DNA of 64,000 nucleotides from Zygnema circumcarinatum SAG 698-1b (taxonomy: Eukaryota; Plantae; Zygnematophyceae): positions 2,666,001 to 2,730,000 of the forward strand of contig CM074811.1 of NCBI GenBank assembly GCA_037447605.1, read 5' to 3'. The position numbers and the translations under genes are program-made. Positions 1-64,000 of this stretch are shown piece after piece. Under the pieces are notes generated by a model that worked only from the letters and a program-made list of their open reading frames with translations, was not told the DNA's origin and ran no database searches. Numbering within the stretch: the stretch's first letter is position 1; the number at the start of each line of letters is the position of its first letter.

Positions 1-273
1 CACTTTTCCACAGAGTTCGCATTTTCAGCAGAAAGCTGCTTAAAAAAAAATCGTAATCTGACTAGTGTGGTGTTCGAACATCCATGGCCAGCTCTCTACG
101 CAGCTTTCGATCTCCCTATCCAAGTAGCTCCTCTAACCTTTCTTCCCCTCTCCTTTCTCTCTCGCTCTCACCCTCTCTCTCTCTCTTCTCCTCTTTCCCT
201 CTTTCCCCCCCAACCACACATTTACTCAGACATTTCACTGTACTGCTTCTCGTTGGGGTTGGAGACACCTGCA

Positions 274-930
274 GAGAATAGTGCATGCTGTGGAAGTTGT
301 TGGTCGTCTCATGGAAGAGCTTGGGAGTGTGGCCGGAGCGCGGCGTGATGCAGCAGACCGGCTCGCAGATGACTTCATGAAGTCCATGCGGGTGCAGCCC
401 TGGGGCTGGGAAATGTTGGAAGCTGAATCTACGCAGTGCAAACAACCTGCACTTTATTTGAATGGAGGATTGGTGTATGGGATTGACGGGTTCTGTAATA
501 GGGAATGAGTAACGTCTATGTTGATGCACTTGACTCAAATGAGTGCGGGTAAGGTTTAACTGGCGATTGAACTGCCAAACGAAAGCCCACTATAATAGCA
601 CCTCTATCGGAAATTAGTGGAGCCCTCTTAAGTGATTCGGCATCGTTTTGACACAGTGGATGACAGGGGGCTCAAATCATTGTTCCTGACCGAAATGTGA
701 TTATATGGGGCTGGGGTAGTACAGGAGGTACAAGTCATCCTGCGTGAGGAGATTCGAAGCATGTGTGACTACCGACCATACGAACATTCTGACTATGCCC
801 CTCGCCTGGGCACCGAGGTGAGTGCGCAAATGGTGAGCTGCTCTCTCGGGAGACTGGAGGCCATGCAGGAACTCATTGAAAGGTACAAGGGACTCAGCCA
901 GATGGTGCAGGAGGATCCCCTCTTGACTTG
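274..930 (+). CDS. Probable last exon(s) of an unidentified gene entering from the left edge
   Basis: A CAG acceptor near 273 is followed by an open helical-looking frame (HAVEVVGRLMEELGSVAGARRDAADRLADDFMK). A second CAG near 725 is followed by EVQVILREEIRSMCDYRPY...MQELIERYKGLSQMVQEDPLLT* (TGA ~928-930). No family recognised and the joining donor is not resolved. Confidence 0.3.
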
Positions 931-1879
931 AGGAGATTCCTGTTTTGCCACCCCTCTCGTCTTTGTACCACTCTGTGAAGGGCTCTTGAGGGTCCTTGGT
1001 ATATGAGAGGTTACGCGCATAAGACAGCACATCTATTGCGTGACAACATTATATTTTTTAACTCCTCGAAGCTGTTGGAAGTTTGGAACTCCGTGCGCTG
1101 CAAACAAAAGTTTTTCCTGCCCTGTTTGGAATTTAAGGGTTTTTCTGAGCAGAGCACCAGCCCAATTTCAATCTGGCTATCGAAAATAAAATGATGACCG
1201 ATTGCAGTTGTTAGCGCGGAAGGCGAGCAGTGATGGTGTGAAGGGGACTGGAGTCAAGTTGATGCGAAAATGGTTGAAATGGGGTCAACGGTCTAAAAGC
1301 AACGAAATTCGCACGCGGCAATTCAACAGTCACGATCTTGTGATTTGTTCACATGGCATATATCCAACAATCAGCAGTCTGACAGTTGAGTTTGACGACA
1401 CACCACGAAAACTGTGAGACTCTGAAGGGGATGCCTTAGGAGACACCTGACAAGTAACAGCAAAGTTCTCCTAGAGAGCTGGAACTGGTTCAATGGCAGA
1501 TTGCTGCAAAATGCCCTTATTCAGAAGCAAGTCTTTAGATTTCGATCTTTAGGACGTCTAAGACAACAACTTTCTTTCCCTCCTGTACAATTGAACGAGC
1601 CCTTCAAAAGACAGATACTGCGGCATGCAAGCAATACGAACTAGGGTCTGTATGGTTCCGATCAGTCGTGCTTCGATAGGCTGCAACTGCCATCCCTCCC
1701 CTCCTCCTACCACTACCATTCCTGTAGTTGTTCCAGGACTATACAAGAGAAAGTTGTGGCATTGACATCACAACGGCGATACCATCAAACCTACATGGTT
1801 ATACCAACTGTTTGACTTACCACATTGCGGCTTACCTCTTTCAGAGGCCGGCGAACACGAAGCTCTGTGATGGGTGCTC

Positions 1880-4800
1880 TCAGCAAAAGTACATCCCCTG
1901 CGAACAAGTTTGGAGCGCCGAGGGCAGAAGAGGCACGGGAGCAGGCCCGCCCCTTGAAGAGGCCTCCCGCCCCGCTTGGCTGCCGCTTGCAGACCCCGTC
2001 TCGGAGCCGCCCCCCACACTGTCGGAAGCGCCAAGATAGAAGCGGCCTCGAACAGCCGCCAAATGCGCATAGTAGACGGGGGGCACAACAGACACAGACC
2101 GCGTACATCGTGCGTATGTGTATGACATGGAGTTCGCGAGCAGCTGAATCTGGTCTGCGCTGAAGTGGTTCTCGTCATGCAGCACGTGGTAGTGAGTGGG
2201 TCGAGACGTGCCCTGCCACACCAATGGAAGGTGACAAGTGTGTTAGGTCTCGGCAACAGGCTGCACGCGGATGGAATGTGCAGCAAATATAGAAAGTTCT
2301 TGCTCATGGACGCCATGGACTGTGAATCTGTTCCAGTCACAGAACCCTAAAAAATGCCATGAGAGACTTGTGAGTGAGTGAGTCCGCGGCTTTGTCTCCA
2401 GACGTCTCTAGACTGTCAGCAACCTTTACTGCTTTCGTGCTCATCTCACCGATTTGAAGTCTAAAGGGCCTCATGCATGTACCAAAATATGTGCACTCCC
2501 GAGCTTCCGTACAGGGCAATGCCCATCTATCCGTACTTGATGAATTCCAACGCGACATAAAGAGAAAGTGACACATACATGTATAGAAAAGAACTGACAA
2601 ATATAATGAACACCAATCCAACTTCTTTCAGCAAAAGTAGACCGCACGGTTTTCCAAATAGTTCACCGGGAACGATTAGTTTATCACATCACCCCTCAGA
2701 TAGCATCAACCCAAAGTAAGATCATCCCTCACCTGGATACCAGCGTGACTGAAAAGGTAGAAATCAAACTCCCGGGGATGGCAGATGGCCGTATCCACAA
2801 CAGTGCCGGGCATGCAATTTCCTGATTTGTCCCCGTCTCTTTGGTCTTTGCAGAAGATACGAGTGTGGTGCCTCTTTTGAACGACCACAACCGTGAACTT
2901 TGGGTTATAGTGGGCTTCCAAAGTCCTGCAGGCTGCCTTCATTGCTTCAAGCTCTGCACGTAAGACCTGAAAGGCCAATAAACAGAAGTTAACTGCACTG
3001 ACCTCACAGGCACAAAAGGCAATGGAAATCCTAGTTACAAAACAGGCAGCAGAGCACGACGATACACTTCTTCCCTTAGCTCTTGAAATCTAAAAAGAAG
3101 TGGGAAAGTTAAACAAAAGTGGCAGCCTCCACTTGGGAAAGTTGAGCGGTGGGCTGCTGGTCCATAAGAACTCTTTCACTTCTAACAATAATGCAAAAAA
3201 TTGCACTAATAAGTAGAATTCTCAGGCGATGACTATTCATTATCCAAATGTAAGCTATAAAGTCTATCCTCCGACCCTTCAAACAAAGTAGAATAGTCAC
3301 CAACAAACATCAGAAGAGGAGACCTTCTAATCGTCAAAACTTAAATCTCACCTACGTTTAGTCACGCTACTGTTCAGAAAGGTGTAACGTGAAAGGGAGA
3401 CATGCACCGACGGAATGCAAGCGTTTCGGGTAACAACATAGAACTTCTATTTCCAGTTTGAGGCCCCTACTTGCGAGAAAAGAAAAGGAAAGCCGGCCAG
3501 GACAAAGTTCGTGCACAGACTCAACTCAACGCGCTGAGCTTCCTCTTCTTCTACAAAGCATGAGTGCAACATTCGGTTGAAAAGGGTGACCCAACTCATT
3601 CAAGGGGCAGATCTGTCCAGTTGGCAGTACCTGGTAAAACTGGCCTTCGCTCACACCATCGCGGAAGTAAATGATCCTTTCAGGCTTGCGTTTGTTTATC
3701 TTGTAAAAATTCACCAGCAATTTCGCCAATATGCCTTCCCCGGCAGGATCATGAAGACCCTGAATTATCTCTTGCCGGTGAGCCTGTGCTTTCACTACAG
3801 TACGGTATTGGTGATTGAAGGGTATATCCTGTGGAACATGAACAAAACCAATATAAAAATGGTACAAAATAAGCCAATGTTCTGAATGGGCATTATTTCC
3901 ATAGAAAATGTTTAGAGCTGCCAATCACGGAACTAACGAATAAGAAAAATACAAAGCGAATCAGGTTAGATCGTTCAGTGAACATAATGCATCAAGTGAA
4001 AAGATAGTTCGCGAAAAAATTGCAAGCCGCATATGACGCAGCTTCACTCCAAGCGGAGCTACAGCAATGTCTTTAGGGTTTTTAGGGTTTTAAACTTTTT
4101 CTGCCTTATAAATGAAAGTCAAGTTGAACTACGCAAGTGCCCTGAAAAAGGCAATCGACAAAAATTCTTGGGGCATTTTCATCCCAAAACAAGATGATGA
4201 TGTGTGCTTTGAAGGAGTCAAGAAAAAAACAAATTGCGCTACAAACAACAAGTACCAAAAAGCTAAAACGAATCTTTGGGGTCTATGGGCAACCAAAGTA
4301 ATCAAAATTATCTCTTTCTGCTTTCAAAAAGGATGAAGTTTATGACCAAGTATCGGGATCACACGGTTCAAATGGAGTCAAGACCAAGATGGTTGTTCCG
4401 CTTTACATGAAGTGATTATTTTCTGGAAGCTTACCAAGTTGCCCACCACTGCTGCAACGGAAGGTGACCAGTCATTGCCGGGTGCCGGATGCGTGACGTC
4501 AGCTCCAAGAAGCAGGGTCGGTATCTCTTTCGAAAGGAATGGCAGCTGACCCCGCAACAATTCTTGATCCGCAATTTCAACATTTGATCCACCGACCTTC
4601 ACATTTATCTTCAAAGCGAGGTTGGCGAAATATTGATCCTTGGCCCTGCCACACAAAGAATTGGCCTATCCTCAGCACCTGCTAATGGGGAAGGACAAGC
4701 AATGAGGAAGTCTGCTCCTCAATCATTCGGAGATTCGAAATAGTAATTTTTGAGGAAGAATGAGAGACAGTACTCTACAATATGAAATGCAGTGAGGGCT

Positions 4801-7800
4801 GGGCTCACTTTGGAGCGTTTGCTTTACATCGGGTAAGGTCTGTGATCATTAATAAGCTACTTTCATGTTCCGAAGAATGCCCACATCCCGATCTTACTCT
4901 GACAAAGGATAGTGGAAGTGCAAAAAGTGGTAAGAAGCATGACAACGGCAGAGTAAGTGGAGCACTTAGTGCAAAGCACAGTTCAGAATAACTTACGGGA
5001 GGACATGTTTCTCAAGGCAGCCCTGTGTTGGTAAATCTAGCTGGGTATCACAAAGAGTCTTGATGTCTTCGTATTGAGGAACCCTTGTAGGAAAGACCAC
5101 AATTAACAACTTGAGGACTTGGTTCTGACTTTTGGCGCGGTCGACGATGCGTTTCAAATCATCTCCATACCTCCCCAAATCACTCCACAAGGGGGGGACT
5201 GCAGGGCTATCAGGCATCTGAAAAAAGCACATGTAACGCCCCCAAACAAGGCCGAGTTGAGTTCCAAGCGAAGGTGACTATGGACTGTTTCAAGAGCAGG
5301 TTCAATGCCATTTGGCGAAACCTGAATTCTTCAACAAGAGACGGTGGTCGAGGGTCTGTTCAGGGCTTTCTATGCCCCTATATATGAGCCTTGCTAGGTC
5401 AAGACTCCCATCTCACAGACAGAATAATACGCTTTTAATCAAAAGCATTTCCATTGTGCTGCACTTGTGACTCTAAATTCACCAAGATATCAGCACAAGG
5501 AAGGAGCCAAGGCGTAGGGGAGCCAATAGCCGTGGATTAGTATGAGGTTTCGCAGAAAAGAGCGGCCAGAAACAATGCTATAAAAAAAAAAAAAAAGCAG
5601 TGCTATAACAATGATCCACAAAGAGTGAGTTGAAGACAATCGCAAATATTCAGCTCGATACCTCCCTCGCAATGCGAATAAACCACCAACACCTGTTCTG
5701 TTTCGGAGCTATTATTTTATGAATTCAAATCGTGTTTATTAAGAAAACTACGCCTTGGCCGAATTGAAGTTACTGTTAATGTTTAAATCCAAAACACTTA
5801 GAAATGAAAACACGCTTAGCTGAATATAAATAAAAAGAAGTCAGGAACCATGTGCATAGCTATCGAAAATCCTCTCAAATTGGCCAACATAATGTGCTTA
5901 GTGTAAATGCTGACAAATCACATAAGATCAATGAACATATCCCTCCCACAAACACCTTCCAGCTACATCACGGTGGTGCTTGACTGTTTAGTCATAAAGA
6001 TTCTCGAAGGCATCACATGAAAGCATTACTTGGACCTAGTTGCTAACATATAACCAGGAGGCGCGGAATTAAAGGTCAGGATTTACCATGATCCCAAGTT
6101 GGTTGCATTTGTTCACCAGCCCCATTCCAAAACGCCTTAAGGTCTCGAAGTTGACCCGATTTTGAGGTGAAAAACATACGATTGCCCAATTTTCCACTCT
6201 GCCTCCCGAAACCAACTTTTCCCCCTTCAAGAGATTCCACGCCCCTCTTTGCGGCGAAACCTGACCACATAGCCATCACATCAAACCATTCAAAGGACAC
6301 TATGAACTTTTAGTTTAGACCTCTTTGAGGTCAAAAGGAAGTAATAAATAAGACAGAGATAACGAGACACAGAGTCAAACAATTCTAGGGAGTTGAAGGG
6401 GCATACTGAATTTTAAGCTTATGATAGCAAACACTGAGTTTGTTCTTGGTGTTACCTAACATTGCTTAACGATCTCCTTCGTGCTTTTGTGAACCGATTA
6501 TAAAATTTCCATTGCACCACACTAGAATTTAAAACAAGCTGGTCTCCAAACTTGCTGAAGCATAGCCAGACACACTCGATATAGTTTAACACAAACTACA
6601 GTTGCGGAAGACCTTAACTAGTAAATTTTACGAACCTACGAATAGATGCGTTCATCCAATTCACTTTGTCCGACAATTCTTGGTTTGTTCTCTAACAGGC
6701 AGCACTTCCTTACTGTTTTCTTGTTCCCATATTGCAGCATTGGCGGATCCAACACCCGCCCTTCGAAAGGCACTGGTTGGGCCTCAATATGCATTCCAAA
6801 CTCCATTGCGTAAGGATCGCTGCAAGGAGACAGAACTTTTAAGCCCTCTTCAAAAGCTCAGATGAGCATAAGGGAGCTGTATTCGCATGCATCTTTGGGG
6901 AGTTAAGAAGCCGCTATTCGTCATGGAGAGAGAGACACACAGGCTGAACGGAGGCTTGACACATTGCATTGCCAAAATGAACACTTTTAAAGGCAAAGGC
7001 TTCCAAACATCCACAACAGGTATTTCTGCAGCAAGGTCATCATAATGAACACATCAGATAATGATGCTTATCAAGAAAGTGGACTCGTAAAGGACTATCT
7101 TTTCACCTTTGATAATGGTTCTTGTTCATCAGGTCTTGTATGTCTTGCAATCGTTGTCCTGGGCGCGTGCATGCTTGTTTGAGCATGGCTGAGACCTGAT
7201 TCTCGTTTAATTTTGCCGGGTACTTTTGTCCCATCACGATCTCGCAACATTCGATTGGGAGGTAATTCTTCTTGCCGCCCACCGCCACACAAGGCATGTT
7301 CACCAACTTAATATCGTAGTTGTATGTATCGCGGAAGTAGTCGATGATACTTATTTCAGGCCCCTCATTCAAACTAAAACGTATGTCTCGAGTCCTCTCC
7401 CGTGAAAGCCCCGTGATTTTGTATCTGCACATTTTCACCATACGAGTGACTGAGAATATCTGCAGGGCGACTTTAAGAAGCAAATTCTAAACCGTCAAAC
7501 GTTCCACGTTTCAAAGAGACATGGCTTCCCAGCGTCAACTTTTCTTACCCTATATATTACTTCCCGTTTTTTAAGAACAACGGTCAGGACGTTAGAAGCT
7601 GCCTAATCCAAGTGGATAGGATGCCGATATGGCTTCATGAGGCTTCTCAACAAAACCACAAACTTACTTCCTTGGAGTTTGTCGATGGTTGACTTTCACT
7701 TGCAATCGCATCACAACTTTCTTCACCTTAACACACTCCGCGTCGCTCAAAAATGCTCGAGAATCCAACCTTTTGCCCAAGTGTTCCGCAATGAAGTCAG

Positions 7801-10800
7801 CCAAATTCCCTTCCCCATAAAAGGCTTTAGAGGAAACATCCACCACAAGTGATGGTCCTCTCTGAGTTGCTCTGAGCGACTGGTAGAAACCTTTCAAGAC
7901 TACTACACCCCCTCCCAGAGGAGTCCTGATGGACCTCTCACTGAAGAATGAAGGACCCACAGGTATCAACTCCTTGGTAGGACGTTCCCGTAGAGCGACG
8001 TCCAAGGCCTGCACAGTCACAAGGCGAACCATGTGCTTGACACCAATCCCACAGAAAACGAATCTGGTAACCAACACAATGAGCTTCATGAATACAACAC
8101 ATACGAATGCCACATGAGAGTCTAGCACTCCCCTTGATCTGTCGTTATTCCTGATCTCTTCACTAAAAAAAAAAAAATAAGTTATGTAACAATTCTGCGG
8201 ATTCTGGATCAGATTATCTTGGAGAGAGTTAGTTTAAAGAAGAAAAGTGATGTAAGTATCTATTGAATTTGCTTGGCAGCACTAAGCCACAAGTCGTAGT
8301 TCTTTTTCATTCGCATACAGATGGATCTGCTTCCAATAGTGCATCAAACCTTCTCCTCTGCACCCTGTACTTTCTACTTCATATCTCTTTCACAGCCAGC
8401 CTTCACTTAAAACTTGGCCTGGCTTGGTAGGGAAATCTGGCTCAGACTTAGGCTTGGAACCCTCTCCAACTTGTCCTTCCCTCGCTCGCATCCTCTCACA
8501 CTCAAATTTCCAGCTCCCACAACTTCCCTTTGCGACATCCCTCCATCCTCACCCTCACTCCGACAAGATACATTACAGAAATGAACAGGAGTTTGAGAGA
8601 TCTACAACTGAAGGAATAACACTCCGAATTCAACTTCATTGGCTAACCTTGAAAGCTCAGTGCGAAAAAAAAGACAACTTGGACCTGCTTTTTTCACTAG
8701 ATGGATTAAGTAAAGCAGGCCTAATTGCTGGCTGGCTGTACCCGCCAAAACATCTGAACATGGTCCAAACTATCTAAGTTGCATTTCCTACACAGTCTTC
8801 GATAAATATTGCCCCGTCAAATTGATACAACATCAATAAGTCATATTCTTGTGAGGTGACTCATGAAAAAACGAGAATACTCTAATACTCTGTGCTCATG
8901 GCTGCACTAATCAGGGGCAGACTCGAAACGAAAGCGTGCAGGGTTTGTGATCCTACAAGTCTTGAATTTCAGAAGCGAAATGAGAAAAATATATACTTCA
9001 AGTCTTTACTCACTGACTTCGCGCATTATAAATGTTGCAGCCATCTGACCTGAATAATCTCTTGGGGCATGTGTTGTTGTCGACCAGTCAAGTAACGGGC
9101 AAGTGCATCCATAGAGTACATTGCAGCTTGCCGTATCTTCACTTGGAATCGTCTCTCTCGTGATCTTCCCTCCGGGGGTCCTTGCAACGGAGCGCCGGCT
9201 GGGTTTGCTTCATCAGCCAAAATTACTGTGAAATCTCTTTCACCATGCACGCCCAGCAATCGGTTGACACAGAAAAGGCTCTTGCCGCCATCATACACAG
9301 GTTTGCCTCCGAGCTCTGCCTGATTTTTCGTCACTAAGTCCCTTAAGATCGCACGAGAAACTCCCTTCGAAGTAATCGATGGAGAAATAGCAACATCATA
9401 GTGGTAAATTGTCCTTACACTCATATCCTGCAGTGACATCAGAAATCGTCAGTTATCCCTCGTCCAAGTCTGTAAACAAATAAGAAAAAAATCGCTTCCT
9501 CTGCCGGAGGTTTATAAACATGTCTGCCAAGGAAAAACCTTTCCAAACCACGTGTCACCCAACTACGATTTTTGTGAGAGCAACATATACGTTGCTGGCA
9601 ATCCTTGAAAAAAAAAAAAACTTTGTCTTATCGTGAAATGATTATCACCGCTCCCAATCAGTCACCACCATCATTTCAGGCTCACCCATGACTAAGTTAG
9701 CAAGTATCCTGTAGCCATATTCAGACGCATTGACACAAAGAGCGGCAGAAAGCCTACAATTGCAAAGAACAGTCAGGGTCAGTGGGCAAGGAAGCAAAGT
9801 ACACTGACAGAAGCACTAATATACAATCCGTGAAAGGCATATTCCTTCTGAAAGACGAGAGAGAACAAGAGGTTACTACTCACTGGAATGGTCACATTCA
9901 AGTGGTTTGCAACTAAAACGACTCGCTTCCCCTTTTTACCCTCCCCTGGCCGTAGAGTTGAACTCCCAGAAGCAAACGATATCTCTGACGATGAAAGGGA
10001 AATGATGGGACTGCTGCTTGTCCCTCCGGAGGAGCTACCACCTGAGCTGCTCCCAGCAATAACAGATTGCCCAGAGGCAGCTATAGCCCGAACTGGTACA
10101 GAACTTGGAAGGGGGGCCGCCACTCGAGAGGGGCCAGACATGCCAGGAGGCTGATACGGCTCTACCCTGCCCCTAGGAGAGGGATAGGCAGGAGAGATTC
10201 CAGAAGATGGAACCGACTGGGCTGGTCGAGGTGAAGTTCCACCAAAGGAGGGCGGCCGCTGGAAAGTTCCACTTTGCGAAGGCGGTTGGGGGAAAGGACC
10301 TGCAAAAGCAAGCAGCCATAAGAAAGTGCATCAGACAATCGAGGTCCTGACTCACAAGAGACCCTATGTTACTATTGGAAGACGACGCGCACATGCTTTT
10401 GAATCCATGCTTCACGAGAGGGGCGAGGACGATGTAGAATAAAACGAAACCGACTTGAAAACAAAACTATGACAAGAGGGTCAGAGTTTATGGACCATTT
10501 TCAAATTTCGTCGTGCTTCAGGTTTGAGAAGTAAAATGACATGCATTACGACGAAAGATGGCGGCAGATTTTGTAAGTACTAGTCAAGGGCCAGGCACTT
10601 CTGCTGAAACCACAATGGTCAAAGCCATAGACACAGTAAACAGGGAATAGCTGAAAACTCGGAACAAGAAAAAAATCACGCCAGAAAACAATTGAGGTCG
10701 CCTCACCTTCACGCTGTCCGGGACCTCCCCGACCGAAACTCTCATTACTCCCATCAGGTGATTGACTGCCTCATGTACAGCGCCAAATAACAAACATGTT

Positions 10801-11200
10801 AGCTGTCCAAATAGTCAGAAACGGCGTGCTTTTCTAAATGAAGTCAGCATCCCAATGGTTTACAGTCTAAGTCTACTGGCGGAAATCAGGCTCCTACATG
10901 CACTCTCCCTGTAATTGCCAGATAGCTTCCTATTCTGTCATCACGAAGCACAGCACTCCATAACATCGCGAAACCCAGATTCGTGACGAACGCATGCTGA
11001 GAAACTGCAGCTGATTTGAGGCAGCCCTTTTTGCATTAGCTGGACCACCGACTGCCCAATCGACAATGTTTCATCAGCATATTCCAGCTGCCATTGCTGC
11101 ATACCAGCTACTACAGCAGTCAGCCAGAATAAGAAGCACACGCTGCATACCTTCCCCCGCCTGCCGCAGGTCGGCCGCCTCTTGACCTTTTTGGAGCCAT
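1880..11200 (-). CDS. AGO: Argonaute protein (N, L1, PAZ, L2, MID, PIWI), ~1012 aa, predicted slicer
   Basis: Hand-spliced model complement(join(1880..2212,2733..2966,3631..3828,4435..4645,4997..5217,6087..6260,6714..6819,7107..7424,7668..8008,9050..9427,9884..10299,10707..10765,11151..11200)) = 3039 nt, all GT-AG, phases consistent. Motifs: [129 protein letters not shown]-terminal MYFC*. Confidence 0.97.
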
Positions 11201-12660
11201 TTCCCTGTCTATATCTTGCAACTTACGGCCGTCGGCCTACATATGCTTCACAAACGCTGAAGTTCTCGAATGCCTCTCCACCCAGAGAAGAAGCGGCCCG
11301 TGTACCATCAACCCTGACCTCTTTCTCGCTCACTTCAGCAATCACCTTAACTCAGAGTAACCAAGAGGCTGAAAGAAAGGCTTCCGGAATGGCAATATTA
11401 CAAAACGGCGGATGCACAGTCTGCCTCTCCCGAACGGACCACCTTCAAGCTCTGCCAGCCATAGACATTAAGATGCCTCCTGGACCAGCCAGCAGACATC
11501 AAAATCAGTGGCTGCGCAAGTGAAGGTCTGCGGAGTCCGACATCAACACGCCGTTTCAACAGCAAAGCTTACGAAGTGTTCCCTGCCCGAAAGATCGGGC
11601 AGTTTCTATGCATATGATGAGCCAATGGGCCATGCATTTCGCACGTGCCACTTGCACCAAAATGTTTTTGTGCTGCCCGTTTGAAGACTGGAGGGGCTCC
11701 CCTAAACCAAGGTACTGCAAAACTCAATCCTGAGGAGAGAGGAAGGGAGGCATCCGGTCTTCAACTTCCTTGTTCTGCACTCTATTCCTACGAGGTAAGA
11801 CGTCCTGTTACATGGTTAAATTCTTCCGTAGTCAAGCAGCAACCAATCACTTGTTTCTCGTTGCGTAATGTCAGAGTTCATGGCTGACCATTTGGGTTTT
11901 CTATCTTCTTGAGGTGTTATTCTTGCAGGAACTGACTTTCTCGCAGGTGTGTTATTCCAGCAATCGCAGGTAGAGATTAATTCGTTTGCTGTGAGCCGAA
12001 CTTCTGATTTGACGGTCTTAGGCATGAGTGACGACCCTAGTTAAAAAAAGAAGCCATAATTCGCAGGGGTATGTGAAGGGATACATTCGCGGAGGCGTAA
12101 GCGTTTGGAAGCATTTTCATTATTTCAAAAACCATTCACTTGCTTAGTTTTCTCACGTTTCCCATCGGGTAAGCACTGACCAAGTCGTTGTTTTTAGTTC
12201 TATTGGCTGTTCGTTGGTCAGGACGGTATTGCTGTTTAATGGAATTTGCGGTATTGATTATAAGAAACTAAGTGAAACCCATTTGGAACCACGATTTGGG
12301 CCTTGGATGGATGGTGAAGTAAGGAGTTCTGCAATTATTTCGTTTTCATTTCTCGAATTATGGTGACTTTGCTCTTGAATTTCTAGTACTACTGTTTTCT
12401 TACTCTGTTTTTTGGAGGGTATTCCTGGATGCACCCATGCCTGACAGCCCTTACTGACGGACGCAAGATTTTCCTTTCCACTTCTTTTGTCTAAAGCCTC
12501 TTTCCAAAATTGAGGCTTATTCCCAGGAATGACCCGACACTGATTGGTCTTTGCGTGCCACTGTTTGCGGTTGTAGGCAGTCACAGCGAGGCAAACAAAA
12601 AGAGGCGACAAATTCTAAGGGCGATTCTGATTTTGCTGCCCAACTTTACCGGTGGCAAAA

Positions 12661-15426
12661 ATGTCAGGTGGGTACAAGAGGAAGCACCAGGATGTTGATT
12701 CGCCAGATTCCCAAAATTCTCCACACAATTCGTCAGATGCGGGAGGCGCTAACGATACTCGGGAAGCTGGCAAAGTCAAGGGAACTTCTGGACAGGCAAT
12801 TTCTGGGACGAATGCAGTGGACAAGGGCTCCGTGTATAGAAAGGAGGAAAGGCGGGTTATTGAAAACGGCAGCCATGGAAGTTCTTTCTCTAGACACGAT
12901 GAATTAGAGAGGTCCCGCGATGGGCTTGCAGATAGAAGGCGTCAGCCTAGAGATGATTGTGGAGATCGAGACAGAGACAGGGGAAATTGGGAAGGAAGGC
13001 GAGGTAGAGGGAACCGACCTGTGGAGGATTACGGGGGGCGGGGCTCCCGCTGGAGAGACGATGGTTATGGAAGGGATAGAGAAGAACACAGAGATAGTGG
13101 GAAGGGTTTTCGGAATGTGCATAGTGACTATGAAACGCGGAGGAGGGTAGAAGGAGGACGGAATGCTTACAGGTATGACGATGAGAGGTACGACAAGGAA
13201 AGGTCGCAGAGCCGTGCAAGGAATGCAGAAAAGTTTTCTTTCAAAGATGATTTGAGGAGTGGGGATAGAAACAGCGGTCGAAACAGGGAGCCGGGGGGTG
13301 CTGGTTCAACGGTGCGAGACGCGTCTGGAAAAGGTTCTGATAAGTACGAGGAAGAGGTGAGGGAGAGGGGTGAAGGCAGAAATTTTCATGCAAAGAACGA
13401 AAGAAGAGATCATGGAGAATCACTGAAGAACTTAGGGCAAGGAAGAGGCCAATCAAGCATTCGCTTTCATGGAGAGACCAATGATGAAATGCCAGATCGT
13501 TGGGGCAAGAAAAGGGATGCAACAGATAATTCCACTGGAAGTGCCGGCGATGGTGATAGGGAACCACATGCCACCCCTGACGATGGAGAGGCTCAGAAGA
13601 AAAGACGAGCTCCTAATGTCGAGAAACAGTTTGAACAACCATTGAAAGGCATGGATAGTATTTCAAAGCTCCATGAGACCAAAGATCAGGAGATCAATGT
13701 GCAGGGACATGGAAGGAAGGAGGTCGAACCTGTCTCCGGGGAAGTGGTTTCTAAATCTCTTGCGTCGGTCGTACATGATCCTGCAGAACTTGCAGTTAGT
13801 TTTCGTGAGAAGAAGGCACATGCCGAGGTGCCCTCCCCCATAGGGGTGATTGATGCCGATTCTGATGCTGATATGGAGGCAAAAGCCATGGCGGCTAAGG
13901 CAGCACGTGCTTCAAAATGGGGACCTCCTGCTGACCAGTTGGCGCATGCTCTCTATGCTCCCCAACTTCAGGCAGCACAGAATTGCTCAATGATGCCTCA
14001 GCTGGCTGCCCTGTTTGCTGCGAGAAAGGCAGCTGAATTAGGTATGGACATCATGGCTTGAGATGTCATACTCTCGGTGGTGACTATGTCTTCATTGATC
14101 AAGGAAAACTCCGCAAGTGCTGCTTGAACCTGAGGAGCGAGAAGTTTTATTGCTGGTATTGAGTTGGGAATGGTATCACTGAGGAATTTTGTGGCTGGAA
14201 TAGCTGTATTTTGGGGTGTTACAAGCAGCTTCTTTCTGCAAGATATTGTTGTCACAGTAGCTCATCCTCATATGGCATATAATATCACTCAATATTTCCC
14301 TTCAGGTCATCCCATTGTAGTTATCATTTTACTTTCTGTTCGGACTCTCGTACTCTATTTTAGCACTTTGACAGTGTTGAAGGTATTTTCAAATTTTTCG
14401 AGAGTTTAAGGCAATCTTTTGCCAGTTTGAATGTCAGCAAGTATAATGCCTTCGCGTTTGCTTTATGGTGGCAGTGAACGCAAGTATGGGTGTTCCGGGC
14501 AGTATGACTGCAGACGAGAAGAAAAAACTTCTATGGGGCAACAAAAAGGCGGCAGTGGTAGAGGTATGTCATCCTTTTATCATCGCAAAAGGCGACCCCT
14601 CCGCTACTCATTGCTTCATTTTAAAGCTCTATACGCTGTCCTTTACTTGAAGTATAGCATCCCAGTTGGAGTTTGATGTTGCAGGAACCTGTGGCAGCTG
14701 TGGGCATCAATCGCTGGGATACCGTACATTTCGCAGATCGTGACAGAGAAGAGAAGTTTCAGAAGCTTATGGTAAGGCCCTTGGTGGTGATTCTGTGCCG
14801 CGAGCTCATCCGTTCATTCTGTCTTGAGGTTTAGCTTTCTGTGATTGACTCATGAAGCATTTTAATGGAGAAGAGAAATGGTTGTTTCAGCACTTATATA
14901 GTTGCTTGTCCTCACTTTTTCTTTAGCGTTCGGTTGGACCACCGAGTGTTTTAGGTTTGGAGGTTCTAATTGCGTCACCACGTTCTTGCGATGGTCCTGC
15001 CAACGGACATTTAGACACCTTTCTGTGGTTGTTACGAGTATAGGCGTAGAAACTCTGCAGGATTTGATGGCTGCATCTTAGCACGATCTCGTTCTCTCTG
15101 GGGAACAGATGGTAAAGACACTACTAGTTTAAGGCCCTAAAACATGTGAAGATGGAAGGCTTGTTGGTTCGCCCGCTAACACCAGCCACAGAGGCTGAGT
15201 GTGCATGTGCCTTCTTTGTCCCTGACTTCTGCAGGGAGTGAAGGCCGACAAACTTCCTGCGGAAGTTGCTCAGATGGAGGCAGCAACGGGAGGACCTGCG
15301 GCTTCGGAAATAGGCTCGGCAGCGCTGACAGAAGAAAAGCAGAGGGAGCTGCAAGAGGAGCTGGAACGGCAGTTTGCTGTTGGGATGAGGAGGCGGGATG
15401 GGCGCACTGTCGGGTTGGGGTTGTGA
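12661..15426 (+). CDS. Small acidic protein (SMAP)-domain, RSRC2-like R/D/G-rich nuclear protein
   Basis: Exons ~12661..14041, 14475..14563, 14685..14771, 15235..15426. A long low-complexity R/D/G/E N-terminus precedes AAKAA...AARKAAEL, MTADEKKKLLWGNKK, NRWDTVHFADRDREEKFQKLMGVK and EKQRELQEELERQFAVGMRRRDGRTVGLGL*, the typical SMAP-family C-terminus. Confidence 0.85.
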
Positions 15427-17075
15427 AGAGAGCGGCTTTTAAATGTTTAGAGAGTGGAGGGGTAGTGGAGGGGGTGTGCTGGTTTACTGCCAGTCATTCT
15501 TTTGTGCAGAGATTTGTGTCGTACTCTTTTGAAGGTTGTGGAAAGGAGATTCCAGAGGAGAAGTTTAGGTTTTATATGTTTTCCTTTGGTTGGCCTCTCA
15601 CTATGGATGTAGAACCCAGCAGGGTCTCGCTCTGTGTTGTGGCACAACGTGATAACTTGTGGTGTTCGTTTAGGCGAGTTCGCCACACACGGAGAATAAA
15701 AGCTTTGTTTGGTGTAAGGTTGAGGCTAGAACCTCGTTCCATGCCTTCGCTCAACTCCCTTCGAGGGATGCCCTTCACGCAGCACTTCTGATCAGCTCCA
15801 ACAAACCTGTTGCGCAATCTTAAGTTCAATCTTACCAAGTTTCAAAGGAGCTGACATCAAATTGATTTTCTCCTTTCAAAAAGGCTAAATCTCCAATTCA
15901 TTTTCAAGGGTTTTTAGGGCAAAACAATTTCAGTTCAGTAATATTCACCTCACGCATTCACTCATGTACAACCCGCCCATGGTTTTTCCAAAATCTCGAT
16001 GGCCAACCCATGCCATACTGTAGCCCTTTCTGAAGAGCCGTACGGCGTGCACACGATTTCAAATGAAGGCGGAACATGGTGAAGACCTTCTCGCAGCACC
16101 CAAACAGAAGGCCGCAGCAAAACCCGCAGATGCTCCTTCTAACCGCAAGATGCGCAGGAGTTGACTTGTGGGGAGTCTCAGGAAGAATGAGGGAGGAAGG
16201 AGAGGTGTGCTTCTAGTGTTCGCTTTTCCTGCGGGGTTATGGCTTAGTCGCTCTTCCCAGGAAGTTGCGACAGAGCTCCTCCTTCCGTTGAGCGGAAGAC
16301 GTTTGCCTTCTCAGCGCGAACAGAGATGAGCATTTACCTATTCTGAGTTGTCTGGACCAGTGCTGCACGTGCAAGCTTCTAGTGGTAAGCTACTGGCTTG
16401 ATTGCAAAATTAACTTAGGTAGAGTGCGCGTGCAGATCAGGGAAAGTCGTGCGTTGCAGCATGCTCTTTTTTCTCCTGACTGATGTTCGAGAGACCTTCT
16501 GCTTGCAACAAGACAGCAGCCCCTAGCACCTGTCTCACATCGGCTGCTATATGTCGGACTGCACTGAAGCTTGACCAAGTCCAACCTAGTGTCATGGCGC
16601 TGTGCGTCCATCCAGCTGTCTGGAAAGAAAATATTCTGTTTACTTGGCTTATCAAGGATGTCTGCCAAGTCGAGCCCTATGACGTGCTGCAAAACTCATG
16701 CATGCATATTCCCAACGGAACTTGTGAAACGCGTTCCCATGGTAGCTCTGCAGTGTCGATTTTAAATGCTCGCCCCTTTTAATTCGATATCCTTACTGTA
16801 GATAACGGAGGCGACTCCACAGCTGTCTATGTAGCGCTTTGCGTTGGCAAAGTTGATAGCCTACAGAAAAGTACCTCGCTGTATGTTCAACGTGGCCAAA
16901 AATTTCGGAACAAGTCCTAATCACCCGCCCGGCTTGCTCAGAGCTCTTGTGTAATTTCCATTGCTTGACTTTTCAATTATCCGTGGCTTGAACATTCGAG
17001 CTTGGTCTTCAGTCGGTGCCTTGCATTTTTTTGACAGGAGGCTAATCAGGTACTGCCAGGCTGAAGTTGCCGCTC

Positions 17076-20000
17076 ATGGATCAATGGAGCAGTGGGATGG
17101 GTTCTTACAATCAGCAATCATTTGGACAACCTGTAAGCTTTCTGCGCTAGTGCTCCGATGGCATCATTTATCCATGAGTTCAACAAAGGGAGGCAGGCGG
17201 TTGTTGTTGTGACACATTGTCTTGTGGGAATTTTTTTAATACCGCCTCGTACCATCCCGCTAGTCGAAGACACTTGAACATTACAACATGGTGACTTTTT
17301 ATAAGTGGACTTTATAATCCATGGCGCATTTCCTCGGGCAATTACTGCTGCATAAATGTTTTAATTTAGGTCACCTGCAGAACATTGAGCGATGCACATT
17401 AATGTGTGTTGATCGTGGCTGTTCTTGCAATACGGTGCTTGCATCACTACGATGCATTTGTTTGTATGAGTGCCTTATACTTGACACAGACACTGTGCAA
17501 GCTGAACCGTAATGCAAGGGAAATAATGATGTGGTATTGTGAACTGATTCCTTACTGTTGTTCTGCCTTGCTGCTGAATTACTCTTTTCCTTTACATTTT
17601 TTTCAGCAGGGAGCCCAGCAACAGTCTTACGCTTATTCTCAGCAGGCACAGGTATAGTTTCTTTGGCTTGTTCAATCTCACCAAAAGAAAGACCTTCCTG
17701 GTTTGTGCAACACGCGTAGAAACTTCTGCTGTTAGGAAGTGTGATACACGGGCTCTCTTTTTATTAGTCCTCTCCTGAACTCTTGCTGTGACGAACTCTT
17801 GTTTGGAAAAGGAACTTGAAGCGGTACTTGAGAAGGAGTCTCATATGAGATATCTTGGGAGGAAAGCATGATTCCCGTTTGCAAGTTCTTTATACGACTA
17901 ATTGGCATTCGTCTCTGGGGATGCCATCATGCCTTCACTTCTCCAATTCCATACAGTCGAAGCACTTTTAAAGCTTAGGACTACTGTTTTGTAGCCTTTT
18001 TCTTCCAATTCGTACAAGAAATAAGAAACACATCTTACTATCTGTACTCACTTTTTAAAGTTCATACGTCCCGACACAGAATAAAAGACTTTTCTGCTAG
18101 CGAACTTTCATCAAATATGTAGTCCTTTTGTTTTCAAACATAGAGTTTTGATTTTATGATGCTTCAATGAGACTGTCTGAAGTTTTAGAGCAGGAAAATT
18201 GAATACAGGTTAGGCTCCGCCGATTCTGCCTCAGATGTAGCACCATGTTAAAAAAAACAGAACTGTCAAGACAGTAGATCATTTTCTATTCCAAGATTGT
18301 TGAATTGTACGAAGCCAGTAACAGACAACGTGGAGTGCACAAGAAATGACGACATTTCAACATCCTGCCGACGCCGCAACGTTCATACTTCCACGTCGCT
18401 TTGCATGTGCAGCAGCAGAGTCAGCAGCAGCAGCAAGCTGCCGGGACTTACACTTACCAGGGGACTTCCTATGGTCAGCAACAGGCCCCTGCAGGCGCTA
18501 CAGCAGTTCCTAGTGGATCTTACAGTCAGCAGCAAGCGTATTCTCAGCAGTCCTATGGCCAGCAAGCTTATTCTCAGCAGGTAAGTTGATCCCCTAAAGA
18601 TATTGATCAGCAAACGCTTGCACAGTATCACATTGCCGATGCATACTCTCTGGAATTCTTTCATGTTTTTGGTGAGGCTTGATAGGCTTAAATTGAAGTT
18701 TGAATTTGCATTTAATATGCATTTTCTTTTGATGAGGACCATCGCTGCATTGTGCTCTTGATATACAAATGATTTTTCCACAGTCCTTGACCGTATTTAA
18801 TCCTCATTTGAGTGTTGTACGAATGCTAATCGTTACACTACTCATGTATTTACTGATTGTTCTGACTGAACATTTCTGTATGGGTCGGTGCACTACGAGC
18901 TGTGGGAGGCTCTTGGCGTGTCAATTAGTGTCTTTGCTCGGTTGTCGAAGGAAGTTTCTTCCCTCCAGAAAGACTTTGAGATGTCTCTGCCAAACCTTGT
19001 ATCGTTTTTCTCACATGTAACGGATATGGTTGACAGGCACAAAGTACAGGTGGGTCGACCCCTCAAACGGCAGCTTATGGAGGCAGTGCAGCCGGAACAT
19101 ATGGAGCACCCACTGCTTCCCAAGTCCAAGGGGGGGGAGGTCAAGCTGCACAATGGGTTCAGCAGCAATCTTCCAATGTGACTGTTGCCCAGGCAGAAGC
19201 AGGAACAGCATATGGACGCAGCTCTGGGGGTGGAGCAGTAAGTGTCGTTGGACAATACGGTGGTCAATATGGGAGCATCTACGGAGCAGCTGCTAGCCAG
19301 AGTGGTTCTCAGCAGGTCGTGTGCTTTTTGAAAAACCTTTTTCTTTTCCATGAGTTAGCTTTGTCTGTATCCGTCAAGCTTCTAGAAACTGAGTCGTCTA
19401 AAGGCTTGTGTTCCGACACTGAGAATTTTGTGCCTCCACAAGCTGTTGGCCAGCTGCTCTTCTCTGCAGATTACTCTTTTCATTGCTCTGCTCCAGTTTT
19501 ATCTTCCACTGGCTAAGGTTGGATTTTTTCACTTCATACATAGCGTTCAAGTTTTGATCCTTTGCACATCTCCTTCGGGTATGGCAGGTAGCACCCTCTT
19601 CAGATTATGGTTCGACTGCTGCCCGACCTGGCTCTGGTTATGAATCTTCTGAGAGAGCTACTCAACAAGGAGGTGGTGGATATGGCGGTGGTGCTTCAGC
19701 AGTGGTCTATGGAACAGAGCAATTTGGCACATCTGGTGGACAATCCGGCTACGCAAAAGCAGGCGAGCAATATGGCAGCAGCTATGCTTCGAAAGGAGGA
19801 GATTTTCAAGCAAGTGCTGCTCAACAGGAGAGATCATCTTATGGAACTGCTGGATTTGGCCAAGATGGATCTTCTCGCTATCAGGAAATTGCTGCACAAC
19901 AGAGGCAGGTAAATTCCAAATGGCAAATGCTGCTCGCCTCTAACTGGGTGGAAACTTTGTCAAAATTTATACTGCTTTCAAGAATGATGACGGAACCTCG

Positions 20001-23000
20001 TTTTTTTTTCGCACAAGCCTGTTGGAATCGTTAAGTCTAGGTAGGCTAGTTTGAGGTTGCGTCGTGTTCACTTACACCTGTTTTCGGAGTTTTCTTCGTG
20101 CTCTGTCAGTCATATAAAACCTATGGGCATTGGCAACGCGGTCTGTTAAAATGTCCGTACAAACAAAGCTTGGTTCATCGGCTCTCGACAGGATGTCAGT
20201 CAATCAGTTTTCTTTTGAAATCTGTATATGAGTCTAACTACAAATGCTTGCGGGAGGACGAAAGGATTATATCTGTCAGAAGGCAGTCAGTCTCCCATTA
20301 ATGACCTTTGAATGCGTAATTGCAGCAAGAGCAAAAACAAGATTCTCAGCTGTATCGTCAGCAGCAGGCACTGCAGCAAGCGCAGCAAGCTGCGGCACAG
20401 TTGCGTAGTGTTGCTGCTGTTCCTTCTGCAGCTTCTGCTGCCACAAGGTATGTTCCATTCTCTGTAAGCAATTTGATCGTGGCATACATCACCGCTCCCT
20501 CTTTTCCCCCCTTTCATATTTTTCAAGGCAAAGACCTTCCACCCTATAAAAATGCCCGCTAGGATTCCATGGCGTGCGAACTATATTACCTTATTTGTTC
20601 CCATCGTGATCTTTCCTTCTCTTGGAATTCGAAAGCTTCAAAGTTTTGGAAAGCTTCAAAGTTTTGGAAAGCTTCAAAGTTTTGAAAAGCTATGGCCTAT
20701 CTGTTAAGGCGTAGCTTTGGCTGGATGTTTCTGCAGAGTCCTTAGCCAGCAAGAGTACACTGGCAGAAGTAGTGGAGCAGGAGCAGAATATGCAGGACGA
20801 GGGCAAGGGGCCCAAGGAGGCTCATATTCCCTGACCCAATCCACCCGAGCAGTTGGTTTTCCGCCGGGCACTGTATATGGAGCTGCTGCAGTTGCGGCAG
20901 CTCAGCAGCAAGTGGCTCACTATGCAGCTGCGTCGCGATCTGTAGGGGTGACTTTGGCACAGCAGGCAGCAGCCCTCAGTGCAGGGCGCGGCTTGGGAGC
21001 GATGGCTTTTGTTCAGCAGCAACCGCAACAAGTAACTTTTGCAGGAGCCACTGGAGGTCTGTGTATGCGCCTGATCGACTAAGCCTCTGCATTTTTGTCA
21101 GAATTCACTAGCTGATGAGGAATCCATTGAGATATACATGGCCGGCTTACGTCTGTTGTTTGGGACATCCAGGAGACTTGTTTTTAGCATTTTTTGCATT
21201 GGTCCATGTCTGGAAATGTGAAACCCAGAATGTAAACCTGTGTCTGCTTCCCTGTTCTCCATTTTTTCTTGGCTTCACCAAGAAGTTGAAAGCCTTCGCA
21301 TCTAAACCTACCCGAAGCCTAACCTAACCCTAGCCCTGACCTTAACTCTAACCCTTACACTGACACTACCCATGACCCTAACCATGACCCTAACCCTAAC
21401 TCTAACCCTAGCCCTAACCCTAACCCAAACCCTAACCCTAACCCTAACCCTAACCCTAACCCTAACCCTAACCCTAACCCTAACCTTCAACCCTAACCCT
21501 AACCGTAACCCTAACCTTAACCCTAACCCTAACCCTAACCCTAACTTTAACCCTAACCCTAACCCTAACCCTAACCCTAACCCTAACCCTAACCCTAACC
21601 CTAACCCTAACCCTAACCCTAACCGTAACCCTAACCCAAACCCTAACCCTAACCCTAATCCTAACTCTCAACTCTAAGCCTATCCCCTAACCCTAACCTT
21701 AACCCTAACCCTAACCCTAACCTTAACCCTAACCCTAACCCTAACCTTAACCCTAACCCTAACCCTAACCCTAACCCTAACCTTAATCCTAACCCTAGCC
21801 CTAACCCTAACCTTAACCCTAACTCAATCCTCACCCTGGTATATAACCCTGTCTACTTTGTGCATGCATTAAAGTTCACTTTCACTCGACTACTGCAGGT
21901 TTTGGAACAATGGGTGGCCGTGACTACACTGCAGGAAGGCTAGGTGGCGGGCCTGTACAGAGAGACATTGGTTTTTCAGGGACTCGGTCAGCCGACCGTG
22001 GTGCCCCTTCTCGTGGTTTTGATGATCGTCGAGATGATCGGCCGTCCTATCGACGGGATGCGGACCGCGGCCGTGAGGAAGATCGGAAGAGAGAGCGGTT
22101 TGACTCGCGGGATAAAGATCGCCATCCAGAGCGCGACCGAGACCGAGACCGCGACCGCGACCGCGACCGTGACCGTGATCGCGACCGCGACCGAAGTAGA
22201 GATGAAGAACGCAGAAGGGAAAGGGGAGAGGGCAGGGAAAGTCGTGATCGTAAAGAAGAGCCGCATAGTAAGCGAGAGGATCGCAGCAAGCAAGACTTCT
22301 CTCCTGCAGCAAAGCGTGAGATTAAGTGAGTATTCTAGTTCACTGCTTTTGGCTGACTCATGATTGATTTGGCTGATGTTTGCAAGTAAGACAACGGTAA
22401 CCTTTTGTCCGTGACTATTCTTTCAGCTTGTCGCTGACGTAGCCAACGGCCCATAGATGTGTTGTTGGTCGACGACGTGAATTTTTTTTTCTATAAAGAG
22501 ATCATAATGAGCTATTATGGTTACGTAGATTTTCGCTGTAAGTACAGTTTAATGCAGCGTGGGGTGTCTTTCTCGAAAAATTCATTGACGCTCATTTTTA
22601 AAAGTCCTTTGGGGGTCTGTGATGCTACAGACATTCACCGTCACGTGAACTTCGCCGACCTTATACATGCAAGGTAAATCTGCATGTCTAGGACCTTGTT
22701 CCTCTCTTAATAATATATTTTGGTTGCTATTCCACTTGCACACAACAAGCAGCTAGATATTTGAATAGTGTCAACGTCACAACTAAGGATATTGCTGCTG
22801 ATGATTGATTGTCTTACCGGCGTTCTTTTTGAAGTCATTTTCTGCCAATTCTTGCTTTTAAACTTCCCAGACGTATTGAACATTGTAATCGTTGATTGAG
22901 GATGAATAGTTCTGTTGATCAGAGAAGGCAAGAAAATTATTCCAGAAATTATTCCATTATTCTCATTGAAATAACAGCGTCTTTCGTTCTCTAAAGTGAT

Positions 23001-26000
23001 CGTTCTTGAGCTTTAGTCTGCAGGATTTCTTGCATTTCTGTGCAGAGCTTTTACAGGCTATTTATGGGAATTTGCACAAATAAGCCAAATGACACTATCT
23101 GCCGTCTTACATGCAGTAGGTCATCCGCCCCTCGTCATTCACGTGTTCAGTGGAGTTCTCATGTGTGCTGCAGATTGAACCTTTCTCTTTTGTAGAGCAA
23201 GTTAGAGACTATCAGTCAACCTGCCGACGATATCCGAAACTTTACGCAGCACCAGAATTTTCCAAGGTAAGTGACCCTATGTCACAGTTTGCTGTTTCTT
23301 TTTGAAGTTCTGCCATTGAAATTCTGAAAAGTGATAATGCCATTTCTTTCAATCACCTGTCTCCTTTTTTCTCTATCTTTTTTTCTTCACTGTCCTGGGT
23401 GATGTACTGGGTGCTTGCAGATGGTGGCTTGCTGGGTTGACAAGGATCTTCACATACCTATTAACAGGCCCATCAGGTTGCATTGAATGCCCAACCTCCT
23501 GTCATGTCCTGTTAATGTTCCCAACTTCTACAATGCCTGAGTTTCATATTGTCTGGTCCAACATTCTTTCATGGTTTGTTTTAGAGAAAGCTCTTCCCTC
23601 CGTGTTCCAGTCAGCAGATTCTTCATCAGTGCAGCGAAACATTGAAACTTCCTATAAGTCCTTATTTGACTTCTGGTCTGTATACTGAACCGACTGGGCT
23701 AACAAGAGCAACTCCAGCACTACATTTCCTGCACGGCTCGGCTGGTCATGGTCTTTTAGTTGAGCCGGGAGATCACCCAAATTACTATGTTGGAGATTTC
23801 TCAACGATTGAATCATCGTTCAGCCCGTTCTCGCGTTAGGACTCAGTCAAGATAATGACGCTGCAGTGCGTGGATCTTTGCATTGGATGCTACAGCTTTG
23901 AGCACGAGGCTGTAGACGTAGGGGACGACAGCGACTCCAACGAAGCTTCTGCGAAGTCCACTGACAAAACTGTTTCGGCGACCAAAGGGCCAACAGCATG
24001 GAATGCGAAGGTAACAGACAGCGGCTGCAGTGCCAAAGTGCGATGTGAGAGAGAGAGAGAGAGAGCGTGGGAGCGTCTTCAGCAGCCGAGCATGCTTCAT
24101 CGATCTTCCTTTCCCTCCAGAAGCCCCGAAGCCTGTGCCGGCCTGCATCTGCCATGTTTTGAATGGTTTGCCCTGACGGTGGTTCTTTAATGAGCATTGG
24201 GGTTGAATGAATTGTCTCGAATAGCTAGTTTGTTGTGGGCGGATCCCCAGTATTGGAACTCGTCTTCATTGGCAACTCCTCTGTACCTTCTTCCATACTA
24301 TGCGATCTTGTTGTCGGACCTAAATTTTGCTATCTGACAGTCTCTGTAACAGCCCTGAGCGACCGTTGGAGGTAGCAGTTGGTGTAGGTCGGTTCCCAAC
24401 TTTGCAGATGAAGGGACAGCCTCTTTCACGTTAGAAACATTCGTTTTGGCCGACAATCAAGTGGAACTTCTCAACTTTCTGCATACCCGTGTAGACCTCA
24501 GCATGGAGATGTTCTAAGAAATTTTGTTCTTGGGTGTGACCACTCGTACACTATTGGGAGTGCTTGAATTTTATTTCTTATTGACAGATCTGTTCTGCTC
24601 TGCATGGCAGGTCCTACTGATGGCAGGTATTGATGAGGGAGCTATGAATGAACTGGATGGAGATAATTCGACAGAAGAAAAACCTCTGCATATTCACAAC
24701 CTGGTTAAGTTTGTGGCGTTGCGTAAAGATCGGAACCCCATCATGGCGGCCGGCGGACCTTGGGTTGCTGAACTCGATGGTGCTAATCCAGAGTCTGATG
24801 AGTCAGTTCTGATACGAACTGCAATAAGGTCAGTGTGGACATCTGGACATGCCACTTCCCGTTGGTTTCTCTTTACTCGATGGGGAAGCGTGTGTTCGGT
24901 TATTGGATTTTGGGTTTTCTCGTTTCCTACTTCATCTTGTGCTAGTAGGCCTGTTAGACTTTAGACAAGTTGGTGGGTTTTCTCTCTCGTTTTTGCTGGA
25001 ACATTTTCCCATGGCGGACGACCTTGTTCACTTCAAGATGAATGTATCTATGTAGTCTGATGTTTGGAGGGGCATGTACTGCATATCGTGATCGCTTGTG
25101 GAAGGGGTTATTGTGGGTACTAGTGACCCGCATAGCCTTTCCCTTTAAACCAATTATAACAGTGAGGAATGCTTCATTGTGTCTGCTTGGTGAATGGCAA
25201 TACACACAGCTGACTGACAGGAAGCCAATGGATTAGTTAGCGTGCCTGGAAATCCATACTTTACATCAAATTACAACCATGCATGGCATCTCAATGAGCA
25301 TCTGCTTGACGCCCATAAACTGTTCAGGTGCACTAAGGAGACCATGGAAGTGGACCTAAGCTCTTGCACTGAATGGAATCGGTTTGTGGAAGTGAGTAAA
25401 CGTTTCTGTCTCCATCTCCTTGGTTGATGCTCTCTTTCTCGGCAAAAGATATGTAAAAAAAATTATCATCAGAGTTACGCGTTTTCCATTTCTCAAGTCT
25501 TCTTCGTAAGCCGACTCCGTAAGTCAGAGAATGAGCTATCGTATTTCTGCATGGTGGCTTCAGATTCATTATGAGCGCATGGGCGAGGATGGTAGCATCT
25601 ATCATGAAGTCAGCGTGTTTTTTGTCCCGAACATATGGAGTGCTCTTCCTTCACTGGAGGAGTGGAAATCCCAATGGAGAGGGCGGTTACTGGCCAAGAA
25701 GGCAGCAGCGGATGGAATGATCAAAGCGACTGGCAATAATGGTGCAGAAGTGAAGCCACCCAGCGATGATCCGGTACGGTCTTTCATGTTTGTTGTATGA
25801 CACTCCAATCTGGCTACTCATTTGCTAATCTTGAAGCAGCTTTTATTTCTAGGCTTTAATGGTCTCTGTCGACTATTGTGGAGGTCTCACGATCCTTTTC
25901 TATTTGTCAACCCATGCAGGAAAAGCAAGGGGAGGTTGCAAATGGTGGTGATGTGGATGAGACCAAAGTCCCAGCGGAAAAAGACAGTGATGCTGTAAAC

Positions 26001-29000
26001 AAATCGGAAAAGGAAAATGGGAAGGATGCACCTATGTCAATTGATGAGAAGGAGCCATCCTCTCCGAGTGTTTTGGTCGTTACAAAGAGGACTCCATCTG
26101 TTAAGGTAAATTCAATACTGTCCTTCGAGTTTCATCCTTTTATTCTTCCTATGGCGGCATGCTTTAAGGAATTGAGGCAAGACGTTAGGATGCGATCAGT
26201 TGGTCTTATCCTTCCAACTAAGACTAAACGGACGATAAAGTAGTCATGTGCGTGTGTTAGAGAGGGAGAAGTAGCGAGGGAAAGATAGTGGGAACGGAGG
26301 GTGGAGGGGAAGAGTGAGGAGAGAAATATCCTTAGGCACCAAACTTGTAAATGGTCAATTGTGATGGATTGACATCACTCAGTTGTTTTTTGCATAGATT
26401 TTGAAACTGGCACTTTGCTCCATGGTCATCTTTCCCATGGATGTTGGTTTGGATGTCTCGCTTCATAAGCTTTGACTTATGATTGCTGTGACGGGCCTGT
26501 TAAATCCCTAAGGTCATTTTCATGTGTTCCCATTCATCCAAAGACCAAAGCTTATCGTCCCGTAGATATGTGTTCGTAAGTATTTAGTAAAGCAATTTTG
26601 TGGTGTTGCTGCTCGGCAGATGAGATCCATGACAATCTCGCTAGATGGACTGCTCGATTATGACGAGGAAGATCGGGAAGAGCATACTTTTGAAGTGAGT
26701 TTCTGTTTGCCCAACTTATCCTCCAACCTTATCTTATCTTTCCAGTCTCCATGATTCCGGTTTGGTCTGATGAAATCTGTGCAGTTACGATTTTTCTGTG
26801 TCGTTTCTGGCAATCGACAGGGAACCAATGTTTACTCTTTTTATCTCCCTACCACTAAGTTTGAGGGTTTTCTTGGGCTGTAGCTATCGCTGTTTGCAGA
26901 AGCTTTCCATGAATACCTCCAGTACGAAGCAGGCAGGCGAATCCTTACAAATTTGAATGTAAGCATGTCTGACCTGTACGCCTAACTTCTATGTGCTTTT
27001 CTGCGTTGAAGGCAGTTACATTTTCGAAATTCATTTTAAGTGAAGATGTAGCAGATGTACGAGAGCTTGGCTCCGTTGTTTGTTAGAAGTGCCCCTCGCT
27101 GCGAGAATTGCGACCATGGATTCTGGTGAAAATCAACGTAGTAAAGTGACAGTGAACAGATTATTTAGTGTAAGCTCTTTCTTGCACGCTTTTGCAGACT
27201 GTTCGGGAGGTTGGCCTTGCTCGAAAGCGGGAGGAGAAGAAGAGGCCCTTGGAGAGAGAGGAGATAGAAAAGAAAGACATCGACACCAAGGACGGAGAGT
27301 CCGCACATCCACGAAAAAAATCAAAATTTACAGATACCCCAGATGCTGCGAATGAGGAGGGAGGACCCGAGGGCTCTGTGCCTGCCCAAAATGGGTCTGC
27401 TACCCATGTAAAGAGTGAGGTAGATACCCACGTAAAGAGTGAGGTAGATGCAGAGCATGGAGAGGAGAAGCAAGGGGAGAATGGAGGGGTTGCTACTGAG
27501 GAGGCCCCCCCTGTGAAGGTGGAAGAAGGTGTAGTCAGTGAAGCAGAGAAACCATCAGTCAGTAGCCAAGCGGATACCGTTGATGGAGATATTTCTGCCC
27601 CGGAGAAGTTGTCAGAGGTGAGCAGGAGGGACATGTTCCACTTATTTGCATATATATCTCTCCCTCCCTCCCTCTATTCCCCACTTTCTCTCCTCCCTTT
27701 TACTTCCCACTTATGTTCTTCTCCCGTTTCGTCCATAACGGACGCTCACCCCTTCCCCACTTCTTTGCTCTCTTTAATTTCCCTCTTTTCTTTTCTTATG
27801 TGCATGCATCCGAATGTTTACACTTGGGGCTTTTGAACAAAAAAGAAGACCTCTTTATTCAGAAAGTTTATGCCGCAAACCCTGCCTCGTTGTTTCGGCA
27901 TGTGAGCGATGTACAGCAGGGGATTAAGCATACCTTTTTCCTACTTAACTGGGTCACTTGAGTAGTTTTTTATGAGCGACTCAAATTTTGTTTCTGGATG
28001 CAATTGCAGGATTTGACACCTGTGAAAAAGGAGAAGGTGGAGACCAAAGTTGTTGTAGACCTGCCCTTGCTGAAAGTACGACTTCTCCCGCCCATTCTGA
28101 GAGACTGAATCTCTATCAACTGCGAATTCATTGTTTCCTTCCATTTTCTTGACGTGGGGCACTTTCGTAGTGTGGTCCTGTTGCTTTGAGGTCATCAGTT
28201 TTGTGTTTTGGAGTGATTTTTTTTCAGAGAAAATGTCAGGGTTGAGGGTAAGCAAGCAGGTAGAATGGTTGTGAAAGGATTTCGTTTGACAAATTGTCCG
28301 ATTCATGCTGCTGTCCTTACAGGCTTATCGTTACTTTGATCGAAACCGTGTCAACTATCTCAAGGTTTGCCCTTTCAACAACTTTTTTCAGAGTAGTGCC
28401 ATTTCTAAACCGGTGCTATTGACTTCTGCCTCTGCAATAGACTTCCTGTAGGACTATGTTTGTTAAGTAGTTTTCTTTAAGCTTGTGAAACTACTTCCAA
28501 TTGATGCTCTGAATGGCAGGAAGAGGATTCTGATTAAAGCCCTCCATGCCGTTGTGTGCTGTGCTGGTATTGAAATCCGTCAGGCGGAAGATATGCGGCG
28601 GCTGCTCCACTGCTTGGGCCATTGTTTGTCTCACAGATACGTGAAGGTCAGTTTATACCTCATGCTGCCCCTTCAACCTACCTCTGCCTCATGGAATGCC
28701 GATGAAAGGTGTTGAGCACAAGTGGAGGCTGCTTATTGCTGCTTATTGCAGCTTATTGCTTATTTCTTATTGCTTATTGCTTATTGCTTATTGCTTTTTG
28801 CTTATTGCTTATTGCTTTTTGCTTATTGCTTATTGCTTATTATTGCTTATTGCTTTCATAGCCAGACGCTATGGCTCCCTAGGCAGCTCCAGGCCTCCCT
28901 TTTGTTTCTCAAGGACCGAAGCTGTCCTTGTGCTCTCCTGTCACGTCACGTCCTCAGACAGAGTTGTGCCTGTGGCAGGACCTCGTGGCGTGGGGCGTGA

Positions 29001-29083
29001 TGGAGTCGGGCAAGGCCAGAGACGACCGCATTCTGTACCGCACTCTGGCAGAGAAAGTGGAGGCAGCACCTGAACTCGCTTGA
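17076..29083 (+). CDS. CCAR1/DBC1-family protein (EMB1579/RSA1-like): Q/G/S/Y-rich N-terminus, RD repeat, DBC1 domain, EF-hand-like C-terminus
   Basis: About 20 exons. Start [19 protein letters not shown] (17076). Motifs: [21 protein letters not shown] (23205-23266), AWNAK|[66 protein letters not shown]|[24 protein letters not shown]|[28 protein letters not shown]|[12 protein letters not shown]. Stop TGA 29081-29083. The junction around 22320-23170 is not fully resolved. Confidence 0.88.
20631..20691. repeat. Three tandem copies of an 18-bp unit GAAAGCTTCAAAGTTTTG (intronic)
   Basis: Directly visible: three consecutive units plus a partial fourth. Confidence 0.9.
21303..21838. repeat. Interstitial telomere-type array (CCCTAA)n/(TTAGGG)n, ~0.53 kb, inside an intron
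   Basis: Long near-perfect TAACCC core with variant units (TAACCT, TAACCG, TAGCCC) and degenerate edges. It lies between the donor at ~21057 and the acceptor at 21898 of the CCAR1-like gene. Confidence 0.97.
28731..28855. repeat. Heptamer microsatellite (GCTTATT)n, intronic
   Basis: Directly visible imperfect tandem array in the last intron of the CCAR1-like gene. It produces the spurious LLIAYC-repeat ORFs. Confidence 0.92.
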
Positions 29084-30827
29084 AGAAGTTGGGTGGGGCC
29101 CGGCATGAAGGGTTCAAAAACGAATTCCAGAATGCGAGCAGGAGCAGATTCGGATCCGGAGGGCTCGTAATGCTGGAAATTGCTTTTTGCAGTCTTTTAA
29201 GGGGACAGGGTTAGGGTTAGGGTTTGATGAAGCCGCGAAGTGATTTTTCTTCATAGCGGAGCAAACTGTTAGTCTTCAGCAGAACAAGTTTGTTGCTTCC
29301 TGCAGGAGATGAAGTATTTCTGCCGGATGTTTGTGCTTTTGCTACTTTACATATGTTCATGGGTTGGGAGAAAGGATGCTCAGCACTGTGACCCTCCCCT
29401 CGACATTGGCCATGAAAAGCCTGTGCTTGTCCCGTTTCCTGTTGAGCATGCCACTTTACTTGTGCTGTCCTAGGGCCGTAGTCCTTCAGGCAGCAACGTT
29501 TCCCTTTCTGAGTGGGGCTCCGTTTGCCATTTTTCTGCATGGTTCGAGTTTCCTCAGCGGAGTTTCAGGAACCAATCAGCCGTGAACCCATCAACCAGCC
29601 AATCCAATCAGCCGTGGCATACCGCTAAGCTCGACCTAAATGTGCGATCTAACTTTGTTCGAAAATCTCTGCTGACGCTATGAATGGACTGCGGTTAGAC
29701 CGTCACAAAAGCGCCGATTGGCAGAGGCTTCCCATTACGGAGGTCGACAGGCGCCGTCTCCCGTGAAGGAGGAGGTGTCCCTCTTTTTTTAGGGTTGTTA
29801 GGGTTGTTAGGGTTTCTAGGGTTAAATTCAAATACACGCAAAAAGTGTGTTAATAGGACACTTCCAAAATGAATCATCCCTCGTCACGAGGGAACGAAAA
29901 GAGGCTAGAGGAGAGAGGGAGGAGGCTAGGGAGAGGGCACGGTCCTTGTTAGTGGGCTCTGTTGCGTGGCAACAACAACATGCATATGTGCATGTTGTTG
30001 TTGTGTTAGGGGAGTTCAGACTATGAAATGTTCCACACTTATGGAATTTTTCAGGCGTATGGTGATAACGACCGGCCGCCACGCAGGGAGCTTCGCAAAG
30101 TCATCAGAGCCGCGATATAGTCATGCACTCCATAAAGACAAGAAACGGTCCTTCAAGAAAGGGAAGTTCTCCGCGCGCGAGGGTAAATTCATTGAACATT
30201 TGAAAGAATTCAGAGACAAGTTCAAAGGTCCAACTGAGAGCGAGTCCAGTTCCCAAGTTCAACAACCTCCAAACGGATTGGTTCGAAAAATTCAATATCA
30301 AGAAAAAAGTTCATCTGCCGTCGCGTCACGCGGGACACCTGCCACGTGGCACAGACCGCTTGGGACACTTTTGTCCCGCTCTCCGGGTTTCCCGCTGCCC
30401 GGTTCCTGCTGACCGTACGTGATTGTCGTTATCCACACGAGAACCTTGTCGTTATCCTCTGTGACCCTCCGAGTCCACCATTGATACTTCCACATCCACT
30501 CTAAGTAAGCTGCTGCTTCTGTAAGTGGCCTCATTTTCAGATGATTCAACACAACACCCGTCCCCAGCGCCCTCATTCCGTACGCCAAAAAGTCCAAAAA
30601 GGCCGCCCCTTGGTCCCCCCCCGCCCAGCCGCCACGTGGGGGGGGGACAGCCCCAGACCGACGACGGAAAGCGCGCCACGTGTCCCACCCACCGCTCTCA
30701 TTGGCCGCCGCCCCCCCCCCCCGATATTCAAAATATCGCCATCAAATCCGCCGCCCCCGGCCGTACAGTGGATCCGGTGCCGGCTGGGGATGGATGCATG
30801 CGGCCGCACATTCCCTGCCACATGCAT

Positions 30828-30915
30828 GATGATGGGGGATGGGGGGATGGGGGGATGGGGGGCATGGGGCCATGGGAGGGCATGGGCCCATGGGGGGGGC
30901 ATGGGGGCATGGGGC
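30828..30915 (+). repeat. G-rich (ATGGGGG/CATGGGG)n repeat upstream of the F-box gene
   Basis: About ten ATG-G(3-8) units are visible. Confidence 0.75.
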
Positions 30916-31346
30916 GTAGGAGGGAGCTAGGGCGTGACACCTACGCGCCTTCATTGAAGGCGGGGAGGCTGCACCTGGACGCCGCCGCCGGCGCCTCAAG
31001 GCCCGATCTTGCGGCCAGGGGGGGAGAGGGGCGCCATGGTGGGGGGAAAGGGCCGGGGAGGCGGGACGTGGGGGGCGGGCAGGGCAGGCTGAATTAGGGT
31101 TTCGGACTGGGGGGCATACAGGGAGAGGTAAGAGGAGAAAGTGAGGGAGGGCAAGATTGAGGTGGGAGATAGAGCTGTAGCGGAGAGAAGGAGAAGGCTC
31201 TGTTTGTGAACGGAGGGGAGGGTGAAGGTGGTGTGTGGGTATTGCACGTCTGCACGGGAGGAGGCGAGGGCTGTCTGGAGGGGTTGAGGGAGTGTGCTAG
31301 AGGGAGTGAACTAGAGGGAGTGTGAGAGGAAGGGTGGTCTGTCTGC

Positions 31347-34020
31347 ATGCGAGGGTTCGAAGTAGCTCTTGAGGGAAGAGGAGGAGATTCTTATGTTGTT
31401 ATGAAAGGACGGAAAAGAGGGAAGGGTGTAGTGTCGGCTGCGACGGAGGTGAGAAACGGAAGTTGTGAGGGCTCTGACAGAAAGAAGATGATGGAGTTTC
31501 TAGACATGCCTTCAGATGCGCTTGTGCACGTGGCGTCCTTTCTGGAGCACAGAGATCTCGTGTCTCTTAGTGCAACCTGTGCTCATCTCTCGGAGGTTGT
31601 GAACTCGGAGGTGGTTTGGATGAATCTGTGCAAAAAGTGGAGCAAAGTGGTGCCCTTGAACGACTGGCTGCATAGAGTCGACTCTGCAAAGGCTCTCTAT
31701 CGACTCCTTTCAAACCTGGACAGCGTTGTGGGAGCATGGAGCGCCTCGGAGCTCGCTCCTCGAGGCGGCCTCCTTTTTGTGACCTGGGTGAGTGATCAAG
31801 TGGTGGATTTAACTCTTGAGTTCTTCCTGGGAGGAGTTTGTAAGTCTAGTTTTGACATTCTATTTGGGGAGTGTTTGTTCGAATATTTGACCATTGTTAG
31901 CACTCTTCAAGGACGGAAGGGGGGAACATTCAATCCATTAGTTGCTTAGTTTTCGCTGATCTTCTGCATGCAGCTTTTACGGCTTGGGAGGTGCCAGTTT
32001 AAGTTTCGGTTTTCCTGCAAGCTTTGCTAATGCTTGCAATGGTTTTAAGTTTAGGAGAGCTGAATCTATGGAAAATTAGTTTTACTCATCGTTTTCTTGC
32101 TCTTTGTGATGACTTCTTCAGGGCAACCTCTCTGCAGTGGCCTTCAGGATTATGCCCGAGTGGATCGGTAAGTACTTTTAAAAGCTGGCCCTGTCCTCTG
32201 AACGCGACCTATATTGAATGAACATGCTCCTCCGTTACACTTGACGGCTTTTAGGTTTGCATCTGGAACGGTTTTCACCAGCTGTACGGTCAAGCGGCAG
32301 GTTTTCGCGTTGTCAGATAGTTTGTGAGCCTTTTTGCTATGTACAAGTCCTTGAATTCTTGTAGCTCCTCTCTCCACTTGCACGATGTGCTGATCTCAGA
32401 TCTTTTGTCGACGAATTTTTTCTGCAGCTCAAGGCCTGGTGTGCATGCGCCTTTTTGAAGTGGTGGGAGAGCGCGACGGTTCAACGAGAGTGGCTCTTTT
32501 AACAGGGCAGGGCAGCCAGCAGGAAGTCCCCCTCCCAGGGGCCATCGTCTGGGAGGCAGATGACCGCTCGGAATTCCACCTTGAGTCGTTTGTAGGCCCT
32601 GAGTCTGCACACATGCCGGCGAGTGAAGCCCATGGACAGGTGAGAGTCGCATGCAGGGCAGTAGCTCATCATCATATTGAGCCATGGATACATGCTCTAA
32701 TTCATGCTTTCCCAAAGGAGCTGGTCTGTGAAAGGCAAAGAAATCACGCTTTGTAATCACTTCATCTGCCTCCCTCTGAGCTGCAAGAACTAACCCTACC
32801 TGTAACTGTGCAGGCGGAATCGGCTGCTAGAACTTTGGAAGATGTTGCCGCTGCTGTGAACCGGCAAGAGCAGCATCGCCAGGCAAGGCTGCGCGACCAC
32901 CTCTATCAGCACCAGCTTATGCGCACCATGTGGCTGGCGGAGGATGCCCCCCACGTGGCCCTCCCGGCGCCCAATGGGAACGCAGGAAACGGGTACGAGC
33001 ACGGCCATCCCGCCAATCAGGAGCTCCGCCACAGGGCGGCGCAGTACCTCCTGAGGCTGGCCATGGGGGGGCCAAGTCCGAGGCCGGAGGGGGGGGTCCT
33101 GCAAGGGAGCGTGGGAGGGCCAGTGGGAGGAGGACACGTGGCGGAGGGGCGGCTGCAGAGGAGGCTGAGGAAGGTGGCGGTGCCCAAATCTAAGTATCAG
33201 AGGCTGAGTGTGGAGGTGGCCGGGAAAGGGAGGGAGTTGGCCGGGTTGTGGAGTGGAGTGTACGGACCACATGGGCTGGAGATTCTGAATCTGAAGTATA
33301 CTGACAAGGGGGAGATCATCGCCTACAAAGTTCTTGGTATGTGCTGTGCTTCTGTTGCGATGTGTGTTTTGTCGGATGTGGGCTTATGGTTCTCAATGGC
33401 CGCTTGCATAGCTTCAAGAGAGGGTTGCATAGGAAGGATGATAGATAGGCTTAACCACCAAGTTGAAGTCAGGCAGATCGTTGTCTCAGAGCTGAGCTTC
33501 CATCGGCTGACAAAAGTTGTCTTTCGTTGCGTTGCAGGTGATCCCAACGTGCCCTGCGGCGAAGTGACTTTCAGAGCTACCCTGGGTTCAGAGAACGTGG
33601 AGGCTGCCCCTGACAGCCAACGGTTGGCAGCCATGACGGGTGGCCATTCGGAGGATGGCGAAGGCGAGCCGCCCAACATTGTAACAACGTAAGCTTTCAG
33701 CAACCCTAATCCTGCGTTACGTAAGACACTACACTGTCTGAGGAGTTTCGGAGGGTGTGAGAGAGGTAGAGGTGGGCTGGGCTGGGTTGGGACTGATCTG
33801 TTGAGTGGTTGGTTGAGGGTTGTGCAGGTATCAAGGGGAGGGGCGAGTAGCGGGGTACAACTACAGGCATCCTGCGTGGGTGAGTGGGCAGCTGCTGGTG
33901 GAGAAGAGCGGGAGATTCGCCTTCCTTTGGAAAGATGTGAATTTCATCATCCGATTTCGCCGACTTTCTCTCGATGAGTTGGTGCAGCACCAGCAGAGTG
34001 TGGTGAAGAGCGAGAGTTAG
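31347..34020 (+). CDS. F-box protein with C-terminal DUF3506/cyclin-D1-binding-like domain
   Basis: F-box FLDMPSDALVHVASFLEHRDLVSLSATCAHL...W. Exons ~31347..31787, 32122..32167, 32428..32639, 32814..33336, 33538..33688, 33828..34020. Motifs LAGLWSGVYGPHGLEIL, AYKVLG|DPNVPCGEVTF and YQGEGRVAGYNYRHPAWVSGQL are typical of DUF3506. The start could instead be 31401 or 31488. Confidence 0.85.
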
Positions 34021-35030
34021 AGGGGGGAGGGGGAGGGGGAGGGGGAGGGGAAGAGAGGGCGAGTCGGCTGGTCGATAGATAGTTGTTGGTTCTCTGGCGA
34101 TCTGTTGAAGAGGTGAAGAAGCGAAGAAGACATTTTCTGGTTGTGTGATCTTTGTATAGAGGAGTGAGTGTGTCTGCGGGCAAGAAGGGTGCAGCCAGTG
34201 CTGATGTGTAGGAGGGGGGTTTAAAGCGCTGCTTGGCACACGCACAGTGGGAGGGGGGGGGAGGGAGGGAGGGAGGGAGGGAGGGAGGTTCTGTGGGTTT
34301 TTCCCTTGGACAGAAAGGCGAGTAGTTCTAAAGTAGTTTTGGAGCCTTGAAGTGTCTCACACATTGTGCTAATGTTGGAAGTCAACAGGGCGGCGGAGAG
34401 GGAATAGAGCTGATAGAAATAGAAAGAAAGTGAGATGCTTTATCTGGAGACCTCTCTATTGTTTGCATGAGCCAAATGAATGTGAGCCTACTCCGACATG
34501 CAATGGCGCGTGGTAGTGCGTCTGTCAGTGTGCCTGCACAACACTGCATTTGGGGGCTGCCTCGTGTTGAAGGGCGGCCTGGCCTGGCTAGTCTTGAAGC
34601 GAGCAAGCAAGCTCGAAGTAGTAGTCGATTGTAGCATTAAGGACCTCATAGTTCAGCCGTGTGTGAAGCCAGACAGGCATCGTATGTACATTCCCTTCAC
34701 TATGCAACAAGCAAAGATACCATTCATCCATCCATAGTCGTTCGTTGTGACATCGATGAAAGGCTATGTGGAAAGCTGATGTTGGATTTGTGTGATATTT
34801 ACGTGTCGTACCATGCAAGCTGCCGGCGGAGAGGTCTTTAAAAGGCCCAAATGGCGGGAAAAATCTGGCGGTGCCTCCCGCCGGCCGGGAGGGGTCACGC
34901 ACGATCGGATCGGAGGGGATCGAATCGGACGGTTGCAGGCGCAAGACGGATTTGGTCGGCGATCGTACAGCGGGACAGTCACAGATGAGCCGGGAAGCAG
35001 ATAAGCCCCCACCGCTTGGAGCCAAAAAGG

Positions 35031-36598
35031 GCCACGTTGCGACAAGGGCGTCGGCACCTGGCCGCGAGTCCTGGCGAGGGACGGGTGGGGGACGTGGCGG
35101 GATAATGACGTGGCGAATTCTGATTGGGCAAGAGAGGAGCGGTAGGCCGCAAATAAAGCGCAATCATGGAAAAGTGGAGATTCGGAAAATTCGGTCCACT
35201 CACCGAGGGGGCCAAATAGAATCGCAGATATATGGGCCACTGGGAAGCGATTTTGGAATAAGATCTTGGGCGACAGAGGCCGCGGTCAGCGGAGAAAAAT
35301 GCTTTTTTCGGCCCGAAAAAGGTTTTAAATTCCGCGGATTTTCCGCTTTTTATCTAAAATTGAGCCGGTTGGTGGACGACGTGGCACAATCTGGCCCATG
35401 GGCCTCCAGCAGGACAAAAGGTAAGAAGGATCGCGCAGTGTCGGCCGTCCGATCGGCATATTTTTCTTTCCAAAAATGGAGGGCGTCCCTGCGGACGGGA
35501 TCTTGAAGAATGGGGACCAAATCCGATCCGTACGGTCAGGGGCCGGCCGGCGGGCGGGCGGGCGGGCGCTTTCTCGCAGCGACCGCCGTACGGCCCTGCC
35601 GAAAGGGCGTCCTGCCACGTCAGGGGCGGGATGCCATTGGCGGCGGGCCGCTCCCAGCCACAACTTGGTGGCGGGCCACGTGGCTGAGCGTGACATGTAC
35701 GGACAGATCGGCGGCTCATTAGTGTACGGACGGGTCGCTTCCCGCATAGGACGCGAGCCGAGCGAAGTGTCGCGTGACCGGCAAGGCTGCCGTACAATAT
35801 CTATACGGTACAGTACAGTGAAATGGACAGATTTTATCTCTGGCGTGTAGTGGACGCGTCCCCTTCCGGCCGTTGGACACTTGCGCCTCGAGCAGAGCGG
35901 AATCTTCCCGCCGGAGCAAGGCCAGGCCTCCTCGGCGGCCGGGCGGGTCTTAGTGGTTTCGCGCGCTGGCCTAAAAACCCAAAACCCTGAACCCTGACTT
36001 TACCTTAGCCCTTAACCCTAAAAATGAAAAAACCTGCGCTCGACGTACAGCACCTGGTACTTGCACCAACAAGCGATGAGAGTGAGCGTGGCGATGACGG
36101 TGAACCGGTTCGCCGCTCGTTGCCAGCCGACGTGGCGAAACGGCGCCAGACGGTTCGTCCACGTGGCGCTGTCTGGACGGTCCAACAGACTCGAACGGGA
36201 TTCCGAACTGCACCATGTGCCCCGTTGCACTGCCCCGCAGATTTCTGCACCGCCCGGGCACCGCGGTGTATCGTCAAATGTATCGTATCGCGTCGTATCT
36301 CACGATATAGTAACGCGATATTTCGTGAAGAATCCTATTGTGACATATCCCGTTATATCGTATCGAGATGTATTTGACGGATCCCATCGCAATATATCCT
36401 CAAGAATAATATTGCGATATTTATTGCAATAGCGTATCGCAGTGTATTGTTTGGAATCGTGATGCGATATATCGTTAAGAATCGTATTTTTTATACTTCT
36501 TCCAATATCGTCGCGATGTATCGTCAAGAATCGTTTGAAGCCCTGTATCCACTGCATTTCAGGCGCCCACGTGGCGTCCTGCCCGATCGCCACGTGGC
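35031..36598. promoter_or_regulatory. Cluster of ten ACGTGGC (ABRE/G-box-type) motifs upstream of the alpha/beta hydrolase
   Basis: Sites at 35031, 35092, 35108, 35379, 35614, 35675, 36130, 36161, 36569 and 36589. Two are the full palindrome GCCACGTGGC. Function is inferred. Confidence 0.5.
36266..36545. mobile_element. Probable non-autonomous DNA transposon/MITE remnant (AT-rich, CGATA/TATCG repeats)
   Basis: Sharp AT-rich island within GC-rich DNA. Four copies of a ~21-bp unit like CGATATATCGTCAAGAATCGT, nested inverted repeats, and a right end ...GAAGCCCTG (CAGGGCTTC on the - strand, hAT-like terminus). No matching left terminus or target-site duplication seen. Confidence 0.45.
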
Positions 36599-36686
36599 AT
36601 GCTTGGTGGACCGCACCCTCCAGGAGAGCCCCCCCCAATCCATCTCCTTTCGCCCGTTCGCCCGCCCTCCCTCCGACCTTGCAGCC

Positions 36687-39600
36687 ATGGCGGAACTCGT
36701 GTTGCCCCGCTGCTGTGCAAGCGCGTCGCTGCGCCCTCCACCAGCTTCGTTGGCCTCGTATGAGACGCGCCATGGCTTCCAATGCCTCCCTGCTGGCAGG
36801 AGGACTCTGGGAGGGAAGGAGGGAGGGAGTGCTGCTGCGGGAAGGAAAGGGGCTTTGCTAAGAGGGAGGAGGGAGAGGGAGGGTATGGTGACTGGAAATC
36901 GGGCAGAGCTGAGGGCGAGCTCTACAGGGTGAGTGATTTTTATAAGCCCTTCTCTTCAACGGCTTCACATTGGGCTGGTTAGGAGCTGCCGGTGCAATTC
37001 ATTGCTTTTTGGAGTTTAAAAAAACTCCATTGTTATTTTGTTCGTGTGTTTCTTTGCCTGTATTTCTTTTGCTGCTTCTCTGTTGATTATCCAAGAAATT
37101 TAAGAAACTCAAGTTAAATCATGGAAAGGTCATTTTCACTTCGTACTCATCCTCCCATCACTCGAGAGAACAGAACTTGAGTTCTTACATAGAAAATACA
37201 TGTTGTGGAGCAGACGAAATTTAGAGCCTAGTGACGGCAATCCGTTACTGGAGCAATTAGAACGTTTGGCGGGAGGCGGTACTAACGGCCGCTTGATTCG
37301 AGCTCTAGTAGAGGCAGCGCGGCGTGATTTCCAAAGCACGGCGCAGGAAACAGCAGAGATCTGGCTCAATTTACCGCCCCCGGAGCTCACAGGTGCGGTC
37401 TGAACCTCCGTTCGCATGGGCCTCGTCTTAAGGGTTTGAAACAGAAAATGTATCAACATTACAGATGTCGGGATGAATTTTTTTTCTCATTTTGTGAGGT
37501 TCAAGGTCTGGCGATAAGTGGAGTTTGCTGGGGGATGTTCTGCTGATTGACACGTGTGAAACAGGGAAGCCTGGGAACGGCAGACACCCTGCCTCCTGCA
37601 ATGCTTGCAGATGAGGACGGACGCTTTGTTGACGTGGACGGTGTAACTGTTCATTACAAGGAAGTGGGAGCAGCCTCTCCCTCTCCTGCAGCCCCTACAC
37701 TTGTGCTTCTGCACGGCTTGTCAGGCAGGTCAGTAGATGCGTGCACCAAAACGGGGAGAGGGAGAGAGAGACAGAGAGAGAGAGGGAGAGAAAGGGAGAG
37801 AGAGGGAGGGAGAGAGAGAGAGAGGAGAGAGATAGAGGGAGAGGATGTAGAGAAAGTAGTGAGGTGGTTTCTTCCTGGATGTTGGCAAACAGTCAGAGTG
37901 GAACTGGTTTCAAGAGCAGCTGAGTTGAAGCTGAGCCAAGGAAGATGAAGTTCCTGAGGGAAAAGAAGGAATGGGATAGGTGTTGCACTCCGTTCATGTA
38001 GGTTCCCGCCGCTTTCTTACTCAAAAAATTCCAAGCACGTCTCTCTTGCTGTTCTGCACAGTGTGTTCTCGTGGCGCCTAGTCATGGAGGGTCTCTCACA
38101 AATAGGCCCCAACGGATGTCGCGTTGTTGCATTTGACAGACCGCCATTTGGCCTCTCCTCGAGGTGAGCGTGGTAGTGGCAATAGTAGCCCCCTTGAGTT
38201 ATTCTCGGTCTTGATTGCTCCCAATACAGTTTCTTTCCAGTCATCTTCTCTAGTTTAGCATCCTCGGCTGCAAGCACTCTGCTTTTCAAGTTAAGGCTTC
38301 GTTTTGAAGCTGTCTACCCAATTTCTGACGAGGAGTGACAACAGGAAGTTTTTTATTATGAAGTATGTGCAGATATGTGCCTGAATCTGAAACTGAAAGT
38401 GAAGGGTTGGCCATGGCAGGCCGCTAGAAGTGAAGGAGGGAAAAGAAAATCCGTACACAAACGAGGGAGCAGCTCGCCTCACTGTAGCTTTAATGGATGC
38501 TTTGAACATTCAGAGGGCAATCCTTGTCGGGTAACTTCTGCACTTCTCTTCGTTTCCTTCTCACAATCAGTGAACAGCTTTCAATATCTCACAGACATGG
38601 ACGCATCCTATCTCACATAGCTTCCAATAGACCAATGTGTGGACTTAAGCATGTATATCGTTCATGCACTTGTGGGACATAGCAATCAAAGCTATATGGT
38701 TCTGTCATGCATCGACATAATCAGTGTACGCTTTCGCTTTCGTTTTCTTTAATTTAGCATAATTCCTCTGTTTTCTGTTCAGGCATTCTGCCGGAGCTTC
38801 CATCGCTATTGAGGCTGCTCTTGAATATCCGGACCGAGTTTCAGGGCTGCTGCTTATCTCCCCAAGCGTATTTTTGACGAGCGTGATTCGAATGACAAGC
38901 TTTAGGACGCAGGTCTGCCGTCGACACCTTATTGTCTAAACCGTGAAAGGAAGGGGTAACTAGAAAAGGCAACTCTAAGGCAAATTGGATTACTTGGGTT
39001 TTCTTTCCTAACTCAAACAGCTGCTTTACCAAGCCTGCTAGCGATTAAACTTCGGAACTTTGGAAAATTTTCAATACCCGGAGAATTTTAACCGGTTTCG
39101 GGGCCAAACGGGGTACAGCTGAATCTGCTGTATTCACAACTCGTTTTGAGGGTGCCCGGCGCTAACCTCAATTATGTGCGGAATCAGGTGCGGTGGGTGA
39201 GAGTGGGAGGGAGGGAGGGACAAAGAAAAGTAGGGAGAGAAGGAAAGAGGACCTTTCTTAGTCGCTGCTGGGTCTATTACATCTTTGTCCTCTCTCCTCC
39301 TCCACCGTTCTCTCTCTCGGCTCGTTTTGGGAGCTGAGAATAAAGAAAACCCCAATAGGTTTAAGTAAACCCTTGGGAAATCGGCGACTTTGGCCAAAAG
39401 CTTGGGCTGGGAGATTGAGAGTTTTGAGTCATGAATATAGAATGTGAATGGTTGTGGACACCATCCACCAGCAACCGTATCGTCTTTACTTGTCAATTCA
39501 ATAGACTCAGTTTAGAGCGCGCGTCCTATATGTGATGTGTTTTGGGAACTGGACGAAAATGAATGTAACGGCCAGTGGAGGTCTGAGTTTAAAAAAAAAA

Positions 39601-40825
39601 AAAGATTTTGACAAGGCAAACGAGAATGTCTCTTACTGAATTCGTCGTCCTCATAGTCGTTCCTTGGCGGGTTTGCAGTACATCCAACGGAGAGCGGCTG
39701 TACTTCGAGGGGAGAGTTTTGGGTACTATGACAAATCTCTCGTTACCGACGAGGTCAGCAGCGGCTCTCATTGCTCGTTCAGAGTGTGTCCAGTCTCTGT
39801 GGGTTTGTAGAGTTAGGCCTCTTAAGTGAACGTTAGGCGCGTGGCTCCTATTCCTCTGCTCTTCCCTTGTATATATTCCACTGAAATACGGCAAACTGTA
39901 GTCCTTGACCTCATTCTTTCTGTTTCTACATTCGCTGTAACCCTCTGAACGGTTCAAAAAAAACCTTCAAATGAAAACGCAGGTGATTCAAGGCTACATA
40001 CTGCCAATGAAGGCTAAGGACTGGGACAAGGGCGCCTTACAGCTCTACCGTACCTTTGGTCTCGACTCAATGGGGAATCGTATTAACCAACTTCAGGCGC
40101 CAGGTACAAGAGAGAGGGCTGTGAGTTGGCGGGCGAAATCTCTATGGAGACAGAGCAGATTCCTCAGTTCATGTTTGTCAATGTAGTTGTTGTACCGAGT
40201 CCCGTGTGTTAATTCTCTCTATTCCTATGTTTGCAGTGAGTATCATCCAAGGGAGGGAGGACACCGCCGTCACCGAAGAGTCAGCCAATGAGCTGCAGCG
40301 GCAGCTGCAGATGGTGACCGCGGTCGACTACCACGTCCTTGAGAAATGCGGCCACCTGCCCCCGGTAAGCAGCTCGTCACTCGTTCCGGGTCGTGTACAG
40401 CGAGCTGTTCAAGGTTCTTTTCGTGAGGGAGGGTGAGAGAGATCGAGAGGGAGAGGGAGAGCGGAAAGGGAGAAAAAAAAGACCTGTTGGTTGTCGGGTC
40501 AAGTTACGTAGGGACCAGGAACCGTTACCATGACAGGAATTAGGATGCGCTCTAGTGAGGACGTACCCGAAATGCTGTAAAGCATTTGGTGGATGTAAAG
40601 GATTTCCTTGTCAGAAGCGCCTCGTGCCCTGTCATTCCGGCTGACCATCTGTTCCTGAAACAGGGAAGGGCCGGTTAGTTCGCTTGGACGACTGAGGGTG
40701 CTGAGTGCTGTCGCTGGTTTTCTTTTGGTTGACCCGTCATTTTGCATGTGCAGGAGGAGTATCCCGAGGAGGTCATAAAGTTGGCCGCAGCCTTTGTCAG
40801 CAGAATTGTGGCCGCAGCTCCTTGA
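36687..40825 (+). CDS. Alpha/beta-fold hydrolase with probable N-terminal organellar transit peptide
   Basis: Spliced motifs: RFVDVDGVTVHYKE, TLVLLHGLSG|SVFSWR, RVVAFDRPPFGLSSR, NPYT...AILVG|HSAGASIA (GxSxG nucleophile), IIQGREDTAV (Asp), LEKCGHLPP|EEYPEEV (His). Stop TGA 40823-40825. Confidence 0.9.
37757..37842. repeat. (GA)-rich microsatellite, intronic
   Basis: Directly visible purine tract. Confidence 0.85.
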
Positions 40826-41939
40826 GTCGGTCTCGCCTGAATGTGCAATGTATAGGAGTATATAATTCATTCACCTTAGGAACATTTCTTAGGGACTTCA
40901 TGCGCGCTACTAGTTAATGGAACTTCAAAACTTATTTGGTTGTATACTGCGCACAAGACTAAATGTAAAGAATAAAAAGGCACCTTTGAGGAGCATTTAT
41001 ATAGTTTTACCATGGCTTATTGCAATTTTAAATGGTTGGAATATTCTAGGTTTATTGTAACTTTGTTGTATATCGAATTGTCACCTTCATGAGCCTTCCT
41101 TCCTTGGGATTTTTTTTGTGGTAGTATTTAACCTCTCTGTCGGTAAATTAAATCATTTCCTGGCTGTACTCTGTTGTATGCCTTCTAAAACACTCTTTCA
41201 CCAATTGTTGGTGAAAGAGCTTGTTTTCCTAATTAGAAAATCACCTATTGTATACACGCATACAAGAACTCGTGGTACTCCACCCACCATTCCAAAGATA
41301 TCTAGTAAGCACTGCCAGGAAGACAGCTTGACTTACCAGTTGACCAGGTTGGTCAGCTTGTCAAAAACAACTAGTTAACTTGGTCAACTGGTTAGAAGCG
41401 TTTATCTTTTTTTTTTGAGAATCAAAACTATGTGAAAGACATACGGGGGGGGGGTTCAGACTTTGTTAAAAAGTCTTGAAATCAGTAACTCTCTCCCGTG
41501 AAGTAAATAGTAATCGCGAAACAAAAGTACGCGAGTTCACAGTTCAAAGTACAGTTCAGGTCGCAAATAACGGAACGATCAAGTCTCCTTCTAGAATATA
41601 TTGAGTCACCCTTGTTAGTACAGACATCCAGATGTAGCAACCTTTTTTACCGAGCAGCGATCAGTTTCACGCTGCCAACTGCCCCAAGTGCAGAGAGCCG
41701 ATAACATATGGTAGTGCACAGAGCCGATAACACGTTACGTTGCTTGAAAGCCCCATAAAAGAACAAGAGTAGTGGAATAACATATAGACAGCATCCCCTT
41801 TCACACTTCTCATGCCCTTTTTTGCATGGCAATCGCTCAGCCTCCTCAGAATCTCAACTATAGGATCTCCCTACCGTTTTGCCGCCACCCCCCCGACGGA
41901 ACGAATCATAAACGTTGTCTGCCTCTTGGTCTCCAAACC

Positions 41940-44900
41940 TTACGCCAAGCCCTTCACAAACTTTTCAAGTTCAACCACAGAGATATCGGAGCCATCCTGA
42001 GCTGCAACAAGGACTTTTTGTGTGACGTTTACAAACAGTCCTGCACCAACCAAAAAGCCCATATCAGAAAGGTACATCTCTTTATGGCTCATTGAAGTGC
42101 TGGTTAGGTCTACCTGGCTACCAAAGTTGTCTTACACAGGTTTGTTTTAAAATCCGGAACTAGTAAAATGTGCAGAAAATAATGCAATATAGACATGGCC
42201 CACAAATGATTTGAAGTTGCTACATGCCATTGATCCAGAGCCATAATCATCTAACTGGGGAGAAAGTTGTCCAAAAAAGAAACGTTCCTCCTATGCACGA
42301 CGATGAAAGGGAAACAACACATTCAATACCATGCTGCACATAGAATGATTGTGACCCTTTGCGTGATATGAGAGACATTTGTTAAACGAGCACACTAAGC
42401 TTTGCATAGCACACCATTCTCAACGACGCCGGGGATGTTATTGATTGCCTTCTCCATCGCAGCAGGATCCTCAATGCCATTAGGAAACCTGCAAAGTGAG
42501 CAGCACCAGCACAAGGTAAGGCCCAACAATGGAAATAATGTGCCTCATCTGCCGTATCCACTGGCAGAAAGATAACATGGTATTTGTCGACTGCTACAAA
42601 GGTGAACTCCAATAGGACCTTTCTTGTCAGGCGAAAAAAGCAACCTGCCAAATCGGATGCATCCAGCAAGCTTCAATAGGAAGAAAATGTATAAGAGTTC
42701 TGAATTTCATTAAAATCTGCCAAATGTGGTGTTCTACTATATCTAGCTTGAGGTAGAAGAACGAAACCCCTGCATTTTCCCACCTGACATCCACAATCAT
42801 GTTTCCCAGATCGGTCATTACAGGGCCGTCTTTTCTCAAAGCGCTTCTAATCTCCGGAGCTGCGATTACCAACCACATTCCCCTTTCGACCATGTCAATT
42901 CCAACCACAGCAATTAAAAAACTGCAGGGAGTGGAGCGCCAGAGGAAATGGAGCGAGCAAAATTGGAGGACGCACGGATTACCGCTAGCCTGTTATCTAG
43001 GCGAGTGCAAATGTCAAGAAAAAAATCGTTGATTCAGAAACGTGGGGCTTAGACGGACGTACCGCCTCCCAGTGCAACGAGACTCCTCAAGACTGGAGAT
43101 ATAGCTGGCGGCAACACCTCAACCTGCCAGACCAATCATGAAGACCACATCAACCTTAGCATTTCACATCCACAGTCGAAAGTGTCACACTTGTAGGGGT
43201 GGAGTGTTGCGTTGATTCCATATCAGTGATGCTACTGATGATTGGATGGGAAATGCTGACTCACTGGAAGTGGAAAGGTTGTACCGAGCTTTGCCACCAC
43301 TTTGGACTGGTCAACAATAATGATAGTTTCCTTTGCCATTGTGTCAACCACCTGAGTTGACAAATAAAAATTCCAATGCATTTGGGGTAGCAACATAAGA
43401 AGAAATGATTGAACGGGCGAGATTATATGTTGTAATTGCGAGAATCACGAAACAATACGAGAATGACATTAAATCAAAGGACGAAAATAGCCAACAAAAC
43501 AGCTTTAACGGCCAATGTAAAGAGGAAAAAGGGTAGGAGGCCTAGCAGTCGCTTCAGCACATGCTCACCTTTTCCAGAGTATGCGCTGCCCCTCCTCCCT
43601 ACAAAAATGAATGTCAACAAAAGTTGACAGGTCCATGAGGAGAGTTCATGAAGTAATATCTTTTTTAATTATGAAAGTCATGCAATAGACTGAACGAGTG
43701 AAAACTAACAGTCAAGAGAATTAAGTCTCAAAGTTTCCTTCTCAGCATAGTTATCATTATTATAATCTTGTATGACCAGCTGCAATGTGAATACGCTATC
43801 TATCACGGCAAATTTTTAAACGGCCCATTCTTCACCTTGATGAGGTTCATCTGAGCATCCACTTCATCCGCTCCATCAATAGCAATATCGATATGATTCA
43901 CATCGTTTAAATCAACCTGCGTAGGAACATGTTTCCGTGAGAACTCCATTAGAAGCAGACTGCTATTATGACTGCTATCGATACTATTGACAAACGAGCA
44001 AGCAGTTCATGCAAGGATCAAGCAACTGATCAGGACACAAAAAAGTAGATCCTCCGTACCGTCTTCACACCAAACTGACGAGCCAGAATCCGAGCTTGAA
44101 AACTAGTCACAACTGCCACCACGTCCCTCAACTGCGCAGAAAAAAAATAACTGCGATACATGAACAACAGCTCATGGATATTGAAAGGTCGATGGTGATC
44201 TTTGTCCATAATGGGAGATTTTTTTCCAAAGTTTAAAAAAAACATGAAAAAAGGCGCAAAAAAAAAATCCCTTCGAAGTAGAGGAAAGCTAAAGATAAAC
44301 AACGCGGCCCCCGAAGAGAATCGTAAAACGGACATTGGGCTCCACATTGACACTTTTCAGCACAACTTTGTCCCTTTCTTCCGTTATATGTCAAAACTGG
44401 CATGAGTGACCGAACTGCAAAAAGCAAGCACCGTAAACGTTGCACACATGTGCGGTCTATCAGTGAAGAACACATAAAGCTAACGAGATCTGCAGCTCTA
44501 GTGGGAAACATAATTTATTCTATACCTCACCTTCAGCTTGCCTAGCTCTTCAATAGCCATGCAGGCAGTGCTTCCTGTGCCAAGTCCGACAATGTTGCCA
44601 GGCTTCACCAAGGACACCGCCTTCTTGGCAGCTGCTCGCTTTAACGATTCTTGCAGCTGAGGATCAATCCCTGATGACAATCCGGTCCGGAAAAAAAGAT
44701 GCGAATGTAAGTTGAACAAGCGCTACAAAGTCCTCCAGGCATGTCTACACTAGCAGGTTTAATTCTTTAGCGATATGAAGTGAGAAAGAAGCAAGAGTTT
44801 GAACTGACGATACATCGCTAAAACACAGAAAGAACGACACTAGCATTGATACTATGCCCTGGCCTACTGAAATCCTCTACGAGACATATAACTTACTGGT

Positions 44901-45104
44901 TGCTGCAGCTTCCTGCGCCAGGCTCGACGTACAAGCTGTGCGGCCGTTTCTTCTTCCAACCTTGCCGGTCGCAGCTAAGGAGACATTCAACTTCACCTTC
45001 TGGGTGCCAACAAATGCTAGATGCGCTGCTTCCTTGTCTGAGATGCTGCTAGACAAGCCGCGCATGCTGACCGCGTTCGAGCAATGCTGCACAAGAGTCG
45101 CCAT
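41940..45104 (-). CDS. RPI: Ribose-5-phosphate isomerase A, plastid-targeted
   Basis: S/A/R-rich transit-like exon 1 (MATLVQHCSNAVSMRGLSSS). Motifs: LKRAAAKKAV...GLGTGSTA, TSFQARILARQFG, IDIAIDGADEVD...LIK|GGGAAHTLEK, IIVDQSK, LP|VEVLP, GPVMTDLGNMIVDV, IPGVVEN|GLF. Stop TAA 41942-41940. Confidence 0.95.
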
Positions 45105-45317
45105 TGTCACGACCTTCACTCGCTGAAGCTCTCAACTCCCTCCCTCAAAGCTAATCAGAACACCTCCTCTCCTCTCCTGGCGGCCTCTCCTCCCCCCTCC
45201 TCGTCTGCCAAAGAACCAGCAAGAGCACGGCAGGAGCAAGCAGGCCTGCAAAACCCTCCAAACTCTTGGAACCCTCCGAACTTTCTTCCAAGGGCTTGGG
45301 CTGCTCCAAGATTCGCC

Positions 45318-45587
45318 CACGTGGCAGCACCAGGAAGTATCTTCAGCCGCCGCCGACTCAGGAGAGGCGCCGCCGCGCCACGTGGACAACAATTTCGGAA
45401 CTTCCAAAGCCACTTTTTTTAACTGGCTGACCGTCGAAACGTAGCGCCTCCCATTGGCTCGCTCGTCGGGCTTATTGTCGAAACCTTTGAGAAGGGCCAG
45501 AGATTCCGAGGAAAGTATTTTCTTTCTTGGAAAACCGCCGCGAGTGGATTGCCGTTCGGCGGGTCCCAGGGGGGGCCCACGCACGTG
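45318..45587. promoter_or_regulatory. Three G-boxes (CACGTG) upstream of the plastid RPI gene
   Basis: CACGTG at 45318, 45379 and 45582, 0.2-0.5 kb upstream of the ATG. This fits light/bZIP regulation, which is an inference. Confidence 0.4.
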
Positions 45588-46331
45588 TGCCACGCTGCAG
45601 CGCAACGACGAGACCTGCCGGATGCGGCCATCGGAGCCGTTCATCCGCGGGCCCCATGTTTTTGGCTTATTCGCGGTACGGTATCTTTTGTCGCACGCTC
45701 CGGCGGGAGGAGCGGCCCGCCGAGCACTGCGATGGATGGGTGGGTACAACTTTCATGTTGTGGATAGGCACATGCACATGCCATCAAAGACATTCATGTC
45801 ATATCATGTCCATGTCCATGTCCGTTTGCATCAATGTTAAATCCTCGAGTTAAGACTGTAGGCAGACTCTTGGCACGATTGTCTGACGAGAAAACACGAG
45901 CAACAATGCGAGTCAACCAGACATTAGAGTATGGAAACATCCTCCAAATAGACTTCCAATTGCATATGCCGGTTGAAATTTACAGCTTGGGACATGAGAT
46001 TGCTTGCTTTCTTGAAAGTAAAGCGAACTCAATGGCACCATACCACTAGGAAAGAAAACGTGGTAGTCAAATGGAACCTGCACATGTCTCACCCTTCCAG
46101 TAAATCAGCCCCAGGCACTATATGCCTGACCTATGCTCCTAACCTACGAAATTAACAGTCCTCAGTCTTTTCACATTCAAGTGAAACTCCTCCTATGTGC
46201 CTTTTTTCAGTGGAGTCCATGAGGAGCAAAAGTGGAACAATAGAAACAAGGTGAAGGAGACCACCTTCTTTCTGCTCTGTTCTGGCGAGTATGGCCCTAA
46301 GTTCAATCAGTTACATGCGGCCTGAAGAGCA

Positions 46332-49300
46332 TCACAGCCCAGTTCCGCCAAAGAAGTTGTGATGATATCCTGAGACCCAAGGGAGAGTTTTCTTCTGCCT
46401 CGAAATAATCTTGAAGGACTCCTCAGCCTCCACCTGTTTTCGAGGATCTCCTTTTGCATAGACGGATGCCCTATCAGGATGAAAAGTGAGCAGCGCCTTC
46501 TTGTATGCTGCTTGCACCTGCACATACAGAAAACAAGGAGCATACATCATCTGATTTCTGCAGATACAATGTATCTGTCCTCTCCGCTGCAGTAAAAGAT
46601 GTTCACACAGGAGACAATCCGAGGACCATTCCAACAACATGACCAGCCGGCTGAGAAGGGTAACCGCAGTCCCGCCATACCTGAGGGCCTGTAGGGTTGC
46701 CAGCACCGTCAATGGGGATACCCAGTCTTTGCAGCAAGGAGGCCATGTCATAGCAGCTTTTACACACGTGCTCCAAATGGGCACGAATCTGGCCACGAAC
46801 TTGCTCCTTACGCCCCATATTCCACTCCTCCTGTTCACCCCATCGTTGCACAGCCGACATGAGAACTGTTTGCTATGGAGAAAACAAATGGTTTATCCTG
46901 ATACCTGACTCATTTCCCAAGACCATCGTAAGGACAATTGAAGACACCGTTCCCCAGACGCAATGAATGATGAAATGTAGTAGTAATTCAATTAACAAAT
47001 TTGATAGCCACACCGACCATAAGCTCCACTAGCCAGACTTCGACCATGCCCTTATAAAAATCATGAGGCTTGGAAGACATTGGCGCTCTGACAGCTCTGG
47101 ATGAAACAGGCTGGTGAAACACTTTTACATCCATTACCATTCTCAGGATCTGATGAGTCACTTTAAAGGATACAATGAAAATGCTCGTAAATCAGTTTAT
47201 GAACACACAGGCCTTCTGCAACACACCCTTTTTGATAAAAAAAACCTACTACAAGGTAAAAAATGCCCAAAGGTAGCCTCAATTCTGCATCCACCTTCGC
47301 TATTCAATGGTTCGGTGGCTCTTCAACGGAGAGAAAGAGCAAGCTTGTAAAGCGAACGTGCGCATTTGTATAGACTTCTAAAGACTCTTTTACGTTCCTT
47401 GATGTGAAGAGCACACCATCATACATATTCAAGTATTATCATACGGCAATTGCATTTAAACTTCACGTTGCTGAAATTTGCACGTTTTGAACTATTCCTC
47501 ATTTTCGCCTCCAAAATCTTCCTACATTCGAGCAATCCTTTAAAATTCGTTAAATACTGTGGCCTGCCTCAAAAACTGCATAAATGATGTCTCCAACTTC
47601 CAGTTTACTTACAGTTGGAATGTCTATTTGCTTAACTATTGACCACACACAAACCACTGGGTTTTGCTGCTTCCATGAAGCATGCTGTCAGCGTACAATC
47701 TGGTCCACACCTCAGACATGTTCAGTTCCTTGTTTGGCTCTTATGGAAGGAAGGTATGTGACTCCCCTACATGACGCTTAACATTACTGGTCCTGCTCTT
47801 GACCAAATAATAACGACCATTTGCAATGACTGAAAACATAGTACTGATAGTACTTGCAAATTTGCATGAGATGAATGGTAAAACGAAAGATTCAATTGTA
47901 ACAGTCGCTTCAATAAATATAATTGCAACAATCACTTCGACGATGTATGGTGTTTTCGAACTGCTATCGCAACGGCATATGCATGAGGGACTTTTCACTG
48001 ACCAGATATTGTTAAATATCGAAACATCAATAAGTCAGGGCTCATAGGGTGAGACATCACTCCGTATGGATCACAGATTGAGATCATGCAAACCCCCAGA
48101 CGCACCTGCTGCTGCTTTTCCCTCATTTCTTCCAGTCGTTGGCGCTGTCTACTCTCCATTTCTGCTTTGCGTTCGCCTTCTGCTCGTTTGCGCTTTCGAA
48201 GCCGTTGAACCTCCAATGCCTGCAACACTTAGGTCTTACCCAATGGTGAGCAGTGTGCAATATTGCATGACACGCTCAAACATCTCTGAATACTCTTGCT
48301 GATTGACCCTTGGCCCGTCATGCAGGACAATTGCCGAAGCAGGATAATCACTAGATTTAGCTTGACTGCTGATTGTTTTCCGAAGCCGTTGCTTGCTGAA
48401 CAAACAACGTGCATGCGACATCGAAAGCTCTGTAATGCTGCAGGACTAAAATCCCACATTCAACAGCAAGTCCTGTACTAGCAAAATAAGGACTTTGGTA
48501 ATCAAATATCGTAGACTTCAATACAGTACTCCAACCAGTGTTTTGCCTGCAAAGGCATAAGAGAGAAGGCATCAACTACCAACCTGACGTTGCAGCTCTT
48601 GCTGTCTCTGTATCCACTCCTCCTGATCTGCTTGCTGAAACTCAACACTTTCCTTCATGCGCTCCCTCTCGCCAATCAAACGGTCGTCCGGAGTTCCCAC
48701 TCTTTCAGAGAGGCTATGTGGTTTGGCTCCTTCCGTTGGCACTTGATCAGTCGTACGACCCCCTTCGCTCCCTACCGCTGCTACAGTGCTCATCTCCACA
48801 TCTGAACTTGCCTGAGGGTGCGCACCATCTTCACCAGGTTGTGATTGTGTTGAATGTCCAGCTGCTGGAAAACCTGACATGCAGGCTGTTGCAAAAGAGC
48901 TTACTCTGTCCGATGCAGTGTCTGTTTCGTCATACTGATCCCGTCGCAATGCCGTGCTGTAATTCGCATGCACTCTATCGGGAGTTTCAGGTATTCCTGA
49001 TACAACCCCCTTTCCTTTTACGCCAAACACTGACGACTCCATCGGTTGACCACCTGTGTCAGAACTGCCAAAAACGCAGAATCTTGGCAAAATAGGAGTT
49101 TCCACTCCCTTACCATTCTTCCGTACAGTTGCAGGTGAAGAATCCCTTAATCCGAGCTTTGAGAAATCCTCCGCGTCAGCTACATTAACATTCAAACCAG
49201 CTGCTTGTCCACCGTCTGTATGCCTACTACTCTGACTTGTACTTGTCTTAAGTCCAGTCCCCTTCCCAGAAAAACGGCTGCCTTCATGAGGCGAACTCCA

Positions 49301-50821
49301 TACTCCGTCGTTTTCATTAGTTGAAGCCTGGGCGTCCTTCACAGGTGGAGACTCTCTTGACTGGTTTCGTCCATTGATTGTAGAGGAATCAACTGGACTT
49401 CCTTGCTTTTTTCTTTGAGCCACTCGTTTGCGCAATGCTGCTTCCTCCCATTTCTGGCGTACCTCCTCCTGAATTGCTTCATCAGCCTCAACATCGGAAT
49501 CCTCAGAGACAACTGCTTCGTTTTTTGGAACCTTATTATGTGTATCGACTGCCCCTTTTCCAACTGCACGAGAAGGATCGGCCTCACTACCCTGAGACTG
49601 CTTTGGGTCTAAAATTTCCACATCATCATCTGTGCTTGATCCCCCTTCAGATTCAGACGCCTCATTTTCATTCTCCTCATTACTATAGTCGGAGTCAGAA
49701 GAGGAAAGCCTCCCCGAATAGTTGGTCGTACAGTTAGTTCTTCCACTATCCTTAGGAACGTCGTCATCATCATCATCCAAAATAACCACTATTGGAGGTT
49801 CAACACCAAGTGAGGACCTTTTCTTTAGCAAATGTCCACCCTGCAAATGAGCATGATGGTCTTCCTCTGAAAATTTCGTAGATGCTGCTTTCGCTGACCT
49901 ACTCTCAGGCCGACTCCCTTCTGCAGCAAAACCAAAGTCATAAGAGGCCAGCACCAACTCAGAATGCAGATGATCAATAACCAACAGATGCATGTGCGCG
50001 CCCCCTTTACTATGCATATACTGCCTCCAACTCCTATGAAAACTATGCTTAGCCATGCCATCTGTGACATAAACGATCCATTGGCTCAAAAAAATAAATA
50101 TTCACGATTACGCACTGTTATGGTTACAGAAGTGAACGTCATTCTAAGTTTCGTACAAACTTAAAGAAAGAGTCAAACCTTGTTTATTACTTGTAATTAG
50201 TATAGGCAGTCTATGGAATAGCCAATGACCTGCCCAAATGGCTATGGCGTTACTGCACTGAGAAAGAACAGCAAATCCCATACGACACACCAACGTGAAT
50301 GGTGCCGCATACGATGTACTGATGTAAGAGGTACGTAACCACGGATATTTACAAAATGCATGTGGAATCCTAAAAAGGATTAAAGTATTAACCCGTTCTT
50401 CCATCTAATGTGTTCTGAATTTTTTAACTCTGGTTGTCCAAAAGGTGCTACAGGGTAAGTCATTTCCCTACCCGTGCTTCTGCATACAATTGGGGCCCGA
50501 GTAGGCATTGGAGTGCCAACACATACCTGCACTTGGGCATTCGGACTGAAAATGCCCTAGCTCTCCACAACTAGAGCACGTTTTGATCGTTCTTCCACCA
50601 GGGTTCCGTGCAGGATCTCCATTTTTGCAGCCCTCATACATTGGCCTACTGCAGGCACGAGCCCGATGACCTGGCTGCCCACAATCGTAACAGATGTTAC
50701 TTCCTCCCCGAGCTCCTCCACCGACACCCCCCCTGCCCCGGTCATATGGGTGCTGCCCATGGGCAAGGGGGGGCCTTGACCGCCCAGAGAATTGAGCAAC
50801 CCCGCAGGTTCTGCTGTCCAT
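46332..50821 (-). CDS. Protein with two N-terminal CCHC zinc knuckles, acidic disordered middle, coiled coil and C-terminal truncated J-domain-like (HPD) region
   Basis: complement(join(46332..46517,46681..46830,48106..48219,48584..49920,50527..50821)), phases consistent. Motifs: CYDCGQPGHRARAC and CSSCGELGHFQSEC; LIGERERMKESVEFQQADQEEWIQRQQELQRQ|ALEVQRLRKRKRAE; DMASLLQRLGI; VQAAYKKALLTFHPDRAS...QVEAEESFKII. This matches my recollection of a plant family of DnaJ-like uncharacterised proteins. Confidence 0.82.
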
Positions 50822-53800
50822 TCTAAAATCCGTGGCTTCCCACCAAGATTAATTTTAAAGTGACTCCATTGCCTGCGCCCACGCATTGTCAACAAAATAA
50901 ATCGTTGGAAAAAGACAGTGTAAATAAGAAGTGTCCCTCCATAAAAACTGCACACTAAGGACAGGCTTTACTGAGGATGCCTTCTTGTTCCTAGCCTATA
51001 CCTCTGCTCTCTCTCTCCCTCCTCACTCTCTCTCGTTCAACCTTTCTCCCTCCCTTACTCGCTCCTTCCCTCTCCTGCCATGTCAGCTGTCAAAACGTAC
51101 AACCAAACGTTCGATTCCTTTCGTAACTTCTTCCCCCTATTTCAAGTACATCATGACCGCAAGTTCCCTTCACGACCAGCCATAGTCCTTACCTCCATCA
51201 ACCCGCCCACAAGCTTTCCAGCTTGCACTCCAGATGCCTCCCCAGTGCCTGAAAGAAAATCTTTCTCAACTGAAAACTTAACAAACGGCTGCATCCTCAC
51301 AAGCACAGAGAAGCGCGCGCGTCCAGACGCTGCGCTTCCCTCTCTCCTCCCTCGCCTCTCCCTCTCCCTCTCCCTCTCCCTCTCCCTCTCCCCTCTCCCC
51401 TCTCCCGCCGTCCACCGCTCGCCTCCCTCTCCTCCCTCCCGACTTTCCGCGATGCTCCTAACGCACGCTCCTGCTCGGTTCGCCCTTCGCTCAAAACGGT
51501 AGAAAAGAATTCGGAGAGCTACTTCAAATCAGATTTCGTACTCTCTACAAAACTGAAAAGCCGCTTTGAAGAACATTTCTTTCGGTTTGACGTCTTCTTC
51601 GCCCGAATTTTCTTTGTCCTTCCGTACAATCGAATTCAGTATTCGAAATTCGCTGAATATGGGATTCATGAATTCAGAATTCGCCCGGCCGGAAATTCGT
51701 TGATGAATTTTGTTCAAGACACATAGTGCGACGTACGAAGTCGCTAGAAAGTCGCACTAAGGGATATTGTCTCGCGCTATGATCGTTCTGCACATTTGAA
51801 CAAAATTCAGTAACGAAATTCCAGCCGAGCGAATCCTGAAATCCCAAAATTCGGCGAATTTTCGCATACCGTACTGAATTCGACTGGTTCCCGCAGTTGA
51901 GGCGCACGCGAGAAAAACGAAAGACGTACTCTTTGAAGCGGCTGCCAACGGGAACGTTTAGTGAAGAGTACGAACTCTGATTTGGAGAGACTCTCCGGAT
52001 TCTTTGTACAGAGGGCGCGGGCGGAAGGAAGTAGGGTCGTTTGTTTGAGCGTTTTGGAAGGGGGGGAGGAGAGAGGCGGGCGGGGGCANNNNNNNNNNGG
52101 GAGGGGGAGGGGGAGGGAGAGGGAGCAGAGAGGGAAGCGCAGCGTCTGGACGCGCGCTTCTCTATGCTTGGATGCAGGATGCAGCCGTCTGTTAAGTTTT
52201 CAGTTGAGAAAGATTTTCTTTCAGGCACTGGGGATGCATCTGGAGTGCAAGCTGGAAAGCTTGTCGGCGGGTTGATGGAGGTAAGGACTATGGCTGGTCG
52301 TGAAGGGAACTCACGGTCATGATGTACTTGAAATAGGGGGAGGAAGTTGCAAATGGAATCAAACGCTTGGTTGTACGTTTTGACAACTGGCATGCGGGAG
52401 AGGGAAGGAGCGAGGAAGAGTGGGAGAAAGATTGACCGAGAGAGTGTGAGGGGGAGAGAGAGCAGAGGCATAGGCTACGAACAGGGAGGCATTTCGCTGT
52501 AAAGCCTGTCCTTAGTATGCAGTTTCTGTGGAGGGACCCTGCTTATGTATACTGTTTTTTTCGAACGAATTATTTTGTTGCAAGTGCGATAACGTTTAGC
52601 AATTTTGTCCTCCGCTATATTAAGGGATTAGTTTGTTCTATATGCTTGGGCACCTTGATAAGTGATGCTGTTTGCAATCAAGCTGCAATCATTTTAGATT
52701 GACTTTATTGGCTACAGTTCTCGTACCATCTGCCAAGGGTCGAGGAAATGTGCTGCTGTCGAATTTGACCATGTTCTGCCTATTCTCCCTATTGTTCACC
52801 TGTGTTACTTGAACGCCCTCTGGTGATCCTCTTCCTTTTTTACTTTGATTCACATTTGCATTTTCACGTCCAATTTTCCGTTGTAGATCATGACACTCTG
52901 CGGTTCAATGGACCCAGCAGTGGGTAACTGAAACCTCTTGGGCAAGTCTTTCAGTTATAACAGCAGACCTATTTTATGTGTGGGCGCAGGCAATAGAGTC
53001 ACTTTTAAAGTAATTTTGGGTGGAAAGCCTCGGATTTTAGAATGGACAGCCGAACCTGCGGGGGTGCCCAATTCTTTGGGCGGTCAAGGCCCCCTCTTGG
53101 CCATGGGCAGCACCCATATGACCGGGGCAGGGGGGGTGTCGGTGGAGGAGCTCGGGGAGGGAGTAACATCTGCTACAATTGTGGGCAGCCGGGTCATTGG
53201 GCTCGTGACTGCAGAAGACCAATATATGAGGGCTGTAGAAATGGAGGTCCTGCAAGGGACCCTGGTGGAAGAACTATTAAAACATGCTTTACTTGCGGAG
53301 GGCTATGGCATTTTCAGTCCGAATGTCCCAGTGCAGGTATGTGTTTGCACTCCAATGCCTGCTCGAACCCCTATTGTATGTAGGAGCTCGGGTAGGGAAA
53401 TGACTGACACTGTAGCACCTTTGGGACAATCACAGCAGAGTTCAACGATTTAGAACCCATGGGATAGAAGGAAGGGTTCATGCTTAAATCCTTGTCAGGA
53501 TTCCACATGCATTTTTAAAATATCTGTACACCTTACCTCAGTACATCGTATGCGGCACCATGCACGTTCATGCAGTATGGGATTTCCTGTCCATTCTCAG
53601 TGCAGTAACGCCACAACAATCTGGACAGGTCGTAGGCTAATTCATAGACTGTTTATATTCATTGCAGGTTAGAACCAGAGTCTTTCCTTTTTTTCAAGTT
53701 TGTACGAAACCTAAGCAATTAGTCTAACAAGCGCATAATCGTGAGTCTTCAAATTTTGGAGCCAATCGATGAGTAATGTCACCGATGGCATGGCTTAGTT

Positions 53801-53909
53801 TCCATAGAAATTGGACGCAGTACATGCATAGTAAAGGAGGTGCCCACACAGTTGTTTGGTTATTGATCATCTAGATTATGAGGTGATGCTGGCCTTCGTA
53901 AGATTTTGG
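49932..53909. repeat. Large imperfect inverted duplication (arms ~49932-51717 and ~51796-53909; 78-bp spacer)
   Basis: Reverse-complement matches were traced by eye along the arms. Examples: 51631-51717 vs 51796-51882; 51500-51590 vs 51915-52010; 50890-51345 vs 52125-52585; zinc-knuckle exons 50527-50821 vs 53042-53336; intron 49932-50520 vs 53340-53909. The right arm has about 390 extra bp (~52586-52978). Confidence 0.95.
52089..52098. other. Assembly gap (10 N)
   Basis: Run of N at the position homologous to the (CTCTCC)n tract at ~51340-51400 of the left arm. Confidence 0.99.
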
Positions 53910-56900
53910 ACCAAGCGATAAGTGTTTCCAATGCCTTCCATGTCGCTCGAATCAACACAATTTTCAGAAGTGTTAAGTGAAAGACGACTCTTGCACATTC
54001 ATCAAAATGAAAAAACTTTAGGTTAAGTACTCATGCATGATTGGTTAGGTTTTTATATTGTATAATTAAAGACAGGTTGAATGACCGAGAGAATACTCAA
54101 GCGTCACGTACGTGGTGCTCACAAGCAAAATCATGGTTCAGTATTCCTTGGACTCAGAAATTTATTAGATGAAAGGGTTTTGCTAGCTCGGTTATTGATC
54201 TCTCTTGATGTGTTAGAGGAGTCGCTTCATTCTTGTATCTGTTCAGGTGCGGAAGGCCAGGATAAGCAGCCAATTTTCGTAGACTCTTTACCTGAAGATC
54301 CATTCTCAAGCCATGCCAATGAGCGTAAGGCATTATGGCCGAGTGAGAGAACTGGCAACTTCTTTCATCCAATGAGTGTGGCAGATCCCCAGTTCTATCC
54401 TTTACCCAGTGCGCCGAAAACATCAGCCATGCCCATTTTTGGTGATGGTCAGTATGTTTTGAAGGGGCCTGGCATGCCCTATCCAAGCTTGCCGCATGAT
54501 CGTCCACCGTGGGCGCCTGAACCTTGGGTTAATGGGGAGAGAGTTATGGCCAAGGAAGTCCTGGAATCCCAGATGGAATGTGTTGTGCCATCACCTAGGC
54601 GTTCCGTCATGTGGACAGCTGACCCGTGGAACATTGGAGCCAATAATAAAGAGGGCTCAGGTTGTTCAATAGGAGCTCATGTGCCACCTGAAATCAGTTT
54701 TCAGACAAGCAGTGCAGGCTGGACGGACCCGTGGGCCAATTGTGGCAGAGATATGGCCAAGGACGGCTCGATCCCTCAAACCTTATGGGGCCCCCCTGGA
54801 GGTGCATCATTGGGTTTCTCTCTATCTGCACCATTTCCCAACCTCTTACCAGACGGTAGCTTGTTTAATCCTTCAGAAAGAAGTAACCCTGTGCAAGATG
54901 TGCAGAACGATGACATCGTGGGAAAGACTAACGACGAGACAAGTGAAAAAGACTGTGATGAGGATGTCTTTGGATTAACGATCGATGACCGAGTCGAGCA
55001 GCTTATGGCAGGATTCGAGTTAATTCTTGGCAAGGAGAAAGAGGTTGTATTTGGTGAGTGGTAGTGGGGTCCATTATGGTACAGTGGTTGAGTTAGACTA
55101 GCTCGCTCTATCTCCATGTTTGCATTTCATGGATACCATTTTTTGTTTGTTCGTGGCACTATTGCTTATGTTAGCAGAATATTCCTGCCTTTCATACCTC
55201 CATGTTTCCATTATTTGTATGTAACTCAACTGTGATTGCCGTCATAGTCATGCTAGGAACTCCACTTTCTGCCCCTGTTGTGTACTGTGGGTTTTTCTTA
55301 AGGCGTACCTTAACATGTGATAGGAAAGACAAGTTTTTCTTTGGAAGTTGTTGACAAAATTTATATCTTTACGGTTTCTTGGCTAATTGCTAGTTGCAAA
55401 TGACGTTGCAGAGGCTTTACGGACTGCGTCAAGACGTGTAAACCAAGAGTTTGAGCTTGGACTCGCTTCTGAAGGTGAGTGTAGGCAACTCCGAACGCAA
55501 ACGATTGAAACTGCCATGTGTGCTCTTTCCTTTCCGGCGATTAAGTTCTGAAGTGTGTTTAGACTGGAGCCACCATTGTCTGATGAGACAGTTCACAGTG
55601 TCGGAAGGGCCTTCAATGCATGCTGTTATCTGACGTGTGTTTTGATCCATGGTTGCAGACTCGCCTCAAAGTCATGGGGCCTTTGGAGAGTATGGTGAGC
55701 CATGGAGAGTCCTATCTGATCTTAGCGGAGAGGAGGCAGGAGTTAACCAGGAGCGAGGATCTGGAGGGAAACAAGATGAAGAAAAAAATGAGGCTAGTGA
55801 AAAGGAACCTGCGCTGGAAGTTAGCAAGGAGCTTGCCAATGTCGATGCACATAGCTTAGGACCAGAGAGTCAAGGATTTCTAGATTCTTCAAAAATGCTT
55901 GTCTACCCTAAGGAAGAGGGTGCCTTTATGGAAGAGACTGGAGAGCTCTGGAAATGGCCATTACGAGGAGGGGATTGGAAACTTGAGGGTGATCCCTTTC
56001 TTTTTCATGCTCCTTCTGATAAGCCAAGGCTCGAGGCAAGAAAGGTGGTTCTCAGTGGAGGCAGACACCTCTGGGAAATACGAGCATCAACTGAGGCTAG
56101 TGATCCTCGTATCCAGGCTGCAAAAGGGGAAGCTGTGTCGCGTGTAGAAAACGATTTAAGAATCAAGAGTTCTGAAGATTTTATGGACAGTAAGAGCATT
56201 GTTCTGTTGGAGCTACCCGCATTTGCATCCAGTGACGAAGGGAAATCAGTGCCGAAGAAAATTGGGGCGGCTAGTGAGAAGGGAACAGGAAATCTTGCTT
56301 CTGCGGGTGTAGGTGGGACTGCCGGGCCTTTGATTTCCGTCGTATCAGACATCACCTCAGAGGCAAGTGCACAGTCTCATGCATCCGCAGCTCTGCTTCA
56401 AGCAGTCTCCCCTTCTCTTACTCAAGGGTCTGGAAGAACCCGAATCAGCGCAAGCATTGCTAATGTGAATTTACCGAGTGCTGTGAGTTCTGATGTGAAG
56501 ACAGCAAAATGTCTTGGTACCGTAAAGGCAACATCAGTAAAAGGTATGGGGAAGACGGAGGGAAGAGAAAAAGTAGAGGAGAGGGAAAAAGGGCCAGCCA
56601 CGGTTAATGGGCGAGTGTCGTCAAGTAAAGAAAATGGCATTGCCAAGAAAGCAAGCATAGTGGGAAAGGCTAGTTTGGAAGTGGTGCCTCTAAACACAGA
56701 AAATGCAATCGAGAAAGAAACTCTTATGGTTCGAAAAAGAAATGCCACTATTGTTAGGCAGTATGGGCTCGTGAATTATTGTAGGGAAGATGAGACAAAG
56801 ACAGGTCAAGCAATCAAAGCGGTTGGGAAGTCGGAAGGGGTCAGGAGGAAAGAATCGTCAGCTGGTCTCACTGAAAATACTCGTGTTGCGGGCTCTTACA

Positions 56901-59900
56901 ATTGGTCGGATTGGGATCCTGTGAGCTCAAGTTCGGATGAAGAAGGAGGAGGGGATGGGCCCTGGGATGTTCCACTTCCTGTGAACAAGAGAAGTTTGAT
57001 AGAAGAGCCAATTGCAGAGATGAACGGAGGACTCCTGAGCAAAGAGAATACGGATGATGCTGCGATAAAGAGTGGCAAGAAATTGCCCGAAGGAGGCCAG
57101 GAAGGAGCCCATACAGGTTTTGACTCTGCCGGAGGCTTTCAGAAAGACAATTCTTTTGGTGTTCACCAGCGTGTAAAGTCTCCTCAGACTGCAGATCCAC
57201 TTTCTGTGGTGAAAGTGGTGTCAGATCGAAGCGTCATCCAGTCTCAAGTCGATACGACAACAACCCTTCGAGCTTCAGTTACTCTTGATCCTTCCAATAC
57301 ATCTGACAGTGCTCTGTTATCTGCAGAGATAAAATCCGTGGCTCCTCCTTGTAATTCTAGTCATGACATCACTTACTCAGTAGACAGTAGACAGGAGGCT
57401 TCAAAGAAATTACCCGAGCAGGTTGTATCAAACCCTTTTGGACCTGGTAGCTCCTTGGTGACTGCAAAGGGAGAACGTCCTTGCAGGCCCATCCATGAAG
57501 GGGAGTGGTTCTACCAAGACGGGATGGGAAAGGAGCAAGGCGGGTGCCTCTTGTCGAGACTGCAGTGGCTAGTAAAAACAGGACAGTTAGTTGAAGGATC
57601 TAGTGTGTATCGGCGAGAGGATGCTTTGTGGTTGCCAATCACTTCACTGATGTCTCCGCTCTCGTTCGAGCCGGCTGCCATGCAAATAGACTTTCCTGTG
57701 ATGCATGGTCAAGCATCCACTTCAGGGACAGGGCCATATTCTGATGCTGCTTCAAATGAAGTCGCACCAAACCTTCTCGGCCCTCCAGTGTTGTTCTTGC
57801 CAAAGCTTCTGAACTTCAGCCTCCCCGCTTTGGGGGCAAAGCCGGCCTCGAAGCTTCTCCTGGAATCGGAATCGAATAAGCCCACAGTAGTACAGGAATC
57901 GGCGAATACTCCTCCAGTGGAATCACCGTGTGCACAGAACCCAGATGAACTCGCCGGTCTATCGACCTGCTCTGGCAAAGAAACAGAAGCTGAGGGATTT
58001 GCGATTATTCAGGAAAATCCTCTGAACTGTTCTTCATTAGTAGATAATGTTGTTGTTCAGGACAGTTTGCTGCAAAAGGCAGAAGTTCAAGAGGTGCTGG
58101 CTAACTGTTTCGTCCCTGTTCTGCCGAGAACTGAAGATTCCTGCAATCCCTGTGGAGAACACGTATTGGTGCAGGCAGCAGGTAACCAGCTTGTCCTATG
58201 CCAGGAGATTTGCAGTAGTAAGCAGTTAGCAACTGAATATAATGTAGAGCATGAAATAGCGGGTAGCTGTGACAGATCGCAGAGTAGCCCCAGCCTCATG
58301 GCATTTGTTCGGGGCAAATTGTTTGAAGTTGCCATGGCGGATTACAGAGCAAAAATCTTGCAAGCATTGTTGGTTGACATTTTAAAGTGCCCAGTGAAGC
58401 CCAAGGAGAGTGAAGGTGAACTTCAGGGCAGTGAGGAGGTTGATGATCAGATGATACCTGGGGAAGAAGATCGTGTAGAAGTCAGACTTCGTGAATCGAA
58501 CCAAGCGGAGGGGCAGATGAATTTGGATGGTCAGCCGAATCAAGTGAAAGAGACGGATGCAGCAAAAGCGGACGATTTTGAGTCTGAAAAACCAAAAGTG
58601 GAGGGCCATGTGGTGGTGGATCCCCAAACGCCAACCAAAAAAACAACTGAAGTTGAAGACATCCCCCATCTAGATACAACACCGGCAGACAATGGAACAG
58701 AGGAATTTAAGGTCCATAGGAGGCAGCCTAAAAGTGATGTCTACTTAAATAGCGAGGGACAGGGCTTGGAAGCGGTGCAGGGGTTGAAGGATCAGTCTAG
58801 CAAAGAAGTGGAGTTTAGTAAATCTGAAAGCTCGTCACAGTCAAGAAAAAGGCCTCTTCTGGGTAAAATAGAGATTGGAACGACACCTCAGCGTCGACGG
58901 CTTGTTGTTGACAGTGATTCGGATGAGGACAGTTTGCCCCTCCGTCTACCTGCACATTCTCCTCGCCAGACCATCCCTAGTGAGGGACCCCTGGATAAGA
59001 AGTCATTAGTCTGCCAGATGGGGAGAACATTGGCGACTCCATCGACGTCTTCTGAGAATGGTGCTGTTTCTGATTCTATGGAGTCAACGGTGGCTGAGGG
59101 ATGGCCTGAAGACAGGGCTCATAAAGTAGGCAAGAAAAAGGTTGCCGCTGTCACTCCTGTATTAGGTAGGTCGGACAGTTCGTACAAAGGCTGTGAATCG
59201 TTCGATGTATTGGAAGGTGTTGGGAGGCCACCTGCCATTGCGAGTGAAGATGTCGGAGTCCGAGCACCGTGGGAGTCCATGGAGGCAGGACTTTTAAATC
59301 TGATATTCTGTTATTTGAAGGAGGATGCAATGGCTCTTGCAAGTATTGGGGCAGTCTGCAGGGCATGGAGGGGATGTGGGTTGCAATGGAGACAACAAGC
59401 GACGAAATTGGACCTCAAGTGGTTGGGCAATCGTTGCTCTGGAACAACTGTTGAGGCACTCCTTGCACAGGTGAGCTGGGTGTATTTTTTATCTTGTCCC
59501 ATTTGAAAGAATCTATCAGTGCTGACCTGCCGGTGTATCCTTGAGCAATCCAAGGGCTTCTGCTTCGATCTAATGAGTTGCGTAAATTTGTCGAAAGGTT
59601 TTCAGTAATGTAAAGATTGTAGTGAAGATGCTTTCGAGTATCTGTGTTCAGTGCACTGGTCTGCTATTTACGCATGCATCATCGTGTGTTGCAGGGGTAC
59701 GGTTGTAACTCTTTGGAGCGCATCTCTTTAGACAATTGTACCGACCTTACCCAAGAAACGATGCAGAGATTTCTCGCATGTCGTCCCTCAGTTCTGTTCG
59801 TAGAAGTCACTGAATCTGAACAAATGAAGGAAGTTGCACCCCTGTTCCCCAAGGTGCAATTCGTATGGAGTCATCCTTTCCTCGATGCCTTAAAACCTGA

Positions 59901-62900
59901 TGTGGAAATGGGAAGTGGCAGTGCTGCTAGAACAGCGGGATGGAAAGATTATCCGCAGAGCAGTGGAGAGCCAAAATCTTCCGGAGATAGCAGAGCCAAA
60001 AGCAGAGTTATACCTTCAACAAAATCAGACGGTTCTGTTAGGGGCCCTGCAGGAGCTTCTCCACTAGGAAGCGCAGCGGAGAAAGGAGGTTCACATTTCA
60101 CAACTTCAAAGGCAGCTGGACGACCTTCCACACCAGGAATAGAGGTTGAGCAACGAGTGTTGAAAGGGAAGGCTGAAGGAGCTGCATTGGCACGGACGAC
60201 ATCAGGGACTGCATCATGGAGTATGGGTGGTGGAGGATGGGGGGCAGGGGTGCCCTCAAAGTCGAGGCAAGGAGAGGATACAGTGTCGAAACCTCTTTTG
60301 AAGGGGAAGGGCAATGAAGCAGGGAAGTCAGGAGGAGGCTTTGTGAAAGTGACGGGGGGAGGACAGCTCAAGGGAGGAGAGATGGGAAGCAGACCTCATT
60401 TAGGTTCTAAAAAATTTACAGTGGAGCGTCTTTTGGAGCGAGAAATAGGGGAGGCGATAAAAAAGCTGCTGGAATGGGACAAGAACAAGTTCTTTACACA
60501 GCCGGTAGGTCAACTGCTCTGGATGGCCACTGCTAACAGTAACTGGTAGTTAGCATGTTTTATCCTTGAGCCTGTTTTGTCTCATTTCTGTCAGCTCTGT
60601 TCACTTTTTCCAGCATCAAATTGTTGGTTTTCTTTAATTTACTCTCCTTTTCAACATGGTATTAGTTTAGCCCTGCAGAAGCTGGCTAATGGCAGATTGA
60701 AAATCATGGCCGCTGAAGACCATTGATTGATATTATTGATTGCATTCTCAAGTCTAATTCCTTGTGATGAAAGGCCACGGAATCTTAACAGAGGTAACAA
60801 CATGGCCAAAAAGTCAATTGATTTTAGTTTTTAGAGCATGTACTAGATCACCTGTAGTGGGGGTGTATATGTATGGACACTCGGAATCTGCCATTAGGGG
60901 AGTACGAGTATCTCGACAAGGGCAGATTTCAGCTTAGATATTGCTTAAAGCAATTATTGTGTGGGTAGGCATCAGGCCTCCTACAGCTAGCTGTAAGGGA
61001 GGGGAAACCACTCTATCCGATCGGTGTGATAGAAAGCATCAGTTCTAATGTTGGAGGACGCTTGTCTAATGTTGAAGCGTTTATTTGTCCATCAAGAGTC
61101 GATTCTGCTCCCTCCAATACTCAAATAGTGGAACTATTAGACGGCACGTTTTATTGCCAGTAGATATCTCGGTAGTTCTCACTTTACACACCTGTCACCA
61201 CCTTTCAATCTCATCCTTGTACCTTTAGTTTGATTTGCATTTGTTTTCAACAGTCTTAGAAGTAGGTTTTATGTTGCTGAAATGCCTCTTACATTTTTTT
61301 TCAAGGTGGTAACCAACTGGTGAATGAAAACAACGGATGCGTTACACTTCGAATTGCTCATTCCAGTCAGAAAGCTGATCTGTTTGCAAGACGGGAGGTT
61401 TTATGCAGATGTCCGCCGGGTTATTCCCAACATATGAACAGCGCTGCCGACAGAAGGTAGATCTTTCAACGCTGCAAAGGAAATTGCGTGACGGTGAATA
61501 CAGCAATGCGAGTGGTCTCAACGAGGGTCTGTACCCTCCAACAAATGGACTATACGCCTTCGACAATGATGTGAAGCTCATTGGACGGAATGCCTTCCTG
61601 TATGTTGCTGTTTCTCACTCTATTTACTACAAACTTTGTTCTTGCAAACAGGAGTTTGGAGGCAGTTGGTTGAATTTTTGTATGCAGACTGTGACTGAGA
61701 TCATAAGTGAGATGCAGCGTGTCCCAGCCCACCGAAATGGGCAGATAACCAGTTTCTGCTTGTTCCGTTCCTTTTGTGCAATAAAAAAAGTTGACTTAGC
61801 ATGTACGTGTACTCTTCATAGCGTGTCCGTCCACAGCGTGTCAAGTCAATTTTTTCCAGTAAAACCTTCTGAGAACCGTCTGATTGATTACTAAGGTCAT
61901 ACCTTGGATAGTTACTGTATGAGGAAACACTGGGTGCAGATCCGAATTTTAAGAATTCTGATGTGACTGCTTCAAAAATCACTTCACTTCCCATATATCT
62001 GATACTAACTTCTCCTTGATCAGTTAGAAGCGAGTTATTGACAAGCATTATATATCTTCTGCGATAGTTCATTATGCAGATGCCATGTAGTAAGGTCTGG
62101 GAACCTGCTCGTTGGATTATAATAAAGGACATGGTGACAGATGTATGATTCTACCGGCTGGGTTTTGTTCTGAACGCAGCTATTTCGAGGAAAAGGGACC
62201 CATTTACAAAGCTGGTCAAGGTCTGTTCAAACTCGGCTCTAAGCTTGTGGAAAACATTAAGGCCAACATTTTGAAGCAGCTACATGCTTCGGCGAAGCTG
62301 TATGGCGGAGTTCTGACAAGTAAAGCCAAGGGGAAGCGCATAGCGAACAATGTGGCTAGGAAACCGGTTGCGAAAAAGAGAGAGAGAGAGGAGGATTTCA
62401 AGGGACGAGCTGAGAAGAAGAAGCGGGATGAGCTCGATGACGAAAGTGATTTGGACAGCGATGCTGAGAGTGAGGAGATTCTCGATGATGGAGAAGATAG
62501 TGTTAGGGGTGGGTCAGCCAAGAAGGGTGCAAAATCTCGGAATGTATGGTCTGAGTCTGAAGGGGAAGAGAGCGAGGAAGATGGGACAGACTTGGACATT
62601 TATGAGGTGAGTGGGACCGTATTCATTTGCGCAACTACCGCCATTTCGTGGACCTTTTTTGTCAGAAGTTGATGGTGGAAAATGCCGATTCTTTATACAG
62701 GGCACCCTTGATGCCCATTGTTTGGGGCCCAATTCGTCAGAAAGTGTTTGTGATTCTCTTCCATGCTAACTAACTAATCCTTCAGCATGTCTCCCTTGTT
62801 GCTTCTTGTTAACCTGCTTTCGCCTTGTACTTGCATCCTCAATCATTTCGGGATCTTTAGGAAAAAATAGGTCGTATTGCGGCAATAGTCATTCTAGCAA

Positions 62901-64000
62901 CATATTCTGACCCTGTCCCTCTTTTGGCATCTGCATTCAGTATCCTGAGCATGTGCTTGAACAACCCCATGAGTCCGCTAGCAATAACATTAAGGCTCAT
63001 GAAGAGGATGAAGAAGATGGGGACGAAGAAGAGGTGGAGCAGGAGGGATGGACCAAAAGGCCTAAAGTATACAAGGAGAAGATGCGTCTTTGGGGGAATC
63101 GTATGACGAAGGCGGCTATGGTCCCACCAATTACTCGTGTATATGAAACAATTGAAAACTATGTCATTGTGGAAGACAAAGAAAGGGTGGAGAGAAAGCT
63201 TGTAGTGGAGCTTCCAGACAACCTTGAGGCAAAGACGAAACGAGCCAAGGATGATGGTTTCACTCAGGTAAACAGACCCAAATGCGATGGCGGGAGATTT
63301 TCTTCAAACGGCTGAATTCAATAGCATGGGTCTTGGATCTGCATACACAACTGTTGCTGTCTTAGTGATGTGTACTGAGTCCTTCTTGGTTTCTCCGTTC
63401 AATTATCCGTCGTATTGCGATCTCGGCAACCAATGAGCTGTTTGATGTATGCAACGGCAGTTAAAGCAGGATAGTTACCTTTTGCTTTGGTTTGCATGGT
63501 TTTAGTTGGCTTTATATACTCAGATAGTTAAATGCCACATGCATGTGGCATAGGGTCCAGTCCTTCCATTCGATAAAGTATATATGTATTGAAAGATATA
63601 TTAAGTGTATGCTTCAGGAGCACAAACGAGTTAAAAGCAGGATCTGTCCCTTTGAAATGCTTCGGATTTTGGATTTTGTGTTATAAAACTTCAAACTCTG
63701 CACTCCCTCCTGCTGCTGAAGCCCTGGTTATCCTTCTGCCTTCTCCCTTTGTTTTGAGCAGGGCATCCATTTAGACTGGCCAGATGTGAAACCTGCAAGC
63801 AGACGGCAGGAAGTGAATATTGACGTGGTGGAGCAGGAGGTGTACGGCATCGACCCTTGCACACATAACCAGCTTTTGGACTCCATGCGTGAGCAGTGGC
63901 ATAGAAGGGGCCCTTCTGAAACTCGGCCAAGGACTGATCCCCCTCCGAGTCTCAAGGAGGATGAGGAGCATGCATTCATCGAAGAGGTATGGGCTGCTCT
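53042..64000 (+). CDS. ATXR3: Histone H3K4 methyltransferase ATXR3/SDG2-like, 5' part (SET domain lies beyond the window)
   Basis: Exons ~53042..53336, 54247..55053, 55411..55473, 55659..59470, 59695..60504, 61409..61599, 62180..62606, ~62941..63267, ~63761..63986. ATXR3 hallmarks: LTIDDRVEQLMAGFELILGKE, GYF-like GEWFYQDGMGKEQG...SSVYRREDALWLPI, F-box-like PWESMEAGLLNLIFCYL...CRAW, WGNRMTKAAMVPPITRVYETIENYVIV, VVEQEVYGIDPCTHNQLLDSM...HAFIEE. Confidence 0.92.

Follow-up and report, generated by a model that had tools for sequence, protein, structure and literature searches.

A diverged palindrome at the 5' end of ATXR3/SDG2 in Zygnema circumcarinatum and its likely origin as a fold-back duplication that gave a J-like gene a new promoter and zinc-knuckle exon

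Bidirectional promoters lie between head-to-head genes, and Sdic of Drosophila is an example of a chimeric gene duplicate. Chimeric duplicates that arise from partial DNA-mediated duplication form a known class, in which a partial duplicate is fused in frame to another gene to give a mosaic, expressed open reading frame (PMC3449122). Fold-back inverted duplications occur next to deletions or translocations, the described cases being large, recent and harmful human rearrangements (PMC3907307). The locus described here lies in a window of 64,000 nucleotides from Z. circumcarinatum SAG 698-1b (contig CM074811.1, positions 2,666,001 to 2,730,000), to which all coordinates refer. Chimeric duplicates being already known, its mirror-promoter geometry is an unusual variant; no paper joining an inverted duplication, a chimeric gene and a bidirectional promoter was found in a literature search.

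Positions 49932-53909 form a diverged palindrome with an arm identity of 75-97%. A first-pass annotation, made from the letters alone, had claimed this palindrome of about 4 kb, and self-BLAST, repeat pairs and global alignment agree that it is real. The self-comparison suggested there, run as self-BLAST, recovered it as two inverted pairs (49932-50886 against 53909-52976 at 81%, and 50882-52588 against its own reverse at 75%) and as the sole long inverted match in the window. A repeat search of the window gave 15 arm pairs in register, and in the global alignment homology spans the centre out to 49932/53909, and the right-hand UTR intron carries some 390 additional nt (about 52582-52975). Homology ends, as had been proposed, after about 0.6 kb of the following intron; a candidate continuation past 49932 into the J-like exon was not significant, 112 of 1000 shuffles being equally good. 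The palindrome is old, at about 0.2-0.25 substitutions per site, and common to several samples. Its features are as follows.

49932..51732, minus strand: left arm, derived inverted copy of the ATXR3 5' end (from self-BLAST, repeats, alignment and polarity comparison), with promoter, exon 1, intron 1, exon 2 and about 600 nt of intron 2
51733..51752, no strand: palindrome loop of about 20 nt, flanked by perfect inner arms of 9 bp (51724-51732 / 51753-51761)
51753..53909, plus strand: right arm, native 5' end of ATXR3/SDG2, the donor
51439..52035, no strand: shared bidirectional promoter, untranscribed (zero RNA depth in three runs)
51193..51345, minus strand: left exon 1 (leader), true 5' end in or above a GA repeat near 51350-51440
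52127..52280, plus strand: right exon 1 (leader), 5' end in or above a GA repeat
50873..51192, minus strand: left intron 1, 320 nt, lacking the extra stretch of the right; joint in RNA-type runs X7, X8 and X20
52281..52989, plus strand: right intron 1, 709 nt; joint in RNA-type runs X7 and X8
50855..51294, minus strand: left upstream ORF, predicted from a frame check, 39 codons across intron 1 (ATG 51294, stop 50857-50855)
52179..53013, plus strand: right upstream ORF, predicted from a frame check, 41 codons across intron 1 (46 codons from ATG 52164)
50527..50821, minus strand: left first coding part, an RGG stretch and two CCHC knuckles, N-terminus of the J-like protein (exon 2 is 50872-50527)
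53042..53336, plus strand: right first coding part, an RGG stretch and two CCHC knuckles, N-terminus of ATXR3 (exon 2 is 52990-53336)
49921..50526, minus strand: chimeric intron, 606 nt; joint in X7, X8 and X20
53337..54246, plus strand: ATXR3 intron 2, 910 nt; joint in X7, X8 and X20
46332..49920, minus strand: J-like gene body, the recipient (exons 49920-48584, about 48219-48106, 46830-46681 and 46517-46332)
54247..64000, plus strand: ATXR3/SDG2 gene body, leaving the window before the SET domain; joint from 55053 to the next exon in RNA
52089..52098, no strand: assembly gap of Ns within a GA microsatellite where right exon 1 begins, non-coding; its true length may differ from the N count

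All four introns are GT-AG and both coding donors are phase 1, at the positions originally given for them. The four predicted joints are all present in RNA-type runs X7 and X8, and three of the four in X20, these runs coming from three studies. The predicted in-frame joints 50527/49920 (J-like) and 53336/54247 (ATXR3) occur in the RNA of all three studies, with the frame checked, and the RNA joints confirm that both genes use the duplicated leader and knuckle exon. Bar its last 11 nt or so, the chimeric intron is ATXR3-derived, which places the breakpoint near 49932. The RNA depth of the two genes differs about 1- to 27-fold between runs, and contig depths cannot rank them. A role of the palindrome as a source of hairpin RNA was rejected because transcription of both genes runs outwards and no RNA comes from the centre. 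Exon 1 gave no structured RNA (z -0.74, no Rfam family).

As at bidirectional promoters, two divergent transcripts leave a stretch of about 600-700 bp that is untranscribed and rich in CpG; over 51405-52088 the CpG observed/expected ratio is about 1.5, whereas the whole window has 0.68. Unlike at ordinary bidirectional promoters, the two halves mirror each other through homology, and both genes owe leader, upstream ORF and first coding exon to common descent. The description of the promoters as mirror images holds for their descent but less so for their present sequence, the core being the most diverged part of the arms (75%, many indels). The two copies of exon 1 are 97% identical, which can reflect either selection or arm-to-arm conversion. 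The 5' UTRs also contain the upstream ORFs, a feature absent from the first description; they end 33 nt (left) and 28 nt (right) before the main ATG and differ between the arms by two replacements and one silent change. They show no significant match to the moss-type upstream ORF of 58 codons, and the distant conservation and dN/dS below 1 that define a conserved-peptide upstream ORF were not found.

Both arms do contain a 295-nt ATG exon with two knuckles, as first read, for each of the 98-codon exons gives two Pfam zf-CCHC matches (E about 1e-11). The exon pair is under purifying selection (dN/dS 0.28, p 0.001): all 16 zinc ligands are retained, there is neither indel nor stop in 295 nt, and replacements are 3.6-fold rarer although synonymous divergence (0.25) equals that of the far intron (0.25), an equality which also implies that conversion has not homogenised the whole exon. 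Even with all 15 replacements assigned to the left copy, they stay below the neutral expectation (P 0.01-0.03, at the synonymous or intron-2 rate); for the left copy alone at the slowest neutral rate, the constraint is not significant (P 0.12). The J-like copy has lost W53, D56 and F83, two aromatic residues among them. Matches outside the window are generic: ESM Atlas returned only generic CCHC clusters below 0.9, and the PDB matches are generic retroviral nucleocapsid knuckles, which do not show a retroviral origin. Exact look-ups of the window ORFs gave no match, and neither the knuckle exon nor the F-box-like region yielded a closer relative, a blank that is weakly informative as these searches were length-limited.

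The right-hand gene contains an IDDRV motif and GYF, F-box-like, LRR-like, bromodomain-like and WGxRMTKA blocks; its assignment to ATXR3/SDG2 follows from GYF_ATXR3, F-box-like and conserved pre-SET blocks in order, with Pfam scores below the curated cut-offs. It shares the order IDDRV, GYF_ATXR3, F-box-like, WGxRMTKA with the ATXR3/SDG2 H3K4 methyltransferase family, from which it is set apart by a bromodomain-like insert and by an RGG/zinc-knuckle module at the N-terminus, features that a moss-type orthologue has as well. There the N-terminus is a homologous MD..QF..P(Y/F)DRGR-knuckle module followed by the ATXR3 blocks in the same order, and the 30 residues before the knuckle align independently (shuffle p 1.5e-4 global, 0.006 local). 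By contrast, CX2CX4HX4C occurs in 0 of 58 J-like homologues, and none was found in or around three J-like loci (L012-L014, including Physcomitrium and Riccia). This orthologue comparison, which had been recommended at the outset and covers one moss-type lineage for ATXR3, shows that the knuckle N-terminus is ancestral to ATXR3, the intact donor, because the moss-type ATXR3 has the module and the 58 J-like homologues do not; only the J-like gene is chimeric. The idea that an inverted duplication gave both genes a shared module is correct as to the duplication and the chimeric J-like gene, but ATXR3 gained no new module. An algal ATXR3 N-terminus was not found in the length-limited relative searches, nor a paper pairing ATXR3 with a zinc knuckle in a literature search.

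The J-like gene encodes an acidic disordered region, a WEEAA motif, a coiled coil and a J-like tail with HPD, and the predicted chimeric protein, knuckle exon included, has about 693 aa. Spliced models were searched exon by exon, and the three 3' junctions are placed by homology, not by reads. Against the Pfam J-domain profile the last exon alone scores 21.4 bits, the cut-off being 27.8, and covers profile positions 18-53 of 63, with HPD present. Plant J-like proteins (P0042, P0046, P0006, P0003) share the WEEAA motif, the coiled coil, the C-terminal HPD and the three 3' exon blocks, but the zinc knuckles are found only here and the gene's own N-terminal region is short: about 47 residues precede the V(I/V)LDDDD motif, against about 150-400 in homologues. 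The gene has probably lost 100 or more N-terminal residues, an estimate tempered by the variability of this region among J-like proteins. The chimeric duplicates of PMC3449122 are matched in that one section of the ORF has its homologue in another gene that is still intact, the parental ATXR3, the rest derives from an unrelated gene in whose homologues that section is missing (the 58 and L012-L014), and a fused, in-frame transcript is made (joint 49920/50527, three studies). They differ in that the copy here is inverted in place, with its promoter head-to-head with that of the donor, and in that the recipient and not the donor was remodelled. That the fusion protein is made and functional is predicted, indirectly, from the dN/dS of 0.28.

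We consider it likely that a one-step fold-back duplication of the ATXR3 5' end rescued a neighbouring J-like gene, creating a bidirectional mirror promoter and a chimeric protein. In a single rearrangement, fold-back inverted duplication coupled with deletion of adjoining DNA, about 1.8-2.2 kb of the ATXR3/SDG2 5' end would have been copied in reverse and joined to the large J-like exon, leaving ATXR3 intact. The J-like gene, then adjacent, would have lost its own promoter, its start and probably the N-terminal residues, but the copy would immediately have supplied it with a new promoter, leader, start codon and phase-1 donor, the donor splicing in frame to an acceptor 11 nt beyond the breakpoint. 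The short J-like N-terminus suggests that DNA distal to the fold-back was lost. As in the fold-back duplications of PMC3907307, the inverted copy abuts its template over a short spacer, here the loop of about 20 nt, with other DNA at the far end; by contrast the present case measures about 2 kb, is old, occurs in several samples and probably yields a working gene. Two further marks of such events, short inverted homology at the edge of the spacer and microhomology at the distal junction, would be blurred by the 20% divergence of the arms. In the most likely, if putative, functional reading the copied part is kept foremost as promoter, leader and start, and the J-like knuckles would still fold around zinc, with weak or altered single-stranded RNA binding that could place the Hsp70-recruiting J-like tail on RNA-protein complexes.

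The same origin could also have left the knuckle as a mere passenger, with only promoter, leader and start codon mattering and arm-to-arm conversion keeping the exons alike. An identical 60-nt run in the coding exon (50703-50762 / 53101-53160) fits this, as do an identity of 97% along some 220 nt that take in exon 1 and the opening 65 nt of intron 1, well beyond that of intron 2 (p 4e-8), and the loss of base-stacking aromatics from the left copy; but the rarity of replacements, the uninterrupted frame and the zinc ligands argue against it, and so does the centre, which lies nearest the axis and is yet the least conserved part, so that we regard it as possible but rather unlikely. About equally doubtful is a J-like gene that came from elsewhere, joined by an inverted duplication beside a translocation, for which fold-backs have precedent (PMC3907307). 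No ATXR3 gene lies within 10 kb of the J-like gene, or the reverse, in three bryophyte-type loci, but gene order is not expected to hold between algae and bryophytes, and a local template switch would take fewer steps.

Alternatively, both genes might have received exons from a Mutator/Pack-MULE or Foldback-type element, with the arms as its long terminal inverted repeats; CCHC knuckles are frequent in transposons. The right arm is, however, the native ATXR3 5' end, DNA depth is flat at 23-30 along both arms, a single-copy level at odds with the high-copy transposon that had been named as a threat to the interpretation, and no further arm copy exists in the window. A target-site duplication of 8-11 bp flanking the arms was not found, the longest shared word being 5 nt, and age could have eroded one; a transposon origin is largely refuted and very improbable. 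Least credible of all is an assembly artefact at the gap, in which the arms would not be truly adjacent. No record among those listed bridges the Ns with unique sequence on both sides, but divergence between the arms reaches 25% and includes indels, and one contig of DNA run X3, from a separate study, covers 51405-52088, both inner arms and the centre, with both its ends in GA repeat; its loose end at 52088 is similar to the sequence that follows the Ns. Contigs of 12.9 and 16 kb join the outer arms without a break to their respective genes, 96-97% of the sampled words are present in six DNA runs (three studies), and the gap lies upstream of any coding sequence. The first-pass annotation rightly judged an artefact unlikely; its statement that inner arms and centre share one side of the gap holds for the promoter-core arms but not for the exon arms, which lie on opposite sides.

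The locus is an unusually clear expressed and selected case of a new gene architecture, probably made in one step, its whole footprint still readable, and illustrates a direct route to a bidirectional promoter. Its two arms are a natural experiment, in which an identical starting promoter, leader and exon serve two different genes, so that what has stayed alike (exon 1, zinc ligands) as against what has drifted (promoter core, aromatics) points to the working parts. In practice, probes, primers or guides aimed at one 5' end match both genes. The partners of Arabidopsis ATXR3 include pTEFb and a paralogue of a cap-methyltransferase (PMC13084085), and the N-terminal RGG/zinc-knuckle and bromodomain-like module of ATXR3 outside flowering plants offers a lead on how the enzyme finds transcribing genes. 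A wider reading, speculative and on balance improbable, is that small promoter fold-backs recurrently rewire neighbours in this compact algal genome, conversion keeping the leaders alike, and that the main H3K4 trimethyltransferase and an RNA-tethered J-like co-chaperone are coupled here at nascent transcripts. If it were true, one event would hand over a neighbour's promoter, upstream-ORF control and RNA-binding head.

Comparison of the window with itself returns a single long inverted match, 49932-53909, with the structure that the first-pass annotation had described, and a repeat search splits this palindrome into 15 arm pairs, all in register. In a global alignment, the homology of the arms is continuous from the centre outwards with one break, about 390 nt that are unique to the right UTR intron. 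This stretch of intron 1 (52582-52975) has short TGCG/TGTG likeness at both ends, which suggests that the left arm may have lost it by a microhomology-mediated deletion. The homology stops at 49932, 11 nt ahead of the acceptor of the left gene, and an apparent extension past this point is due to chance. Folded as DNA, the central 689 nt give a z of -13, and the indel-rich centre would fit an erosion that stabilises a palindrome.

Structure of the palindrome, arm identity and splice joints
51724-51732 and 51753-51761, innermost perfect repeats, 9 bp, enclosing a loop of about 20 nt
52089-52098, assembly gap of ten Ns within a GA microsatellite, lying upstream of both genes' coding parts
Promoter core, arms 75% identical, 15 gap openings
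Exon 1, arms 97% identical
Intron 1, first 92 nt, arms 91% identical
Intron 1, remainder, arms 87% identical
Coding exon, arms 90% identical
Intron 2, arm identity declining from 86% to 78%
49920/50527, minus strand, left-gene joint, 606-nt intron, RNA-type runs
50871/51192, minus strand, left-gene joint, 320-nt intron, RNA-type runs
52278/52988, plus strand, right-gene joint, 709-nt intron, two runs
53333/54244, plus strand, right-gene joint, 910-nt intron, RNA-type runs

All four joints, which had been predicted from the DNA, are matched exactly among three RNA-type runs from three studies, with contigs mapped over 49250-55200 that inform on joints and covered stretches, not on start sites, strand or levels. 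These runs are labelled as unknown or guessed RNA, but they skip introns, which the DNA run does not, and are therefore RNA. Once the ambiguous cut is placed, every joint is GT-AG. RNA depth is zero at 51439-52035 in the three runs, and the centre of the palindrome has a CpG observed/expected of 1.48 versus 0.68 for the window, as would be expected for an unmethylated promoter. The introns 49921-50526, 50873-51192, 52281-52989 and 53337-54246 also occur in retained-intron or pre-mRNA contigs of two runs (X7, X8), at a depth below that of the spliced joints.

A DNA run from a different study provides a single contig for 51405-52088, which covers the centre and both inner arms and enters the GA repeat at both ends. 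Contigs of 12.9 kb and 16 kb connect the outer arms without interruption to their respective genes. DNA depth is flat at 23-30, with a peak of 75 only over a 60-nt stretch that is identical between the arms, and 96-97% of sampled words are present in six DNA runs from three studies. No bridge of unique sequence across 52089-52098 was found among the run records examined, and the ten Ns need not match the true length of the gap. The join nevertheless follows from symmetry: past the mirrored left promoter half there has to be a further copy of exon 1, and the depth points to just two such copies.

Each 98-codon exon holds two zf-CCHC knuckles (Pfam) and an RGG stretch. Domain searches of the spliced models, run one exon at a time, match the right gene to GYF_ATXR3, F-box-like and bromodomain; it is colinear with a moss-type ATXR3 orthologue, and by these predictions it is ATXR3/SDG2, with the window ending before the SET domain. 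Its split bromodomain-like module (60421-62280; Pfam E 1.7e-7, one exon) has a counterpart at about 8870-9230 of the moss-type locus L010 and is, on this comparison, ancestral to this ATXR3 clade and not a local insertion, because the orthologue also has it. The usual acetyl-lysine-binding Asn position seems non-canonical in both. The left gene, with an acidic disordered region, a WEEAA motif, a coiled coil and, at the C-terminus, a J-like tail containing HPD, is classed by these features in a plant J-like family; including the knuckle exon its protein would be about 693 aa, with three 3' junctions resting on homology. A transcript contig from the sample series of its nearest homologue (L006:782-2200, P0039) joins a PARG catalytic domain to a J-like C-terminal tail, possibly a second chimera of this tail or else an assembly chimera. 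Directly downstream of the J-like gene lies a ribose-5-phosphate isomerase-like gene (about 42000-45163, minus strand). The window also holds an Argonaute gene (about 1900-10150, minus strand) with PAZ/PIWI-like exons in the ORF list, and some 530 nt of telomere-like CCCTAA/CCCTAAA repeats (21302-21837) in an intron of another gene.

The direction of the duplication is read from homologues. Searching with a conserved exon of ATXR3 gave two moss-type loci (L008, L010), which we take to come from peat-moss metagenomes. The ATXR3 protein of these loci opens with Met and a QF motif; PFDRGR and a single CCHC knuckle come next, and then, in order, an IDERV motif, a GGDW block, GYF, F-box-like, LRR-like and bromodomain-like regions and WGARMTKA. 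This N-terminus matches the right knuckle exon at E 2e-6, and the 30 residues ahead of the knuckle align independently (p 1.5e-4 global, 0.006 local), so that common descent is indicated beyond a generic motif. A palindrome is absent from the moss-type ATXR3 locus, as is any J-like gene from the 10 kb upstream of it. Knuckles are missing from all 58 J-like homologues compared, including the nearest, P0003 (run SRR8128903, possibly a Zygnema metatranscriptome), and none was seen near the J-like genes examined in Physcomitrium, Riccia and the moss type. ATXR3 is therefore the donor and stayed intact, and it is the J-like gene that is chimeric. The front of the latter is probably truncated, with about 47 residues of its own before the V(I/V)LDDDD motif versus about 150-400 in homologues. 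The first-pass annotation was thus right about palindrome and joints, but its view that both genes had been given the module does not hold, as the knuckle N-terminus was already present in moss-type ATXR3 and only the J-like gene is chimeric. The same comparison speaks against a replacement of the ATXR3 N-terminus.

The two coding exons differ at 15 silent and 15 replacement sites, with zero indels and all zinc ligands retained (dS 0.25, dN 0.07, ratio 0.28, p 0.001). Neutrality of just the left copy predicts 21-26 replacements in it, against the 15 counted over both lineages combined; P is 0.01-0.03 when the rate is taken from synonymous sites or from intron 2, and 0.12 under the slowest one. 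The left copy lacks W53 and D56 of knuckle 1 and F83 of knuckle 2; the right copy carries G89W in knuckle 2. In nucleocapsid knuckles, aromatics at equivalent places stack on bases, and nucleic-acid binding by the J-like knuckles is therefore probably weaker or altered.

Both spliced leaders contain a predicted upstream ORF of 39 (left) or 41 (right) codons, starting in exon 1 and ending about 30 nt ahead of the main ATG. The moss-type leader has a 58-codon ORF in the equivalent place (L010:1684-1860), ending 21 nt before the ATXR3 start, with no detectable similarity to those of the window. The Arabidopsis gene AT4G15180 is presumably ATXR3. It has a conserved upstream ORF of 11 residues (PMC6380273). 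ATXR3 leaders thus seem to hold upstream ORFs recurrently, in alga, moss type and Arabidopsis. Between the arms, identity reaches 97% over exon 1 together with about 65 nt of intron 1, silent sites included, far above that of intron 2 (p 4e-8), which reflects either selection on the leader at the nucleotide level or a recent conversion tract from arm to arm. The RNA fold of exon 1 is no better than that of shuffles. A strong GC-rich hairpin is possible at its 5' end (52127-52163 and 51309-51345), kept in both arms just past the GA repeat and upstream of the upstream ORF.

The palindrome, its two outward spliced transcripts, donor and recipient, and the constraint on the exon pair are demonstrated. 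As to how they arose, a DNA break or a stalled replication fork on the upstream side of the ATXR3 promoter may have let a strand fold back at short inverted homology, after which about 2 kb would have been copied in reverse and the copied end rejoined within the J-like gene, with deletion of the intervening DNA. Short spacers and neighbouring deletions or translocations are the signature of fold-back events (PMC3907307). The acceptor 11 nt beyond the breakpoint fits best a cryptic site recruited beside the copied intron; it is possible that it belonged to an old J-like intron, as bryophyte J-like homologues have introns in this region.

Chimeric duplicates are a known kind (PMC3449122), whose testable features the J-like gene shows, and so are fold-back duplications. 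The present case differs in the mirror-image geometry of its bidirectional promoter and in two unrelated genes having leader and first coding exon in common by descent. Within an incomplete search coverage, no literature was found that combines inverted duplication, chimeric gene and bidirectional promoter, or that deals with knuckles in ATXR3, and neither the palindrome nor the chimera comes up in the Zygnema genome paper. The palindrome and the chimeric arrangement are real, expressed and selected. Judging from sequence, the duplication most likely gave the J-like gene, foremost, a promoter, a leader and a start, and most likely also a zinc-folded, weakly RNA-binding head that could direct the J-like tail to RNA-protein complexes.
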